IMG/VR virus record: IMGVR_UViG_3300047160_001675
Coordinates: 1 to 40,531 of that record
Direction: 5' to 3' (one strand)
DNA length: 40,531 bases
From: a virus
Numbering within the stretch: the first letter of the stretch is position 1; the number at the start of each line of letters is the position of its first letter. Made by a program: the position numbers and the translations under genes. The notes under the pieces were generated by a model, which was not told the DNA's origin, searched no databases, and worked only from the letters and a program-made list of their open reading frames with translations. This document shows, one piece after another, positions 1 to 40,531 of this stretch.

Positions 1-97
1 GCATCGAGTACATGATCTTAAGTATTTCCGCTTCTTCTTTATTAGCTTCAAGTAGCCCGTTATCGTCTAGTTGCTGCCCGTATGGCACACGGCCCAC
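1..97. repeat. Terminal direct overlap, copy 1 (identical to 40435..40531). It implies a circular replicon or circular assembly of about 40,434 bp.
   Basis: Base-by-base comparison shows 97/97 identity between the first 97 nt and the last 97 nt of the window. Confidence 0.95.
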
Positions 98-559
98 GCG
101 TTCGCCTCTAGCTTTCTTACGGGCTAGGGCTGCCTTAGTGCGCGTCGAGATCACAAGAGCCTCATACATCGCGAATAGATCCATTATGCCCCTAAGCAAG
201 ATGTTATGGGGCTCGTCGCCCTCCATCTCACCTATTGCAGAAACTAGTTTCGCTTTTTTCTTCTCTATGATACGCTCTATCATACCGATAATGTATGGGT
301 CACGTGCTAAACGTTCCCGCTTATGGACTATTAGCACGTCATCCTTCTTCAGAAGGGAAAGAGCTTCCAGAAGCTTAGGACGCTCCTCTAGCTCCTTCCT
401 TTTTCTATCTGTACCTGTAACAATATCAATGTATTCTTCGATCTGCCGCCCGCCTAGCTTCTTGATCCATTCCATGCAAGCATGACGTTGAGCGTCTAGA
501 CCTAAGCCTGAATCCTCTTGCTTGTCTGTCGAGACCCTAAGGTATATGAAATACCGCAT
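1..559 (-). CDS. Serine recombinase (resolvase/invertase catalytic domain), 5' part. The gene continues across the window junction to 40271.
   Basis: This ORF is not in the supplied track because it runs off the edge. Hand translation from ATG 559..557 gives MRYFIYLRVSTDKQEDSGLGLDAQRHACMEWIKKLGG...ARKKARGERVGRVPYGQQ. YLRVSTDKQ is the catalytic-serine motif of serine recombinases. The frame joins exactly to ORF 40271..40531 once the 97-bp overlap is collapsed, giving 723 nt = 240 aa plus stop. Confidence 0.9.
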   Translation of the reverse strand, partial: MRYFIYLRVSTDKQEDSGLGLDAQRHACMEWIKKLGGRQIEEYIDIVTGTDRKRKELEERPKLLEALSLLKKDDVLIVHKRERLARDPYIIGMIERIIEKKKAKLVSAIGEMEGDEPHNILLRGIMDLFAMYEALVISTRTKAALARKKARGERVGRVPYGQQLDDNGLLEANKEEAEILKIMYSM

Positions 560-792
560 CACTCAACCTTCTTTAACTGGCTAGAGTCGCTAATCATGCA
601 ACATTCTTTCATACGCAATACGGTCTTAACTTCTACCATATCGGTTTCTAAGCGTGTCATTCTATCCTCGATCTTTTCAATTCTCTTAGATAGATTGCTC
701 CACACGAAACCCAAAACGGCGGTTATAAAAGCCGTTTGGAGCCCTATCAACCACATGATTGTCTGGGCAAATCTCCACGTGTTTTCATCCAT
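559..792 (-). CDS. Small membrane-anchored coiled-coil protein (77 aa).
   Basis: The N-terminal segment WLIGLQTAFITAVLGFVW is hydrophobic and is followed by a heptad-like segment. Its TGA stop overlaps the recombinase ATG (TGATG). Confidence 0.55.
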   Translation of the reverse strand: MDENTWRFAQTIMWLIGLQTAFITAVLGFVWSNLSKRIEKIEDRMTRLETDMVEVKTVLRMKECCMISDSSQLKKVE

Positions 793-825
793 AAAATTTT
801 TCCTTTGATTTAATGTGTTGCTTAT

Positions 826-1131
826 CTATTGTTCATGTTGTAACTTTTGGACTGCCTGCTTACATTTAGTTAGCATCCGGGCGCCCACTTCGTCAACGTC
901 GATGATGGCGCGCGTGTCCATTAATCTAAGAAGGTCTGATATGACTACCAGCGACCGCCCTAAGTTGTATTTAATGGTTTCGACGCATTCGCGTTCATCC
1001 GTTTCAAGATACTTAGATTCTAGCGCCTTAGATTGTAGTTCATACGCACCTTTTAAAGATACAGCGTACGACCCCAAAGCGAATATATATTCTTCAAGCG
1101 TTTCAATGCTCTTTGTATCAATGAAATTCAT
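826..1131 (-). CDS. Hypothetical helical protein (101 aa).
   Basis: ORF in the leftward operon. ATGA overlap with the upstream gene. Confidence 0.55.
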   Translation of the reverse strand: MNFIDTKSIETLEEYIFALGSYAVSLKGAYELQSKALESKYLETDERECVETIKYNLGRSLVVISDLLRLMDTRAIIDVDEVGARMLTKCKQAVQKLQHEQ

Positions 1132-1409
1132 CTACAAGCCTCCGGCAGTTCGATTTTTCGCACCTCAATTTCAACAACAAACCCCATAGCACGCATATGC
1201 TCTATCTCAATTTTAGTGAACGTTTTACGCCTCATTAATATAGCAAGTCCATAGGCGAACTTATTGACGGGATAAAATAAAGGTCGCGTCAATACGTCCG
1301 CATATGATACTTTGACCGTCGGCAATCCCTTATCTTCATAGTCAAGGTCGAGACCCTGCCATATCTTCTTGTAATCTTCTTTTGCCTTTTCTAGCTCTTG
1401 CTTGTTCAT
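1128..1409 (-). CDS. Hypothetical protein (93 aa).
   Basis: AAGGGGA Shine-Dalgarno 5 nt upstream of ATG 1409. Sits in the operon. Confidence 0.6.
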   Translation of the reverse strand: MNKQELEKAKEDYKKIWQGLDLDYEDKGLPTVKVSYADVLTRPLFYPVNKFAYGLAILMRRKTFTKIEIEHMRAMGFVVEIEVRKIELPEACR

Positions 1410-1517
1410 ACAATCCCCTTAGTGTTTAGGTTGGTTAAGCCAACAAGATAACACACAGGCGCTTTATCTTGTTAGCTAAATGATTACTTACTGGAATTTT
1501 ACTCAAATTCCAGCCGG

Positions 1518-2051
1518 TTAGTGATTCCAAAATACATGCATGCCGTCATCAAGTTCTATAGTGAATATGTCGCTGTTTAAGTCCATATCACGCCCCATAG
1601 CATCCCAATTGATGTAATATTGAAGGTGCTTAGGAATTTCGTGCCCGCATTCATGCGTTATATATTCGGCATACTCCCCAAGGTCTTTATGAGTTCCTTG
1701 ATAATTGTTATCAAGAAATTCTTTTGCTTCTTCAATGCTTGTTCCTGATCCCAAATGTGCCACTAACTCTAAGATTAATTCGCCGTTATCCTCACTTTCA
1801 AGCATGTTCGCAATGTTACAAACTTCTTCTAGGCTACTTCTTTCTTCAACGCGATAAGAGCCGAAACCCTCATAATCGTGAATGTCCCATTCTTCCGCTA
1901 TTTCGCCGTATTCCTTTGTAACCGGCGAATCTTTTAACATTGTGTTAACCTCTTGCAAAACATCGTCATAGTCTTGCGCTGCATTGATCCAACGCCCATG
2001 TAACCAACCATTATTATATGCAGCTAAACAAGCAACGTATACGCGCGCCAT
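1518..2051 (-). CDS. ardA: ArdA-family anti-restriction protein (DNA mimic inhibiting type I R-M).
   Basis: Three segments run parallel to Tn916 Orf18/ArdA as I remember it. VYVACLAAYNNGWLHGRWI matches VYIANLGKYNEGELVGAWF. EEWDIHDYEG matches YAIHDYE. LQYYINWDAMGRDMDLNSDIFTI matches LQNYIDYQAYGRDLDLSGTFI. The protein is acidic and about 177 aa. Confidence 0.85.
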   Translation of the reverse strand: MARVYVACLAAYNNGWLHGRWINAAQDYDDVLQEVNTMLKDSPVTKEYGEIAEEWDIHDYEGFGSYRVEERSSLEEVCNIANMLESEDNGELILELVAHLGSGTSIEEAKEFLDNNYQGTHKDLGEYAEYITHECGHEIPKHLQYYINWDAMGRDMDLNSDIFTIELDDGMHVFWNH

Positions 2052-2142
2052 AATGATACCTTTAGTTTAATAGTTTAGTTTTGTGTCTTGCGAATTAATC
2101 GCAAGTCGCTAACCCTTATAAACTAAGAGGTAAAGTTTGCTA

Positions 2143-2370
2143 TTAATCCGGCATTAAGTCCTTAGGTGAAACGCCTAAAGCCCTAGCGATATAAACTATC
2201 TTTTCTAATCCTACGCTTCTATGTCCTCTCTCTACTGAGCTTATATAAGTCGGGTGCAAGTGCGCTAATTCGGCTAATTGCTCTTGAGACAATTCGGCCT
2301 GATAGCGCAACATGCGCACCGTTAACCCAAAGGTTTTCTTTATAGATTGTTTTTTAAACTCTTTAGTCAT
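2143..2370 (-). CDS. XRE/Cro-C1-type helix-turn-helix transcriptional regulator (75 aa).
   Basis: LSQEQLAELAHLHPTYISSVERGHRSVGLEKIVYIARALGVSPKDL is a canonical HTH_3 pattern. Confidence 0.85.
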   Translation of the reverse strand: MTKEFKKQSIKKTFGLTVRMLRYQAELSQEQLAELAHLHPTYISSVERGHRSVGLEKIVYIARALGVSPKDLMPD

Positions 2371-2416
2371 ATGATTAGCGTATCCATGACTAAAGAATTA
2401 AAACATAGACTATACG

Positions 2417-2632
2417 CTATGAAATGATACGATTGACTAAGTCCCCTTTGCTTGCGTATTTCCTTTGTAAAGCTTTAAGGTCGCATACTACACTACCTAG
2501 CTTGCACCATTGACCAAAAAAGTAAGACTCGTTTTCCGTCCTTCCGGCGCTCTTTTCTTCAAGATAGCGCGATTCAAGCGCTACTAACTCCTTGCGGTAT
2601 TGCTTAATCAACATTCTTAAATCTTCCTTCAT
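2417..2632 (-). CDS. Small hypothetical protein (71 aa) immediately upstream of the HTH gene.
   Basis: AAGGA about 10 nt upstream of the ATG. Sits in the operon. Confidence 0.55.
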   Translation of the reverse strand: MKEDLRMLIKQYRKELVALESRYLEEKSAGRTENESYFFGQWCKLGSVVCDLKALQRKYASKGDLVNRIIS

Positions 2633-2743
2633 AGAGAGTATATCCTTAGATGTGTGTAGTTATGCTTATATTCACTAGCGAACTCTAGAGCCTCGCGCCA
2701 CCCTTTGAAGGTGTAGCGCGATACTTGAGCGTTTAGGGTGTAT

Positions 2744-3097
2744 TCAACTATGCACATAATTCCACCCCCTATAGTGCTGACGGTCGAACGCTTCAATACC
2801 GGCAATCTCTAACACACCATAGAGGCGTTTAGACACACCCGGAAGGCGCGCAATTGATCCGTTAGGGTTAATCCTAAAGCTTCCAGTTTTCTTGCATGGA
2901 CGCGTTTGTAGTAAATCTTTCTTATCTTGAGACCAAGGCCCGGTAAACTCATAGACCGTCCCGGTGATAGCGCCGTCCTTATTTTCTTTCCCTATTTGCA
3001 ATATGTATTTGTAGTTAGAAGAATAGCGGTCAAATTCGTCGAGTTTTTCAACTTGATCTAATACGCAATTAGCGCGTGCACTACATGAATAGCCCAT
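2744..3097 (-). CDS. Hypothetical protein (117 aa).
   Basis: ORF coupled to the upstream gene by TAATG. Ends in TGA. Confidence 0.55.
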   Translation of the reverse strand: MGYSCSARANCVLDQVEKLDEFDRYSSNYKYILQIGKENKDGAITGTVYEFTGPWSQDKKDLLQTRPCKKTGSFRINPNGSIARLPGVSKRLYGVLEIAGIEAFDRQHYRGWNYVHS

Positions 3098-3369
3098 TAT
3101 TCACCCCCTTCAATCAAAACTAGATCATAAAGAGGTTGAAAGTTAGAATCAGCACTTATGCGAATAGTTGTATCGCAAATATCATCACAATACACTAGAT
3201 CTATAGCTTTAGGCTTTAGATAGCCCTCGTCAATCATGCGCTCGATAATTTCGTTATTCTCAAAGCTGGTAGGTATCTCAACAATTCCAGCCTTATGCCA
3301 ATCGTTAGTGTCCCAGCCACCTTCTTCATCTGTAGCCCACGCGTCTATAGCGTATACTTGATATTTCAT
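3097..3369 (-). CDS. Hypothetical acidic protein (90 aa; start moved to the internal ATG).
   Basis: AAGAGG SD 4 nt upstream of ATG 3369 (MKYQVYAIDAW...). The upstream ATG at 3411 has no SD. Confidence 0.55.
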   Translation of the reverse strand: MKYQVYAIDAWATDEEGGWDTNDWHKAGIVEIPTSFENNEIIERMIDEGYLKPKAIDLVYCDDICDTTIRISADSNFQPLYDLVLIEGGE

Positions 3370-3497
3370 ATAGCCTCTTAGTTTAGTTGTTTGTGTATCC
3401 AACCGCTTCAACGTACTTGCTTTTCTCTATGCCTCTTTGCGCTAGGCGCTCCGCATGATTATTCAACTTTCCAGTTAACCGCGCTTGAATGGTGATA

Positions 3498-3527
3498 ACC
3501 ATAACAGACAACACAAATTCCAGTCAA
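3498..3527 (-). promoter_or_regulatory. Putative sigma70-type leftward early promoter (TTGACT - 18 nt - TATGGT, with an extended -10 TG).
   Basis: The minus strand reads TTGACTggaatttgtgttgtcTGtTATGGT. It sits about 120 nt upstream of the first leftward gene. The ACTGGAATTT motif overlaps the -35 and spacer. Confidence 0.4.
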
Positions 3528-3534
3528 TAGGTTT

Positions 3535-3546
3535 CTGAAATTTCAG
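3535..3546. promoter_or_regulatory. Perfect 12-bp palindrome CTGAAATTTCAG in the divergent early control region (candidate operator).
   Basis: Read directly from the sequence. It belongs to the ACTGRAATT motif family described in the findings. Confidence 0.4.
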
Positions 3547-3686
3547 TTAAAATTGTGCATTCTCTCTAGGGAAACCGTCCGATTTTAAAATAAATAGGCG
3601 AATATGTTAGGATAAAGGTATAATCAAGCTTGACTAATGGCAATCCCGCGCCTAGCGGGCTAGCCTAATAGCTAACTAGTAAACAA

Positions 3687-4118
3687 GTGAATCACGCGCA
3701 AGATAACATGGGATTTCCTAAAGGTGATAAACGTATAGGCGATAAAGCGCGCCAACCTTCCAACGGGGTTAAGATAGCTAGTGAGCTAATAGCGGAAGCG
3801 CTACGCAAAACTAGAGGCAATATAGCGCGCGCTGCTGATAAGATAGGGATTACTCGTACTACCTTACACTCACGCATAAATAGAGAGCCTGAGTTGAAAC
3901 AGATTGTAGATGACTCTAGAGAGCGTTTTCTTGACGATCTCGAGGATGTCTTTCAGAACAAAGCTCTTTCTGGTGACACTGTAAGCGGGTTGTTCTTACT
4001 CAAGACTATAGGAAGAAAGCGCGGATACGATCAAGACCGTGATGTTATGGTTGAGAGCGCAACTAAGGGCGCTTTAGACTTCATATTCAACCGCACAAAG
4101 AATCCTGCTGAGTCTTAG
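3687..4118 (+). CDS. HTH-domain protein resembling a terminase small subunit or a regulator (143 aa; GTG start, alternative ATG at 3708).
   Basis: GNIARAADKIGITRTTLHSRI is an HTH. The C-terminal ALSGDTVSGLFLLKTIGRKRGY resembles the tail of some TerS families. The gene lies 7 kb from TerL, so the role is uncertain. Confidence 0.35.
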   Translation: MNHAQDNMGFPKGDKRIGDKARQPSNGVKIASELIAEALRKTRGNIARAADKIGITRTTLHSRINREPELKQIVDDSRERFLDDLEDVFQNKALSGDTVSGLFLLKTIGRKRGYDQDRDVMVESATKGALDFIFNRTKNPAES

Positions 4119-4435
4119 AGATACGCTAGCGCAATGCTAGCGCCTTCACACACTATCCACAACACGCTACACAACACGCAATAGTTGAACGCTTAACATT
4201 CGGTAGCGTTCAAGCATACATATATCAAAGATATCATACTACGCGCAGGCGCATGACGCACGCACGCGCGGTTAGTCGGGGGACTCTACCCGAAAGCCGA
4301 GACCCCGGCACTCCTTAATCGAACCGGTACTATGTTTATTTCATCCCAGATCACTTTCTCCCACTTAAATAATATTTTAGTTCAGAATCGTATAATTCAT
4401 CTCTGAAACGAGATATTAAGGATTACTTACTACCT

Positions 4436-4466
4436 GAAATTTTTTTTGATGGGTATTTGGTATAAT
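4436..4466 (+). promoter_or_regulatory. Putative promoter with an extended -10 (TGGTATAAT), preceded by CTGAAATTTTTTTT.
   Basis: TGGTATAAT at 4458..4466, 32 nt upstream of ATG 4499. Confidence 0.4.
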
Positions 4467-4498
4467 GGTTAATGGATTGCGCAAACCGACGGAGGGTT

Positions 4499-4690
4499 AT
4501 GTCTTTAGAGAAAGCTATCAAGTATGGGAAGGAGTGGCGTAAGCAGTATAGGGATTCGCGGTTGTTCTCATGGGGATGTCGGAATCATGGATCGTGCAAG
4601 TGTTGTGAGGGTAATCGCTTGTATGCGTCTAAGAAGCGTTTGATGAAGGCTATGTATGACGAAAAAGAAGTATTACAAGAAGTCGCATAG
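4499..4690 (+). CDS. Small Cys-rich protein (63 aa; CRNHGSCKCCEGNR).
   Basis: GGAGGG SD 2-3 nt upstream of ATG 4499. The track ORF starts earlier, at 4472. Confidence 0.55.
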   Translation: MSLEKAIKYGKEWRKQYRDSRLFSWGCRNHGSCKCCEGNRLYASKKRLMKAMYDEKEVLQEVA

Positions 4691-4743
4691 AGATTGTCCT
4701 TGCTGTGGATGGCAGGGGCATGTGCGTAATAATTCGAGAAAAT

Positions 4744-4766
4744 GGCTCTCCCATAAGCGGGGAGCC
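4744..4766 (+). terminator. Plus-strand hairpin (GGCUCUCC-7 nt-GGGGAGCC, one G.U pair) after the Cys-rich gene. The U tract is weak.
   Basis: The stem contains a G.U pair only when read as plus-strand RNA. Confidence 0.3.
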
Positions 4767-4805
4767 TATCTACCAATTTCCTACCAATATCTACTGAATT
4801 AGTAG

Positions 4806-4839
4806 AAAGAAAAAAGGCCACCCTCTTTCGAGAGTGACC
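4806..4839 (-). terminator. Minus-strand intrinsic terminator: 10-bp stem with a GAAA tetraloop, then UUUUUUCUUUCU.
   Basis: The minus-strand RNA reads GGUCACUCUC-GAAA-GAGGGUGGCC followed by U6CU3. On the plus strand the two G.U pairs become C.A mismatches and no U tract follows. Confidence 0.6.
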
Positions 4840-4946
4840 CCAACACAAAACTAAGGATATCAATGAACAACTTCAAGGTATCTTTTTCAAATTTTTTTGT
4901 CTAGACTTTTCACAGAAAATTATTTCGATATCCAGTTGATTTTTTC

Positions 4947-4976
4947 TTGACTGTGCCTTAAATTTTCAGTTATACA
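4947..4976 (+). promoter_or_regulatory. Putative promoter TTGACT - 18 nt - TATACA upstream of the 5002 operon.
   Basis: Read directly. 25 nt upstream of ATG 5002. Confidence 0.35.
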
Positions 4977-5001
4977 TCTAGTTAATAAATGAGGTACTGT
5001 T

Positions 5002-5235
5002 ATGGCGCGTATGCAGATAACGATCAATAGAAAGTCCGAGGATGTTTTCGAGTTCTCGTTCTATAAGAATTCCCCAGCCGGCGATATTGCGGAGGAGCGT
5101 GCGGAGATTGTGCGATTGATGGATGAGGCTACTGATGCGTTGATGCGTCAATCGCAGAAGATAGACAGCATGCAGTTGAATTCATCTTCGCAGGTTTATC
5201 GCATAACGATTAAGGCTGGGGGTTTAGATGCGTAA
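5002..5235 (+). CDS. Hypothetical protein (77 aa).
   Basis: GAGGT SD 6 nt upstream of the start. Confidence 0.6.
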   Translation: MARMQITINRKSEDVFEFSFYKNSPAGDIAEERAEIVRLMDEATDALMRQSQKIDSMQLNSSSQVYRITIKAGGLDA

Positions 5236-5350
5236 GGTAAGGGTTAAGAAGTTGCGCAAGATGTTTAGAGTTCTCTCGATCGGTAAAGACGAAGTAGAGA
5301 GGAATCATTGGCGCAGGTTTAAGAAAATGATGAAAGGGGAGAAGGTCTAA
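5228..5350 (+). CDS. Small, very basic protein (40 aa, MRKVRVKKLRKMFRVL...). Not in the ORF track because it is under 60 aa.
   Basis: Hand translation. It overlaps the upstream stop and is TAATG-coupled to the next gene. Confidence 0.35.
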   Translation: MRKVRVKKLRKMFRVLSIGKDEVERNHWRRFKKMMKGEKV

Positions 5351-5550
5351 TGTATTTAGTATTGATTCCAGTGCAGAAGCTTAATGGTGCTCGAAGTAAT
5401 TATTATGAAGCTAACTATATGGCAGATCCAGTTGATGTGTGTAGAGCGCTCGGAGGGGGTGCTATAGTTTACAAGTTAGATGCGTTAACAGAGATTATAG
5501 ACATTGAAATTACTTGTAGCGAGAAGGTGATAAATGCAAAGCGAACGTAG
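5350..5550 (+). CDS. Hypothetical protein (66 aa).
   Basis: TAATG-coupled ORF. Confidence 0.5.
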   Translation: MYLVLIPVQKLNGARSNYYEANYMADPVDVCRALGGGAIVYKLDALTEIIDIEITCSEKVINAKRT

Positions 5551-6199
5551 TCTTATTTATCGACCAAACTATCAAGACTATAGATTTAGTTTCATTCCAG
5601 AGTTCGAGGCATACGGCTGAAAGTTTACGCAGGGTACTGCGATATTGAATGATGCGTGGGTGATTAACCTTAGGACGCCGGGCCGTAAGTACAAGATCCG
5701 TAGAGATAGGTATGTGGGTCAGCATAAGTCTGTTCGCTTCCGTAGATATGAACAACTGCCTTGTGTGCCACTAGATAGTTATGCAGATCCCGGCTCTGAT
5801 CCTGTCAACTATGAAGAGCTTAACCTGCTCTATAGTAATGCTAAGAAGTCTTGGGATGCAAGGTCTACATATTTAGGCACTCTGAGGGAGATGCAGAGGG
5901 AGTATAACGTTAGAAAGTCTAAAGAATTATGGGAATCCCCATGCGATGGGGTTTATAAGTTTAATACAATCAAAAGAAGGAAGAAAGAAATGTTTAATGA
6001 AGACGAAGTTAGTTTCATTGAAGAAACTGCAAATAGAGATTTGAAGGCTCTTAATCACAAGATTGAGCAGATGGTTAATGAGATGGCGCGCATGGGTAAG
6101 CAGTTGAGCGACCTGAAGGTTGTGGAGTCTAAGTTGACTTCGATTCTTAGAGCGATCGAAGAAGAAAAAGAAGATGATCGCTGCCGCGGGGCCTGCTAA
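5534..6199 (+). CDS. Hypothetical protein whose ORF is interrupted by an in-frame TGA at 5618..5620 (28 codons, TGA, 192 codons).
   Basis: ATG 5534 has the SD GAGAAGGTGA. MQSERSLIYRPNYQDYRFSFIPEFEAYG ends at TGA and is in the same frame as track ORF 5645..6199. That track ORF begins at a TTG with no SD. Confidence 0.5.
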
Positions 6200-6519
6200 T
6201 GAATATTTTTAAAGGCACTCTTAGGTATTTAGAGCACCTAGGGCGCATGCGTAAGTTTTCGCATGATGAGCCAGTATTGGATCCTCGGCGCATGGTCAAC
6301 CGCACGCTTTATGGCACTGATTATCATCCTGAAGATGTAGCTTTTCAGCTTACCAAGGCTTTAAAGCATTTTCATACTGAGATGAATGGAGTTTCTATTC
6401 AAGAGTATGGCAAATGCCTAGCTGATGAGATGGTTCACGGCTTCGGCATCTTGGAGCATGCATGGGTAGATGGTCGGTTAACAGTTAAGGCAGTTCGCCC
6501 GGAGAACTATATTGGATAA
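6199..6519 (+). CDS. Hypothetical protein (106 aa).
   Basis: TAATG-coupled ORF. Confidence 0.6.
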   Translation: MNIFKGTLRYLEHLGRMRKFSHDEPVLDPRRMVNRTLYGTDYHPEDVAFQLTKALKHFHTEMNGVSIQEYGKCLADEMVHGFGILEHAWVDGRLTVKAVRPENYIG

Positions 6520-6736
6520 CGTTAATCATCCTTCGCACTATCAAGGTAAGAACGGCATAGAGAGTATTAATGTCATTGAAGGGTTCGATCTCGGATTCCA
6601 TCTTGGTAATGCCCTTAAGTACATACTAAGGGCTGGCAAGAAGGGCGATCGCGTTGAGGACATCCGCAAGGCGATATGGTATCTCAATCGAGAGATTGCA
6701 AGGCATGAGAAGTGGGAAGACCCAGTAGTGCCATAA
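6512..6736 (+). CDS. DUF3310-like small phage protein (74 aa, TTG start).
   Basis: HPSHYQG...IESINVIE...GNALKYILRAGKKG...DIRKAIWYL matches my memory of the DUF3310 signature (HY..., KY.xRag.K, KA.wYl). GGAG lies 6 nt upstream of the TTG. Confidence 0.6.
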   Translation: MDNVNHPSHYQGKNGIESINVIEGFDLGFHLGNALKYILRAGKKGDRVEDIRKAIWYLNREIARHEKWEDPVVP

Positions 6737-6808
6737 GGGTTCATGGTGCAGCGGCTAGCATACCTCCCTGTCACGGAGGAGGCGACAGTTCGATTCTGTC
6801 TGATCCCG
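6737..6808 (+). tRNA. tRNA-Asp: tRNA-Asp (anticodon GUC), CCA not encoded.
   Basis: Hand-folded cloverleaf. Acceptor GGGTTCA/TGATCCC has one T.T mismatch. D stem GTGC/GCAT. Anticodon stem CCTCC/GGAGG with loop CTGTCAC. T arm GACAG-TTCGATT-CTGTC. Confidence 0.8.
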
Positions 6809-6810
6809 AC

Positions 6811-6883
6811 GGACTCGTAGCTCAGTCGGTAGAGCAGCGGATTGTTAATCCGCAGCGCGTAGGTTCAAGTCCTGCCGAGTCCT
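6811..6883 (+). tRNA. tRNA-Asn: tRNA-Asn (anticodon GUU), CCA not encoded.
   Basis: Acceptor GGACTCG/CGAGTCC is perfect. D arm GCTC-AGTCGGTA-GAGC. Anticodon stem GCGGA/TCCGC with loop TTGTTAA. T arm GTAGG-TTCAAGT-CCTGC. Confidence 0.9.
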
Positions 6884-6885
6884 AA

Positions 6886-6959
6886 CGTGCCGTAGCTCAA
6901 TAGGTTAGAGCGGCACTCTTATAAGGTGCAGGTCGGTGGTTCAATTCCACCCGGCACGA
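6886..6959 (+). tRNA. tRNA-Ile: tRNA-Ile (anticodon UAU, AUA decoder), CCA not encoded.
   Basis: Acceptor CGTGCCG/CGGCACG is perfect. D arm GCTC-AATAGGTTA-GAGC. Anticodon stem GCACT/GGTGC with loop CTTATAA. T arm GGTGG-TTCAATT-CCACC. Confidence 0.85.
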
Positions 6960-6996
6960 AACGAGTCGGTTACAAAATGAAACCTAGTGAGGTAGT

Positions 6997-7308
6997 ATGT
7001 TCAATAGGAAGAAAGAGAAAGAGAGATTAGAGAGAGAGAAACTTATGCGTTTAGAGTTAAACGCGTTTCACGGTACTGTGAGGGCTGCCGAGAAACAGAG
7101 CCATGAAGCAGTTCAACTTCTTAAGGAGCTTAAGTATAAGATTAATGAAGATATGAGGGAAGAGCTAGATACTACTCAGAGAAAGTATATAGCTCTGTTG
7201 GAAGCAAAACTCATTCAATTCGATCAAGAAGCTGTTAAGATAAAAGCAGAGAAGGACGCTCAATATCAGCGCCTTCATAATTACTTCTATTCAGGTGCTC
7301 GTCCTTAG
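6997..7308 (+). CDS. Coiled-coil protein (103 aa).
   Basis: GAGGT SD. Charged heptad-rich sequence. Confidence 0.6.
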   Translation: MFNRKKEKERLEREKLMRLELNAFHGTVRAAEKQSHEAVQLLKELKYKINEDMREELDTTQRKYIALLEAKLIQFDQEAVKIKAEKDAQYQRLHNYFYSGARP

Positions 7309-7566
7309 CTTATAGAGGTGTTCAATAGCGTCGCATAGAATCTTGGACTTTTCAGGCTTTCCTGAGCGTTTCATCTCTTCTAAGCATAGCTCGTTGAACA
7401 TCTTCCAATGCTCTTCACTTAGGTACATTGTCACCTTAACCTTTTCCTGTTTAGGTGTGTTTACTTCTTGCGGTTTTGATGTATCTACGTTTTGCGGTAT
7501 TGCCTCGTAGTCCATTAACTTCATCTTCTTTTTGATGCTTTCTTTAGCTTGTTCTATACTCGACAT
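7291..7566 (-). CDS. Small ParA partner, probable ribbon-helix-helix centromere-binding protein (ParG/CopG-like, 91 aa).
   Basis: It sits directly downstream of parA and overlaps it by 13 nt. GGAGGAAG SD. The C-terminal KVKVTMYLSEEHWKMFNELCLEEMKRSGKPEKSKILCDAIEHL has a beta-strand plus two-helix RHH pattern. Confidence 0.45.
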   Translation of the reverse strand: MSSIEQAKESIKKKMKLMDYEAIPQNVDTSKPQEVNTPKQEKVKVTMYLSEEHWKMFNELCLEEMKRSGKPEKSKILCDAIEHLYKLRTST

Positions 7567-8318
7567 TTTACTTCCTCCACTAGTTCACGATAGGCTTCTG
7601 CGCCTTTAGAATCAGGGGCATAATCGAAGATCGACTTGCCGTTCTTTTGTGCTTCATCCAGCTTAATGTTTTGCGGTATTACGGTATTTAGTAACTTAGG
7701 GCCAAAGATTTCATGCAGCGCGGTGTTTACTTCCTTAGCTGCGTTTGCCCTTAGGTCGTGAAATGTTACCAGAACGCCTGTGATCTCTATACGGTGTTTT
7801 TGTACCCAGCCAATCTTTTCGTTAATGTAGTTGACGGTTTCAATGAAGCTATTGACGCCCTCCAAGGCGAAATAGCGTAATTGAACCGGCAGAATGATCT
7901 CTTTAGCTGCGATAAATGAGTTGATCGTCAGGTTGCCGAAGTTAGGTGGGCAGTCAATGATGATGTAGTCATGCTGCTCATTTTCGATCTTATTCTTTAG
8001 GCGAAACTCTTTTGCGCCCATAGAGGATAACTTCATATCTGCAATCGCTAGAGATAAATCAGCTGGAATGATATCAAGATTTGGAATGTAGGTAGGTTGC
8101 CTTACATCACCAACTGATACCGATTCATTACATAGAAGGTCTGAGATTGTGAGCTTGGATTCTGTGCTTATTCCAAGCCCTTTAGAGGTATTTCCTTGAG
8201 GGTCGATATCTACCAGCAATACTTTATTACCGCAATACGCTAAACCGGCAGCAAGGTTAATGGCCGTTGTAGACTTACCTACACCGCCTTTTTGATTTGA
8301 GATCGCTATAATTCGCAT
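7554..8318 (-). CDS. parA: ParA/Soj-family partition ATPase (254 aa).
   Basis: Deviant Walker A NQKGGVGKSTTAINLA. Also VLLVDIDPQGN, IIIDCPP and the VIPQNIKLDEA motif. Confidence 0.9.
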   Translation of the reverse strand: MRIIAISNQKGGVGKSTTAINLAAGLAYCGNKVLLVDIDPQGNTSKGLGISTESKLTISDLLCNESVSVGDVRQPTYIPNLDIIPADLSLAIADMKLSSMGAKEFRLKNKIENEQHDYIIIDCPPNFGNLTINSFIAAKEIILPVQLRYFALEGVNSFIETVNYINEKIGWVQKHRIEITGVLVTFHDLRANAAKEVNTALHEIFGPKLLNTVIPQNIKLDEAQKNGKSIFDYAPDSKGAEAYRELVEEVKCRV

Positions 8319-8348
8319 ACATACTCCTTGTTGTGTACACGTTATAGC

Positions 8349-8363
8349 GTTTTACGGTATTAC
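8349..8363. repeat. 15-mer GTTTTACGGTATTAC. One of three near-identical copies (also 7489..7503 and 7668..7682). Candidate parS or operator.
   Basis: The copies match at 14/15 positions. This copy is intergenic, just upstream of the parA SD. Confidence 0.4.
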
Positions 8364-8725
8364 TGTAAAGAAGTTCCTAATTGTCGCTCACAAAGCTTCC
8401 TGAGATACTCGTTAACTGTCTGATTCTCATCATATTCTTCATGGAAGTGATCGCGCATAGCAAGCGCGCGCCAATCTGTTTCTTCAGGCGCCCATTGACC
8501 TTCAAGGCCATAGCATGAGCAGTGTGACGCGTTAACTTCATAGAGGACGCCTCCATGCTCGAAAAGAACAAAGGATTGCCCACAGTAGTCTCCAGCGCCA
8601 TACCATGCGATATAGACTGTACTTTCATTCAAGGTCTTTAGGATATGCTCGTAATCCTCTTTATCTTGATAGTTAGAGTATTCTTTAGCTACATCTTCAT
8701 TAGATTTAAATTCTGCTACGTACAT
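8360..8725 (-). CDS. Hypothetical protein (121 aa; start moved to the internal ATG).
   Basis: AAGGA SD 5 nt upstream of ATG 8725 (MYVAEFKS...). Confidence 0.6.
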   Translation of the reverse strand: MYVAEFKSNEDVAKEYSNYQDKEDYEHILKTLNESTVYIAWYGAGDYCGQSFVLFEHGGVLYEVNASHCSCYGLEGQWAPEETDWRALAMRDHFHEEYDENQTVNEYLRKLCERQLGTSLQ

Positions 8726-8726
8726 A

Positions 8727-8894
8727 TTAATCCTTATCAAAGTTAAAAGAGTTAATTAGATCTTGGATAGCTTTATATTCTTCTTCATATTGAGTATTTA
8801 GAATTATATTAGAGTTTTTACCATTAAGATAATCAATATTAGCCTGATTCAATGTATTTAGATTTTCTAAAAACTCTTTTAAGGTTTTTTTCAC
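8727..8894 (-). CDS. Small hypothetical protein (55 aa, GTG start). Not in the ORF track.
   Basis: Hand translation gives (M)KKTLKEFLENLNTLNQANIDYLNGKNS...FNFDKD. AAGGA lies 7 nt upstream. The ORF fills the gap between rtcB and the next gene. Confidence 0.4.
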   Translation of the reverse strand: MKKTLKEFLENLNTLNQANIDYLNGKNSNIILNTQYEEEYKAIQDLINSFNFDKD

Positions 8895-8896
8895 TA

Positions 8897-10075
8897 TTAA
8901 TCCTTATATGGGTCTATTTCGTTTTCTGAGGCCATACAAACGCCTATCGGCTTAAGTCGGTGTATTGCCTTGACCGTCTCGCGATGTGCGAATAGAACTT
9001 GTTCTATGCGTTTATAGCAATGCGGGGATTCATCCACACCAGCCCCCCGGAGTTCGACATCGAAACGTTTAACCCAATCTTCCATGTCGTTCTGGGATAC
9101 CAACCCAGCTCTAATAATTTCGCCTGTCTTACGATTACGCTTTCCTTTAGCCTGGGCGCGACCCATAATCCGGCCGGCGCCGTGGATGGTCGAATACATA
9201 GAATCTTTGGATTCGTCGCTATCCACTCCTTCAAGGATGAATGAGTAATCACCCATAGACCCGCCAACAAAGCTTTTTTCGCCGGGAAAATTAGGCGTTG
9301 CGCCCTTTCTAACGACCCATAAGTCTTTCCCAAAATGAGACTCCCTCCATGCAAAATTATGGTGATTGTGTACTTCTTCCAGAATGTCGGCTCGTAGTAT
9401 CTGCGCAACACGCGCACACACCCAATCACGCCCTGCGTAAGCGTACCTACCAGCCATTTCCATACATTTGAGGTACTGTTCTCCGAGGTCGGAAGTTTCG
9501 TCCAAGACAACTGGTTTTGCGTGAATACCATCCTTCCCCCCCGCTTTTTCTATAAAATGTGTGGCTATGGAGTGTCCCAATCCGCGGCTCCCAAAATGTA
9601 CCCCAATCCACACGCGATCAAGATCGTCAACAAAAATATCAACATAATGGTTACCGGAACCAACAGTGCCAAGCTGCTCAATAGCTTTAGACCTAAGATT
9701 CCTAAGCAAATCAAGCTCAGTCCATAAAGGATCATCAAAAAGATTGTGCTCGACTCGTTCATTATTTTTCCTCCCTACTCCGAAGCTGATGTGCTTCTGG
9801 ACTTCGTTCATACTTCGATAGATGTTAGCCCGTACTTGATTAGAATCAGCGTTAACCCGTACAGCCTTATTGCCACATGCAATGTCAAAGCCAACGCCAT
9901 TAACACAGATACGCCCTTCATAAGCGATAACGCCACCAATAGGCACGCTATATCCAATATGGTGATCAGCCATAAGGGCTCCGCAATAAGCTTCATGCTT
10001 CAAGGCCTCCTGCATTTGTAGAATTGTTTCGGCGTCAGGGTCACCCCATACCGGAAGATTATTTAGTCTTTGCAT
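8897..10075 (-). CDS. rtcB: RtcB-family RNA ligase (3'-phosphate/2',3'-cyclic phosphate to 5'-OH ligase).
   Basis: The expected motifs are present: MADHHIGYSVPIGGV, GFDIACGN, GSGNHYVDIF, HFGSRGLGH, HNHHNFAW, GSMGDYSFIL, HGAGR and PHCYKRI. I place the start at ATG 10075 (MQRLNNLPVWG, AAGGAG upstream). The ORF also stays open back to 10126. Confidence 0.9.
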   Translation of the reverse strand: MQRLNNLPVWGDPDAETILQMQEALKHEAYCGALMADHHIGYSVPIGGVIAYEGRICVNGVGFDIACGNKAVRVNADSNQVRANIYRSMNEVQKHISFGVGRKNNERVEHNLFDDPLWTELDLLRNLRSKAIEQLGTVGSGNHYVDIFVDDLDRVWIGVHFGSRGLGHSIATHFIEKAGGKDGIHAKPVVLDETSDLGEQYLKCMEMAGRYAYAGRDWVCARVAQILRADILEEVHNHHNFAWRESHFGKDLWVVRKGATPNFPGEKSFVGGSMGDYSFILEGVDSDESKDSMYSTIHGAGRIMGRAQAKGKRNRKTGEIIRAGLVSQNDMEDWVKRFDVELRGAGVDESPHCYKRIEQVLFAHRETVKAIHRLKPIGVCMASENEIDPYKD

Positions 10076-10268
10076 CTTTCTTCCACTCCTTAGCCAATTC
10101 AGGCTTGCAGATAACGAAAGTTGCATCTAACTCTTTAGCCCATTGCATATCTACTTTCCAATGTTCGTGGCAATACTTCTTAACAAGATTTTGGAACTCC
10201 TTCAAAGGTACGGCTCCCCTGAATACAACATAACCCTCGTCATGTATCTCTAAGCACCATGTAGACAT
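10059..10268 (-). CDS. Small hypothetical protein (69 aa), first gene of the rtcB-parA operon.
   Basis: AGGAGG SD upstream of ATG 10268 (MSTWCLEIHDEG...). It overlaps the rtcB start by 17 nt. Confidence 0.55.
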   Translation of the reverse strand: MSTWCLEIHDEGYVVFRGAVPLKEFQNLVKKYCHEHWKVDMQWAKELDATFVICKPELAKEWKKDAKTK

Positions 10269-10388
10269 ATTGCCTCCTATTCTAGTGGTTAGTTCACAAG
10301 GTAGCACACACAAAATTCAGTAATCAAGAAAAATATTGCTTGTCGTAAATTAAAGCGATTTTCTATATCTTAAGTTACAGGATGTTTA

Positions 10389-10401
10389 ACTGGAATTCCT
10401 G
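10389..10401. promoter_or_regulatory. ACTGGAATTCCTG near-palindrome in the divergent control region 10269..10460.
   Basis: Member of the ACTGRAATT motif family. A second member, AAAATTCAGT, lies at 10312..10321 next to a minus-strand TTGATT. Confidence 0.35.
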
Positions 10402-10460
10402 TAAATAATCGGGTGATAAGTCTAGATGGACACACCTAATGTAACAATTTGAGGTATATA

Positions 10461-10721
10461 ATGAGTGATCAACAGGATCATCTTTTGAAGATCGTTTTAA
10501 ATAACGGTCAATTAATTGGTTTATATTGCGATGAAATGTCGTTAGCTGAGTTAGTGTCACACCCTAAGTTCTTTAAGATGAACGATAAAGTGAATGATAT
10601 CTATGTGTCCGTTGATGAGATCGCCGCCTTTGAGATTGCAAGCAATCGAAAGGAACCGCCTAAACCAATGGAGAGTAATGGTGAAAACCAAGGAACAGAT
10701 AAAAGCCCGGAACAAGCTTAG
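10461..10721 (+). CDS. Hypothetical protein (86 aa).
   Basis: GAGGT SD 5 nt upstream of ATG 10461. Confidence 0.55.
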   Translation: MSDQQDHLLKIVLNNGQLIGLYCDEMSLAELVSHPKFFKMNDKVNDIYVSVDEIAAFEIASNRKEPPKPMESNGENQGTDKSPEQA

Positions 10722-10905
10722 TTGTGAGAATTGCGGCATTAAGGACGAGTTAGAGTTCTTCGAGCACGTACTTGGGGGAATTAGATTGTGTCAAGACTGT
10801 GCCGATCTGCCCGTTAGAAAAGTGCGTAAACGAGGACTTAATTGGGTTAAGGTCAAAGGGGAGTACTTTCCCCCTGACTTCCCTGTAGCAAATAGTGTGG
10901 AATAG
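10678..10905 (+). CDS. Small zinc-ribbon protein (75 aa; CENCG...CQDC).
   Basis: GGAGAG SD upstream of ATG 10678. Two CxxC pairs. Confidence 0.5.
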   Translation: MVKTKEQIKARNKLSCENCGIKDELEFFEHVLGGIRLCQDCADLPVRKVRKRGLNWVKVKGEYFPPDFPVANSVE

Positions 10906-10906
10906 G

Positions 10907-12397
10907 ATGGATCTTCAAGAGAGCAAAGCTGTAGAACTGTTATCGAACAAACTTTGGCGTCTGTCTAATCTTTATTACATTAAGGATAAGACAGGCGACA
11001 AAGTGTTGTTCAAACCTAACTGGGCACAGTTAGAGCTTATGAAACCGCATTATCTTAATATTATATTAAAGGCCCGACAGTTAGGCGTGACGACGTTTCA
11101 CGCCTTACTTTTTCTAGACACGTGCCTATTCAATCACAATATCAATGCTGCGATCATAGCAGATAATAAGCCTAATGCAAAAGAAATTTTTATTGATAAG
11201 GTCAAGTTTGCGTATGACTGTCTACCTGATTGGCTTAAGCAGATGGCGCCCGCAAAGAGAGATAACGTAAATGAATTGCGATTCGAGAATGGATCGGTAT
11301 TCCGTGTGGGTACGTCACTTAGATCGGGAACCCTCCAGCTGCTTCACGTCACTGAGTTTGCTAAAATTTGTGTCGAGAATCCAAGAAAGGCCAACGAGAT
11401 TATTTCAGGTGCTCTCAACACTATTCAGGCTGGTCAATTTTGCTGCATTGAAAGCACTGCACGAGGTAGGGGTGGCGCTTTCTACACCATGTGCAAAAAG
11501 GCAATGGATCAGCAAGAATCAGGCGTTGAGCTCAGTAAACTCGATTGGAAGTTTTGGTTCTTTAGTTGGTGGAAACATCCTGAATATACATTGGATTCCA
11601 AGGGAGTCGTATTCACCAAAGAGCAAAACGAATATTTCGAGAAAATCGAAGCCGAGATTGGCCAGAAATTAACCATAGAGCAGAGAGCGTGGTACGTAAA
11701 GAAAGCGGAGACGCAAGGGGAGTATATGACTAGAGAGTATCCTAGTACGCCGGAAGAGTCTTTCCTTAGTGCTAATGAAGGTCTTTACTGGGGTCAACAG
11801 ATGGCAAAGGCGCGTATCGAACGCCGTATCTGTCATCTACCTTATGATGAGCATGCGCTTACGTTTAGCAGCTGGGATATCGGGATAGGGGATAGTACCG
11901 CAATTTGGGTGTGGCAGCTCGTAGGGAAAGAGATACACTTTTTAAATTATTACGAGAACAGCGATGAGTCGCTTCCTCATTACGTTAACTGGATAAAGAA
12001 GTTGCCATATGTCTTTGAAAAACATTACATGCCTCACGATGCTGCCTCCAGATCTCAAGCAACCGGAAAATCTTACGCTGATGTTGCTAGGGGACTTGGC
12101 CTTAAGGTCGACATTATACCTCTCGACCCCAACGAGATGTTTGGAATTGAAGCAGTACGGAATGCTTTCCCTCGATTCTGGTTCGATCAATCCAAGTGCG
12201 AAAAAGGCCTTAAAGCCGTCGATGCATTCAAGAAAGAATGGAACGAGAAACATGGATGTTATCGAGAAAAGAGCTTGCATGATTGGGCATCGCATGGTGC
12301 TAAAGCACTTATATATGGAGTACAGGCAATCGACAAGATGCAGATAGGCAGGGGCTTATCAGCTGAAGAGTGGCGTCAACTAAGGAGGAGCGTGTAA
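10907..12397 (+). CDS. terL: Terminase large subunit.
   Basis: ILKARQLGVTTF is a Walker-A-like motif typical of Terminase_6-type TerL. The C-terminal WDIGIGDSTAIWVWQ...HYMPHD is a nuclease-like region. About 500 aa and followed by the portal gene. A GTG at 10895 is an alternative start. Confidence 0.85.
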   Translation: MDLQESKAVELLSNKLWRLSNLYYIKDKTGDKVLFKPNWAQLELMKPHYLNIILKARQLGVTTFHALLFLDTCLFNHNINAAIIADNKPNAKEIFIDKVKFAYDCLPDWLKQMAPAKRDNVNELRFENGSVFRVGTSLRSGTLQLLHVTEFAKICVENPRKANEIISGALNTIQAGQFCCIESTARGRGGAFYTMCKKAMDQQESGVELSKLDWKFWFFSWWKHPEYTLDSKGVVFTKEQNEYFEKIEAEIGQKLTIEQRAWYVKKAETQGEYMTREYPSTPEESFLSANEGLYWGQQMAKARIERRICHLPYDEHALTFSSWDIGIGDSTAIWVWQLVGKEIHFLNYYENSDESLPHYVNWIKKLPYVFEKHYMPHDAASRSQATGKSYADVARGLGLKVDIIPLDPNEMFGIEAVRNAFPRFWFDQSKCEKGLKAVDAFKKEWNEKHGCYREKSLHDWASHGAKALIYGVQAIDKMQIGRGLSAEEWRQLRRSV

Positions 12398-12639
12398 TGG
12401 GAGCAACAATAGAGGAGTGGCCCGAGGATGTTAAACCTAATTCAAAACCTGATAGGGCGTGCAAGAATTGCAGGCACTTCTGTCCGTACGTATATGAATT
12501 CGATGAAGATGTGGATAGTGATCTCATGGTGTCTGACTATGGAGAGTGTCGAAGGTTTCCTCCGAAACTTGTTCCGGCAGAAGAGCATGGGTTCCCGGTA
12601 GTCGAAGATACGATGTGGTGTGGTGAATTCGACATTTAA
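12397..12639 (+). CDS. Small Cys-rich protein (80 aa).
   Basis: AAGGAGGAG SD. TAATG coupling to terL. Confidence 0.6.
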   Translation: MGATIEEWPEDVKPNSKPDRACKNCRHFCPYVYEFDEDVDSDLMVSDYGECRRFPPKLVPAEEHGFPVVEDTMWCGEFDI

Positions 12640-12685
12640 ACTGAAATTTTAGATAATAAGGGAGAAGAGGATTAACAGGATTTCG

Positions 12686-12704
12686 ACTGAAATTCCAGTT
12701 GATT
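12686..12704 (+). promoter_or_regulatory. ACTGAAATTCCAGTTGATT motif upstream of the portal gene. A second copy, ACTGAAATTTT, is at 12640..12650.
   Basis: It matches 34142..34160 (CTGGATTTCCTGTTGATAG) at 14 of 19 positions. CCAGTTGATT recurs at 4932 and 18777. Confidence 0.35.
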
Positions 12705-12729
12705 CTTATAACGTTCATCCAGTGGATGC

Positions 12730-14769
12730 ATGACTTATACTCCCCAGTCGAACGATAAAGTTTTCAAGTTTAACCAATTCTTCTACGACGCCTATCGTAC
12801 GTGGGGGTTGTACTATGCTGCTGCCTATCGCGACTTGCGAATGTACGCCGGCGATCAATGGACGCAGGTAGAAAAAACTTCGCTTGAGCAGCAAAAGAGG
12901 ATGGTTCTTCAGCTTAACAAAGTTAGGCGAGTAGTTAATCTTTATAGCGGGTATGAGCGTGAAAACCGTCTTAGTACAGTCTGTGCTCCAGTCGAGGATT
13001 CTGATGAGGATACAGCTGATCTCCTCTCTGACGTTATGTTGTATGTCTATGATAAAGGCGATGCACATCATGTCATCTCCGAAGCTTTTGAGCATACGCT
13101 TAAAACAGGTTTGTCGATTGTCGGAATATACATTGACTACAGCAAAGACAAGGTTAACGGGGATATCAAGTTTTACTGGAAGCCCTTTAACGCCCTTATG
13201 CTTGACCCTTATTTTACTAAGCGAGACTTATCAGATTGCGATCAAGCAAGCACTAGGGACTTACTAAGCCGAGAACAAGTTAAATCTATGATGCCGTGGA
13301 TCGATCCTTCGATCATAGATAATATCCCTACAGGTATCCGTGATAATAAATATCAATATCTTGGCATATATCGTCAATACAATTCAACTTACATAGCAAG
13401 AAATCTCCTTACCTATGATCAGCATTGGGTAAGGATTAACAAGCCTCAAAAGTATCTAGTCGATCTAGATACAGGCGTCACGCAGGAATGGAATGGCACG
13501 AAGGAAGAAGAAGAAAAGATTCGCGAAGCAATTGCGCAAAACGAAAACGTCCAAATCATCAACTCATACAAGCGAACTATCGAACTCAACATCATCGTTG
13601 GTGGGCGCCTTCTGTATAGTGGTCCTGACCCTACCGGCCTTGACACTTTTCCTTTTGTCGCACTCATAGCATATTTTGAGCCACTCCTAGACACGATAGA
13701 GCTCAAGATACAGGGCTTAGTCAGATCCATCTATGATGCGCAACGTCAGTACAACCGTCGCCACAGCCAGATCATCGACCTTATGGAATCGGTAATTAAT
13801 ACTGGTTGGATCTCTAAGAACGGCGCTGTAGTTGACCCTACAATGCTTTTACAATCAGGCCAATCAAGGAACGTAGTACTTAATGATGGATTCGACGTCA
13901 ACGCAGATATTAGAGAAATCAACGCACCTCAAGTGCCTCCAGGATACCTCCAGTACCAAGACATCATCGACAAGAACATCATGGAGATCCCGGGTGGATC
14001 AGAAGAACTCCTCGGAATATCATCTACTGGCGACAGTCAAGTTTCTGGAAGGCTCGCGGAAGTACGTGCTAGTAACGGACTTAAAGGTAATCGTGGTCTC
14101 TATGACAACTTGGAACAAACCCTTAAATGGCTCGGTCAAATTGTTTTAAAGGCTATTCAGATCAATTTCACACCGGGGAAGGTCTGGCGTATAACCAAGC
14201 GTGATCCTACGCCAGAATTCTTCAGCGGTGAATTCGGTCAATATGACTCAGTAATCAAACAAGCAATCTTAACTCAGACCCAGAAAGCTGCTTACTACTA
14301 CCAACTCTTGCAGCTTAGGGAAATTGGTATCGCAATACCGGATGACGAGATCGTCGACGCTGCACCTCTTCAAGGTAAGATCCGTCTCCGTCAGAAGATG
14401 GCTGAAATACAACAAGCCCAAGAACAAGCAGCTCAAATTGAGATGGATACAGCTAACCGTCAAGCACAGTTGGAGATGTCTCAAATCGACAACAACTTGG
14501 CTCTGGCGCAAGAGCGTAGAGCTAGGGTCATCGCTGATATTGGCCTCGCTCGAGAGCGTATCAGTGAAGGCGAACAGAATAAGGCTAAAGCCTTACTCGA
14601 TAACGCGAAGACCTTCGCAGAGATCGAGGATCTTGATCGGAATCACTTCTTGGAGGTTATGCGTTTCGCGCATGAGACCCAAGTTCATAACGACGATCAA
14701 ATAACAGAAACCCTCCAGCAAGACAAGAAGTTGGGGGAATCATTAACAGGAGGAAAGCCGAATGGCTAA
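12730..14769 (+). CDS. Portal protein (679 aa).
   Basis: Size and position directly after terL. The acidic and coiled C-terminal region is typical of podovirus portals. No motif-level proof. Confidence 0.7.
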   Translation: MTYTPQSNDKVFKFNQFFYDAYRTWGLYYAAAYRDLRMYAGDQWTQVEKTSLEQQKRMVLQLNKVRRVVNLYSGYERENRLSTVCAPVEDSDEDTADLLSDVMLYVYDKGDAHHVISEAFEHTLKTGLSIVGIYIDYSKDKVNGDIKFYWKPFNALMLDPYFTKRDLSDCDQASTRDLLSREQVKSMMPWIDPSIIDNIPTGIRDNKYQYLGIYRQYNSTYIARNLLTYDQHWVRINKPQKYLVDLDTGVTQEWNGTKEEEEKIREAIAQNENVQIINSYKRTIELNIIVGGRLLYSGPDPTGLDTFPFVALIAYFEPLLDTIELKIQGLVRSIYDAQRQYNRRHSQIIDLMESVINTGWISKNGAVVDPTMLLQSGQSRNVVLNDGFDVNADIREINAPQVPPGYLQYQDIIDKNIMEIPGGSEELLGISSTGDSQVSGRLAEVRASNGLKGNRGLYDNLEQTLKWLGQIVLKAIQINFTPGKVWRITKRDPTPEFFSGEFGQYDSVIKQAILTQTQKAAYYYQLLQLREIGIAIPDDEIVDAAPLQGKIRLRQKMAEIQQAQEQAAQIEMDTANRQAQLEMSQIDNNLALAQERRARVIADIGLARERISEGEQNKAKALLDNAKTFAEIEDLDRNHFLEVMRFAHETQVHNDDQITETLQQDKKLGESLTGGKPNG

Positions 14770-15007
14770 ACAGAAAATGGCAAACATGACCGGCTATAGC
14801 ATGGGTTATGTACCACCTAAGGGATCTGCTGGCGTTGCCGCTAAAGGCGAGTATTCGCACAACAAGAACCCTAAGTCTGTACCGCGTAAAGGATCATCTT
14901 TAGATGGCGATATGGGGTACTCGTACAACTCAGACCGAGGCAAGGTAATGGGCCTTAAGAGAGATCAGGCTATGAATGAGAATCTTCGAGGTCAAGCAGG
15001 ATGCTAA
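14762..15007 (+). CDS. Hypothetical virion-module protein (81 aa).
   Basis: Overlapping-start ORF in the late operon. Confidence 0.5.
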   Translation: MAKQKMANMTGYSMGYVPPKGSAGVAAKGEYSHNKNPKSVPRKGSSLDGDMGYSYNSDRGKVMGLKRDQAMNENLRGQAGC

Positions 15008-15366
15008 TACTCCCTAAAGACGACCAGATAAAAGCGCACAATGATGCTCGTAAGGGTTTAGAGAACCATTACAACTCCGAGATGGAGAAGATCTTGAGTG
15101 CAAACGCATCTAAGGACGTTTACTGGATTTTAGGGAAAGTTAAGTTCCCAGAAGAATTAGGGGGACAAGTAGGTAGAACCTTCCTTCAGGCTTCTGATGT
15201 GAAGCCGCCAGTAGTGAAGAATGCCTTTTTATATGAGGTCGATAACCGACGTGGTGTCAAGACCCTACTGTGGGTGATGCACCCTGATGGAAGCATGAGA
15301 CTTCCTACGTTGAATAAAACGATCCAAGTGTCGCCGGCTAAACGGGCGAAGGGCGTAAGAGTCTAG
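15001..15366 (+). CDS. Hypothetical protein (121 aa).
   Basis: Overlapping-start ORF in the late operon. Confidence 0.55.
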   Translation: MLILPKDDQIKAHNDARKGLENHYNSEMEKILSANASKDVYWILGKVKFPEELGGQVGRTFLQASDVKPPVVKNAFLYEVDNRRGVKTLLWVMHPDGSMRLPTLNKTIQVSPAKRAKGVRV

Positions 15367-15418
15367 GTCGCCACTAGATAGAGGGACGCCGCCTGACGGG
15401 CGAACAAACGGGTGAAGT

Positions 15419-16087
15419 ATGGATGAAGAACAAGAAGACGCACAACAAGAGCCTGTCTCCGAGGCCCAAGAAGTTGTCGGCGCCGAAGAACAAGTTGGTG
15501 AGGCTAGAACAAACCCTCAACGCACTGTTCCTCTGGAAGCCTTAGAGGCTGAACGTCGCAAGCGTCAAGATTTAGAAGCTCAGAATAGAGCCTTGCAGGA
15601 ACTGATGACAAAGTCTAAAGCCCCTGCGAAGGAAGAAGAACAAGACGATGATGATGAGGAGTTCATCACGAAGGCAGAGATGAAGCAACGCCTTAACAAG
15701 ATCACCTTCACTCAGAAGCGTGAAATGTTAGAGGAAGCGTACTGCGATTCGAAGCCTGAGGCTGTAGAACTTATTAATCAACATCTCGAAGGAATTATTA
15801 AACGAAAACCTTGGTTAGCACAAACGATAGAATCTGCTCCTAACCGGTATGCTAGAGCATACGAGATTGTACAGGATTATATGCCAAGAGACGAAAAGTC
15901 CGCCCCTGCTAGTAAGTTTAGTCGACCACAAGCAGAGGCGAAGAAGATCGTAGAGAACGCCCAAAAACCGGGCAATCCAGCCACGATCGCTAAGGCAGCC
16001 AATGGTAGCAATATGGACTACCTAAAGTCAATACAGGGGAAACCGGAGTTCAGAGAGTATCGGAGGAAAATGCTAGCTGGGGGCTAA
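15419..16087 (+). CDS. Scaffolding protein (222 aa).
   Basis: Highly charged and helical. Acidic N-terminus. Sits immediately upstream of the capsid gene. Confidence 0.6.
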   Translation: MDEEQEDAQQEPVSEAQEVVGAEEQVGEARTNPQRTVPLEALEAERRKRQDLEAQNRALQELMTKSKAPAKEEEQDDDDEEFITKAEMKQRLNKITFTQKREMLEEAYCDSKPEAVELINQHLEGIIKRKPWLAQTIESAPNRYARAYEIVQDYMPRDEKSAPASKFSRPQAEAKKIVENAQKPGNPATIAKAANGSNMDYLKSIQGKPEFREYRRKMLAGG

Positions 16088-16103
16088 CAAAAGGAAGCCC
16101 TAA

Positions 16104-17045
16104 ATGGCAAATGGAATGACCACAACCACGCAAGTGGACCCGGAAGTTCAAATTTATTTTGATAACGTTTTGCTAGATAGACATCAGCCTTACTTTGTGT
16201 ATGGCTATTTCTCCCAACAAAGACGTATTCCTCAAAAGAACTCCAAACAAGCGATCTTTAGACGCTTTGAGAACCTAGCTGACGCGCTCACACCGCTTTC
16301 AGAAGGCGTTACTCCGAACCCTGAACAGGTTAACAAGTTCGACGTCACCGCAGTCGTATCGCAATACGGTAAGGTTGTGGAACTTACGGACGATGTCATC
16401 ATCACCGTACAGGACGAAACCGCTAATGAAGTCGCTGACATGTTAGCACAGAACCAAGCGTCCAGTTACGATAAAATAATTCGTAATATGCTTGTCGCGA
16501 CCGCAAGCCAGATTTCTTGCCTAAACGGCCAGAACGGGAATGCGATAACGGAGATAACAGTTCCAGATATGGAATTGGCTACAGACTACCTGTTGGGTAA
16601 CAACGGACGTAGAATGGCTCCGAACATCGAAGGACGCAACATGGAGGGTACAGCCCCAGTTTGGCAGGCCTTCTGGATGGTCGTATCAACAGACCTTCGT
16701 ACCAACATTAAGCAATTAAGCACATTCGTCCCAACAGCTGCATACCCAAGACAGCAATCTGTTCTTGAAGCGGAACTGGGTGCATGTGACGAAATTCGCG
16801 TCGTTATGACTACAGAGGCATATAAGTCCACAGCTAACCCAGCAGTGTACTCTAACCTCGTATTTGCTGCTAACGGCTATGGAACCATCGCTATCGACGA
16901 TCAGTCTATGGAGATGATCATTAAGCCTCTTGGAGCTGGTCAAGACCCACTTAACCAGAGATCCACTATGGGTTGGAAGGGCCGTCTTGGATGTACAATC
17001 CTCGATGATAGCTGGGTAATTAACCTACTTTCAACAAGACCATAA
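16104..17045 (+). CDS. Major capsid protein (313 aa, probable HK97 fold).
   Basis: Position after the scaffold gene and a good SD. The N-terminal region (QVDPEVQIYFDNVLLDRHQPYFVYGYFSQQRRIPQKNSKQAIFRRF) resembles N4-gp56/P22-type capsid families as I remember them. Confidence 0.7.
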   Translation: MANGMTTTTQVDPEVQIYFDNVLLDRHQPYFVYGYFSQQRRIPQKNSKQAIFRRFENLADALTPLSEGVTPNPEQVNKFDVTAVVSQYGKVVELTDDVIITVQDETANEVADMLAQNQASSYDKIIRNMLVATASQISCLNGQNGNAITEITVPDMELATDYLLGNNGRRMAPNIEGRNMEGTAPVWQAFWMVVSTDLRTNIKQLSTFVPTAAYPRQQSVLEAELGACDEIRVVMTTEAYKSTANPAVYSNLVFAANGYGTIAIDDQSMEMIIKPLGAGQDPLNQRSTMGWKGRLGCTILDDSWVINLLSTRP

Positions 17046-17058
17046 GGAGGAGATTATT

Positions 17059-17757
17059 ATGGCCGTAACCGATTTTTCAGTAGCTAACATTGCAACCTTC
17101 AAACTGACATCAGGTGGAGCTGCATACAACATCACAGTGCCTTTTGAAGCGGATACTATCGAGTGGTTCAACTACACGAAGTACGCTACGAACTCTAATA
17201 ACCTACAGGGTATTTGGTTCGCAGGCTTCCCGGCTGGTGATGCATTAATCATAGCGAGGGGTACTACTACTCTTACGTCTACACTAGAGACCACAAACGG
17301 TGTTACAGAGCTTCCAGATGGCTCAGGGTTCGCTGCTACGCAGATTCACCCGACAGCTATCAACGCTTCAACAGCCGTCGTTACTGCAACGAATACACTT
17401 CAGAATGGTCAATTCGTTCGAGGTACAAACTTCAGAGCCAACCCGCCTGCGGATGCGACAGGTATGTACGGTCTGAACGATCAAGTATTCCAAGTGGGTA
17501 ACGTAAGCGGAAGCGCGTTCACTCTGTTCCTGCCTTACACCAACCTCGGCATTAGCCCAGATTTAAGTGGCGAGACTGCATTCGTGAATAACGGGGTAGC
17601 TCAGTTCAACTTAATTGGTCAGTCTCTAGGCACAGTCAACCCTGCGCCTGTTTACCAATACACATTGGGTACAGCTGTTATGGGTGCTGATGGCGACGTG
17701 ATTTACATCCGCGCTATGAAGGCAAACCAAGTCACTAACCTTGGAGATGTAGGTTAA
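17059..17757 (+). CDS. Virion structural protein (232 aa) with a C-terminal ADATGM...LN...F.L beta-module.
   Basis: It shares a roughly 70-aa module with the next gene. Possibly a head decoration or fibre protein. Confidence 0.6.
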   Translation: MAVTDFSVANIATFKLTSGGAAYNITVPFEADTIEWFNYTKYATNSNNLQGIWFAGFPAGDALIIARGTTTLTSTLETTNGVTELPDGSGFAATQIHPTAINASTAVVTATNTLQNGQFVRGTNFRANPPADATGMYGLNDQVFQVGNVSGSAFTLFLPYTNLGISPDLSGETAFVNNGVAQFNLIGQSLGTVNPAPVYQYTLGTAVMGADGDVIYIRAMKANQVTNLGDVG

Positions 17758-18110
17758 TGACTAACACCGAGCTGGGATTCGCGATTACGCAATTAGCCTC
17801 ACCTTCCGACATTACACAGACAGTGCCGGTAGTAGTGACTATTGATGATCACGGTCTCCAGCCCGGACAAGTTTTGCGTGCAACGCGTTTCTATGCGTTG
17901 CCGCTTGCTGATGCGACGGGCATGGAACAACTCAACAATCGAGCATTCGTCGTCGAGAACACTACTGAGAATACATTTGAACTCTTCGATCAATACGGAG
18001 CACCGATTGACGGAACTAATTATACCGCCTACGTCGCTAACGGACTAGGCCAATTTAACCTAACTGGGCCGGATCTATTCACCCAGAATTTGAATGTCAT
18101 GGAGACATAA
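17757..18110 (+). CDS. Virion structural protein (117 aa), a paralogous beta-module.
   Basis: GQVLRATRFYALPLADATGMEQLNNRAFVVEN...FELF...YTAYVANGLGQFNLTG parallels the C-terminus of 17059..17757. Confidence 0.6.
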   Translation: MTNTELGFAITQLASPSDITQTVPVVVTIDDHGLQPGQVLRATRFYALPLADATGMEQLNNRAFVVENTTENTFELFDQYGAPIDGTNYTAYVANGLGQFNLTGPDLFTQNLNVMET

Positions 18111-18571
18111 TGAAGAAAGAATCAAAAAAAGAAGACCCTAGTGTTTATGAAGCGACTATGGCGTTAGTCGAGTCAACATATAACCCTGAGGAAGACCTTC
18201 CTACAAAGCTAGAGCATTTTCCTATCTATAACAAATGGGCACGCAAGAACAAGATTCCAGTGAAGTGTCCGACTGAAGACTTCTATCCAAAGATGAAGGT
18301 GCGTTTTCAACGCTTCGAGCAACCAACAAACGTTTTGAAATGCAGAGTCCGTAACAAGGATATCGACTGGTCAGGCCAGCTTATTCCGGGATGCGTTTAC
18401 GACTTATGCATGCCCGTTATTAAGTGGCTAACAGGTTTATCAGAACCAATCTACGCAGAAGTAAAGATCCAGAATGATGCTGGTGGTGGTCGCTATGTAG
18501 AGAAAACAGAAACGAAACAAGTAGGCGAACGCGCTCGATTCAGCTGCCAACCTATTAGTTTTGAGGGGTAA
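18110..18571 (+). CDS. Hypothetical virion-module protein (153 aa).
   Basis: TAATG-coupled. Confidence 0.55.
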   Translation: MKKESKKEDPSVYEATMALVESTYNPEEDLPTKLEHFPIYNKWARKNKIPVKCPTEDFYPKMKVRFQRFEQPTNVLKCRVRNKDIDWSGQLIPGCVYDLCMPVIKWLTGLSEPIYAEVKIQNDAGGGRYVEKTETKQVGERARFSCQPISFEG

Positions 18572-18574
18572 GAC

Positions 18575-19234
18575 ATGGTTAAAACAGCAAGAGACATCAT
18601 CGGAATAATGAGATTAGCAACAGGCAGGATGGACTCATCCGACCCTCTGTTTACTGATGAGATCATGCTTGGCTATGTCAATGACTATTACACGCTGGAA
18701 ATGGGTCAAGAGTTGCGCCTTAAAGAGAAGCGCACATGGTGGGAGTTCGTTTATGGGCCTACTGAGTTGAACCCACTTCCAGTTGATTTGCAGAATCCTT
18801 TTGGTGCACCTCCAACAACTCAATTTACTACTATCGGCCCATTCTGCACCGCAGATGGTTTCGAGGTGTTTTGGTATGAAGATCCAGCGCAATTCTATGC
18901 TATCTGGCCTGAGACGCAACCTTATCAACCTCAAAGACCTACATATGTGTTGTATTACAACAACACTCTAACTTGGCGAGGGCCGCCAGATCGCGATTAC
19001 GCAATGAAAATCAATGCCTATCAGGTGGAAGTTCCAATGCTTTTGGATGATCCAATCCAGAACGACTACCTATGGCGATATATCGCATACGGAGCAGCTA
19101 GAGACCTTTTAAATGACTACAGAGAGTTCGATGTAGTTCAACAGAACGCCCCTGCATTTAACGACTATCGAAGCAAGGTTTACGCGCGTACGTATCAGCA
19201 ACAACAGAATCAACGTTCAACTCCGAGGTTTTAG
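18575..19234 (+). CDS. Hypothetical virion-module protein (219 aa; possibly a head-tail adaptor).
   Basis: Operon position only. Confidence 0.5.
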   Translation: MVKTARDIIGIMRLATGRMDSSDPLFTDEIMLGYVNDYYTLEMGQELRLKEKRTWWEFVYGPTELNPLPVDLQNPFGAPPTTQFTTIGPFCTADGFEVFWYEDPAQFYAIWPETQPYQPQRPTYVLYYNNTLTWRGPPDRDYAMKINAYQVEVPMLLDDPIQNDYLWRYIAYGAARDLLNDYREFDVVQQNAPAFNDYRSKVYARTYQQQQNQRSTPRF

Positions 19235-19834
19235 ATGACGTTCTCAATCATAGTACCTAATGCCACTCAAAGTCCGGGGTTATTTCCAGCTCAGAATAAC
19301 ACGAACTTTCAGCGCTTAAAAGACATAATCAATAACGATCACAACTTCACGGATTCCACCTCCTTAGGTCAAGGTATTCATAAGCAGTGCACCATGATCA
19401 ACAGGGACACTCCTGTAGGTCTGCCAGCTGGTAATGGCATACTTTACTCTCAAGCAGATGGTGTCGGAGCATCGCAATTGCATTGGTATAACGGTGCATC
19501 GGATGTAACGCTTACACCTCCTATCGTAAATGCTCCGCTTAAGGTTACAGGATCAGTTGTGTTAGCAGGAAACGCTACCTCTAGTTCAGTTTATACAGTT
19601 CCACCTAATAGTCAGGGAACGATCTTCGTTAACTATATTAGTCCCGCCGGTAACTTTTACAGATTATATATGTTCTACAGATCATCTACATCCTCTGTAG
19701 GGGCACAACTTATTTTAGACAGTCCTAATACAAGTAGGCCTGATATCGCTATTAGCGGTGCAAACCTATTAGTTGTAAACGGTAACAGCAGTACAAGGAC
19801 AGTCGGTTACTGGATTAACGTGGTGTCATTCTAA
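19235..19834 (+). CDS. Tail tubular protein A-like (199 aa).
   Basis: Synteny and size analogy with T7 gp11 (196 aa) preceding a large gp12-like gene. I did not recognise any sequence motif. Confidence 0.4.
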   Translation: MTFSIIVPNATQSPGLFPAQNNTNFQRLKDIINNDHNFTDSTSLGQGIHKQCTMINRDTPVGLPAGNGILYSQADGVGASQLHWYNGASDVTLTPPIVNAPLKVTGSVVLAGNATSSSVYTVPPNSQGTIFVNYISPAGNFYRLYMFYRSSTSSVGAQLILDSPNTSRPDIAISGANLLVVNGNSSTRTVGYWINVVSF

Positions 19835-22500
19835 TGTCATATCAAGGCTACTTAATTTCAAACTTCGATACCGGGTTCGATAGAGAGAGGCAACCTTGGC
19901 TCTTACCTGACGATGCTCAATTTGAGCTGTTCGATGGGTTCGTCTATCGAGGTGTATGGCAGAAACGAGAAGGATATAGCCAATTCGCTACAGGTCAGCG
20001 TGGTGGGGCTCCGTATTGCGAATCTAGAATGATTAATCGCATAACGGCTGAAAACATTGGAACTGGTGATGGTGCTACTCTCATTTTCGATGCCATGCTA
20101 TCAGAGATCCCCGTCAGGCGTGGTACTGTTACAATTAACTACACCATAGGGGGAACACCTAGAACCGCAACAGACAACGGATTAGGGGCTATTTCAGGCT
20201 TCGGACTAAACAGCGCTCTTTCAACTATAGACTATACGACTGGTGCAGTGCATCTCGTATTCACTAGCGCACCTGATAACGCAACCGCAATAACCGCAAC
20301 ATACGATCAGCATCAAGGCTTTCCGGTTATGGGTGTGATGAACTTCTATACGCAACAAAATACTCGAGAATTGATTGTAGCGGATACAACTTATGTTAAC
20401 CGATATAACTCCGTCACTAACCGACTGGATGATATCTCTCCAACCGTTTTGCTCACTGGCGATAAACACAATTTCATGTCATGGGTCAATTACCCTACTC
20501 CTCAGAATTTACAGAGACTCTTGTTTGTTAACTTTAAAGACCCTGTTCAACAATATGATGGCTCTACCGTCACGCCTTATCCGATTTACACGTCAAGCCT
20601 TCAAGTCACGGCAGCATCTTTTGGAACAGGAAATGGAACGCCGGGGCCATACACATTCACTACACCTACCGACACTGGAATAGTGCCGGGTTCAGTTACG
20701 ATCACTGCAACTGCTCAAGTAGTTACCGATGATCAGTTTGGCAATCTTAAGGGCGATGGAACGGGCACAGTTGACTATCTGAGTGGTGCGATCGCAGTCA
20801 CGTTCAATGCTAACGTTGCAAATATGAGCGCGATCACTATAACCTATAAACAGCTAAATACACCAATAGAGACAGCCCTACACATCTTCCAATTCAAAGA
20901 TCGACTCATAGTTGAATATACGATCGAGAATACAGGAACTCAATATGGACATAGAATTCGTATTTCAGGCACAGGCGCTTTCGGTGATGTCTTTACACAA
21001 GACGCAATAGGCGCCGGGGTTATAGACATACCAGCTGATACCTTTATTTCTTCTTCAGACTTCAATAGAGACGATCTGTTGATCTTCTTGAAGCAAGAGA
21101 CATGGGTGATGAAATACACGCAGAATGACGTCGTTCCGTTCGCTCTAGATAGATTAGATGGAACTCGCGGATCTGAAGCTCCATACGGCACTATTACATA
21201 CCTCAATAGAACGAACGCCTTAAGCCCTATAGGTCTAATTATAACGGATGGGTATTCAGTTGAGAGAGCTGACGACAAGCTACCTGATTACTCCTTCAAT
21301 GAGATAGACTCCGACAACTTCAATTTATGCTTCGCTGGGTCAGTCGATAAAGATCGAGACCATTATCTAATTCACCCTTCAATGGGTCAAACTAAATCCG
21401 ACAGGATATTAATTACTAACTACGAAGAAGATAACTACTCTGTTTATAGGATTCCTCTTAGTTGCATGGGTAATTACATTGTATCCTTCGATGTTACATG
21501 GAATGATCTAACTATCTTTAATTCATGGGATGAGATGGCTTCCATTTATGGAAACTGGAACTCATTCGCATTCTCTAAGGGTGCGCCTATCTCAATAGGT
21601 GGTGGACATGAAGGTCAGATTGTTCGATTGAATGACATCGAAACTGAAGATTATCCCGTATTGATTCGAGACATTACCGTAATTGATTCAGAGACGATTC
21701 AAGTCACTACAGACTTTCAAAACTATGAGATTGGTGACTTTATAGCCTTAGAAGCTATCAGCGGAATGGTTGAGGCTAACAATAAGCAATATGAATTAGT
21801 CGATATCACATCGCCTTACATATTCAATCTAAGGGTAACGGCAGGGGTCGACGCTACAGCCTTTTCAGCTTATACGAATAACGGTGTTGCTTCTAAGTGT
21901 ATAGTGTTCGACTGTAAGACTAAGAAGTTTAATCCATTCGCTAATGCCGACAAGAAGGTTAGCTGTGGATGGCTATACTTTTACGTTTCTACAGCTGGAA
22001 CTGATCTTACAGTAAACAAGCTAATAACAGATGCTAGCCAGACGAATCCTTGTGTTTTAGAAGTACCGGGGCATGAATATAAGACTGGCGAACAGGTATA
22101 CGTTAACGGCGTTCAGGGCATGACTGAGCTTAATGGCCTCTTCTATTACATTACGGTTATTGACTCTGACACTATATCTTTAGATGGAATTGATGCAACA
22201 GGATTTACAGCATACACCTCGGGAGGGTTCACATCAACTCCTGAGCAAGCAATCCTACAAGTAAGATGCATTAGCAATGATACCGAACAGTCCACACAGG
22301 TTTTCCCTTACAATCCAGCTCCATATCAGGTCAACTTATCGAACCAAGAAAGCGAGAACGGGATTAAGAAGTGGTATAAACTTTGGATTAACCAGACTGC
22401 AAGATTCGTGCAATTCGAAGTCATTAACAATCAAGCTGGTGCGGTAGTACAAATACACGCAATAATGCCCGGATTTGCACCGGTGGGGAGGCTTATCTAA
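19834..22500 (+). CDS. Tail tubular protein B-like / nozzle protein (888 aa) with two copies of the GM..LNG beta-module near the C-terminus.
   Basis: Size and synteny (T7 gp12 analogue). The modules lie at about 21690..22235. Confidence 0.45.
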   Translation: MSYQGYLISNFDTGFDRERQPWLLPDDAQFELFDGFVYRGVWQKREGYSQFATGQRGGAPYCESRMINRITAENIGTGDGATLIFDAMLSEIPVRRGTVTINYTIGGTPRTATDNGLGAISGFGLNSALSTIDYTTGAVHLVFTSAPDNATAITATYDQHQGFPVMGVMNFYTQQNTRELIVADTTYVNRYNSVTNRLDDISPTVLLTGDKHNFMSWVNYPTPQNLQRLLFVNFKDPVQQYDGSTVTPYPIYTSSLQVTAASFGTGNGTPGPYTFTTPTDTGIVPGSVTITATAQVVTDDQFGNLKGDGTGTVDYLSGAIAVTFNANVANMSAITITYKQLNTPIETALHIFQFKDRLIVEYTIENTGTQYGHRIRISGTGAFGDVFTQDAIGAGVIDIPADTFISSSDFNRDDLLIFLKQETWVMKYTQNDVVPFALDRLDGTRGSEAPYGTITYLNRTNALSPIGLIITDGYSVERADDKLPDYSFNEIDSDNFNLCFAGSVDKDRDHYLIHPSMGQTKSDRILITNYEEDNYSVYRIPLSCMGNYIVSFDVTWNDLTIFNSWDEMASIYGNWNSFAFSKGAPISIGGGHEGQIVRLNDIETEDYPVLIRDITVIDSETIQVTTDFQNYEIGDFIALEAISGMVEANNKQYELVDITSPYIFNLRVTAGVDATAFSAYTNNGVASKCIVFDCKTKKFNPFANADKKVSCGWLYFYVSTAGTDLTVNKLITDASQTNPCVLEVPGHEYKTGEQVYVNGVQGMTELNGLFYYITVIDSDTISLDGIDATGFTAYTSGGFTSTPEQAILQVRCISNDTEQSTQVFPYNPAPYQVNLSNQESENGIKKWYKLWINQTARFVQFEVINNQAGAVVQIHAIMPGFAPVGRLI

Positions 22501-22775
22501 TGCCTACTCAGCCACCGAGATTTAACTGGGGTACTGAAATTAAGAATATTAACCCCACATTGTATAATCAACTTAACGACTCTTACAGCTCGACTGCGCG
22601 AGTTTTAAACACAAAGACTAGCAAGTATATCACCAATGTCAACCCACCCGCGGATGCTCAGGTAAACACTCTATTTGAAGAGGGTGACTTCTGGGTAAAC
22701 ACAGACACAGATAACGCATGGATATTGACATCTAGGTCGACAAACACAGCAGTGAGCTGGAAGCAAATAACTTAA
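22500..22775 (+). CDS. Small structural protein (91 aa).
   Basis: It shares the ...W.NT.T.NAW.LTS....A.W..IT motif with the N-terminal region of 30887..31510. Confidence 0.55.
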   Translation: MPTQPPRFNWGTEIKNINPTLYNQLNDSYSSTARVLNTKTSKYITNVNPPADAQVNTLFEEGDFWVNTDTDNAWILTSRSTNTAVSWKQIT

Positions 22776-22785
22776 AGGATAGAAT

Positions 22786-23436
22786 ATGGGAAAACTAGAT
22801 TTTGCAGGTGGAGCAGGTGGAGCAGCATCAGGAGCCGCTATCGGGAGTGCCTTCGGGCCTATCGGAACAGGTGTTGGTGCGGTAGCTGGTGGTTTGCTTG
22901 GACTGTTTGGCCGTAAGAAGAAAAAGGCTAAGAAGCTATCGACTTTAGATAAGACTCAACAAGGAATTTATAATCAGAATGCAGAAGGGCTTCAAGGTAG
23001 AGGTAAGTTCGCAGACCTCTATAATTTTGATGCTGATGCAGCAAGAAAAAACTTTAACAATATGTACGCCCAACCTGCCTATCAGCAGTTCCAAGAGGAA
23101 GTGGTTCCGGGTATTACTGGCCAGTTCCGTGGAGGTAACCTTCAAAACTCTTCCTACTTGGGGGGCGCTTTATCTAAGGCAGGGACAGACGTACAAAGGA
23201 ATTTGGATGCTCAGTTAGCGAATATGCTCTATCAGGGTCAAAACGACTCTGTGAACCGTCGTATTAATGGTATCAACAACCTTCTAAATATGCAAACTTT
23301 TGCATATCAACAGCCTCAACAGTCCGCAGGTGATCAAGTGTTTGGTTCCTTGTTAGATATAGGTGGTAAGGCAGCAGGAGCATACTTCAATAATAAGTTT
23401 GCACCTCAACCAGCTGCGGCGGGAGGAACAACATAA
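22786..23436 (+). CDS. Internal virion/ejection protein (216 aa) with a Gly-rich hydrophobic N-terminus.
   Basis: GGAGGAASGAAIGSAFGPIGTGVGAVAGGLLGLFGRKKKK. Position analogous to T7 gp14. Confidence 0.5.
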   Translation: MGKLDFAGGAGGAASGAAIGSAFGPIGTGVGAVAGGLLGLFGRKKKKAKKLSTLDKTQQGIYNQNAEGLQGRGKFADLYNFDADAARKNFNNMYAQPAYQQFQEEVVPGITGQFRGGNLQNSSYLGGALSKAGTDVQRNLDAQLANMLYQGQNDSVNRRINGINNLLNMQTFAYQQPQQSAGDQVFGSLLDIGGKAAGAYFNNKFAPQPAAAGGTT

Positions 23437-24428
23437 TGCCAAGCGCACAAGTAGTTAACTTCGGAGAAGACCCATACGCTAATGCTATGGGGACTTTCGC
23501 TAGAAACTTTCTAGGTGAAATCAATGAAAAAGCAGGTCAGCGCAGGAACGAAAACATCTTTCAAAAGATTAAAGAGAAGTACGGGCCAGATGCGCAACCT
23601 GAAGACATATTCAAAGACGTTTTAGAGCATGAAGGATTAGATCAAGAGTATAAGAGAAACAAGCTTAATGAGATCAAGGAATATGCCGCTATTGCGACTA
23701 AGGGTAAGACCACTCCTTATCAAGACGCTATGCTTAAAATCAGGCAAGAAGAGTTGAATCTTAAGAAGGATAAAGCCGAAAAGGGTGAAGGTGAAAAAGA
23801 AATCACCCCATATCAAAAGAAAGTTCTTAAGAATCAAGAGACGCGATTGAGCCTAGAGAGACAAAGATTAGATCAGGCCACTAAGACACAAGATAAAAAG
23901 CTTCCTGAGTACGTAGATAAATATACAACCAATCTATTGAAGAACGCAGAGGAGAAGCTTCCTGCACATGATAAGGCTGATCTTAATGCCTTTATCGAGC
24001 AATTGATGACAGATGAAGAGAACCCTATGAATGTTAACGACGCATTCAACAGGGCATATGATTACATTCAGGCACGTCGAGAGAAGATAGATAGCGTTCA
24101 GATTACACCTCGTCCCTCCTCATGGTTTAAAGATAATCCTGACGCGATTGCCGAGAATCAAGAGAAGGCCTACTTAGAGCTTAAGGCTTTACACGACGAA
24201 GATGGAATAGAGAGCCAGAAGGAACTAAGGAAGATAGCCGAAAAGGCTGGATGGAAGCCTGATGAGATTACCGAGATGTTGAAGCTTGTCTTTAAAGGTG
24301 CGGGTAAAGCTTTAAGAGGAGCACCGAGAAAAGATTCTTCACCTGAAGAGACTGCCGAAATACCATTTGAAGAACAAGGCGAAGCGGCAGAGGTAGGCGG
24401 TTTAGACGACATACTCTTTGGAGAATAG
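23436..24428 (+). CDS. Internal virion protein (330 aa, charged, coiled-coil).
   Basis: Position analogous to T7 gp15. TAATG-coupled. Confidence 0.5.
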   Translation: MPSAQVVNFGEDPYANAMGTFARNFLGEINEKAGQRRNENIFQKIKEKYGPDAQPEDIFKDVLEHEGLDQEYKRNKLNEIKEYAAIATKGKTTPYQDAMLKIRQEELNLKKDKAEKGEGEKEITPYQKKVLKNQETRLSLERQRLDQATKTQDKKLPEYVDKYTTNLLKNAEEKLPAHDKADLNAFIEQLMTDEENPMNVNDAFNRAYDYIQARREKIDSVQITPRPSSWFKDNPDAIAENQEKAYLELKALHDEDGIESQKELRKIAEKAGWKPDEITEMLKLVFKGAGKALRGAPRKDSSPEETAEIPFEEQGEAAEVGGLDDILFGE

Positions 24429-27400
24429 ATGACTTTATCACTTGAGAGAATTAACAGAGCTAGAGAAGCGGGTTATAACGATGATCAGATCATTGAATCA
24501 ATAGCTAGGAGGGATGCGGAATTCGGTTCACGCATTCAACGAGCTAGAGAGTCTGGACATGATAACGCCGCTATTTTGCAGTCAATCGAGAAGCGACTAA
24601 ACACTCCAGTAAACACACCAGTACAGCAAGACAACACACCAGCAATACAGCAAAACGCTAATACTACCAGTATGCCGGAAATTCCGGACAACTCGAATAA
24701 ACCGGAAAAACCGGTTAGTCCAACGCCTGTAGAGCCTCAAAAAGATAAAGGTTTCTGGGATTGGGTAATGCAAGAGCCGGGGCCGGATAAGTACGAAGAG
24801 ATGATCCGACCAAGAGAAATCTCTAGAGAAGACCTAAAGAAGATGTCTGCACGTGAGCGATATGAATATGCTCAAGAGTTGAACCTTCATCGTGAATATA
24901 TGCAATCTAAAGGTACAACAAAGGGAATACTATCTGGGTTGACATTTGGGTTGTCAGAGAAGATCCCTGCGCTTAAACCTCAAGAAGGAGAGCATGGAGT
25001 TCTCTTTGGAGAGTTCTTAGGATCTGTTCTTCCTATTGAAGGTTTGGCTAAAGTTATCAGCTGGCCACTTCTTAAGCTTGCAGGCAGCTCTCCTGTTTAC
25101 AAAGCAGGATTAGAAGCATTTGCACGTATCACGGGTATGGGCGCAACAGGTGCAACGTATGAAGGAATTAAAGAAGGGATCAAGACAGGCGAATTACCTA
25201 GCGCTGAAGATCTAGCGAAACATGGAGCTGCATGGGCTGCATTAGAGACCGCATTACAAGGAGCTGGATATCTAGCTAGATTCATCTCCAAGATGCGAGA
25301 AGCAGGAGGGTCGACAGTCGAAAAGGTTAATGAGTTAATGTCTAAGGTTAACCTCGAGGAGACTAACCCCGAGGTCTTAAAAGCACAACTCGATAAAGGC
25401 ATAAAGGAAGTGTTTCCAGAAAGGAAACAGTTGAGCCCTGAAGAAGTTAAGGCTGCTAAGAGTGAAGTGTACGATCAAATCGAACAGTTGCCTGAAGGTA
25501 ATAAGAAGAAGCTGGCAGAGCGCGCAGTAGAGAAGCAACAGGTAAGAACTCCTGATCAGTTGAAAAACTTTCTTGAAGAGTATGACACTCTCTTTCCCGG
25601 CATATCGGGTAAGACTATGAACGATCGCAATCGTAAATTCATCAATAAGATATCCGAAAGCAATAAAGAGTCTAGAAAGTTTGATATAAGAGAAGGGGGA
25701 GGAGAAAATGTCCCCACCCCTAAGATGTCCGAAACCGAGAAGTTAAAGCGTTCACAGATAGAACTTAAAGAGGCAAAACGTGGATCCGATCAAGAAGCAA
25801 TTAAGAGTGCTAAAAAGAAAGTCAAGCTTCAAAAGTCCAAAGTCGACGCTGAGGCAGCCAAAGCTGAAAGTCAGAGGATTGCGCAAGAAAAGCAAGCTGC
25901 CAAAGATCAGCAAAAGTTAGAGAAGCAACAGGTTAAAGAGTTTGAATCTAAGGTAGAAAATAAAGAAGCTGATGCCATTCAGAAGAAGATTGATGCTATC
26001 GAGGAGCGTATTACTAAGGCAGAATCAAAGGGTAAGACTCAAACAGTTAGAGTGTTGCAGAAGAACTTAAGCATTCAAAAGAAAAGACTTCAAGAGGCTA
26101 AAGTTGCTCGTAAGTATTCAGTACCGCAGAACTCTAAAGAGGTTAATACAACCCAACCTACTCTAGTTGCAAAGAACCCAGAGAAGATAACTAACACAAA
26201 TGTAGTACAGGCTATATCAGAAAAACCTGCTCAGACATTATCACAAGGTGCTTATTATCCCGGATTTCAAGTAGTCACTAATACAATCAAAGGCCTAAAG
26301 AAAGGTGTTAGACAAGGAACCAAATGGGTATTCAAAAAAGGTGGTCAAGATGTACTTCGCGCTAACCCTGAATCTTCTATTTACAAAAAGGGTTGGAGAG
26401 CTGTTGAGGACTATATGTCCACGAAGATGGGTCTCAAAGAACGCTTCTTTACAAGATGGCAAGAATCAATAGGGAAGAACCCTAAAATTTCCCGTCAGGA
26501 TCGAGAAGACATGATCTTTTACCGAGAGAGAACCGGGAATCCTTTTGTTAAAAATGATTCCTTCGAGGCTTTAAGTAAGAGGATGTCGCCTGAGTCTAAG
26601 CAGGTAGTCGATACCGTCGTTGATCAGCATATGAAAGAATCTCTCCGCTTGATCAATGAATCGCCATTCATGAGCGGAAAGGGTGTGACACCAAGACAAG
26701 CCGTTGAAGATATCTATATCCGTCACTTCTATGCTGGTAAGATTTCACCTACTAAGGTTGACGCTATATTCGAGTCGATGCAGAAACGTTTCGGCACAGA
26801 CAATCCATTCAAGAACACAAGAACGTTCCTTACGTTCGATCAGGCGCTTCGAGAAGCGGGGTTAGTACCTAAGTACCGGGACATCACACAAAACCTTGCA
26901 GCGCAAGACGGAATGCTTACACGGGTGCTTTCTAATAACGAGCTGGTCAGCAATCTACATGATATGGAAGTTGCTACTGGACAGAAGTTAATTGTTAGGT
27001 CTAACGACAAGAAGGCATATCAGAAGGCTAAAGATGATGGATGGATTCATTTTCAAGATCCATACATGAGATCTTATGTTGCTGGCACTAACAAAGCTGG
27101 CAAGAAGAACTGGGCTGTCTCCGAGGCTCCAGCGCTCGTGCATCCAGATCTAGCACCATCCCTACAGGGTGTATTCGCAAGAGACGCGTACAAGCCAGAT
27201 AATGCGGTTTTAAGGCTATACGATAGAGTTAACTCAACACTAAACAAGCTTCACGTCAGCGCATCTCTATTCCACTTTAACGCGCTAGGTGAGTCTTTTA
27301 CAGGTGCAGGAGGTTTTGTTACCTCTTTGGTTATGAGCCCTAAATGGTGGAAGCAAGGTTCGAGATTGCTAGAGAAGTCGCCTTTCGTTGAAGACGCAGT

Positions 27401-28685
27401 AAGGCATGGACTAAAACTAAACCGCCCTACCGACTTAGATCTTGAGCAGGCTAATACATTCTATCAGAAGCTTTTGACTAAGATGCAAGCTTCTAAAAAC
27501 CTTCCAGCAAACATTATAGGCAAGATAGGAGAGAATGCCAACATCCTTAACAGGACGCATAAGTTCTTGTTTGGAGAGTTCCAACCTAGAATGAAGATCA
27601 TCACCTACGAGAACTACGTCAATAGAATGCTTCGATACTATGAAAAAAGGGGAATGTACCCAAATGAAGAACTGTTGAGAGAGATCAAAAGGGAGTCTTC
27701 TAAGGCTGTTAACGATCAGTTCGGGGGTCAGGTATGGGAGTTAATTCCATTCATGAACGATAAACAGAAAGGCATGCACCGAGTATTCAGCTTCCCGGAC
27801 TGGGGTGTATCTGCTATCCGAGAGGTAACAGGCGCAGTAGCAGATAATAGCCCTATTAGACGTAAGCTGGGGCAGCGGTATTTGGTGGAATACCTTATGG
27901 GATTATTCTTTGGTGGTCAGCTGTTAAGTTATGCATCTACCGGCATGACCAATAAACCAGATGGATCAGTCACATGGGACATCAATAAAGCGCACTCCAC
28001 ATTTGAAAACGAAGATCCGAAAAGACGTAACCTATTCGATATTGAGATGCCTGATTTTTATATTACGATCGCAGGTGATAAAATCAATGTAGGTAGAGAT
28101 GAGAATGGCCGCCAGTATTATGTGCATGGGGGTAAGAAGATCCGGGAGATTGGTAGATACTTCACCGATCCGATAGCTAACTTGTTTTCAAAAAGCTCTC
28201 CTCTGATTCAAGACGCGACAAAGTTCGCCCTTGATCATACACCTTCAGAGGGGGGGCTTTTTCCTGTAAGAGGTGCATATGTTGAAGGAGAGTTCAAACC
28301 TTGGGATGGAACAAAGAAACATACCATTGATAGAGCTATCAGCTATGCAAAAGAGATTGCAGGAGGCACATTGCCATACTCTCTACAGACAGCTGTAAGC
28401 GACTTATTTGACTCTAAGGAACAGTTTTTACAAGCGATAGCGCGAACAGGGTTTAAGTTTGTATTATCAGGGGGTGGTGGACTTTCTGTAAGTAAAGGGA
28501 TGAGCCTTAGATCATCAGAACCTTACTGGGAAGAGGCTTATAAGATAGAGAATCCTAAAGAGAGAGAAGAGTCCTTAAAAGCTTTAAGAACCGTACTCAA
28601 GGATTACGGCTATAAAGATAGACAGATCAAAACAATAGAATCAAAAATTAAGAGGCGCGTCGAAGGTAAAGCAGAGAAGCGCTAA
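24429..28685 (+). CDS. Giant internal virion/DNA-ejection protein (1418 aa).
   Basis: Size and position analogous to T7 gp16. N-terminal tandem motif RAREAGYNDDQIIESIARR / RARESGHDNAAILQSIEKR. Long Lys/Glu coiled-coil region. Confidence 0.6.
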   Translation: MTLSLERINRAREAGYNDDQIIESIARRDAEFGSRIQRARESGHDNAAILQSIEKRLNTPVNTPVQQDNTPAIQQNANTTSMPEIPDNSNKPEKPVSPTPVEPQKDKGFWDWVMQEPGPDKYEEMIRPREISREDLKKMSARERYEYAQELNLHREYMQSKGTTKGILSGLTFGLSEKIPALKPQEGEHGVLFGEFLGSVLPIEGLAKVISWPLLKLAGSSPVYKAGLEAFARITGMGATGATYEGIKEGIKTGELPSAEDLAKHGAAWAALETALQGAGYLARFISKMREAGGSTVEKVNELMSKVNLEETNPEVLKAQLDKGIKEVFPERKQLSPEEVKAAKSEVYDQIEQLPEGNKKKLAERAVEKQQVRTPDQLKNFLEEYDTLFPGISGKTMNDRNRKFINKISESNKESRKFDIREGGGENVPTPKMSETEKLKRSQIELKEAKRGSDQEAIKSAKKKVKLQKSKVDAEAAKAESQRIAQEKQAAKDQQKLEKQQVKEFESKVENKEADAIQKKIDAIEERITKAESKGKTQTVRVLQKNLSIQKKRLQEAKVARKYSVPQNSKEVNTTQPTLVAKNPEKITNTNVVQAISEKPAQTLSQGAYYPGFQVVTNTIKGLKKGVRQGTKWVFKKGGQDVLRANPESSIYKKGWRAVEDYMSTKMGLKERFFTRWQESIGKNPKISRQDREDMIFYRERTGNPFVKNDSFEALSKRMSPESKQVVDTVVDQHMKESLRLINESPFMSGKGVTPRQAVEDIYIRHFYAGKISPTKVDAIFESMQKRFGTDNPFKNTRTFLTFDQALREAGLVPKYRDITQNLAAQDGMLTRVLSNNELVSNLHDMEVATGQKLIVRSNDKKAYQKAKDDGWIHFQDPYMRSYVAGTNKAGKKNWAVSEAPALVHPDLAPSLQGVFARDAYKPDNAVLRLYDRVNSTLNKLHVSASLFHFNALGESFTGAGGFVTSLVMSPKWWKQGSRLLEKSPFVEDAVRHGLKLNRPTDLDLEQANTFYQKLLTKMQASKNLPANIIGKIGENANILNRTHKFLFGEFQPRMKIITYENYVNRMLRYYEKRGMYPNEELLREIKRESSKAVNDQFGGQVWELIPFMNDKQKGMHRVFSFPDWGVSAIREVTGAVADNSPIRRKLGQRYLVEYLMGLFFGGQLLSYASTGMTNKPDGSVTWDINKAHSTFENEDPKRRNLFDIEMPDFYITIAGDKINVGRDENGRQYYVHGGKKIREIGRYFTDPIANLFSKSSPLIQDATKFALDHTPSEGGLFPVRGAYVEGEFKPWDGTKKHTIDRAISYAKEIAGGTLPYSLQTAVSDLFDSKEQFLQAIARTGFKFVLSGGGGLSVSKGMSLRSSEPYWEEAYKIENPKEREESLKALRTVLKDYGYKDRQIKTIESKIKRRVEGKAEKR

Positions 28686-28715
28686 ACAACTCGGATCACG
28701 CAAAGACGAGTTTTA

Positions 28716-29000
28716 ATGCCAAGTCCAAATTTACAGAGGGACAACTATCATAATGTTATTCAAAAGACATATGGAGAAAGATCCTTCAGGGGTATTTACG
28801 ATGTAAATAACAACCTAATCTTTGCTGGTTTTGCTATTCCGGGAACGGATACGGCTATAGCTGCATGGCAGATTAGACAATTGAACTATGACGTAGATAA
28901 CAATTTAATAAGCATCTTATGGCCAGAAGACGGTAATGGTATAGCCTCAAGGGATTATATCTTCATCTGGGATAACTATGCTTCGTTAACATACGCATAG
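28716..29000 (+). CDS. Small protein preceding the tail fibre (94 aa).
   Basis: ORF in the operon. Confidence 0.55.
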   Translation: MPSPNLQRDNYHNVIQKTYGERSFRGIYDVNNNLIFAGFAIPGTDTAIAAWQIRQLNYDVDNNLISILWPEDGNGIASRDYIFIWDNYASLTYA

Positions 29001-29008
29001 GGGGTATT

Positions 29009-30559
29009 ATGAAATATGTTTATAATACCTTTACGGATGAACTAGACTGCGTTGGTGAAGGGGGAGGCCCAAGCGGGGAAGACCTTCATGTAGCTAGATT
29101 TATCGTCAGTGCAGGTGGTGGGAATGATGGTGCTAACTATACGACTATCGCCGGGGCTTATGCTGCTGCGATAGCTAAGGGTGGTAACCAGACAATCTTC
29201 TTGCAGCCCGGTACGTACAATATCGGCACACTAGCTCTTCATGCTGGGATTAATATTTCAGCTTTTGACTGTGATGCGATCAATCCGAACGTGACGATCA
29301 ACGGTAAGATGACTGCTAACATAACAGGAAACTGTTCCTTTAGCGGGATCAACTTCACTAACGCCACAGATAATGTCTTGGCAATAAGTGGGTCTGGTGC
29401 GTGTAACTTCAAGTTTACAGAATGTTTTATTAATGTAAGCGGTACAGCGTTCGCGTTTGCAAACACAAACACAAGCGCCGGGATTCAGATATTCTCCTCC
29501 AAGGGAGATATCTCAGGCACATCAACTTACTTCGATATGGTAGGTGGTGGAGTTACGATCCAAGATACCTTCTTCTTTAACGACATTGAAAGCTTGACCG
29601 TTAACGTATTCAATAACGCTTCATTCGACCTAGAGTCAGCTACATTTGATTGCCCGATCAATGCAACAGGTGCAGGCGGTGATGTGTCAATTAAGCACAG
29701 CACGATGATCCTATTGAATGCGACGATCGTAACGACTAGCGGTGGGCCTAACAGTGATCTAATCATTCTGAATAGCCATATTGATTCTAACAACGCTACG
29801 GCGATTAGTATCGGTTCTGGTTCGACGATGACGATAGCAAACTCGTCGGTGGGTTCTAGCGCTACACATGCGATCTCTGGAGCAGGGACATTATTATATA
29901 CCCCTATAGCCTTCACGAAATCGTCATCTAGCGTGAACGTATCTACGCAAACGCCGTTAAGGTTTGGCCCTCAAATATCACCTGAGCTAACGGATACGAA
30001 TGGGACAGTGTACTACGATGGGACGATCCTACAAACAACCCCTCCTGAGACAGCTGGGTTTGTTTTAACATCGAACGGCCCCGGTAGCCCTCCTACGTAT
30101 CAAGCATCTTCATCCTCTGCGTTAAAGGCGTTTAGAGCGCATCTAGCATCTAATACTGCGGCTAACATCACTGGAGATGGAACGCTGGTTACAGTACCTT
30201 TTGACACGGTCGATTATGACACCGATTCAGGGTACAATACAGGTACGAATATTTATACCATCCCAACTGGAGGAGCGGGAGTCTGGCAAGTTAACTACTC
30301 TGTATTTACCTACCGAACAGGAGGAACTAATAACGTAGAGCTGTTGAGCTTCTTAATCAACGGTTCAACATCAATTAGAAACTACGAAATGGACTTTGAA
30401 ACCGTTCAAACCTCTGGTGAGTTAACTCTTACAAGTGGTGCTCAGTATCAATTTGCAGACGGAGACACTATCCAGATCCAGTGCAACGTCGGTGGAGGAG
30501 CAAAGAATATTGGATTTGCCGGAACATTCTGCGTATTCAGTATGGCTAGACTAGGTTAA
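29009..30559 (+). CDS. Tail spike/fibre with a right-handed beta-helix-like central region and a C1q/TNF-like C-terminal head (516 aa).
   Basis: Repetitive N-x-[ST]/G-rich rungs (NITGNCSFSGINFTNATDNVLAISGSGACNFKF...). The C-terminus FRAHLASNTAANITGDGTLVTVPFDTVDYDTDSGYNTGTNIYTIPTGGAGVWQVNYSV resembles the gC1q jelly-roll pattern. Confidence 0.6.
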   Translation: MKYVYNTFTDELDCVGEGGGPSGEDLHVARFIVSAGGGNDGANYTTIAGAYAAAIAKGGNQTIFLQPGTYNIGTLALHAGINISAFDCDAINPNVTINGKMTANITGNCSFSGINFTNATDNVLAISGSGACNFKFTECFINVSGTAFAFANTNTSAGIQIFSSKGDISGTSTYFDMVGGGVTIQDTFFFNDIESLTVNVFNNASFDLESATFDCPINATGAGGDVSIKHSTMILLNATIVTTSGGPNSDLIILNSHIDSNNATAISIGSGSTMTIANSSVGSSATHAISGAGTLLYTPIAFTKSSSSVNVSTQTPLRFGPQISPELTDTNGTVYYDGTILQTTPPETAGFVLTSNGPGSPPTYQASSSSALKAFRAHLASNTAANITGDGTLVTVPFDTVDYDTDSGYNTGTNIYTIPTGGAGVWQVNYSVFTYRTGGTNNVELLSFLINGSTSIRNYEMDFETVQTSGELTLTSGAQYQFADGDTIQIQCNVGGGAKNIGFAGTFCVFSMARLG

Positions 30560-30822
30560 TGAAGCTCGTTTTCTGGGTCGAAAGGCTCCAGATAACGAAG
30601 CTTGAAATAGTAAAAAATGTTTTTTGCATGGTGAACATGAAACGTAAACAAACCTCTATCAATGATATCTAGGTTATCTGCGTTTTTCTCAATGAGCTTA
30701 AAGAGCTCATCGAAATGCATATCCATAGTTTTGACAAAGTTCTTGTCATAGTCATGTGGAGCCTCTTCACCAAAGCAAAACTGAGAAGAAACAAAAAGAA
30801 AAAGATAGAGCACGTATTTCAT
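30556..30822 (-). CDS. Opposite-strand moron: small secreted protein with a signal peptide (88 aa).
   Basis: AGAGGT SD upstream of ATG 30822. MKYVLYLFLFVSSQFCFG is a signal peptide. Its stop overlaps the fibre gene stop (TTAA). Confidence 0.55.
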   Translation of the reverse strand: MKYVLYLFLFVSSQFCFGEEAPHDYDKNFVKTMDMHFDELFKLIEKNADNLDIIDRGLFTFHVHHAKNIFYYFKLRYLEPFDPENELH

Positions 30823-30886
30823 ATAACCTCTGTCGAAAAACAAAACGTTGCCACTAAGGCAATAAAAGATCAAGGAGAATTTATAA

Positions 30887-31510
30887 ATGACAAGTCCTAC
30901 AACCTATAAGTTAGGATTTCCTAAGCTGAAATACTCGGTTGTGCCTATGGCATCAGGGAGTCCATTTTCAAGAGATCCAACTACCGCTGATCTATTCGAT
31001 CCTAAGGTAGGTGGCTATTACAACATCGGTACAGTATGGCCTAACGAGGCTGATAATAAAGCCTTTATGCTTACATCTATCACCACTGGTAATACTGCTA
31101 ACTGGCAAGAGATTACGGCAGATGGTGGGGATGTTACTGGGCCGGGATCTTCAACCGCTAATGCGATAGTGAGATTCAATGGTACTACTGGTAAAGTTAT
31201 CGAGAACTCGCCTGTAACGATGGCAGACACTACAGGTACTATGACCTTCCCAGCTGGTGGTGGTGTAGTCATGACTGCATCAGGAGCCGCTGCACGTAAA
31301 GGTAGCGTAACACTAACCGCAGGAGCTTCAGGGGATATCGCAACTACTTCGGTAGCAGCAAACTCGGCAATCTCTTTAACGATTACCGCTTTGGGTACTG
31401 TTTCAGCACCTCAAGCCCTATATGTCACTATTACAGCAGGTACGAAATTCACAATCACCTCAGCTGATAATACGGACACTTCCGTAATCACATGGGCTAT
31501 TGTGGGGTAG
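30887..31510 (+). CDS. Second tail fibre protein (207 aa).
   Basis: GPGSSTANAIVRFNGTTGKVIENSPV is a motif common in phage fibres, followed by a Gly/Thr/Ala-rich beta region. Confidence 0.6.
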   Translation: MTSPTTYKLGFPKLKYSVVPMASGSPFSRDPTTADLFDPKVGGYYNIGTVWPNEADNKAFMLTSITTGNTANWQEITADGGDVTGPGSSTANAIVRFNGTTGKVIENSPVTMADTTGTMTFPAGGGVVMTASGAAARKGSVTLTAGASGDIATTSVAANSAISLTITALGTVSAPQALYVTITAGTKFTITSADNTDTSVITWAIVG

Positions 31511-31512
31511 AG

Positions 31513-31647
31513 ATGCCTTTTAAATCAAAAGCACAAAGAGCCTACCTCTTCGCTAACGAGCCGCAAGTCGCAAAGGAATTTGCGGCTCATACTCCGAAGG
31601 GACAAAAATTACCGAATAAGGTAAAAAAGAAAAAAGGGAAGAAATAA
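31513..31647 (+). CDS. Small basic protein (44 aa, MPFKSKAQRAYLFANEP...KKKKGKK). Not in the ORF track.
   Basis: Hand translation. TAATG-coupled to the next gene. Confidence 0.45.
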   Translation: MPFKSKAQRAYLFANEPQVAKEFAAHTPKGQKLPNKVKKKKGKK

Positions 31648-31850
31648 TGTTTAAATGGATCAAGTCACTGTTTAAAGGCACATCCTCGATAAGCAAATCT
31701 GTTCAGTTTTCTCTGGGCATAATTAAGCTGTTCGAGCAATATGAAATCAGCGACCCAAACACTAAGGACGCAGTCATCGACACGATTGTGGCTGTATTGA
31801 ACCAACATAAATCTCCGGCACAACCGGTAACCACTTCACAAGGAAGTTAA
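31647..31850 (+). CDS. Hypothetical protein (67 aa).
   Basis: TAATG-coupled ORF. Confidence 0.5.
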   Translation: MFKWIKSLFKGTSSISKSVQFSLGIIKLFEQYEISDPNTKDAVIDTIVAVLNQHKSPAQPVTTSQGS

Positions 31851-31851
31851 C

Positions 31852-32016
31852 ATGAAAGCAAAATTAGGGTCTGGCGCTCGTTTCAAAGCCGTCGAGAAGG
31901 CCGCCGCTAAGTCGGGAGCTGAAAACCCCGCAGCTGTTGCAGCTAAAGCAGGTATGAAGAAATACGGTAAAGAAAAGATGGAGAAGATGGCAGAAGCCGG
32001 AAGGAAGAAAAAATAA
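31852..32016 (+). CDS. Small Lys/Ala-rich basic protein (54 aa). Not in the ORF track.
   Basis: AAGGAAG SD. MKAKLGSGARFKAVEKAAAKSGAENPAAVAAKAGMKKYGKEKMEKMAEAGRKKK. Confidence 0.45.
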   Translation: MKAKLGSGARFKAVEKAAAKSGAENPAAVAAKAGMKKYGKEKMEKMAEAGRKKK

Positions 32017-32162
32017 TGAGAGTTAAAGAATCCGGTAAGGTTATGCCTGCACGTACCCCTAAGGGTGGTACTGGCAAGGATGCAGTTGCGTTAGTTGAAA
32101 GCTCTAAAGCCAGAAAGAAGATGCCTGCGAAGCCTGTAAAGAAAGAGAAATATAAGAAGTAG
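32016..32162 (+). CDS. Small Lys-rich basic protein (48 aa). Not in the ORF track.
   Basis: TAATG-coupled. MRVKESGKVMPARTPKGGTGKDAVALVESSKARKKMPAKPVKKEKYKK. Confidence 0.4.
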   Translation: MRVKESGKVMPARTPKGGTGKDAVALVESSKARKKMPAKPVKKEKYKK

Positions 32163-32184
32163 CGTGAGCTACTTCTTTTTTTTT
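32154..32184 (+). terminator. Strong intrinsic terminator ending the late operon: 10-bp stem with a GTGA loop, then T9. It is probably bidirectional because of the A-rich 5' flank.
   Basis: AAGAAGTAGC-GTGA-GCTACTTCTT followed by TTTTTTT. It sits between convergent gene ends 32162 (+) and 32183 (-). Confidence 0.85.
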
Positions 32185-32368
32185 ACTTCCCTGTTGAAGC
32201 GGGAGCCACGCTAACCGGAACATTGATGTTCGGGCTAACATTCGGCGTAGTGCTCAACGTATCATCCACTAGATCACTAGCAGTTCCATGAGTATCAATA
32301 TTTTGAAAACTCAACGTGCAACTACACAGTAGGAGCGGGAGCATCAGAGATATCAATAATTTTTTCAT
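32183..32368 (-). CDS. Small lipoprotein (61 aa).
   Basis: MKKLLISLMLPLLLCSC is a signal peptide with a lipobox-like LCSC. The start lies 47 nt inside the 3' end of the RecT-like gene. Confidence 0.5.
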   Translation of the reverse strand: MKKLLISLMLPLLLCSCTLSFQNIDTHGTASDLVDDTLSTTPNVSPNINVPVSVAPASTGK

Positions 32369-33182
32369 TAGCTATCTTCCTTTTGTTTTTCCATTTATTA
32401 AAATTGTCTGAAGTTACCTTAATGTCCTTAAGTAATCGCATTAAAGTAGGTACTATCCCTTCTTTTAAATGCGAGTTAATTTCATTTAGAAAATCAATAA
32501 CTAAATGACTTTGTAATGGATCGAAGTGCCTCAAAAGCTCTTCAGTTAATCTTTCTCTTATAGTAGGATCTTCTGAGATCTCAGGTGATGGCTCTAAAAC
32601 CTCACCATTTGCCCTAGAATCGCTTATCTCACCTTCAATGTACCCAATGCCTATCACATCGCTAAAAAGCTGTCTGGCAAGCCGAGAAACGCATCTAGCA
32701 TAAAGCATATCTTCGGGGGTACGTTTCCATCCCCCTTTTTCCTTAATAAGACCTGCTTTTTGAGCCATCTCAATAGTAAAAGTGACTGTATGGGTCTCAC
32801 CAGTATCACACCTAGTTCCTTTAATTTTACAAATCTGATCTGTACTTTCTAAGATCTGCAATGTATGTTTAGATCGCCGGATTAACGCTGACATCACTCG
32901 AGCAGATAGTTCCACCTTTCCCTCGATGATATGGAGCCCTCCATTAAGCGCTTGAGCCGGCCCTATTCCATACTCTCTAGCCGCTAACATGATCATCATA
33001 ATAGCAGACTCTTTTCCTACGCCTCGATACATTTGGCTATCTACCGCGTTCTTAGCCCACGTTTGATATACCATAAGTTCTTGAGCATTAGGCATCCCAA
33101 CAAGCTGTATAGAGGTATTAACCTCTTGCTGTATTGGTGGCATTACACCTTGTTGTTTTACGGTAACCACCGCATTATCCAT
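32322..33182 (-). CDS. recT: RecT/Red-beta-family single-strand annealing protein (286 aa).
   Basis: The central region ESAIMMIMLAAREYGIGPAQALNGGLHIIEGKVELSARVMSALIRRS...GWKRTPEDMLYARCVSRLARQLF resembles the RecT core as I remember it. It sits next to an exonuclease gene. Confidence 0.55.
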   Translation of the reverse strand: MDNAVVTVKQQGVMPPIQQEVNTSIQLVGMPNAQELMVYQTWAKNAVDSQMYRGVGKESAIMMIMLAAREYGIGPAQALNGGLHIIEGKVELSARVMSALIRRSKHTLQILESTDQICKIKGTRCDTGETHTVTFTIEMAQKAGLIKEKGGWKRTPEDMLYARCVSRLARQLFSDVIGIGYIEGEISDSRANGEVLEPSPEISEDPTIRERLTEELLRHFDPLQSHLVIDFLNEINSHLKEGIVPTLMRLLKDIKVTSDNFNKWKNKRKIANEKIIDISDAPAPTV

Positions 33183-33190
33183 CTAACCTC

Positions 33191-33385
33191 CTAATAATCG
33201 GTCATTAAACAGTAGTTGCATCCTCGTCCCCCGCATCGAGGGCAAGAGTCATGATCATCATCATCAACATCAGAATCAAAATCGTAATCAACATCGTAAT
33301 CCTCCTCATATTCGTAGGGAATTTCACCCCGTAACATTGCAAAATATTCAGGGTAGTCCCAAGGAATGAGATTTGGATCTCTCAT
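33191..33385 (-). CDS. Highly acidic small protein with a C-terminal CxxC-x4-CxxC knuckle (64 aa; start moved to the internal ATG).
   Basis: GGAGGAAG SD and TAATG coupling to the exonuclease gene. EYEEDYDVDYDFDSDVDDDDHDSCPRCGGRGCNYC. Confidence 0.55.
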   Translation of the reverse strand: MRDPNLIPWDYPEYFAMLRGEIPYEYEEDYDVDYDFDSDVDDDDHDSCPRCGGRGCNYCLMTDY

Positions 33386-33894
33386 TACTTCCTCCAAAAG
33401 TGTTTGAATATTTCTAAACATTTTTTGAATAGATCGAATTGATCGTCATAGACGTAGAGATCCGGTTTCATCCCATGCTTATTCAGATGCAGAAAATGGA
33501 TACCACGTATGTCGTAGCCATGTTTCCGAGCCATATAAGCATAGGCTGACCCCTGAAGAGGCCATGTCTTCGATGGTTTCGCAGAAGTTTTAAGGTCTAG
33601 TATGATAGCTCCTTCTTCGCTCTCAATGATCATATCGACAGCGCCGGTGATCATTAGCTCGGAGCAGTAGAACCTTTGTTCTAAGGCTAGAACCTTGCGT
33701 CCTTCTTCCCACCATTGTTTGAAACTATGGACATAGCCTCGAGTTTCATCATCTACATCCCACTCGCCTAAGCCTTTAACAATACCTTCGCATATGTCAT
33801 GCACCTTTGTGCCACGCCTAGCAGCGTTCGCTAATATGTCTTTAGGTACTTTATCAAGCCCGGTGAAGGGAGATAGTATTTCCGTGACCCTCAT
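33385..33894 (-). CDS. PD-(D/E)XK-family exonuclease (Cas4/RecB/YqaJ-like, 169 aa).
   Basis: GAVDMII ... ILDLKTS ... QGSAYAYM matches the D...(D/E)xK...QxxxY architecture. It is paired with the annealase gene. Confidence 0.6.
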   Translation of the reverse strand: MRVTEILSPFTGLDKVPKDILANAARRGTKVHDICEGIVKGLGEWDVDDETRGYVHSFKQWWEEGRKVLALEQRFYCSELMITGAVDMIIESEEGAIILDLKTSAKPSKTWPLQGSAYAYMARKHGYDIRGIHFLHLNKHGMKPDLYVYDDQFDLFKKCLEIFKHFWRK

Positions 33895-34013
33895 GTAGTC
33901 GGATTTATCTTGTAAGTTTTCTTTATTCAGGTTAATTTTACCTCGTTAAAAGGTGACCTAATGCAAAACCAAGAAGCAACCACATGAACATTTCAAAATC
34001 TGAACCGGGTGGT

Positions 34014-34133
34014 CTAAGGGCTATAACTTGCATTGACGCACACTATGAAAAAGATTATGGTTAATACAAAACTAAGGAACCACCAAGCTATGTAAGGACA
34101 ACCTTCAAATATTTCTTTCCAAACCGCGTTCAT
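34014..34133 (-). CDS. Possible 39-aa hydrophobic peptide at the head of the leftward recombination operon. Not in the ORF track.
   Basis: Hand translation gives MNAVWKEIFEGCPYIAWWFLSFVLTIIFFIVCVNASYSP. The SD is weak. Confidence 0.25.
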   Translation of the reverse strand: MNAVWKEIFEGCPYIAWWFLSFVLTIIFFIVCVNASYSP

Positions 34134-34141
34134 GAAATTCT

Positions 34142-34160
34142 CTGGATTTCCTGTTGATAG
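34142..34160 (+). promoter_or_regulatory. CTGGATTTCCTGTTGATAG motif in the divergent region upstream of the replication operon.
   Basis: It matches 10390..10408 (CTGGAATTCCTGTAAATAA) at about 16 of 19 positions and 12687..12705 at 14 of 19. Confidence 0.35.
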
Positions 34161-34188
34161 TCCACTAAATTTGAACATACATGAATAG

Positions 34189-34542
34189 ATGAATTTGTGG
34201 AAAACTTTATTTGGATATCTTACAGAATTTTGTGTGTATGATTATATGACAGATGTACAAGTTATTGATTTCGTTGAGGTTAAGAATAACCCCTGCATAT
34301 GCATAGCGATAGTAAGTTATGGCGATATCTATATGCGCATCAGAGTTATGTACAGAAAAAAGAGTGGATTGACGATTGAATTACCAAAAGCACCGCAAAG
34401 AAATGGTTGGGTGCATTGCTGTTGGTTTGCAGAAAAGGATAGACAGGTCGAATTTCAATTAATTGTTATAAGACAGTTGACTGAGAAGTTTCCGGATGCT
34501 AAAAGGATCATCGACTCAAAATTGAAAAAAGTAGTGCAATAA
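34189..34542 (+). CDS. Hypothetical protein (117 aa) with a possible SpoVG-like beta-rich fold.
   Basis: The strand/turn pattern (VIDFVEVKNNPCICIAIVSYGDIYMRIRVMYRKKSGLTIELPK...) is shared with 37883..38203. No clear SD, and ATG 34246 is an alternative start. Confidence 0.45.
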   Translation: MNLWKTLFGYLTEFCVYDYMTDVQVIDFVEVKNNPCICIAIVSYGDIYMRIRVMYRKKSGLTIELPKAPQRNGWVHCCWFAEKDRQVEFQLIVIRQLTEKFPDAKRIIDSKLKKVVQ

Positions 34543-34560
34543 ATTTTTGTAAGTATTATT

Positions 34561-34588
34561 AAGAAAGAAACCCAGCACTAAGGCTGGG
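34561..34588 (-). terminator. Minus-strand intrinsic terminator (CCCAGC-6 nt-GCTGGG, then UUUCUUUCUU) with no minus-strand gene upstream.
   Basis: The U tract exists only on the minus strand. On the plus strand the hairpin is followed by TCGCAGG. Confidence 0.5.
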
Positions 34589-34746
34589 TCGCAGGACGTT
34601 GAGTTCTGTAGGTGTGTATAGTCCAGAACTGAAGCATTTAATGATGATTACCAGTCATCTTTAAACCAATTGATCTTCCCGATCGCTTCAGACTATACCC
34701 CCCTTAAGAATTTTGCGTCCAGTATAAAAAAACATACTGGATCTCT

Positions 34747-35061
34747 ATGACCGCCGTTTGCTGTAACCAATGCTTCCACCATATAGCCTCGAACGATGCG
34801 CCTGCTGCAAAGCTTTGGCTTGATCTATGCGCTTGTTTTGTTCGTTGGGAAGGCCAATTAAAGGTAAAGGAAAACCGTGTTCCGGGTGTGATTAAGCACT
34901 TTAGGAGCTTAGAAAAGTTGGGATATATCTCAACTGCTGATGGCCCTGACGCTGTATCTATACGCGTTAACGGCTATGACATTATTGAAGTGGAGAAAGA
35001 GAAGATGTGTCTGGATACATTCTGCCTTGATAGGGAGAAACATTCTAGCTCATGGCTCTAG
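34747..35061 (+). CDS. Hypothetical protein (104 aa), possibly winged-helix.
   Basis: The ORF contains HFRSLEKLGYIST. The SD is weak. Confidence 0.5.
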   Translation: MTAVCCNQCFHHIASNDAPAAKLWLDLCACFVRWEGQLKVKENRVPGVIKHFRSLEKLGYISTADGPDAVSIRVNGYDIIEVEKEKMCLDTFCLDREKHSSSWL

Positions 35062-35095
35062 AAAACACAACGGGCCACCCCACAGAGGTGACCCG
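35061..35095 (-). terminator. Minus-strand intrinsic terminator (CGGGUCACC-7 nt-GGUGGCCCG, then UUGUGUUUUC), paralogous to the one at 4806..4839.
   Basis: The G.U pair forms only in minus-strand RNA. It shares GGCCACCC and GTGACCC with the 4816..4839 hairpin. Confidence 0.5.
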
Positions 35096-35164
35096 CTAAA
35101 CTAATGAACTAATGTAACCCTAGTCTATAAAACCGAAAGATTATAGGCAAGTGAAAGGATAAAT

Positions 35165-35992
35165 ATGACAGAAAATAATAATCGTATCGGGATGCACCAT
35201 AGCTTCGATGCCGACTTGGCTGTTGAGTTAAAAAGCATCGACCTAGCAGTTTTAGTGCATCATTTTCAGTTCTGGATCAGGCATAACGCTGCTACCGGGA
35301 CAAATACATATGACGGCAAGACATGGACGTTTCAAAGCCTTAAAGATATAGCTGCTCACTTCCCGTATTGGTCGAACAAACAGGTAGAGCGCTTAATCAA
35401 TAAGCTTGTTGAATTGGAAATTTTAGTTAAGGGCAATTACAACACTAGCGCCTATGATCGAACAGTGTGGTACGCCTTCAAAAATGAAGAAAGGTTTACC
35501 ATTTCCCGAAATCGGGAAATCGAAATCCCTAAACCGGGAAATCAAAATCCCGAAATCGGGACACCTATACCAGATACTAAGAAGAAGAAGAAGAAGAAGA
35601 GCGCTCCGCTTATTGAATTCAATTATGAATCCAATGAATTCGATAACATCACCGATGCCGATAAAGCCGAATGGCTATCAATCTATTCGGGCGTTGATGT
35701 CGAACTTGAGCTGCGTAAGATGCGCCAATGGCTTATGGACCCCAAGAACCCAGAGCGTGATGGTAATAGAACCTTCATCACCAATTGGCTTTCTAGAGCC
35801 CAGAAAGAAGTCAAAAAAACTCCTAAGAAGCCCACGGCTAACCCAGCAATACAAGATGCTGACGTTATTCCATTCAATGCCGATATAGCGCAATCCTACC
35901 GAGATGAAAGCGAAGAAGCGTACGTTGCATACCTTCAACGCATTACGGACAAAAAACACTATCAAGAATATTTGAAATCTAAGGGTTTATAA
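35165..35992 (+). CDS. Replication initiator / replisome-organizer-like protein (275 aa).
   Basis: N-terminal winged-helix-like segment (FPYWSNKQVERLINKLVELEILVKGNYNTSAYDRTVWYAF). Iterons lie in the linker. It is followed by the primase-helicase gene. Confidence 0.6.
   Translation: MTENNNRIGMHHSFDADLAVELKSIDLAVLVHHFQFWIRHNAATGTNTYDGKTWTFQSLKDIAAHFPYWSNKQVERLINKLVELEILVKGNYNTSAYDRTVWYAFKNEERFTISRNREIEIPKPGNQNPEIGTPIPDTKKKKKKKSAPLIEFNYESNEFDNITDADKAEWLSIYSGVDVELELRKMRQWLMDPKNPERDGNRTFITNWLSRAQKEVKKTPKKPTANPAIQDADVIPFNADIAQSYRDESEEAYVAYLQRITDKKHYQEYLKSKGL
35505..35561. repeat. Iteron cluster inside the initiator gene (candidate ori). CCCGAAATCGGGA occurs twice 44 bp apart, GGGAAATC twice 22 bp apart, and GAAATC five times.
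   Basis: Read directly: CCCGAAATCGGGAAATCGAAATCCCTAAACCGGGAAATCAAAATCCCGAAATCGGGA. Confidence 0.55.
35579..35599 (+). repeat. (AAG)7 trinucleotide repeat encoding Lys7, directly after the iterons.
   Basis: Read directly. Confidence 0.95.
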
Positions 35993-37446
35993 TGCAACAC
36001 ACACACTTTACTAGGGATTCACTGGACGCAGAAGGAAGAGAGTTTTTATGTGATCGAGGCATCAGCATTCCGGTCGCACAACAAATGGGCGTAGCTAGCG
36101 CAAATGGAGCCATAAGTTTTCCTTATGTTTTCAATGGCGAGATAGTCCGCGTTAAGTATCGCAATATGCAGGACAAAAAGAAAATGTGGTTCAGCAAGAA
36201 GGACGACGAAAGGGAGAATTTCAAGATGCCCTTCTGGAACCAACGCATTTGGCCTACAAGCGATTATCTTATCATCACGGAGGGTGAGTTCGATGCGATC
36301 GCGATAGCTCAATTGGGAGCCTCCTGTGTGGTTTCTTTGCCAAACGGTGCAGCTAGTGTCGTATCGACATTCAAGAATCATTACGATTACCTGCAAAGTT
36401 TTAGTGAAATCTATATTGCCTTCGATATGGATGAGGCTGGAGAAAAGGCAGTCAATGAGGCTAAGAAGTTAATACCTCCAAAGAAGTTTCGTAGGATCAT
36501 GTTTCCTGCGAAAGATGCGAATGACTGGGTGGCACAAAATCCGGGCATCGACAAACATGAGCTTGATCATTTGATGCGTAATGCATCTAAGATCTGCGTT
36601 GACGAGATCGTTCACTTTAGAGACCTACCCGAAACGTTTTACCAATCAAGAGATAGAGGTGTTCCGACTGGATGGAAAGATCTTGATGATTTGATAGGCG
36701 GTATTCGACCGAAAGAGATGACGGTTATCTCAGCCGATACGGGTGCAGGTAAAACAACATTTTCAGTAAACCTTCTATGCAATTTGATACGCAAAGATCC
36801 TTCAGGTTTTTGGATCAATAGTTGGGAGATGGACTATGAAGTTATCATCCGAAAAGTCGCTAGTGTAGTACTAGGGTCTAAGTTCAAAACGCAAGCCTTT
36901 ACCAGTGAGCAGATCAAGGCGTTCAAGGCGTGGATGCACAAGCACAACGCTATGATCAATCCGAAGCGATCGAAAGCCGATATTCCATCGCTACAGAAGC
37001 AGATCGAGCTTGCCTCTAAGGTCTATGGCGTGAAGTACGTACTCTTAGATCACCTAGACTACATTAGCGCGACGTCGAAAGAGAAAGAGGGTCACGAGAA
37101 GATCAAGGACGCCGTCGTAGGCATTCACGATATGGCTATGGAGTATGATGTTCACATCCTGCTTATAGCCCATCCTAAGCAGTTAGAAGATGGATCTGGT
37201 AAGATGCATATGGGGCAGCTCAAAGGGAGTGCCGCGATCAAGCAGTACGCTGACAACATATTGCTCTTGCAAAACATGGCGCAAGCCGATCTAGCATCGC
37301 CTGATAATCGCATGAAGGTTTTAATCCCTAAGAACCGTTTCTTCGGAACTAAAGGAGAAGTAACCCTCAGGTATATACCAGAGAGCGATAGCTATATAGA
37401 TAATTCGCAAATATTTTCACCAAGGAGAAGTTATGAAGAAGGTTAA
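35992..37446 (+). CDS. Bifunctional primase-helicase (TOPRIM plus DnaB/RecA-like ATPase; T7 gp4-like, no obvious zinc finger).
   Basis: TOPRIM is seen as IITEGEFDAIA...LPNGA...AFDMDEAGEKA. Walker A is SADTGAGKTTF. Walker B is VLLDHLDY, followed by ILLIAHPKQ. Confidence 0.85.
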   Translation: MQHTHFTRDSLDAEGREFLCDRGISIPVAQQMGVASANGAISFPYVFNGEIVRVKYRNMQDKKKMWFSKKDDERENFKMPFWNQRIWPTSDYLIITEGEFDAIAIAQLGASCVVSLPNGAASVVSTFKNHYDYLQSFSEIYIAFDMDEAGEKAVNEAKKLIPPKKFRRIMFPAKDANDWVAQNPGIDKHELDHLMRNASKICVDEIVHFRDLPETFYQSRDRGVPTGWKDLDDLIGGIRPKEMTVISADTGAGKTTFSVNLLCNLIRKDPSGFWINSWEMDYEVIIRKVASVVLGSKFKTQAFTSEQIKAFKAWMHKHNAMINPKRSKADIPSLQKQIELASKVYGVKYVLLDHLDYISATSKEKEGHEKIKDAVVGIHDMAMEYDVHILLIAHPKQLEDGSGKMHMGQLKGSAAIKQYADNILLLQNMAQADLASPDNRMKVLIPKNRFFGTKGEVTLRYIPESDSYIDNSQIFSPRRSYEEG

Positions 37447-37873
37447 GGGAGAACCTGGCCCATATGTTCCTTATGATGAAGTAGTTAGGAAACTCACCGC
37501 CCCCGCATATGGGGCTGGTGATTTGGTAGAGCTTCAGCTCTTCCATACTGAACACTTCGTAAGGGACGCAATAGCCTGCGGTAAGATCAAGTTCCAAAAG
37601 GTCAATAAGCGTGCTGTTATCCTGTGTAGGGATGACATCTTAGAGTATTGGCATAAGTATCGAAACGAACCCTATGAGGCAGCTAACAACACCCTTCCGG
37701 TGAAATTAACTATCTCAGAGGTTGAGTATCTTACCGACCTTGTCAAAGCGGGTAAGTCGAGAATGGATAGAGAATTTGATTTTAGCGATCTGTTTAGAAA
37801 CTTTATTAAACACTTAAGAAAAAGCAAAGTATCAGTTGAAAATGCACCTCAATTGTTTGCTAAAAATTATTAG
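37433..37873 (+). CDS. Hypothetical protein (146 aa).
   Basis: Overlapping-start ORF in the operon. Confidence 0.55.
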   Translation: MKKVKGEPGPYVPYDEVVRKLTAPAYGAGDLVELQLFHTEHFVRDAIACGKIKFQKVNKRAVILCRDDILEYWHKYRNEPYEAANNTLPVKLTISEVEYLTDLVKAGKSRMDREFDFSDLFRNFIKHLRKSKVSVENAPQLFAKNY

Positions 37874-37882
37874 GAGAAAGAG

Positions 37883-38203
37883 ATGATAGAATTAATTAGC
37901 GTCAATCCGATCAATAAAGGCGATATGCTGGCTAGTGTTTCAGTTCATATTAAGCCTTGGAAGCTAAAGATCCATGAGATCACCGTGATGCAGAAGGGTG
38001 TAAACCGCTGGGTCAATCTACCTCAAAGAAAGTACGAAGCTAACGGAGAAACTAAATACATCAAGCAATTAGAGTTTGATGATACCGGCACTGAGAAGCG
38101 TTTCCGCGATCAGATTATGGCCGCGGTTGATGAGTACATTATGCGTAATGGCGATCTAGTGCCTGAAGACGTCGTTAAAGCAGACGAACCATTCCCATTC
38201 TAG
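37883..38203 (+). CDS. SpoVG-like small protein (106 aa).
   Basis: IELISVNPINKGDMLASVSVHIKPWKLKIHEITVMQKGVNRWVNLPQRKYEANGETKYIKQLEFDD...RFRDQIMAAVDEY follows the SpoVG pattern as I remember it. Confidence 0.45.
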   Translation: MIELISVNPINKGDMLASVSVHIKPWKLKIHEITVMQKGVNRWVNLPQRKYEANGETKYIKQLEFDDTGTEKRFRDQIMAAVDEYIMRNGDLVPEDVVKADEPFPF

Positions 38204-38210
38204 GAGTTAT

Positions 38211-38414
38211 ATGAAAGTTGGATTTACGGGACTTTTGTTCCTATTGTTTTTAGGCCTTAAACTGGGCGGTGTGATCGCGTGGTCATGGGTATGGGTAACC
38301 GCACCTCTATGGATTCCTATTGCATTAGCGGGCCTTTTTATAGCCTTCTTGGGTATTTGTGTTCTCTTTAAGGTCTTGCAAACATTTGGAGGGCCGAATG
38401 TCAAAAAAGCCTAA
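38211..38414 (+). CDS. Small membrane protein with 2-3 TM segments (67 aa; possibly a holin).
   Basis: Hydrophobic stretches LLFLLFLGLKLGGVIAWSWVWV and LWIPIALAGLFIAFLGICVLF with a basic C-terminus. Confidence 0.55.
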   Translation: MKVGFTGLLFLLFLGLKLGGVIAWSWVWVTAPLWIPIALAGLFIAFLGICVLFKVLQTFGGPNVKKA

Positions 38415-38592
38415 GACTCCATACGAGGAGTTAAAAGAATATATTGATGACTACATAAACTTTATGGAGAAGATCAATAAAAAGCGTATGGCAGCAGCCG
38501 AGAAAGAGCTTGAACACACTATCCAAGAGGGTAGAGCGTTCAACCTTTTACGTCAAAATATAACCAATTTGGAGGCTCATGGAGTATCCTAA
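38398..38592 (+). CDS. Hypothetical coiled-coil protein (64 aa; start moved to the internal ATG).
   Basis: GGAGGG SD upstream of ATG 38398. Confidence 0.55.
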   Translation: MSKKPKTPYEELKEYIDDYINFMEKINKKRMAAAEKELEHTIQEGRAFNLLRQNITNLEAHGVS

Positions 38593-39287
38593 AATAAACT
38601 CTCTATGGAAAAGACACGGATGGTACTTCGACGAAAAGGAGAAGAAGGAGTGTCTTTGACGCTTCACGCCAAAAGCTTCGACAGTCTTTCATCGAGGGGG
38701 ACTATGCTTGCCCAGAGTTCGGTTCCATAAATAGATGGATGATCGACGAAAAAGTTGACGGCACTAATGTGCGGATTTTTTGGGAGCCAGCAGACCAGTT
38801 TTCCCCGAACTACGGAGGCAGGACAGATAACGCACAAATGCCAACCTCTCTCCTTCAACACTTGCAACATACTTTTACCCGCGAAAAGCTTCAAAAGCAG
38901 TTTCCTGATGCACGGAAGGTCATTCTTTTCGGCGAAGGGTACGGCCCAAAGATCCAAGCCTGTGGAGGTAGGTATCGTAAAGACGTGTCCTTCATCCTCT
39001 TCGACGTCTGGATCGACGGATGGTGGCTCGAAAAGGAAAGTGTATTGGAGATCGCCTCGGCACTTGATATTGAACACACCATTAATCAAAAGATTATGAC
39101 AACCGCTGAGGTTGTTGAATTCGTAAAATCTAAGCCCAAGAGTTACATCGCGGAAGATAGGGAGCTGATCATGGAGGGGGTAATAGCGCGAAGCGTCCCG
39201 CTTATGCTCTTCAGAAATCACAAAACTCCTATCATGTTCAAACTTAAAGTTAGAGACTTCCCAGATATTAGCGAGGTCGAAGCTTAA
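38579..39287 (+). CDS. ATP-dependent RNA ligase (Rnl2/PF09414-like), assembled as join(38579..38656, 38658..39287). It needs a +1 frameshift at CUU-UGA and would give 235 aa.
   Basis: Motif I is EKVDGTN, with the lysine codon at 38751. Motif III-like is ILFGEGYG, motif IV-like is FILFDVW, and motif V-like is EGVIARS...FKLK. The N-terminal MEYPKINSLWKR resembles T4 Rnl2 MFKKYSSLENHY and lies in the -1 frame relative to the body. The body frame has no start codon or SD upstream of motif I. Confidence 0.65.
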
Positions 39288-39748
39288 TGATCAAGTTAAT
39301 ACTGCCGGGAGATCCTGTAGCTCAAGCGCGAATTAGAGTATTCAAGAGGGGGAATAGGGTTATGACCTTTGACCCACAAACAGCTTTAAAGAGGGATTTG
39401 AAGATCAAAGTCGCGGATGATCTGCAAAAACTCGACTGAAAGCAACCGGAATACCCGCGCGTGATGTTCTGGTTCTACATGCCCATACCCAAAAGCATGT
39501 CGAAAAGGGATCGTGTAGACGCTAATAAAGGGTTCCTGAAGCACGTTAAGAAGCCTGATGTTGATAATCTTATCAAGTTATATCTCGACGTGCTGTCAGG
39601 GATTGTGATTAAAGATGACAATAGTGTGGCTATAGGTAGCGCTATCAAGGTTTATTCTTGTAAGCCCCGGGTGGAGATTTACATAGAGGAGACCCAAAAG
39701 AATGTAACAATGAATGAGGTATGGGAGGGTACATGGTCGACGCAGTAG
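39287..39748 (+). CDS. rusA: RusA-family Holliday-junction resolvase interrupted by an in-frame TGA at 39437..39439 (50 codons, TGA, 102 codons).
   Basis: The N-terminal part MIKLILPGDPVAQARIRV and the C-terminal part FWFYMPIPKSMSKRDR...KKPDVDNLIKLYLDVLSGIVIKDDNSV (PDxDN and DD motifs) are in one frame. The upstream part is TAATG-coupled to the ligase gene. Confidence 0.65.
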
Positions 39749-40323
39749 AAGAAGCATTAAATCAAATACAAGATAGATTATATGATAATATCATTGGCGG
39801 TGAGTTTAATAGCTTTATTAGTAATATGTCTTCATCAACTAAAGAGCGAATGGTTAAAGACAATATTATAGGACAAACTAGAGAGTTCTTTAATAAATTA
39901 AATAGTGAGTTTGAAGATATCCGTTTTATGTATTTTTGGGGTATGGGGCCATGCCTTTTAAACTCTGAGATGCACCGGGTATATACTGATCGGTATAACG
40001 AAGATTATGCCGAAGATAGCTATAACGATTTCGATGCAATGTACGACCGCGAAGGGGATACTGAATATTTTTATCAGACTCCGCTTACGGAAATTACAAT
40101 TAGAGTTGAATATTACTGGGAGAGAGTTTGTTCTTTAGGTTGCAGGCATAGAACTAAACGTTTCTATCTATTTAATATTCCTAAACTATTAGATTTCATT
40201 GGTTATTTAAAGGTAGGTATGCCGGTAAGAACTTTTGTTAAAGAGTTCATACCGGACTTCTTTTACGATCCTACAATCGCCCCTGTAAAGCGAGGACGCC
40301 CGAAAAAAGCTTCTCATAATTAA
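39733..40323 (+). CDS. Hypothetical protein (196 aa) with a C-terminal AT-hook-like KRGRPKK.
   Basis: GGAGGG upstream of ATG 39733 (alternative ATG at 39721). The 3' end overlaps the convergent recombinase gene by 53 nt. Confidence 0.55.
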   Translation: MVDAVEEALNQIQDRLYDNIIGGEFNSFISNMSSSTKERMVKDNIIGQTREFFNKLNSEFEDIRFMYFWGMGPCLLNSEMHRVYTDRYNEDYAEDSYNDFDAMYDREGDTEYFYQTPLTEITIRVEYYWERVCSLGCRHRTKRFYLFNIPKLLDFIGYLKVGMPVRTFVKEFIPDFFYDPTIAPVKRGRPKKASHN

Positions 40324-40531
40324 TATATACTCGAGAGGTGGCGCCATGCGTCCATATACCGCCATCTCTATTTCGATAGCCCATATCGTTTAACTGATCC
40401 GCAATAGTCCTAAAGGTCATTCCTTTATGCTTCCGCATCGAGTACATGATCTTAAGTATTTCCGCTTCTTCTTTATTAGCTTCAAGTAGCCCGTTATCGT
40501 CTAGTTGCTGCCCGTATGGCACACGGCCCAC
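40271..40531 (-). CDS. Serine recombinase, 3' part (recombinase/HTH-like DNA-binding region).
   Basis: GRVPYGQQLDDNGLLEANKEEAEILKIMYSMRKHKGMTFRTIADQLNDMGYRNRDGGIWT resembles the PYGY...IA..LN..G...W 'recombinase' domain of serine integrases. The protein stops at 240 aa with no zinc-ribbon or coiled-coil extension. Confidence 0.85.
   Translation of the reverse strand: MGRVPYGQQLDDNGLLEANKEEAEILKIMYSMRKHKGMTFRTIADQLNDMGYRNRDGGIWTHGATSRVYINYEKLFSGVLALQGRL
40435..40531. repeat. Terminal direct overlap, copy 2.
   Basis: Identical to 1..97. Confidence 0.95.

Follow-up and report, generated by a model that had tools for sequence, protein, structure and literature searches.

In a viral DNA sequence of 40,531 nt (IMG/VR record IMGVR_UViG_3300047160_001675; 'the window' below is this whole stretch), a TGA at positions 5618–5620 separates two open reading frames that lie in the same frame of the plus strand. 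The question raised by this locus is whether the TGA ends a short gene in front of a second one, or whether it sits inside a single gene that is translated across it. The upstream frame (ORF1, the N-terminal segment) holds twenty-eight sense codons, MQSERSLIYRPNYQDYRFSFIPEFEAYG, at 5534–5617. It starts with an ATG (5534–5536) that is served by a Shine–Dalgarno-like sequence, GAGAAGGTGA, read directly at 5521–5530. The TGA follows as codon 29, in the context GGC TGA AAG, and is the proposed readthrough site. Past it the frame reads KFTQGTAILNDAWVINLR and onward, open to a TAA at 6197–6199. TTG 5645 is the first start-type codon past the TGA; it has no obvious Shine–Dalgarno sequence before it and opens a 184-codon ORF (5645–6199), and GTG 5660 comes after it. 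We refer to the whole of 5534–6199 as gene A.

A preliminary description of this DNA had called attention to the short ORF with its Shine–Dalgarno sequence, to the TTG that lacks one, and to the frame shared by the 28-codon and 184-codon ORFs. All of these were found as described. The chance of an in-frame arrangement alone is 1 in 3, and the non-random signal comes instead from relatives of the phage, in which the TGA is invariant and both of its flanks are under frame-0 purifying selection.

The terminal 97 nt are identical at both ends of the window, and because of this self-overlap we regard the assembly as circular and complete, at about 40.4 kb. It belongs to a tailed phage with genes for TerL, a P22-like portal, ParA, RtcB, a primase-helicase, RusA, an RNA ligase, and a serine recombinase. 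Its tRNA set consists of tRNA-Asp, tRNA-Asn, and tRNA-Ile(UAU) only, with tRNA-Pro additionally seen in relatives. Searches with megablast and tblastn found no close relatives of the window or of the gene A region among 50,697 phage records, and no relatives of gene A were present in 185,579 reference genomes. The evidence on the host amounts to weak hints: the sole match to the portal is a 2.3-kb contig binned with an Aquabacterium MAG, the top plasmid matches to ParA are from Chlamydiae (51 per cent identity), and TerL is about 44 per cent identical to that of phages of various Proteobacteria.

Relatives of gene A were found by searching 5.8 billion proteins, which returned sixteen homologues (P0001–P0016) with 49–99 per cent identity. 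All sixteen are annotated as the C-terminal part only, with the start called after the stop. The DNA of the relatives was fetched from metagenome contigs, and the closer clade comprises ten distinct sequences from independent metagenome samples (the window, L001, L003, L005, L006, L007/L026, L008, L009, L022, and L028) with protein identities of 54–73 per cent. TGA is present at the identical codon in 10/10 of these sequences, always followed by AAG, and is never swapped for a sense codon or for another stop within the clade. The frame across the stop is also kept in 10/10 lineages, although indels occur elsewhere. Genuine terminators of adjoining genes do change in the same relatives: both the next gene and the upstream gene use TAA or TAG, and a ParG-like gene uses TGA or TAA.

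The arrangement around the stop is shared as well. Each member of the clade has a Shine–Dalgarno sequence, an ATG or GTG, an ORF of 23–29 codons, a Gly codon, TGA, AAG, one of TTT, CTT, or TTC, and then a linker ending in ILND[AS]W. The peptide encoded ahead of the stop (the N-peptide) has the conserved core [LV][IV]Y[RK]P..Y...RFSF[IV]P, and its ORF is preceded in the relatives by a Shine–Dalgarno sequence and start codon equivalent to those of the window. Loss of this arrangement in relatives, which the preliminary description had held would speak against its reading, was not seen in any close relative. That description had also stressed the hexamer C-TGA-AAG, common to this site and to a second in-frame UGA in the RusA gene. 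The UGA-AAG part of it is conserved in gene A and stands, while the preceding C is not fixed: the Gly codon is GGC in eight sequences, GGT in one, and GGA in one. As the base before the TGA varies, the conserved context is UGA-AAG rather than C-UGA-AAG, and the site as a whole reads GGN UGA AAG UUY.

The thirteen-codon linker (KFTQGTAILNDAW, 5621–5659) lies between the TGA and GTG 5660 and would be translatable only when the UGA is decoded. Synonymous differences among the gene A relatives amount to a pS of about 0.65 per site. Against this background, pN/pS in frame 0 is 0.36 for the last twelve codons of the N-peptide (1.2–1.4 in the other frames), 0.29 for the thirteen linker codons (0.8 and 2.2 in the other frames), and 0.29 for the eight codons after the linker. 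Over the gene A flanks overall, the other two frames give values of 0.8–2.3. Variation within the linker is concentrated at third positions.

Start codons show no such regularity. The start-type codon nearest to the stop lies 18–39 nt downstream and its type varies between relatives, as do the starts chosen by gene callers (TTG, an ATG further upstream, or a GTG further downstream). No start codon within the linker is conserved among the clade sequences, and three of them (L003, L009, and L022) lack any start codon from the TGA up to the GTG behind ILNDSW. This GTG, at 5660 in the window, is invariant across all relatives and is a candidate internal start. Given the frame-0 constraint and the lack of a conserved start, the linker appears to be coding sequence that is reachable only via the UGA. 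Since every close relative keeps the UGA, production of the full protein would require readthrough of the stop.

Searching 1.84 billion representative proteins with a profile added a distant homologue, P0044, found at the syntenic position of a related phage contig 40.3 kb long. In P0044 the N-peptide-like segment and the linker are uninterrupted (...RYLTFDPEYVRG-M-RFKQGQTILNDSWTINLR...). Window residues 3–51 align to it by BLASTP with E = 3e-9 across the stop, and the TGA is aligned to Met; the DNA at the site is GGG ATG AGA TTT AAG CAG GGT in P0044 and GGC TGA AAG TTT ACG CAG GGT in the window. The proposal of a single gene, some 220 codons long and interrupted by an in-frame UGA under selection, is thus supported by conservation, by the constraint on the linker, and by P0044. 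The argument against random decay, which the preliminary description had drawn from two occurrences of one context, is strengthened by the invariant TGA, by coding constraint on both flanks, and by this uninterrupted distant homologue.

Other homologues differ in how the two parts are joined. L020 is a deletion variant in which the N-peptide is fused directly to the C-terminal part, while L019 and L021 are without the N-peptide and have a downstream start with its own Shine–Dalgarno sequence. Many remote homologues are stand-alone proteins of 62–75 aa that begin at the invariant Met153. In the window this Met is encoded by ATG 5990, which together with GAAGGAAG at 5976–5983 forms a possible internal start (5976–5992, plus strand); judged by these landmarks, it may give rise to a C-terminal isoform of only about 69 aa. 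The starts in L019 and L021 and the short stand-alone homologues indicate that the C-terminal helix module can work alone, and readthrough is therefore not strictly required for some product to be made.

The rest of gene A (5660–6199), as judged from P0001–P0016 and an AlphaFold2 model, encodes a basic disordered arm, helices, and a long C-terminal helix, and ends with a CxxxC motif (CRGAC). The AlphaFold2 model of the 184-aa part has a mean pLDDT of 66, with helices at 56–97 and 119–182. We found no family or fold match for the protein in Pfam, PHROG, NCBIfam, or PDB sequences, and a Foldseek search of BFVD with the same model gave no assignment.

A scan of all six frames of the window for stops that join two long open segments gave two TGA cases on real coding strands, the one in gene A and one at 39437–39439 in the RusA gene. 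A third candidate at 806–808 (between ORFs 518–808 and 815–1189) was rejected, as the plus-strand ORFs at 12–1189 are antisense to real minus-strand genes, including that of the serine recombinase. The RusA gene, assigned by Pfam, lies at 39287–39748 on the plus strand, and its TGA is codon 51 in the context GAC TGA AAG. The Pfam RusA model spans the TGA over positions 1–124 of 124, with both halves needed. As in gene A, a comparison of TGA with sense codons among relatives came out in favour of the stop: the TGA is at the same position in L010–L014, L019, and L026 and is kept in 7/7 distinct clade sequences, so the same device as in gene A, which the preliminary description had claimed for RusA, is borne out there. 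The codon after it is AAG in 4/7 and ACT, AGG, and GTG in one each, and the +4 base is A in 6/7. Distant RusA genes (37–43 per cent identity) have a sense codon at the TGA position; the site is in a variable loop without a redox motif, where the residues of distant RusA proteins are variable and not Cys. A very low level of RusA is plausible biology for a Holliday-junction resolvase.

The two in-frame TGAs are the only ones in about 13,000 codons, apart from one TGA at a frameshift site described below. After removal of antisense artefacts, TGA is also rare as a terminator, ending two, at most three, of about fifty-five genes in the window (the genuine TGA stops are at 2744 and 7291). No gene of the structural module ends in TGA. 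TAG terminators are unusually common (19/62 ORFs). In L019, TGA ends 8/37 genes. Judging by these gene ends, TGA acts as a real stop in this phage family.

The third TGA is found in the upstream neighbour of RusA, a split RNA ligase gene (38579–39287, plus strand) in which ORF2 is in the +1 frame. ORF1 begins at ATG 38579, has twenty-six codons (MEYPKINSLWKRHGWYFDEKEKKECL), and ends at TGA 38657, while the body of the ligase, with its KxDG motif and Pfam RNA_ligase domain, lies in the +1 frame. The junction reads AAGGAG (38645–38650), TGT, CTT (38654–38656), TGA (38657–38659), C, that is, a Shine–Dalgarno-like sequence and a 3-nt spacer in front of CUU UGA C. We take AAGGAG-N3-CUU UGA C to be the signal of E. 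coli prfB, and all three prfB-type features are present: an ORF2 in the +1 frame, CUU UGA C, and an internal Shine–Dalgarno sequence 3 nt upstream. The general features of the prfB frameshift signal have been described previously (PMC5009743). The site is identical in L010–L013 and L026, with synonymous changes surrounding it, and in the more distant L014 the ligase is a single uninterrupted ORF. Such a site would be functional only if RF2 decodes UGA slowly, which is a further argument against a reassigned code. A +1 shift of the prfB type does not fit gene A, whose ORF2 stays in frame 0 and whose stop is preceded by GGN.

With gene A and RusA combined, A occupies +4 at 16/17 distinct sites, and AAG follows the stop at 14/17. 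Both genuine TGA stops of the window are likewise followed by A, so this base is permissive and cannot alone mark a readthrough site. According to Engelberg-Kulka (1981) as cited in PMC5289835, misreading of UGA by tRNA-Trp of E. coli is prone to occur when A comes next, and a contact with 16S rRNA has been suggested for A at positions +4 and +5 (PMC7026636).

RNA structure and shared motifs contributed little. The preliminary description had suggested that a local hairpin (CGCAG-GGTA-CTGCG, 5628–5641, plus strand), which folds in the window 7 nt past the UGA, might stimulate readthrough. This idea is unsupported: the hairpin occurs in the window only and is absent from relatives, individual folds downstream of the stop differ between relatives, and RNAalifold on eight sequences gave –2.1 kcal/mol with no covariation. 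Neither a conserved RNA structure nor a SECIS was found 3' of the gene A UGA in the relatives compared, and the gene A stop region had no Rfam match. The hairpin is probably irrelevant, going by its distribution, and since no stimulatory RNA element was found the efficiency of readthrough may be only about 1 per cent or less. A second suggestion, that the UGAs are linked to the motif ACTGAAATT, found neither statistical nor comparative support. The heptamer CTGAAAG occurs at six sites (7.3 expected), and ACTGAAATT with at most one mismatch occurs twenty-two times (15.0 expected, sd 3.7), a number reached by 5/100 shuffles. As neither is significantly enriched, we rejected both as a common regulatory motif.

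Taken together, the comparisons make it probable that 5534–6199 is one 221-codon gene, in which a UGA at codon 29 is maintained by selection and programmed for low-level readthrough. In the proposed mechanism, ribosomes would initiate at ATG 5534 and the majority would terminate at the UGA via RF2, releasing a peptide of twenty-eight residues. A minority would decode the UGA with a near-cognate host tRNA and continue to the full-length protein of 221 residues; Trp-tRNA(CCA) is the likeliest such tRNA, since an A after UGA favours it. The UGA would thereby attenuate the gene from within, limiting the long protein to a small fraction of initiations; we think of it as an attenuator rather than an extension device because the stop sits near the start of the gene. 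As the outcome would depend on competition with RF2, the site could also sense RF2 activity. The same phage would use the readthrough device again in RusA (codon 51) and a frameshift version of it in the RNA ligase (codon 27). We infer the occurrence of readthrough, its efficiency, the inserted amino acid, its dependence on RF2, and its purpose from sequence comparison.

The principal alternative is that two products are made without readthrough: a 28-codon leader, regulatory peptide, or micro-protein, and a downstream protein whose start is independent, through reinitiation or coupling at TTG 5645 or GTG 5660, with the shared frame being incidental. Such an arrangement would account for the gene callers beginning all homologues after the stop, for the invariance of GTG 5660, for L019 and L021, in which a downstream start has its own Shine–Dalgarno sequence and the N-peptide is missing, and for remote homologues that are short and stand alone. 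It leaves unexplained why the thirteen codons between TGA and GTG should be under frame-0 constraint (pN/pS 0.29) when several relatives have no start there, why the frame is kept in all ten lineages despite indels elsewhere, and why P0044 and L020 carry the N-peptide and the downstream part in a single ORF. Coupled reinitiation after a leader peptide would also call for an ORF2 start near the ORF1 stop, and none is conserved among the relatives. In RusA, which has the same UGA-AAG device, two separate products are impossible. We therefore consider two independent products unlikely for gene A. A less probable alternative still is that the UGA is decoded efficiently as a sense codon, whether because the host uses code table 4 or 25 or by means of a dedicated suppressor tRNA. 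The scarcity of TGA terminators (two, at most three, of about fifty-five), their absence from the structural module, and the frequency of TAG (19/62) would be expected under this explanation, and suppressor tRNAs are present in 0.3 per cent of standard-code bacteria (PMC13092985). Yet a search of the complete genome and of fourteen loci gave no suppressor tRNA or tRNA(UCA), and the in-frame TGAs never alternate with TGG or GGN even though pS is about 0.65. A reassigned code was rejected because TGA terminates other genes in the family (the ParG-like stop is TGA or TAA, and L019 has 8/37), only two in-frame TGAs occur in about 13,000 codons, and tRNA(UCA) is missing; the conserved CUU UGA C site of the ligase, which needs slow decoding of UGA, points the same way.

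Other explanations of the UGA fare worse. Selenocysteine is highly improbable: the UGA is in frame and the window has its small hairpin 7 nt downstream, but that hairpin is unconserved, with a consensus of –2.1 kcal/mol, no covariation, and no Rfam match, and the uninterrupted homologue P0044 has Met in place of the UGA, not Cys. The RusA site, in a variable loop without a redox motif, is equally unsuited to it. We give hardly any credence to a nonsense mutation in a decaying gene, an error of assembly or sequencing, or a hop of the T4 gene 60 type. Decay has in its favour that mobilome genes are where in-frame stops occur most often, and that most such stops do not last long (PMC7918605), but the identical TGA is found here in at least ten independent assemblies, with purifying selection on both sides of it. 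For a hop, the GGC take-off codon followed by a stop is superficially like T4 gene 60; there is no conserved GGN landing codon in gene A, however, and the linker that would have to be skipped is under selection.

Returning to programmed readthrough, the presence of two such sites and one prfB-type site within the first fifty-one codons of their genes suggests a common dependence on RF2. We tentatively propose a 'UGA regulon' of three early or DNA-metabolism genes with short UGA-ended ORFs, whose output would be set jointly by the RF2 activity of the host, though we regard this broader idea as doubtful. The near-absence of ordinary TGA terminators from the window fits it. Under this idea the phage could sense or exploit RF2 limitation or the translational state of the cell. 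Nascent peptides can act at the same step, as the TnaC nascent peptide hinders RF2; by analogy, the conserved RFSF[IV]P nascent peptide of gene A might also do so.

Programmed stop-codon readthrough is a textbook mechanism in RNA viruses and in phage Qbeta. To our knowledge, few cases have been documented in dsDNA phages or among bacterial genes generally, where annotation usually treats an in-frame stop as the mark of a pseudogene or split gene. The comparative evidence at this locus is unusually clean, and the placement of the stop makes it the same-frame counterpart of prfB, an arrangement once predicted for RF2 genes, where it has not turned up. The same 40-kb genome also harbours the proposed readthrough site of RusA and, in the RNA ligase gene, a frameshift site that reproduces the prfB signal. 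If confirmed, the finding would make this phage a compact natural model in which to study RF2-dependent recoding, would give phage annotation a reason not to split such genes, and would point to a possible route by which toxic enzymes such as RusA are kept very low. We found no published description of such an arrangement, only general work on in-frame stops in prokaryotes (PMC7918605).

The closest known parallel for the readthrough itself is the coat gene of Qbeta, whose leaky UGA gives the minor protein A1 at about 5 per cent (PMC7026636). As is proposed here, a UGA in the Qbeta mRNA is decoded at low frequency by a host tRNA, with no dedicated suppressor or SECIS, and two products come from one start. 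Qbeta, however, is an ssRNA phage in which an abundant protein, complete without readthrough, is lengthened at its C terminus. The present phage, with about 40 kb of dsDNA, has the stop at codon 29 (51 in RusA); the terminated product is a short peptide, and the body of the protein lies downstream. Because the functional body lies past an early stop, the UGA is better seen here as an attenuator than as an extension device, and it is found in at least two genes.

The position of the stop resembles that in prfB. ORF1 is short and ends in UGA (twenty-six codons in E. coli prfB; twenty-six, twenty-eight, and fifty here), and the real protein would depend on escape from termination by RF2. Unlike prfB, gene A and RusA have ORF2 in the same frame, which calls for readthrough rather than a +1 shift, and as the products are not release factors there is no obvious feedback loop. 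An early UGA in the same frame had been anticipated for RF2 genes but never found there (Atkins et al. 2016).

In-frame stops inside intact, conserved phage genes are also a feature of stop-codon-recoded phages, in which TAG or TGA is reportedly reassigned (Ivanova in 2014 and Borges in 2022 are said to have described them). In such phages the in-frame stops are numerous and concentrated in late genes, and suppressor tRNAs are usually carried alongside them. Here, by contrast, there are two sites, they are in early or DNA-metabolism genes, no suppressor tRNA accompanies them, and TGA still terminates other genes. Last, Belinky et al. (2021) surveyed in-frame stops in prokaryotes and found dN/dS below 1 around them and an enrichment in phage and transposon genes, and they proposed that such stops lower expression (PMC7918605). 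Their cases are mostly short-lived polymorphisms, whereas the UGA of gene A has persisted across about 0.65 synonymous differences per site, with a fixed codon following it.

TGA is a very rare terminator in the window, where it ends two, or at most three, of about fifty-five genes and none of those in the structural module. The two genuine TGA stops, both on the minus strand, lie at 2744-2746 and 7291-7293. TAG is unusually common, terminating about one-third of genes. In the distant relative L019, TGA is in normal use (8/37 genes).

In addition to the UGA of gene A (5534-6199), an in-frame TGA is found in RusA (39287-39748), at codon 51 (39437-39439). This UGA is kept in seven distinct sequences, and the Pfam RusA domain extends across it; in more distant RusA genes a sense codon takes its place. 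An apparent third in-frame TGA at 806-808 proved to be false. It belongs to a set of three long plus-strand ORFs (12-485, 518-808, and 815-1189) that only mirror, in antisense, real genes on the minus strand.

The N-terminus of gene A varies naturally between lineages. The homologue in L019 (10001-10522) has a Shine-Dalgarno sequence of its own and begins with MRFRR, and that in the related locus L021 (549-1022) begins with MLKPPNKYG. In a third locus, L020 (138-527), a deletion has fused the peptide encoded before the UGA to the C-terminal part, with no stop between them. Within gene A itself, GAAGGAAG followed by an invariant Met (ATG 5990) forms a candidate internal start at 5976-5992. A short isoform of gene A beginning internally at ATG 5990 is possible, since this same Met is the first residue of many remote homologues, which are stand-alone proteins 62-75 aa long.

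Near-palindromic copies of ACTGAAAT/ATTTCAGT occur in the divergent early intergenic region (3516-3547, with TCTGAAATTTCAGT at 3534-3547) and upstream of the portal gene (12640-12699, with ACTGAAATTCCAGT at 12686-12699). These could be operator sites; the UGA context is unrelated to them.

Positions 1-97 of the window are identical to 40435-40531, and the 97-nt repeat therefore identifies it as complete and circular, with an assembled length of about 40.4 kb and the junction falling inside a minus-strand serine recombinase gene. A tRNA cluster at 6737-6959 encodes Asp(GUC), Asn(GUU), and Ile(UAU), to which four related loci (L001, L006, L007, and L009) add Pro(UGG). The presence of an AUA reader among the phage tRNAs hints that the host's G+C content is higher than the phage's 43 per cent. 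The host was not identified by the best ParA likeness (7554-8318, minus strand; 51 per cent to ParA of environmental Chlamydiae plasmids) or by the portal (12730-14769, plus strand), which has 80 per cent identity to a contig of 2.3 kb in the bin of an Aquabacterium MAG.

The phage also carries two RNA-joining genes, RtcB (8897-10126, minus strand) and a second RNA ligase (38579-39287, plus strand), and L019 additionally has a Fic-domain gene. Together these suggest a tRNA/RNA repair counter-defence module. The second ligase gene is split by a +1 frameshift signal, AAGGAG-TGT-CTT-TGA-C (38645-38660), which resembles that of prfB. The first ORF has twenty-six codons, and the +1 frame encodes the ligase body. 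Five related loci (L010-L013 and L026) keep the site; the ligase of L014 is one single ORF.

Follow-up and report, generated by a model that had tools for sequence, protein, structure and literature searches.

A three-tRNA cassette in the genome of an uncultured soil phage that also encodes an RtcB RNA ligase

Three tRNA genes behind a DUF3310-domain gene

The stretch of viral DNA analysed here (the window; IMG/VR record IMGVR_UViG_3300047160_001675, positions 1 to 40,531) is the complete genome of an uncultured soil phage of approximately 40.4 kb, with low GC content and a 97-bp overlap between its ends. Its portal is of the P22 type, and it encodes an ArdA anti-restriction gene (a DNA mimic). 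A nucleotide search of 5600-10200 against cultured phages returned no match, and a tblastn search with the portal against phage and plasmid collections reached no more than 27% identity, revealing no cultured relative or phage-plasmid that would point to a host; a distant blastn search of the tRNA cluster against phages likewise gave generic tRNA similarity only and no host clue.

Three tRNA genes, and no others in the whole window, were called by ARAGORN, all on the plus strand: tRNA-Asp with anticodon GUC (72 nt, 6737-6808), tRNA-Asn with anticodon GUU (73 nt, 6811-6883) and tRNA-Ile with anticodon UAU (74 nt, 6886-6959). The Rfam model RF00005 recovered the same three at the same coordinates and at full length (model positions 1-71 of 71), with scores of 59.3, 71.2 and 71.6 bits, respectively, relative to a gathering score of 29 bits; E values, which refer to a search space of the window's size, ranged from 1.7e-10 (tRNA-Asp) to 7e-14, and the three matches are therefore not due to chance. 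Neighbouring genes are separated by spacers of 2 nt ('AC' at 6809-6810 and 'AA' at 6884-6885), and the bases 3' of the discriminators (ACG, AAC and AAC) show that CCA is encoded by none of the three. The 5' end of tRNA-Asp directly abuts the TAA stop codon (6734-6736) of a plus-strand DUF3310-domain gene (6512-6736; Pfam PF11753, 8.8e-19). A preliminary description, made from the letters of the window, had anticipated the identity of these tRNAs, their spacing, the missing CCA and their position behind the DUF3310 gene, and had suggested ARAGORN as a check. Its 'three clean cloverleaves' hold as folds, but 'clean' does not fit tRNA-Asp, whose acceptor stem contains a U4-U69 mismatch that is in keeping with its lower Rfam score.

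The discriminator of tRNA-Asp is G73. tRNA-Asn carries G1-C72 and U73, where the usual bacterial form has U1-A72 and G73, and tRNA-Ile carries C1-G72 and A73, together with further Ile-type identity features read from its sequence (A37, A38 and U12-A23) and variable and T arms of the sequence AGGTCGGTGGTTCAATTCCACC. All three anticodon loops are 7 nt long (CTGTCAC in Asp, TTGTTAA in Asn and CTTATAA in Ile), with U33 and a purine at position 37, and the T-loops (TTCGATT, TTCAAGT and TTCAATT) fit the TTCRANY type. Differences from related phages tend to preserve the stems: the Asp anticodon stem is CCTCC/GGAGG in the window and CCTGC/GCAGG in relative L003; the Asn acceptor stem is GGACTCG/CGAGTCC in the window, GGACTAT/ATAGTCC in L241 and GGACTTT/AAAGTCC in L030; and the Ile acceptor stem is CGTGCCG/CGGCACG in the window and CGTGTTG/CAACACG in L241, with the C1-G72 pair conserved. 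An alignment of 30 Asn tRNAs also revealed covariation in the acceptor stem, with U73 conserved among the phages of approximately 40 kb. These compensatory changes support tRNA function and indicate purifying selection and, alongside the ARAGORN and Rfam results, they confirm the three genes as real bacterial-type elongator tRNAs.

Asp and Asn tRNAs belong to the GUN (queuosine) family, as the preliminary description had pointed out. It had also proposed the third tRNA as a TilS-independent decoder of AUA, which accords with established knowledge: most bacteria read AUA with a CAU tRNA that is modified to lysidine by TilS, and a UAU anticodon would read this codon without lysidine or TilS. Ile tRNAs with a UAU anticodon were common in the viral contigs that we scanned (13 distinct sequences), and the one described here is therefore not unusual for phages.

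The tRNA cassette and its insertion site

Together with a downstream gene, orf103 (6997-7308, plus strand), the three tRNAs make up a cassette of approximately 570 bp (6737-7309). The translation of orf103 is a predicted coiled-coil protein of 103 amino acids, in which we found no Pfam or PHROG family and no homing-endonuclease or transposase signature, and a scan of IMG/VR for homologues returned only an already known close relative. The gene stands alongside tRNAs in L003 (85% amino-acid identity), L004 (61%) and L085 (54%), and is gained and lost together with them. In the two closest sister phages (L001 and L002; RtcB 86% and ParA 97% identical to those of the window), which are otherwise syntenic, the whole of 6737-7309 is missing and a short hairpin takes its place.

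The content of the site varies among the phages that have tRNAs there, with Pro, Asp, Asn and Ile in both L003 and L085, and Ile only in L004. The first tRNA behind the DUF3310 gene accordingly differs (Pro in L003 and L085, Ile in L004 and, in the distant relative L022, Asn), and this slot is a recurrent tRNA insertion point that is reused by different tRNAs. Copies of tRNA-Ile are 91-95% identical in L004, L010 and L085, with flanks that are much more diverged; more generally, tRNA genes were 91-96% similar between phages, versus about 74-80% for the flanking genes. The identical cassette-bearing genotype was present in at least 10 metagenome contigs from several samples; samples that contain this genome include JGI 3300032067, 3300032009 and 3300016371, ENA ERZ27257208/209/286, and SRR9041211, SRR9041313 and SRR9043709. 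From these comparisons, the cassette appears to be an optional, horizontally shuffled module. A reading of the tRNAs as an attP site or integration remnant was rejected, given three complete tRNAs and a genome that carries ParA instead; no integrase was found among the open reading frames scanned against Pfam and PHROGs. No dedicated tRNA promoter was visible, and hits from a promoter and terminator scan did not exceed shuffle expectation.

RNA ligases and codon usage

Approximately 1.9 kb from the tRNAs, on the opposite strand, lies a gene for the RNA ligase RtcB (8897-10126, minus strand; Pfam PF01139, 4.6e-67; PHROG 1075), whose presence nearby had already been noticed in the preliminary description. 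It encodes 409 amino acids, although public gene calls begin at the second ATG (10075; 392 amino acids). The motifs MxDxHxGY, DIxCG, GSGNH, VHxGSRGLGH, HN and HGAGR all align to Pyrococcus horikoshii RtcB, which confirms a real RtcB with its catalytic residues kept. RtcB joins 3'-phosphate or 2',3'-cyclic-phosphate ends to 5'-OH ends. A second candidate ligase, at 38739-39287 on the plus strand, is a minimal ATP-dependent Rnl-like protein of 182 amino acids with a nucleotidyltransferase domain only (Pfam PF09414, 4.3e-14; PHROG 548 'RNA ligase', 8e-11) and the motif I sequence EKVDGTN; it had no match in a sequence search of the PDB, and would act on 3'-OH/5'-phosphate ends, a chemistry complementary to that of RtcB. 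The locus with the closest cellular RtcB (L087, 72%) was considered as a prophage that might reveal the host and was rejected, its neighbouring genes being housekeeping chlamydial genes.

Comparison among sister phages does not tie the tRNA cassette to RtcB. The two belong to convergent transcription units, the tRNAs at the tail of the plus-strand early operon and RtcB in a minus-strand operon shared with ParA; RtcB is kept in all close relatives whether tRNAs are present or not, including L001 and L002. Across the portal-defined phage family, in counts that ignore phylogeny and treat non-independent loci as independent, tRNAs of any kind were carried by 8 of the 14 RtcB-positive loci and 9 of the 22 RtcB-negative loci (Fisher P = 0.50). 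GUN tRNAs seemed enriched beside RtcB (5 of 14 versus 1 of 22 loci; P = 0.024, uncorrected and again ignoring phylogeny), but this fell to P = 0.12 once the RtcB-negative loci L225 and L226 were added. These two and a third RtcB-negative relative (L229) carry Asn or Asn and Asp tRNAs, and, among other RtcB-positive relatives, some have a different tRNA set and some have no tRNA at all. The tRNAs are thus neither co-inherited nor co-transcribed with the ligase; RtcB is probably part of this phage group's conserved backbone, with a cassette that seems independent of it.

Codons read by the three tRNAs (GAY, AAY and AUA) account for about 13% of phage codons, with 16.8 ATA, 60.0 Asp and 56.6 Asn codons per 1,000. 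Late structural genes are strongly enriched in Asn (AAC, 36.4 per 1,000 in late genes versus 19.3 elsewhere; total Asn, 62.5 versus 47.9), whereas AUA is rarer in late genes (14.6 versus 19.9 per 1,000 in other genes). Correlation of tetranucleotide usage against 80 bacterial loci did not single out a host (0.5-0.6 for Parachlamydiales, Granulicella and others, versus 0.90 for the sister phage), and host codon usage was therefore compared only in a scenario analysis of six candidate lineages, with small samples and crude open reading frame calls. Per 1,000 codons, these lineages had 2.1-10.9 ATA, 30-45 Asn and 47-56 Asp, versus 15.8, 57 and 59, respectively, in the phage, which was higher for Asn and ATA in all of them. 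When the 61 codons were ranked by phage excess over the candidate host, an Asn codon ranked 2-4 in 6 of 6 scenarios, an Asp codon 4-8 in 5 of 6, and ATA 4-13. Other codons in high excess (ACA, CAA, TTA, GTA and GCA) match tRNAs carried by relatives (Thr-UGU, Gln-UUG, Leu-UAA, Val-UAC and Ala-UGC). In most scenarios, however, the greatest excess is that of Lys codons, for which the phage carries no tRNA.

The comparison of these codons between phage and host that the preliminary description had called for gives an excess of Asn codons and AUA over every candidate lineage, and of Asp codons over five of the six. A sister lacking the tRNAs (L248, same contig as L001), however, has practically the same usage as the window (ATA 15.4, Asn 56.1 and Asp 59.7 versus 16.1, 55.9 and 60.3 per 1,000), so codon usage alone does not force tRNA carriage; nor did ATA, Asn or Asp usage predict carriage within the family. 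Codon compensation is consistent with these data but unproven.

Explanations and known systems

Our leading explanation, to which we give roughly even credence, is that an optional cassette of functional elongator tRNAs raises the decoding of GAY, AAY and AUA during infection. The tRNAs would be transcribed as the tail of a polycistronic message, the cassette being the 3'-terminal part of the rightward early operon, with 5' ends cut by host RNase P and 3' ends trimmed by host RNase Z or exonucleases. Because none of the genes encodes CCA, completion by the host CCA-adding enzyme would be required, and charging would presumably fall to the host AspRS, AsnRS and IleRS. The expected effect is additional decoding capacity, with a probable fitness benefit, in a phage whose demand, above all for Asn and AUA, may exceed that of any plausible host, and in which tRNA-Ile(UAU) would serve AUA without lysidine. 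If so, this is one more phage with a few tRNAs for high-demand codons, and the value of the locus lies mainly in the clean annotation of an uncultured lineage.

The preliminary description had preferred a linked replace-and-repair kit over codon supply. In general form, phage Asp, Asn and Ile tRNAs would replenish decoders destroyed by a tRNA-targeting immune nuclease of the host (colicin-E5-like, PARIS/AriB-like, PrrC/RloC-like or retron-Septu-like enzymes are candidates), with or without repair, in which breaks with cyclic-phosphate/5'-OH ends would be rejoined by RtcB and those with 3'-OH/5'-phosphate ends by the Rnl-like ligase. We think this unlikely, although several points favour it: the hypothesis has been published in general form, a ligase with an intact active site and a second of complementary end chemistry share the genome with the tRNAs, and the presence of ArdA suggests a phage that invests in counter-defence. 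The recurrent tRNAs of this phage pool (Asn-GUU, Thr-UGU, Pro-UGG and His-GUG) coincide in part with the main and lesser targets of AriB, in phage T5 a tRNA-Asn(GUU) acts with Lys and Thr(UGU) tRNAs to neutralize PARIS, and the acceptor end of the window's tRNA-Asn is atypical. Relatives of this RtcB also sit within large tRNA arrays elsewhere (see below), and the initial GUN enrichment pointed the same way before it weakened. Against this, the convergent units, RtcB-positive sisters without the cassette and RtcB-negative relatives with Asn and Asp tRNAs leave the proposed linkage unsupported, as do the canonical anticodon loops and the excess of Asn and AUA. The E5 site G34-U35 is unsubstituted in both Asp and Asn tRNAs, and tRNA-Asn keeps U36AAUC/C41 (slash, cleavage site), identical to the AriB-sensitive tRNA-Asn of Escherichia coli; the phage copies should therefore be as cleavable as host tRNAs, with no visible escape. 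Moreover, AriB leaves 3'-OH/5'-phosphate ends, which RtcB does not join, and tRNA-Ile(UAU) is not among the targets in the tRNA-nuclease literature that we compared; we know of no anticodon nuclease that targets it. The factual components of the earlier proposal stand, and its linkage is not supported. A more specific version strikes us as distinctly improbable: low-GC soil phages of approximately 40 kb would share a distinctive CCA-less tRNA lineage (Asn with G1-C72/U73, Ile with C1-G72), kept by selection as stand-ins, either insensitive to nucleases or in surplus, for host tRNAs under attack by PARIS-like, E5-like or acceptor-stem tRNases (which the phage's own ArdA, for instance, might trigger), with RtcB and the Rnl-like ligase covering both break chemistries. 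Were it true, the compact replace-and-repair arsenal would be that of a small phage and not of a jumbo phage.

Two other explanations require no immune nuclease. Host tRNA turnover or a transcription shut-off could deplete tRNAs generally, the phage supplying those that most limit late expression without any need for codon bias; such host decay is reportedly an existing explanation for phage tRNAs (Yang et al. 2021). The Asn enrichment of late structural genes agrees with this, as does the position of the tRNAs, which close the early operon and would therefore be made before late-gene expression, but AUA is depleted in those same late genes and sisters lacking the tRNAs exist. This account, which sequence alone does not separate from codon supply, seems to us rather improbable. 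It is very improbable, in our estimation, that the tRNAs and orf103 are largely neutral or selfish passengers, which recombination spreads among phages during co-infection, into an intergenic site that tolerates them, with no meaningful benefit to the phage. Presence/absence and modular shuffling at one hot spot, tRNA genes more similar between phages than their flanks and an ORFan travelling with the tRNAs would all be expected of a passenger; however, orf103 lacks the signatures of a mobile element named above, compensatory changes have kept the tRNA structure intact, a sign of purifying selection, and the same cassette-bearing genotype recurs across samples. Near-identical genomes with the cassette (the window and L167-L176), with variants of it (L003, L004 and L085) and without it (L001 and L002), all RtcB-positive, constitute a natural experiment that could, given a host, separate codon supply from counter-defence, a general question for phage tRNAs.

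Among known systems, tRNA arrays with RtcB and/or Rnl ligases occur in jumbo phages and bacteria, where they have been proposed to keep up the supply of tRNAs in the face of toxin RNases (Iyer et al. 2021; Santamaria-Gomez et al. 2021). Like these arrays, the window combines tRNAs, RtcB and an ATP-dependent ligase in one element, and RtcB homologues of its clade (55-62% identity) lie inside arrays of 15-35 tRNAs in other viral contigs (L050 and L059) and in Acidobacteriota metagenome-assembled genomes. The arrays, however, comprise near-complete sets of CCA-encoding tRNAs with RtcB inside, whereas the window has three CCA-less tRNAs that are dispensable in sisters, and its RtcB lies 1.9 kb away from them on the other strand. 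In T4, the classic repair precedent, Pnkp and Rnl1 repair PrrC-cleaved host tRNA-Lys, and a tRNA cluster is present in the same genome, so that tRNA genes and an RNA-repair ligase coexist as in the window; T4 relies on a kinase-phosphatase and an ATP-dependent ligase acting on host tRNA-Lys, whereas the window encodes RtcB and no Pnkp, with tRNAs and ligase inherited independently. In T5, variants of the Lys(UUU), Thr(UGU) and Asn(GUU) tRNAs neutralize the PARIS AriB tRNase experimentally. These variants are substituted at the 40/41 cleavage site, unlike the window's tRNA-Asn, and neither a Lys nor a Thr tRNA is encoded in the window. DNA-mimic anti-restriction proteins, the class to which the window's ArdA belongs, are the PARIS trigger class, of which only Ocr has been tested.

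TilS-independent tRNA-Ile(UAU) is known from Mycoplasma mobile, from Bacillus subtilis tilS suppressors and as the T4 tRNA-Ile; the window's tRNA, with its predicted AUA reading, shares A73, A37 and A38 with bacterial tRNA-Ile and differs from the known UAU decoders in its first pair, C1-G72. A close parallel in overall form is Sf6 (39 kb, P22-like), which, like the window, has a P22-type portal, a genome of approximately 40 kb and a few tightly spaced tRNAs that include Asn (tRNA-Asn at 36065-36139 and tRNA-Thr at 36145-36220, 5 nt apart). The Sf6 tRNAs encode CCA and follow a late promoter, whereas those of the window are CCA-less and follow the DUF3310 gene of an early operon, and the window's set differs in including Asp and an Ile tRNA with a UAU rather than CAU anticodon. 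Phage 21, like Sf6, carries tRNA-Asn and tRNA-Thr, both belonging with the small tRNA sets of temperate P22-like and lambdoid phages of approximately 40 kb, and P1 carries Asn, Thr and Ile tRNAs; Asn, Thr(UGU) and AUA-reading Ile are likewise recurrent types in the soil-phage pool described here. Two ideas are already in the literature, the combination of phage tRNAs and an RNA ligase (RtcB or Rnl) and counter-defence by a phage tRNA-Asn, and beside these systems the three genes of the window form an ordinary phage tRNA cluster.

A three-tRNA cassette in a complete phage genome

Exactly three tRNA genes, and no others, were predicted by ARAGORN in the full 40,531-base window, all on the plus strand: tRNA-Asp(GUC) at 6737–6808, tRNA-Asn(GUU) at 6811–6883 and tRNA-Ile(UAU) at 6886–6959. 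End-to-end matches to the Rfam tRNA model at the same coordinates (59.3, 71.2 and 71.6 bits, respectively, for a gathering score of 29; E values from 1.7 × 10−10 to 7 × 10−14) confirmed that the Asp/Asn/Ile cluster of the preliminary description is real. Its finer points were borne out as well: the 2-nt spacers read AC and then AA in the raw sequence, the first tRNA stands right behind the TAA stop (6734–6736) of the gene for a 74-aa DUF3310 protein (PF11753, 8.8 × 10−19), and the bases directly 3′ of discriminators G73 (Asp), U73 (Asn) and A73 (Ile) are ACG, AAC and AAC, so that CCA is encoded by none of the three. The cloverleaves, described as clean, are indeed full length, but the acceptor stem of tRNA-Asp carries a U4–U69 mismatch. 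Among phages, the tRNA genes are 91–96% identical and the flanking genes only ~74–80%; this conservation, together with compensatory stem changes in relatives, shows that the tRNAs are under structural selection.

A tRNA-Asn(GUU) with G1–C72, U73 and no CCA was shared by the window and eight loci from our database scans (L003, L085, L241, L022, L030, L069, L225 and L089), and many ~40-kb soil phages have this G1–C72/U73 form, with U73 kept despite covarying acceptor stems; tRNA-Asn in bacterial or jumbo-type arrays has U1–A72, G73 and encoded CCA. In Escherichia coli, G73 is an identity element for AsnRS.

The window opens and closes with the same 97 bases (1–97 and 40435–40531) and is therefore a complete phage genome of ~40,434 bp (~40.4 kb), either circular or terminally redundant. 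Its gene content includes TerL, a P22-type portal, a capsid protein, a K1-lyase-type tailspike domain, a primase-helicase, a replication initiator, a RecT-like protein and a PD-(D/E)XK nuclease; no integrase was present among the ORFs scanned, no DNA similarity to cultured phages was found, and the portal shares no more than 27% identity with any entry in phage or plasmid collections. The genotype recurs over several JGI, ENA and SRA samples and is 100% identical over 6200–7600 in at least seven metagenome contigs, one of 40,395 bp. ParA (7554–8318, minus strand) shares 96–98% amino acid identity between the window and its relatives L001–L004, against 55–90% for adjoining genes; either constraint on it is unusually strong or it was exchanged recently.

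Variation of the cassette among relatives

Among ~160 related loci from RtcB-based and portal-based IMG/VR scans, the closest relatives by tblastn synteny are L001, a contig of 40,079 bp that has 31 genes in common with the window, and L002; in these two, RtcB and ParA are 86% and 97% identical to those of the window. Homology in both reaches the DUF3310 stop and restarts at window position 7310; the cassette (6737–7309, the tRNAs plus orf103, a 103-aa ORF at 6997–7308) is missing, and a ~35-nt terminator-like hairpin takes its place. Other relatives carry Pro(UGG)-Asp-Asn-Ile(UAU) with all spacers 2 nt, plus orf103 (L003), Ile(UAU) alone with orf103 (L004), Pro, Asp-Asn, a 195-nt insert and Ile (L085), or Met, Trp and Ser (L006). 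The DUF3310 stop abuts a tRNA 5′ end in the window (Asp), L003 and L085 (Pro), L004 (Ile) and the distant L022 (Asn); this junction looks like a conserved, reused tRNA slot, at which, given the abutment, RNase P cleavage would set the 3′ end of the DUF3310 message.

Unusual tRNAs were predicted elsewhere in the set, by ARAGORN only: an ochre-suppressor-like tRNA (anticodon UUA) and tRNAs with 4-nt anticodons in L010 (7519–7970), A34 anticodons in Ile-AAU (twice; L030/L031), Asn-AUU (L047/L048), Phe-AAA (L209) and Tyr-AUA (L226), and a tmRNA on viral contig L082 (6122–6572). A phage-like region of 43.5% GC (L089, 1–13160) lies at the end of a 242-kb contig assigned to Acidobacteriaceae (MAG), with RtcB, TerL and portal 66%, 43% and 32% identical to those of the window and tRNAs for Ile(UAU), Ile(AAU), Asn(GUU, of the G1–C72/U73 type) and Tyr; it could be a prophage, in which case it would link a sister phage group to a host, or it could have arisen as an artefact of binning or assembly.

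Decoding, repair and rival explanations

The best-supported reading, to which we give about an even chance, is an optional, shuffled tRNA cassette that boosts GAY, AAY and AUA decoding. The tRNAs would be transcribed together with the early operon; RNase P of the host, along with its RNase Z or exonucleases, would release them, its CCA-adding enzyme would finish their 3′ ends and its synthetases would charge them. They would then raise decoding of GAY, AAY and AUA codons, with the UAU tRNA freeing AUA reading from TilS. Over ~11,100 codons, the phage uses 60.0 Asp, 56.6 Asn and 16.8 ATA codons per 1,000, ATA making up 26% of its Ile codons, and AAC is used at 36.4 per 1,000 in late genes and 19.3 elsewhere. 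The phage was compared with six candidate host lineages, those holding its nearest RtcB homologues (Parachlamydiales, Acidobacteriaceae, Bryobacterales, Ignavibacteria/Kapaibacteria, Caldilineaceae and Armatimonadota), from small samples and crude ORF calls: per 1,000 codons, phage and candidate-host values were 15.8 and 2.1–10.9 for ATA, 57 and 30–45 for Asn, and 59 and 47–56 for Asp. When the 61 codons were ranked by phage-over-host excess, an Asn codon came 2nd–4th in all six scenarios, an Asp codon 4th–8th in five of the six and ATA 4th–13th; ACA, CAA, TTA, GTA and GCA, also near the top, match tRNAs of relatives. Counting against a purely codon-driven account, Lys codons lead most excess lists and the phage has no tRNA-Lys, and the window and its tRNA-less sister do not differ in codon usage.

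A live rival, possible but rather unlikely, is the proposal of the preliminary description that the tRNAs and RtcB form a replace-and-repair kit against anticodon nucleases. RtcB does lie near the tRNAs (8897–10126, opposite strand; PF01139, 4.6 × 10−67), in a leftward operon (RtcB, orf55, orf126, ParA and orf91) converging on the rightward unit that ends in the tRNAs and orf103, and it retains all catalytic motifs, making repair of cyclic-phosphate/5′-OH breaks plausible as judged from sequence. Gene linkage lends the kit no support: among loci of the portal family that include at least 7 kb upstream of the portal, tRNAs of any kind occurred in 8 of 14 that have RtcB and 9 of 22 that lack it (Fisher P = 0.50). 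RtcB-less relatives carry Asn and Asp (L225, L226) or Asn (L229) tRNAs, and many RtcB phages have no tRNA, or Thr(UGU), Val, Gln, Pro or Ala tRNAs instead. In favour of counter-defence, GUN (queuosine-family) tRNAs were commoner in loci with RtcB (5/14 versus 1/22, P = 0.024; P = 0.12 once L225 and L226 were included), the loci not being phylogenetically independent.

Nor do tRNA sequence features favour the kit. The anticodon loops are canonical (CUGUCAC for Asp, UUGUUAA for Asn), and no nuclease-escape mutation was visible in either. Colicin E5 recognises the G34–U35 dinucleotide, which is intact in both tRNAs, and tRNA-Asn retains U36AAUC|C41, the sequence cut by AriB, the tRNase of the PARIS immune system, in E. 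coli tRNA-Asn. Because AriB-type breaks leave 3′-OH/5′-P ends, the Rnl-like enzyme described below, rather than RtcB, would be needed for them. Compensation for general tRNA decay is a lesser and improbable rival, and a neutral or selfish passenger is more improbable still.

The genome encodes a second nucleic-acid ligase, an Rnl-like ATP-dependent enzyme of 182 aa (38739–39287, plus strand; PF09414; PHROG ‘RNA ligase’; motif I EKVDGTN) with a nucleotidyltransferase domain only, whose predicted 3′-OH/5′-P chemistry would complement RtcB; no PDB match was found for it by sequence, and an overlapping minus-strand ORF (38664–39221) is probably spurious. The anti-restriction protein ArdA (1518–2051, minus strand; PF07275, 3.9 × 10−39) is of the DNA-mimic type, like Ocr, which triggers the tRNA-cleaving PARIS system; tRNA-less L001 encodes ArdA too, so the gene does not co-vary with the cassette.

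RtcB homologues and known systems

RtcB homologues 55–62% identical to that of the window lie inside or against arrays of 11–35 CCA-encoding tRNAs on viral contigs (L050, L059, L062) and Acidobacteriota MAG contigs (L095, L097, L118, L126, L136, L147, L150, L152, L155, L157, L163), at about 10001–11200 in most of these loci. The Acidobacteriota loci checked have 55–61% GC, and some contigs exceed 1 Mb (L152). In cyanobacteria, published work ties RtcB to long tRNA arrays; for Acidobacteriota we found no such link described. The closest cellular RtcB (72% amino acid identity; L087, 10001–11179) lies on a Parachlamydiaceae MAG chromosome (OY969795.1) beside DnaN, RecF, FolD, a Protochlamydia outer-membrane protein and fumarase, at a phage-like local GC of 42%. 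The gene is chromosomal, with housekeeping chlamydial genes as neighbours, and does not belong to a prophage. This suggests gene exchange between the phage pool and environmental chlamydiae, or offers a host hint.

The window resembles Sf6, among ~40-kb P22-like phages, in its small tRNA set including Asn; the Sf6 tRNA-Asn and tRNA-Thr are 5 nt apart. In phage T5, tRNA-Lys, Thr and Asn overcome PARIS and tRNA-Tyr acts against Retron-Eco7, jumbo phages are described as adding RtcB and/or Rnl ligases of differing end specificities to their tRNAs, and in cyanobacteria tRNA arrays share regulation with rtcB. Van den Berg et al. (2023) had already put forward the hypothesis that phages use tRNAs against anticodon nucleases, colicin E5 among them.

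Follow-up and report, generated by a model that had tools for sequence, protein, structure and literature searches.

A probable prfB-type +1 frameshift cassette within a predicted phage RNA ligase gene

Introduction

Among bacterial +1 recoding signals the RF2 cassette is the textbook case, and it has been described as an autoregulatory device specific to prfB. In E. coli prfB, where the UGA lies at codon 26, it reads AGGGGG-UAU-CUU-UGA-C. Its defining elements are a CUU codon, a UGA, a 3′ C and a Shine–Dalgarno (SD) sequence at 3 nt from the shift codon, a distance that stimulation of the +1 shift requires, and the SD is itself preceded by non-pairing sequence (PMC5009743). Phages also use +1 shifts next to UGA: the tsh genes of Listeria phages PSA, A118 and A500 contain a ‘shifty stop’ at CCC_UGA (PMC5009743). 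In the literature that we searched, the RF2 cassette was not described in any gene besides prfB, and no paper contradicted the novelty of such a case. UGA usage itself varies among phages, and TGA-depleted relatives of TGA-recoded phages that keep the standard code have been reported (Borges et al., bioRxiv 10.1101/2021.08.26.457843). Here we analyse a 40,531-nt stretch of viral DNA (the window), in which a candidate RF2-type cassette joins the two parts of an RNA ligase-like gene, and compare this locus with prfB, with other recoded phage genes and with its own relatives.

Results

On the plus strand of the window, a GGAGG sequence read directly at 38571..38575 precedes an ATG at 38579 that opens a frame of 26 sense codons (ORF1, 38579..38656; MEYPKINSLWKRHGWYFDEKEKKECL) closing at a TGA at 38657-38659. 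Near its end lies an internal SD-like AAGGAG (38645..38650), complementary over 6 nt to the 16S anti-SD CUCCUU, which is separated by exactly 3 nt from the last sense codon. These 3 nt form the spacer and presumptive E-site codon UGU (Cys, 38651..38653), and the codon that follows is the candidate slippery P-site CUU (Leu, 38654..38656), which could re-pair on UUU after a +1 slip. CUU abuts the frame-0 UGA and its 3′ C (38657..38660), such that U38657 would be the skipped base and GAC (38658-38660, Asp) the first codon of the +1 frame. That frame continues for 209 codons and a TAA (38658..39287), a region assigned to the ligase by its Pfam match and its pN/pS values (see below). The preliminary description of this DNA had reported the cassette AAGGAG-UGU-CUU-UGA-C at 38645-38660, a properly initiated ORF1 and, after a +1 slip, a 235-aa ligase; direct re-reading of the sequence agrees on each point, the fused product amounting to 26 + 209 = 235 aa. 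Its statement that the ligase frame has no ATG, GTG or TTG between 38598 and Met 38739 was likewise borne out: the +1 frame is open from 38598, ATG 38739 is the earliest of these codons within it, and a 27-codon linker devoid of start codons (DASRQKLRQSFIEGDYACPEFGSINRW) separates the cassette from this Met. The codon for the catalytic lysine of motif I (EKVDGTN) follows at 38751..38753. The sequence GGAGNNNCTTTGAC occurs once in the window, compared with 0.02 occurrences expected from shuffled sequences.

This arrangement shares with prfB a short 5′ ORF ending in UGA, a main body in the +1 frame, an SD-like hexamer at exactly 3 nt, potential re-pairing from CUU to UUU, a C after the UGA, GAC as the first +1 codon and a Leu-Asp junction, and both genes conserve their cassette down to its nucleotides. 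It differs from prfB in its SD (AAGGAG) and its spacer (UGU), and the phage group that carries it also reads some UGA codons as Trp. In the window, L001, L004 and L187, a second SD-like motif 9 nt upstream (AAGGAG or AAGGAA) may depart from the prfB rule of non-pairing upstream sequence (PMC5009743); most other relatives have AAAGAG there. Because the product is a PF09414 RNA ligase and not RF2, the closed feedback loop of prfB is absent, and the phage cassette would at most provide an open-loop read-out of UGA decoding. With Listeria tsh the locus has in common that a phage gene undergoes a +1 shift, here predicted, on the codon just before a UGA stop. However, the tsh P-site codon is CCC, with no SD at 3 nt described, and shifting in tsh lengthens the C-terminus of a minority of the copies of a structural protein, whereas the ligase has CUU with an SD and would need the shift for the whole enzyme. 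A 3′ RNA stimulator is not supported: RNAalifold paired the cassette with the RQSF codons that follow it, yet covariation was nil and the ribosome would enclose the 5′ arm.

The 235-aa product matches Pfam RNA_ligase (PF09414, E = 7e-15) and combines the motif I KxDG lysine with a nucleotidyltransferase fold; this lysine is K58 in a 34-sequence alignment, where K58, D60 and G61 are invariant. The ORF1 segment aligns with the start of homologous proteins whose genes are uninterrupted; full-length homologues can be aligned from residue 1 onwards, as can annotated phage RNA ligases (over 1-233), and the family conserves the N-terminal 53 residues. An AlphaFold2 model reached a pLDDT of 81.5 overall and about 60 for the N-terminal 40 residues. 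Its top PDB folds by Foldseek were T4 Rnl2 (2hvr and 1s68; E = 1e-8), REL1 and NgrRnl, with 1xdn and 6vt4 among the top matches, and in a profile search the nearest solved structure by sequence was Pab1020 (E = 4e-4); a single-sequence search against solved structures and NCBIfam returned no match. The resemblance to T4 Rnl2 suggested earlier thus holds for the fold, where this enzyme is the top PDB match, but not for the sequence, where Pab1020 is nearest. Sequence and model point to an Rnl2/Rnl5-like adenylyltransferase that we predict to be an RNA ligase. It shares motif I KxDG, PF09414 and the adenylyltransferase fold with T4 Rnl2, NgrRnl (Rnl5) and Pab1020 (Rnl3), but differs from these in being a lone 235-aa nucleotidyltransferase domain with no N- or C-terminal accessory domain, and it shares no more than about 18% identity with solved structures. 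Among cultured phages its relatives are at the protein level only, blastn of 38300-39800 yielding no match. An RtcB gene and a tRNA cluster lie in the same genome as the ligase, a context for putative RNA end-joining that is only suggestive.

The same interruption is shared by 14 distinct sequences, which come from independent IMG/VR, JGI, ENA and Logan assemblies and represent at least 13 metagenome datasets. The extra base falls within a TTT run, as would be expected of a homopolymer error in sequencing or assembly, or of a frame restored by transcriptional slippage. The identical site nevertheless recurs across different assemblers and projects, and the remaining genes of the circular 40.4-kb genome are intact. 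A run of three T is also far shorter than RNA polymerase slippage is known to need, which argues against slippage during transcription. We regard error and transcriptional slippage alike as exceedingly improbable; the identical TTT in 14 sequences of independent assembly answers the homopolymer concern, if indirectly, and confirms at the sequence level that the interruption is real.

In each of 13 relatives, ORF1 comprises 26 codons and is followed by an intact body of 205-212 codons; the 13 bodies are free of stops and indels although synonymous sites are near saturation (pS 0.56-0.74). For ORF1 codons 2-22, pN/pS was 0.07 in frame 0 and 2.5 and 3.5 in the other two frames. In the linker the +1 frame gave 0.15 and the others 1.6 and 2.6, and the ligase body gave 0.15 in the +1 frame; across regions, wrong-frame values spanned 1.6-3.5. 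By this measure, purifying selection changes frame exactly at the cassette, acting on frame 0 before it and on the +1 frame after it. The same data bear on whether the gene is split or decaying, either as a pseudogene or as a 26-aa peptide and a 182-aa ligase made separately from Met 38739. For many relatives (P0009, P0011, P0013 and P0016), gene callers do predict an ORF of 182 aa, but the 27-codon linker lacks a start codon and shows purifying selection when read in the +1 frame, Leu replaces Met 38739 in L200, the bodies have remained open at saturated synonymous change and the N-terminal 53 residues are conserved in the family and in annotated ligases, all of which make a split or decaying gene very improbable. 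Since the +1 frame is start-less before 38739 and L200 has no Met at this position, internal initiation is unlikely to offer an alternative route to the body.

Conservation extends to the nucleotides of the cassette. Across the 14 clade sequences the longest invariant run is TGTCTTTGAC, whereas of 55 degenerate third positions elsewhere all but 5 vary (91%). UGU is kept in 14/14 though TGC would be synonymous, CUU in 14/14 though Leu has six codons, and TGAC in 14/14 though GAT would be synonymous with its GAC; AAGGAG is present in 13/14, L186 having the weaker AAGGAA. The GGAGG or GGAGA that precedes the initiating ATG is likewise found in 14/14. The arrangement SD-3nt-CUU-UGA-C, which the preliminary description had singled out for comparison among homologues, is thus conserved as CUU-UGA-C in every clade member and with AAGGAG in all but one. 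Comparison shows that the frame switches, where it does so and that the nucleotides of the cassette are under selection; together with the unshifted relative and the full-length homologues, this strongly supports the earlier proposal that a prfB-type +1 cassette joins ORF1 to the ligase body.

Unshifted relatives L198 and L199 read KK-T-W-L-E-P-S where the clade reads KK-E-C-L|D-P-S, with a linker of equal length. At the cassette position they have AAAACA TGA CTG GAA, in which the shift codon CTT has become CTG and every cassette nucleotide feature is absent; their L-E matches, and by alignment confirms, the Leu|Asp junction. That their linker is the same length minus one base would also fit a fixed one-base T insertion into CTT-GAC that is corrected in translation, with a non-regulatory cassette conserved only to keep the gene alive. 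‘Corrective’ frameshifting is a recognised class (PMC5009743), and AAGGAG is partly a by-product of EKEKKE coding. Yet loss of one T from TTT should be an easy reversion, and none of the clade members has reverted at a pS of 0.56-0.74. Sister lineages have, moreover, independently put in-frame UGA into the ligase and its RusA neighbour, which points to selection for UGA-dependence. A neighbour-joining tree of ligase bodies is too poorly resolved to give the direction of change, and the unshifted L198 could be ancestral or a revertant. Overall, we consider a merely corrective cassette unlikely.

Immediately downstream, a RusA resolvase gene (39287..39748, plus strand) starts in overlap with the ligase stop (TAATG). 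It has an in-frame TGA (Trp) at codon 51 (39437-39439), and Pfam RusA covers both halves. TGA occupies codon 51 at 36 of 40 loci (17 distinct contexts), and the distant L112 and L204 have TGG there. In-frame TGA also occurs in the ligase genes of L005, L007, L110, L113, L198, L201, L202 and L203, and all four Trp codons of the L007 RusA gene are TGA. RusA probably belongs to the same UGA-dependent expression unit as the ligase, and the pair looks to be gated by UGA decoding. These Trp codons in RusA and in sister-lineage ligases speak for an alternative with an unchanged slip, in which UGA enters the A site as a rare and slowly read Trp codon (a ‘hungry codon’ of the Ty1 CUU_AGG_C type) and not as an RF2-read stop; ligase yield would then report the capacity of UGA-decoding tRNA, not RF2. 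The scarcity of TGA stops, which end about 3 of the 57 genes of the window, fits too and is the depletion that Borges et al. describe for relatives of TGA-recoded phages. UGA is, however, a genuine stop in the window genome: orf93 (1409..1128) ends at TGA with an ATGA overlap, its homologues ending at the same residue with TAA, and the genes at 2744..3097 and 7291..7566 also terminate in TGA, as do the resolvase genes of L007 and L110. In the window, Trp is encoded by 172 TGG codons and 1 in-frame TGA, scanning of the complete window genome and of the tRNA regions of 48 relatives gave no tRNA with anticodon UCA, and the invariant C after UGA is a weak-termination context. On balance, we judge the hungry-codon variant unlikely.

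The tRNAs of the window are tRNA-Asp, tRNA-Asn and tRNA-Ile(UAU) only, and no release-factor gene was found among the window proteins scanned. A global code 4 was rejected as a full explanation: in-frame TGA does occur at a conserved Trp, but the same genomes also use TGA as a stop, and tRNA(UCA) was not found. A phage-encoded tRNA-Trp(CCA) in L211, whose D-arm gave no clear sign either way, is at most a possible Hirsh-type UGA suppressor. In common with the TGA-recoded (code 4) phages of Borges et al. (10.1101/2021.08.26.457843) and their TGA-depleted standard-code relatives, some of the genes have in-frame TGA where Trp is aligned, the use of TGA changes between close relatives and TGA stops are few; the idea of recoding as a timer for particular genes is also shared. 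In contrast to those phages, the genes concerned are a ligase-RusA pair instead of lysis or structural genes, TGA is still a stop, no suppressor tRNA was found in the regions scanned and one clade has a frameshift cassette in place of in-frame TGA. Judged by sample names, the sources here look to be soil, rhizosphere and groundwater, whereas the phages of Borges et al. are from the gut.

An identical cassette was found in a different protein family. Phage-borne class-I release-factor-like genes lacking domain 1 (PrfH-like; L289, L298/L299, L300-L302, L305, L307 and L311) have a +1 site at codon 34, and in two divergent genes of this set (L289 and L298/L299) the required +1 site is the same 16-mer, AAGGAGTGTCTTTGAC, with the same K-E-C-L|D junction. 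The L300 site differs only by a G after TGA, and the UGU spacer recurs at the shift sites of L289, L299 and L300. As in the ligase family, relatives have either a +1 cassette or an in-frame UGA at one spot; unlike in the ligase, the shift falls inside the PCRF domain and not in an N-terminal linker. These +1 sites were not described in the literature searched, and the comparison is a computational one. No RtcB or ligase gene was found within 2.5 kb of the release-factor-like genes.

Other apparent irregularities of the window did not hold up. Seeming frameshifts at its ends reflect a resolvase fragmented by a 97-nt terminal duplication and intact when circularised, and the plus-strand ORFs at 12..485, 518..808 and 815..1189 are antisense artefacts of this terminal region. 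A host scan of genome contigs returned only relatives of at most 53% identity, in probably mis-binned MAG contigs; the nearest terminases, at about 43%, belong to proteobacterial phages, a weak hint at the host.

Discussion

The comparisons described above are best explained by an obligatory, SD-stimulated prfB-type +1 ribosomal frameshift at CUU_UGA_C that produces the ligase, a reading that we consider quite likely. By analogy with prfB, a ribosome that started at ATG 38579 would hold peptidyl-tRNA-Leu on CUU in the P site while UGA is slowly decoded in the A site. AAGGAG, 3 nt upstream, would pair with the anti-SD of the translating ribosome, and the tRNA would re-pair on UUU, skipping U38657, with GAC read next as Asp. 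The shifted product would carry the junction ...KKECL-DASRQ..., and ribosomes that fail to shift would release the 26-aa peptide or, where UGA is decoded as Trp, one a little longer. The speed of UGA decoding in the infected cell would then set the yield of the ligase and probably also of the translationally coupled RusA.

RF2 may be the competing factor, and competition with it may serve a regulatory purpose. It is plausible that ligase output would rise when RF2 termination at UGA is limiting, a prediction complicated by the reading of in-frame UGA as Trp; since UGA serves this phage group both as a stop and as an in-frame Trp codon, the A-site competitor of slippage may be slow Trp decoding rather than RF2. 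A broader view, which we put forward tentatively as possible, is that the cassette is one of several interchangeable devices tying the ligase-RusA operon to failure of UGA termination, these being either in-frame UGA codons for Trp, variously placed, or the +1 shift at CUU_UGA_C. Host RF2 activity might then serve as a timer, or as a sensor of stress, through which enzymes of nucleic-acid repair and resolution are turned on; it might drop late in infection, be lowered by an unrecognised phage factor or be titrated when ribosomes are rescued after RNA damage. Under this tentative view, the release-factor-like genes would share the logic as well as the 16-mer.

At present, gene callers cut the ligase to 182 aa and break RusA into two. 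The RusA UGA, the UGA codons of sister ligases and the cassettes of release-factor-like genes together provide a compact system for phage stop-codon control, bearing on how phages exploit stop codons, a question that stop-codon-recoded phages have raised. If this conserved natural copy of the RF2 cassette in an unrelated phage enzyme gene holds, it would show that the device is portable and can link any gene to the decoding of UGA.

A conserved frame switch, probably a +1 frameshift, in the ligase gene

The ligase gene opens, on the plus strand, with the Shine–Dalgarno (SD) sequence GGAGG (38571-38575) and the ATG (38579) of ORF1, whose 26 sense codons (MEYPKINSLWKRHGWYFDEKEKKECL) include AAGGAG (38645-38650), then UGU and CUU (38654-38656), and end at a UGA (38657-38659) followed by C. 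The +1 frame opens at 38598, and its earliest possible start is an ATG at 38739, four codons 5' of the lysine codon (38751) of motif I, EKVDGTN. When the two frames are fused at CUU|GAC, the product is a protein of 235 aa, which matches Pfam RNA_ligase (PF09414, E 7e-15); the preliminary description of SD, ORF1, cassette, +1 frame and fusion agrees with these coordinates. The window has a single copy of GGAGNNNCTTTGAC; the expectation from shuffles is 0.02. The window is a complete circular genome of 40,434 unique bases with a 97-nt direct terminal repeat (1-97 and 40435-40531), and its remaining genes are intact, including a serine recombinase (resolvase) gene across the circular junction; plus-strand ORFs at 12-1189 are antisense artefacts.

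ORF1 belongs to the ligase, and its earlier identification as the missing N-terminus is borne out by annotated RNA ligases of crAss-like and Streptomyces phages, which align over residues 1-233. An AlphaFold2 model (pLDDT 81.5) has T4 Rnl2, REL1 and Naegleria Rnl5 as its best PDB folds, and a profile search also matched Pab1020. The junction lies in a linker of variable length and low model confidence, so a three-residue ECL insertion would be tolerated.

With the fused protein as query, about 1,900 relatives were found. Homologues lacking the interruption read ...YFDEKEKK---DSSKQEFRQSFIEGDYACPEF..., and gene calls in the closest relatives are either 182-aa shortened ORFs or +1-frame readings (..KRRRRSVFD..), both pointing to the same interruption. 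DNA of relatives was then fetched with the ligase body, a query that lacks the cassette and therefore samples without bias towards it. From IMG/VR, JGI, ENA and Logan assemblies we collected 14 distinct cassette-bearing sequences (the window and contigs L001-L004, L106-L108, L111, L114, L186, L187, L197 and L200), with identical copies of L187 in ten Logan runs. ORF1 is exactly 26 codons in 13 of 13 complete genes, each followed by a stop-free +1 part of 205-212 codons. We conclude from these independent copies that the interruption is not an artefact. One cassette-bearing homologue (P0012, 381 aa) has a roughly 150-aa insertion between its FDV and WIDG motifs; mobile element, intein-like insert and mis-assembly are all possible origins.

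Selection was measured as pN/pS by Nei–Gojobori counts over all pairs. For ORF1 codons 2-22 the ratio was 0.07 in frame 0 and 2.5 and 3.5 in the other two frames, and for the 27-codon linker 3' of GAC it was 0.15 in the +1 frame and 1.6 and 2.6 in the others; the ligase body also gave 0.15 in the +1 frame. By this coding signature both frames are translated with a switch at the cassette, and the pattern by frame therefore places that switch in the final five codons of ORF1. Synonymous divergence is close to saturation (pS 0.56-0.74), and the interrupted gene has therefore long been kept functional; these selection data rule out a pseudogene. Production of the body by internal initiation at 38739 is unlikely, as no SD is present there, the linker 5' of it is conserved in the +1 frame and L200 has Leu where the window has Met. 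Restoration of the frame by transcriptional slippage is implausible for a run of only three T.

The preliminary description had raised the question of whether homologous phages conserve the cassette, and they do: across the 14 sequences its third positions show no variation in AAG or, in 14/14, in TGT, CTT and GAC, and only 5 of 55 degenerate third positions outside it are invariant. The longest invariant run is TGTCTTTGAC; in this region only the first Lys codon (AAG>AAA) and, in L186, the Glu codon (GAG>GAA, giving AAGGAA) vary. These patterns indicate that the cassette is under nucleotide-level selection, and together the comparisons show a selected frame switch within 38645-38660, as judged from sequence. 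A 3' RNA stimulator was considered and found no support: in the RNAalifold structure the cassette (GAAGAAGGAGUGUCU) pairs with the RQSF codons 3' of it (AGACAGUCNUUC; 38641-38693), but all pairs are invariant with zero covariation, and there is thus no evidence that this structure matters.

Two NCBI metagenome contigs, L198 and L199, carry a ligase gene without the frameshift whose body is 82% identical. Their KK-T-TGA(W)-L-E-P-S-K-Q has the same length as KK-E-C-L|D-P-S-R-Q, which fits a predicted junction at Leu|Asp where one base is skipped. All cassette features differ there (AAAACA TGA CTG GAA), showing that the cassette nucleotides drift where no shift is required. The tree is compatible with an unshifted L198 as either ancestor or revertant.

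UGA as sense and stop codon

The start of the RusA resolvase gene (39287-39748) overlaps with the stop of the ligase in TAATG, and codon 51 of this gene (39437-39439) is an in-frame TGA, with Pfam RusA covering the halves on both sides. Of 40 related loci, 36 have TGA here, across 17 different flanking contexts and always with A or G 3' of it; TGG (Trp) stands in its place only in two distant relatives, L112 and L204/205. Codon 51 thus resembles a site of programmed UGA read-through or of Trp recoding. Sister-lineage ligases without the shift (L005, L007, L110, L113, L198/L199, L201, L202 and L203) also have in-frame TGA at Trp positions (SL-TGA-KR, INx-TGA-MIDEK, KKT-TGA-LE). In L007 the RusA Trp codons are TGA in 4 of 4 and the helicase has 7 TGG and no TGA. 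Loci with at least one in-frame TGA number 0 of 11 for helicase and 7 of 89 for RtcB, with TGA concentrated in RusA and ligase.

As a stop, TGA ends only about 3 of 57 window genes (1128-1409, 2744-3097 and 7291-7566, all on the minus strand). The first, orf93 (1409..1128), has an ATGA overlap with the next gene, and in its homologues TAA follows the same final residue, which makes TGA a true stop in a genome where it is also read in frame. Neither the window nor the tRNA regions of 48 relatives contain a tRNA(UCA). Plain code 4 was rejected on these grounds, namely genuine TGA stops, no tRNA(UCA) and concentration of in-frame TGA in two genes; the ligase–RusA pair in particular seems to depend on UGA failing to terminate translation.

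The cassette in release-factor-like genes and its probable mechanism

An exact scan of IMG/VR found the 16-mer (AAGGAGTGTCTTTGAC) in 13 contigs, four of them of the ligase clade. Two further matches lie in highly divergent class-I release-factor-like genes borne by phages, L289 (around 1893-1908) and L298/L299 (L299 2501-3167), which need a +1 shift at codon 34; these are PrfH-like, with the C-terminal half of PCRF, an RF-1 domain, a GGQ motif and no domain 1. The L300 site differs from the 16-mer only at the base after TGA. Among the relatives of these genes (L300-L322), some carry xGGAG-NNN-CTT-TGA-N, such as CTGGAG-CGC-CTT-TGA-C, and about 15 have an in-frame TGA at that position instead. 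The open-access prfH literature yielded no account of a codon-34 shift site. These genes would show AAGGAG-UGU-CUU-UGA-C, as an independent case, to be a shift site in a protein family with an established mechanism.

In prfB, the shift is driven by SD–anti-SD pairing 3 nt upstream, a tRNA-Leu that slips from CUU onto UUU, and slow decoding of the UGA in the A site (PMC5009743). On this precedent, the AAGGAG of the ligase cassette would pair 3 nt 5' of the shift codon and tRNA-Leu would move from CUU onto UUU while UGA is slowly decoded in the A site. The ligase cassette shares the CUU, the UGA, the 3' C and the SD at 3 nt of the prfB site but lacks its defining autoregulatory loop, because its product is not RF2. 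In Listeria phages PSA, A118 and A500 the +1 shift instead uses CCC_UGA, a different slippery codon, and yields a minor extended structural protein. The preliminary description knew of no RF2 device in a phage RNA-repair gene, and open-access text likewise yielded no CUU_UGA or RF2-type cassette in phage or ligase genes.

The window also encodes an RNA-repair kit, comprising this Rnl-type ligase, RtcB (8897-10126, minus strand; Pfam E 5e-67) and a tRNA cluster (Asp-GUC, Asn-GUU, Ile-UAU; 6737-6959), which suggests defence against host anticodon nucleases. In related phages' tRNA regions, ARAGORN reports one tRNA with anticodon UUA (ochre-suppressor-like) and four-base anticodons cgtt, gtcc and caat (L215 7761-7970, L225 12834-12917, L256 7775-7851, L211 3017-3090); one related phage encodes tRNA-Trp(CCA).

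We infer that RF2 may compete with slippage, a reading favoured by the invariant C 3' of the UGA and by the presence of genuine TGA stops. A hungry-codon variant, with UGA as a slowly decoded Trp codon rather than a stop read by RF2, is allowed by the in-frame Trp UGAs and seems rather unlikely. Output of the ligase, and perhaps also of RusA coupled to it, would increase whenever termination at UGA is weak.

Follow-up and report, generated by a model that had tools for sequence, protein, structure and literature searches.

We found that a phage gene for a RusA Holliday-junction resolvase, interrupted at codon 51 by an in-frame UGA, is intact and predicted to be functional, and comparison with related phages indicates that this UGA is almost certainly read as tryptophan. 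The gene lies in a window of 40,531 nucleotides (the whole stretch of DNA that was analyzed), whose ends overlap by 97 nt and whose junction is spanned by a resolvase gene, from which we conclude that the window holds an entire circular phage genome of about 40.4 kb. A single UGA within an essential part of the enzyme fold has been kept across saturated divergence, in a soil-phage family that contains three UGA states. This plasticity of UGA at the family level leaves two live mechanisms, a leaky stop and, as its main rival, efficient decoding of UGA as tryptophan. On balance we lean toward the former, namely that codon 51 of an intact RusA is a leaky UGA, maintained by selection, that restricts how much RusA is made or sets when it is made.

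Table 1. Coordinates of the RusA, RNA ligase, and second UGA features in the window
Feature	Position	Strand	Details
RNA ligase gene (PF09414)	38579..39287	+	frame 0, 38579-38656; frame +1, 38658-39287
prfB-type +1 frameshift signal in the RNA ligase gene	38645..38660	+	AAGGAG TGT CTT TGA C
RusA Holliday-junction resolvase gene, complete	39287..39748	+	153 codons including UGA; stop TAG 39746-39748
RusA N-terminal 50 codons (strand b1, b-hairpin, helix a1, as modeled)	39287..39436	+	start ATG 39287
In-frame UGA, RusA codon 51, almost certainly read as Trp	39437..39439	+	context GAC TGA AAG
Linker from the UGA to the first downstream ATG	39440..39463	+	eight codons, KQPEYPRV, in the RusA frame
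RusA C-terminal part with the KKPDVDN and DDN acidic motifs	39464..39745	+	
Second fixed in-frame UGA	5618..5620	+	GGC TGA AAG; codon 29 of ORF 5534..6199

The RusA reading frame runs through 50 sense codons, the TGA, and a further 102 codons in the same frame up to a TAG (Table 1). Its ATG overlaps the TAA stop of the preceding RNA ligase gene (39285-39287) as TAATG (GCT TAA TG ATC, 39283-39292), and RusA is translationally coupled to that ligase. The original prediction, which described a RusA gene coupled in this way and split by an in-frame TGA (ATG 39287, TGA 39437-39439, TAG 39746-39748), had also assigned the catalytic motifs to the C-terminal 102 codons and named GTG 39461 and ATG 39464 as the first downstream starts, and all of this was borne out. 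KKPDVDN and DDN are present and their D/N/K columns are invariant across 34 RusA homologues (alignment A4), no GGAGG-type Shine-Dalgarno (SD) sequence lies 5' of GTG 39461 or ATG 39464, and the ATG is not conserved. Judging from the alignment, the acidic residues of the two motifs are presumably equivalent to D70, D72, and D91 of E. coli RusA.

When the stop is masked, the Pfam RusA domain (PF05866) spans the UGA, with residues 7-134 of the product matching positions 1-124 of the 124-position model (E = 4e-23), and the read-through product scores 82.7 bits against a cut-off of 22.8. Because this match runs end to end across the UGA, the RusA domain is genuinely interrupted. As a structural stand-in for the window RusA we used the closest intact homologue, P0001, which is 70% identical and whose AlphaFold (AF2) model has a pLDDT of 92.9. 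The top Foldseek matches of this model were the E. coli RusA structures 2H8E, 2H8C, and 1Q8R, with probability 1.0 and target-normalised TM scores of 0.64-0.70, and a sequence search of the PDB with RusA gave no match. Residues 1-50 of the model form strand b1, the b-hairpin, and helix a1, which are integral to the RusA fold, and on this model the N-terminal piece of the window RusA belongs to the fold. The UGA position falls in a loop and at no redox site.

Relatives were gathered by protein-guided searches of IMG/VR, JGI/ENA metagenomes, and Logan assemblies. The codon in the column of 39437 is also TGA in 14 relatives that are distinct from one another and come from independent samples (L001, L002, L003, L026/27, L028, L030, L013, L014, L033, L086, L087, L088, and L089) and TAA or TAG in none, so that TGA occupies codon 51 in 15 of 19 ingroup genes when the window is counted; TGG stands there in L082/83, L085, L034, and L084. 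About 40 further database clusters at 90% identity consist of RusA C-terminal fragments of 84-102 aa, which is the form that gene callers give to the split gene, and the four that we sampled were all TGA-split. In a neighbor-joining tree of RusA, whose resolution is low, TGA-51 extends across the whole ingroup (15/19) with the TGG cases scattered, which suggests that TGA-51 is ancestral and was later reverted in places.

Selection on the two halves of the gene was compared in ten TGA-bearing relatives, in which synonymous sites are saturated (mean pS 0.77-0.83). The pN/pS ratio is 0.31 for the N part (pS about 0.77), 0.32 for the eight-codon linker, and 0.24 for the C part (columns past the linker), and since these ratios are low at saturated pS, the N part, the linker, and the C part are all translated in the RusA frame. 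Within the linker, synonymous codons are exchanged freely (CCG/CCT/CCA, CGC/CGG/AGG/CGT, and GTG/GTT), and the frame between the halves is unbroken in 15/15 genes. ATG 39464 is replaced by ACG, TCG, or TCT in L013, L030, L014, and L033. It had been argued from the window alone that RusA needs its UGA to be decoded and that the 3' part is no independent gene; both arguments gain from these data, as the domain spans the stop, both halves and the linker are under purifying selection, and the internal ATG is not conserved.

In the same ten genes, codon choice varies in 55 of the 57 conserved degenerate amino-acid columns and likewise in 11 of 12 conserved Lys/Glu/Gln columns, where the choice between A and G is the same as that between TGA and TGG, and the TGA column is invariant (10/10). 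For selection on TGA itself this is a single column, corresponding to roughly p = 0.04-0.08. The site at 5618 and the ligase frameshift site, which are conserved in parallel, strengthen the argument from TGA retention. Moreover, TGA is missing from other Trp columns in the window's group and is therefore not a neutral Trp synonym there.

The identity of the inserted residue is indicated by the homologues. The column of the UGA holds W in about 14 of 22 full-length intact homologues, within the motif W-x-x-P-x-[YF]-P-R, and Y, F, M, K, N, or D in the others. A second RusA Trp column (window codon 62, in F-W-F-Y-M) is TGA in L030, L035, L088, and L084. When the real window proteins were aligned by tblastn to all loci, 41 of the 47 in-frame TGAs in contigs D, J, K, W, and Z, which come from relatives that use TGA heavily, aligned to W of window proteins, and the in-frame TGAs of relatives fell in terminase, portal, capsid, tail, and replication genes. 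This search replaced an all-against-all comparison with masked stops, which was noisy and was discarded, as close relatives align in noncoding frames too. Insertion of tryptophan by tRNA-Trp, as had been suggested for this UGA, agrees with TGG in the intact relatives as well as with W in the homologues; the UGA-spanning peptide with Trp at position 51 would be LQKLDWKQPEYPR.

A second unusual use of UGA lies in the neighboring RNA ligase gene, exactly 780 nt upstream of the RusA site (TGA 38657-38659), at the distance that the original prediction had given. The first 26 codons of the ligase, from ATG 38579 to CTT 38654-56, stop at this TGA, and the remainder lies in frame +1. The signal consists of AAGGAG (38645-50), TGT, CTT (38654-56), TGA (38657-59), and C (38660). 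The motif of prfB has been described as an SD-like purine run, a three-nucleotide spacer, CUUU, UGA, and then C (PMC12421855), and the ligase site carries every one of these elements. By analogy with prfB, the site would need a UGA that is decoded slowly when it occupies the A site. After the shift, the ligase product reads ...KKECL-DASRQKLRQSFI, which aligns collinearly with ...KKEC-SPCRQAKRQSFI of L082, whose ligase is in a single frame. All eight phages of the window's group for which there are data share an identical core, GGAGTGTCTTTGAC, with a change in L089 at the two bases 5' of it, and the core was found in none of the relatives that keep the standard code or use TGA heavily. The ligase is single-frame in L082, L084, L014, L034, and L035.

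The third event is the in-frame TGA at 5618, which joins ATG 5534 to the frame ending in TAA 6199, in an ORF without matches in PHROGs and Pfam. This TGA and its context are kept in L086, L065, L066, L074, and L064/L003, always as GGC TGA AAG. A link of the RusA UGA with this site and with the ligase frameshift had been proposed, and all three are co-conserved in the window's subclade. The shared context NNC-UGA-AAG, to which the original prediction had drawn attention, does recur at 5618, but it is not a property of the RusA site in general, where relatives show CAA TGA ACT, CTC TGA GCA, and AAT TGA GTG. A further candidate in-frame TGA at 806 (ORFs 518..808 and 815..1189) and a TGA-terminated ORF at 12..485 were both rejected as antisense shadows of conserved minus-strand genes.

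Across the window, in-frame codons comprise 170 TGG and 2 TGA, the latter in 2 of 61 genes, and the terminators of the 61 genes are TAA in 37, TAG in 20, and TGA in 4; the long ORFs elsewhere in the window are intact. TGA is the genuine terminator of 2744..3097 and 7291..7566 on the minus strand, where the sequence beyond the stop shows no coding constraint and one of the stops is exchanged with TAA in relatives. These genuine terminators also have A at +4. UGA is thus no general Trp codon in the window phage, and it is depleted but still used as a terminator.

The relatives fall into three states of UGA use. The standard state, comprising L082/83 and probably L085 and L034, has TGG at codon 51, a ligase in one frame, and no TGA at other Trp columns, and TGA ends 6 of 35 genes in L082. 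In the heavy, code-4-like state, represented by 3300012948_000012 (L014/L069/L079), L070, L071, L084, and L087, and to a lesser degree by L030, L035, and L088, codon 51 is mostly TGA, and the ligase, where present, is in one frame. TGA fills 20/79, 9/38, and 10/33 Trp columns in the three largest contigs (25-30% of Trp codons genome-wide in some relatives), is used for Trp in early and late genes, and terminates 0 of 38 genes. L084, which has TGG at RusA codon 51, was annotated by NCBI under code 4, and genome-wide sense TGA with many split genes is seen in D, J, K, L084, and L087 and not in the window. The hosts of these relatives must decode UGA efficiently as Trp. The third state is that of the window's group (the window, L001-3, L013, L026/27, L086, and L089, with partial contigs L065, L066, and L074), in which codon 51 is TGA and the ligase carries the prfB-type shift in 8/8 members with data for the respective gene, and TGA terminators are rare. 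Several hundred conserved Trp columns of the window's subclade contain no TGA, and the only places at which TGA stands in frame are two fixed sites that the members share, RusA codon 51 and codon 29 of ORF 5534. The idea of an isolated, gene-specific leaky stop therefore stands only in part: the UGA is decoded, but it marks a Trp position in a family in which UGA ranges from stop to Trp codon.

Searches for a dedicated decoding factor were negative. ARAGORN and Rfam found no tRNA(UCA) in the complete circular window genome, whose only tRNAs are tRNA-Asp, tRNA-Asn, and tRNA-Ile(UAU), and ARAGORN found no suppressor tRNA in 41 loci from relatives; in a tRNA-like gene of the heavy user L069 the anticodon loop, UGCAAUUC, is 8 nt long and lacks UCA. 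For the heavy users this search covered 16.3 kb of ERZ27247778 k141_553583, beyond which the tRNA array of that contig continues, and sequence outside bases 1-6130 of IMGVR_UViG_3300012948_000012. The 30 nonstructural window proteins that were scanned include no release factor, tRNA synthetase, or tRNA-modifying enzyme. There is no conserved hairpin 3' of the RusA UGA (consensus fold of -2.5 kcal/mol, 0 covarying pairs; z = -0.69 for the window's own fold) and no distinctive stimulatory context, the flanking codons varying among relatives, but a stimulatory structure is not obligatory for the leakiness of UGA in bacteria. As to the host, a megablast search of the region against GenBank phages gave no match, and protein searches reached only distant cultured phages (identities of at most 39% for RusA, 45% for terminase, and 28% for primase), which point to no host. 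A scan of the GTDB genome collection with RusA gave no match, and terminase aligned there only to short binned contigs of metagenome-assembled genomes (MAGs), a groundwater one labeled "Bacteroidales" and an unclassified one, at 67% identity, which we considered too weak for a host assignment. SD usage (30 of 61 genes) identifies no host either.

For the 153-residue resolvase of 17 kDa to be made, ribosomes would have to decode the UGA at codon 51 as Trp. We propose that RF2 would end translation of most ribosomes after 50 residues and that a fraction of them would insert Trp, probably by means of the host tRNA-Trp, since the complete phage genome is without tRNA(UCA). The output of RusA would be held low or be tied to the UGA-decoding state of the cell. 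On this proposal a weak-stop UGA would be exploited three times, for the +1 shift in the ligase and for Trp readthrough in RusA and in ORF 5534. A UGA that is a weak stop in the host is the most economical reading of the rare TGA terminators, the lack of general Trp-TGA, the missing tRNA(UCA), and the prfB-type site, and from these we infer partial efficiency, competition with RF2, and a regulatory purpose at the RusA UGA; attenuation or timing of a junction-resolving nuclease would be a plausible one. Some observations speak against a leaky stop. The 50-residue termination product has no evident function, neither a stimulatory structure nor a distinctive context was found, and A at +4 is common to true terminators. 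The 4 TGA terminators among 61 (versus 20 TAG), together with the free use of Trp-TGA in relatives, also fit efficient decoding.

Efficient decoding, in which the host or an unrecognized phage factor reads UGA as Trp much as in code 4 and codon 51 is merely inherited, without attenuation, from an ancestor that used TGA, is an explanation to which we give a minority share of our belief. It draws on the heavy users, with TGA at 25-30% of Trp columns and at 0/38 terminators, on the few TGA terminators of the window (4/61), and on codon 51 TGA being common to the window's group and the heavy users and apparently ancestral; moreover, Borges et al. (bioRxiv 10.1101/2021.08.26.457843) described close relatives with standard and TGA-recoded codes and a depletion of TGA stops before recoding. 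If TGA were a neutral synonym, drift would be expected, as is seen in the heavy users, and the absence of TGA from several hundred Trp columns of the window's subclade despite synonymous saturation speaks against this explanation. Likewise, TGA ends at least two genes, with noncoding sequence beyond and one exchange between TGA and TAA, and the complete genome is without tRNA(UCA). The CUU-UGA-C site, which fast decoding of UGA would impair, occurs only in the state of the window's group and is missing in the heavy users. These are the observations that incline us to the selected leaky stop.

We regard the remaining explanations as improbable to different degrees. A split RusA, in which translation stops at the UGA and the C part is made by reinitiation or from an internal start, the halves then assembling or the C part acting alone, is very unlikely; GTG 39461 and ATG 39464 do lie eight codons past the UGA, and gene callers do annotate C-terminal products of 84-102 aa, but the downstream ATG is missing in L013, L014, L030, and L033, the internal start is without an SD, and the eight codons of the linker are constrained in the RusA frame. 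In addition, the halves are never out of frame in 15 genes, relatives with the standard code have a TGG sense codon, and b1 and a1 are, as modeled, integral to the fold. With a frameshift and an in-frame stop less than 800 nt apart, the region resembles decay at first sight, and a fresh pseudogene had indeed been entertained. A pseudogene or an error of sequencing or assembly is nevertheless refuted by the comparative data, and we leave it only a marginal chance: the identical TGA recurs in 14 relatives, across metagenomes and SRA assemblies that are independent of one another, purifying selection acts on both halves at saturated pS, the frameshift core GGAGTGTCTTTGAC is identical in eight diverged genomes, and long ORFs elsewhere are intact. 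The relatives carry a conserved TGA (14) or TGG (L082/83, L085, L034, and L084) and no random lesions. Least probable of all, to the point of being negligible, is the insertion of selenocysteine, for which UGA is the codon, as no conserved hairpin follows the UGA, homologues never have Cys in this column, showing W, Y, or F instead, and the position is a loop in the model and not a redox site.

Our results lead us to suggest, tentatively and as something we consider possible but doubtful, that the window's group occupies a stable "ambiguous UGA" state, intermediate between the standard code and code 4, in which UGA works poorly in the host both as a stop and as a Trp codon and serves a small UGA-dependent translational regulon. 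Such a regulon would comprise the prfB-mimicking ligase shift and Trp readthrough in RusA and ORF 5534, and its output would follow how active RF2 is, or how well the infected cell can decode UGA. If so, codon reassignment by way of an ambiguous intermediate would have a natural instance here, in a single phage family whose members are standard, intermediate, or reassigned. The family is in any case a tractable system for studying how stop-codon reassignments start, and the three co-conserved UGA events, including the prfB mimic, raise the question of whether phages use UGA decoding, in competition with RF2, as a regulatory input. For annotation, standard procedures cut RusA into a "hypothetical" pair of 50 aa and about 95 aa, which affects about 40 database clusters, and they also lose the N terminus of the ligase.

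Recoding of stop codons in phages, including TGA to Trp, is established, for example, in Agate and crAss-like lineages, where standard-looking relatives are depleted in TGA terminators (2.7% in one example) and recoded stops gather in late structural and lysis genes, usually together with a phage suppressor tRNA (Borges et al., bioRxiv 10.1101/2021.08.26.457843). Suppressor tRNA(UCA) is common but not universal in TGA=Trp phages. The phages studied here resemble these in that TGA in frame serves as a Trp codon, the code differs even between very close relatives, and TGA terminators are depleted. In contrast to them, the window has just two fixed TGAs, one in RusA, which belongs to the replication/recombination module, and one in a gene of unknown function, is without tRNA(UCA), and keeps some TGA terminators, and our samples come from soil, rhizosphere, and groundwater rather than from the gut.

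Programmed UGA readthrough by tRNA-Trp yields the A1 protein of phage Qbeta, where the short form is the principal functional protein and readthrough adds a minor, extended one. As there and at leaky UGAs in general, a conserved UGA in RusA is followed by same-frame coding sequence, Trp would be the residue inserted, and no special downstream structure is needed. Unlike the case in Qbeta, the RusA UGA is inside one catalytic domain, and only the read-through RusA can therefore be active. Work cited in PMC7918605 describes UGA as leaky in E. coli, Salmonella, and Bacillus subtilis (6% at catA86-TGA). Belinky et al. (PMC7918605) interpreted conserved in-frame stops in prokaryotic genes as readthrough, with mobile and phage genes overrepresented, and the leakiness of UGA with insertion of Trp is the classical explanation for retained in-frame stops (PMC7918605). 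As in their cases, an in-frame stop has been kept with coding constraint on either side, but their survey covered a dS of about 0.003-0.004, whereas the RusA UGA persists through saturated synonymous divergence and is tied to a specific residue and to a shift, across the family, in what UGA means.

The ligase site has all elements of the prfB motif and, like the RusA site, would depend on slow handling of UGA. Unlike prfB, it sits in a phage RNA ligase and would report RF2 activity rather than regulate a release factor, and the RusA event differs from both frameshifts in staying in frame. The literature that we searched, the coverage of which is incomplete, mentions neither the RusA UGA site nor any phage gene with a prfB-type site. 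The RusA case thus differs from known systems in a UGA that is kept within a catalytic fold through saturated divergence, in its tie to Trp, in the three UGA states of one family, and in its link to a prfB mimic in the neighboring gene.

Termination codon usage in the window departs from the usual bacterial order of TAG and TGA, which is reversed here, as 20 of the 61 terminators are TAG and only 4 are TGA, making TAG five times commoner. The low-TGA relatives share this preference for TAG over TGA (144 TAA, 69 TAG, and 10 TGA terminators), while in a standard-state relative, which carries TGG at RusA codon 51, TGA terminates 6 of 35 genes.

In addition to RusA, we found a second gene with a fixed in-frame UGA, an ORF without a match in Pfam or PHROGs. 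Its TGA is kept in the same GGC TGA AAG context in five relatives from the window's group, which carries fixed in-frame TGAs only, and its N-terminal region gave no alignment in standard-state relatives or in heavy-TGA relatives that use TGA as a general Trp codon. An apparent in-frame TGA at 806 (CTT TGA T) was rejected as a recoding site, because its ORF, like the two other long plus-strand ORFs near the window start, shadows conserved minus-strand genes.

None of the tRNAs encoded by the window (Asp, Asn, and Ile) or by its group relatives L065, L066, and L086 can read UGA; these relatives retain tRNA-Ile(UAU), and some of them additionally carry a Pro(UGG) tRNA. At a syntenic locus, the heavy-TGA relative L069 has a tRNA-like gene whose acceptor stem spans 8 bp and whose D arm is weak; its anticodon loop is 8 nt long (UGCAAUUC), ARAGORN assigns it the 4-base anticodon CAAU, and its sequence rules it out as a UGA suppressor. 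Another heavy-TGA relative, L087 (ENA ERZ27247778 k141_553583), contains a tRNA array with at least 16 genes, among which no Trp or suppressor tRNA was present within 14251-16255; the array extends to the end of the sequence examined, and such a tRNA could lie beyond 16255.

Features of the window and of one related phage
Feature	Coordinates	Strand	Remarks
Long ORFs	12-485, 518-808, 815-1189	+	antisense to conserved minus-strand genes
Conserved genes under these ORFs	resolvase; 559..792, 826..1131, 1128..1409	-	
Serine recombinase/resolvase	~559..1 joined to 40531..40271	-	crosses circular junction
ArdA antirestriction protein	1518-2051	-	
Cro/C1-type HTH	2143-2370	-	
Fis-type HTH	3687-4118	+	
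ORF of 221 codons	5534-6199		fixed in-frame UGA, TGA 5618-5620 (codon 29), GGC TGA AAG
tRNA cluster Asp(GUC), Asn(GUU), Ile(UAU)	6737-6959		
ParA/MinD-type ATPase	7554-8318	-	
RtcB-type tRNA/RNA ligase	8897-10126	-	
Rnl-type RNA ligase (PF09414)	38579-39287	+	+1 shift required for full product
+1 frameshift site AAGGAG-TGT-CTT-TGA-C	38645-38660	+	inside RNA ligase gene
tRNA-like gene, L069 (IMGVR_UViG_3300012948_000012)	7640-7716		heavy-TGA relative, locus syntenic with window's tRNAs

Because its two ends (1-97 and 40435-40531) are identical over 97 nt, the window represents a complete genome of about 40.4 kb, either circular or assembled as a circle. The combination of ArdA, a ParA/MinD-type ATPase, Cro/C1-type and Fis-type HTH proteins, and a resolvase hints at a plasmid-like (phage-plasmid) lifestyle, and no integrated phage copies were found among 185,579 species genomes. 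The presence of both an RtcB-type and an Rnl-type ligase suggests RNA (tRNA) repair, perhaps directed against host anticodon nucleases. Notably, one of these ligases, the Rnl-type enzyme, is subject to UGA-dependent frameshift control.

Eight genomes from the window's group, although diverged, share the core of this shift site, GGAGTGTCTTTGAC, without a single difference; in its place, all standard-state and heavy-TGA relatives have a single-frame ligase. In L088 (Logan SRR14194033_5952, 9630-10276), a relative with less pronounced TGA usage as a Trp codon, a TGA-split RusA occurs without any RNA ligase gene upstream, and the coupling of ligase and RusA is thus not universal across the family. 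The site in the window's RNA ligase gene contains all elements of the autoregulatory frameshift site of prfB (RF2).
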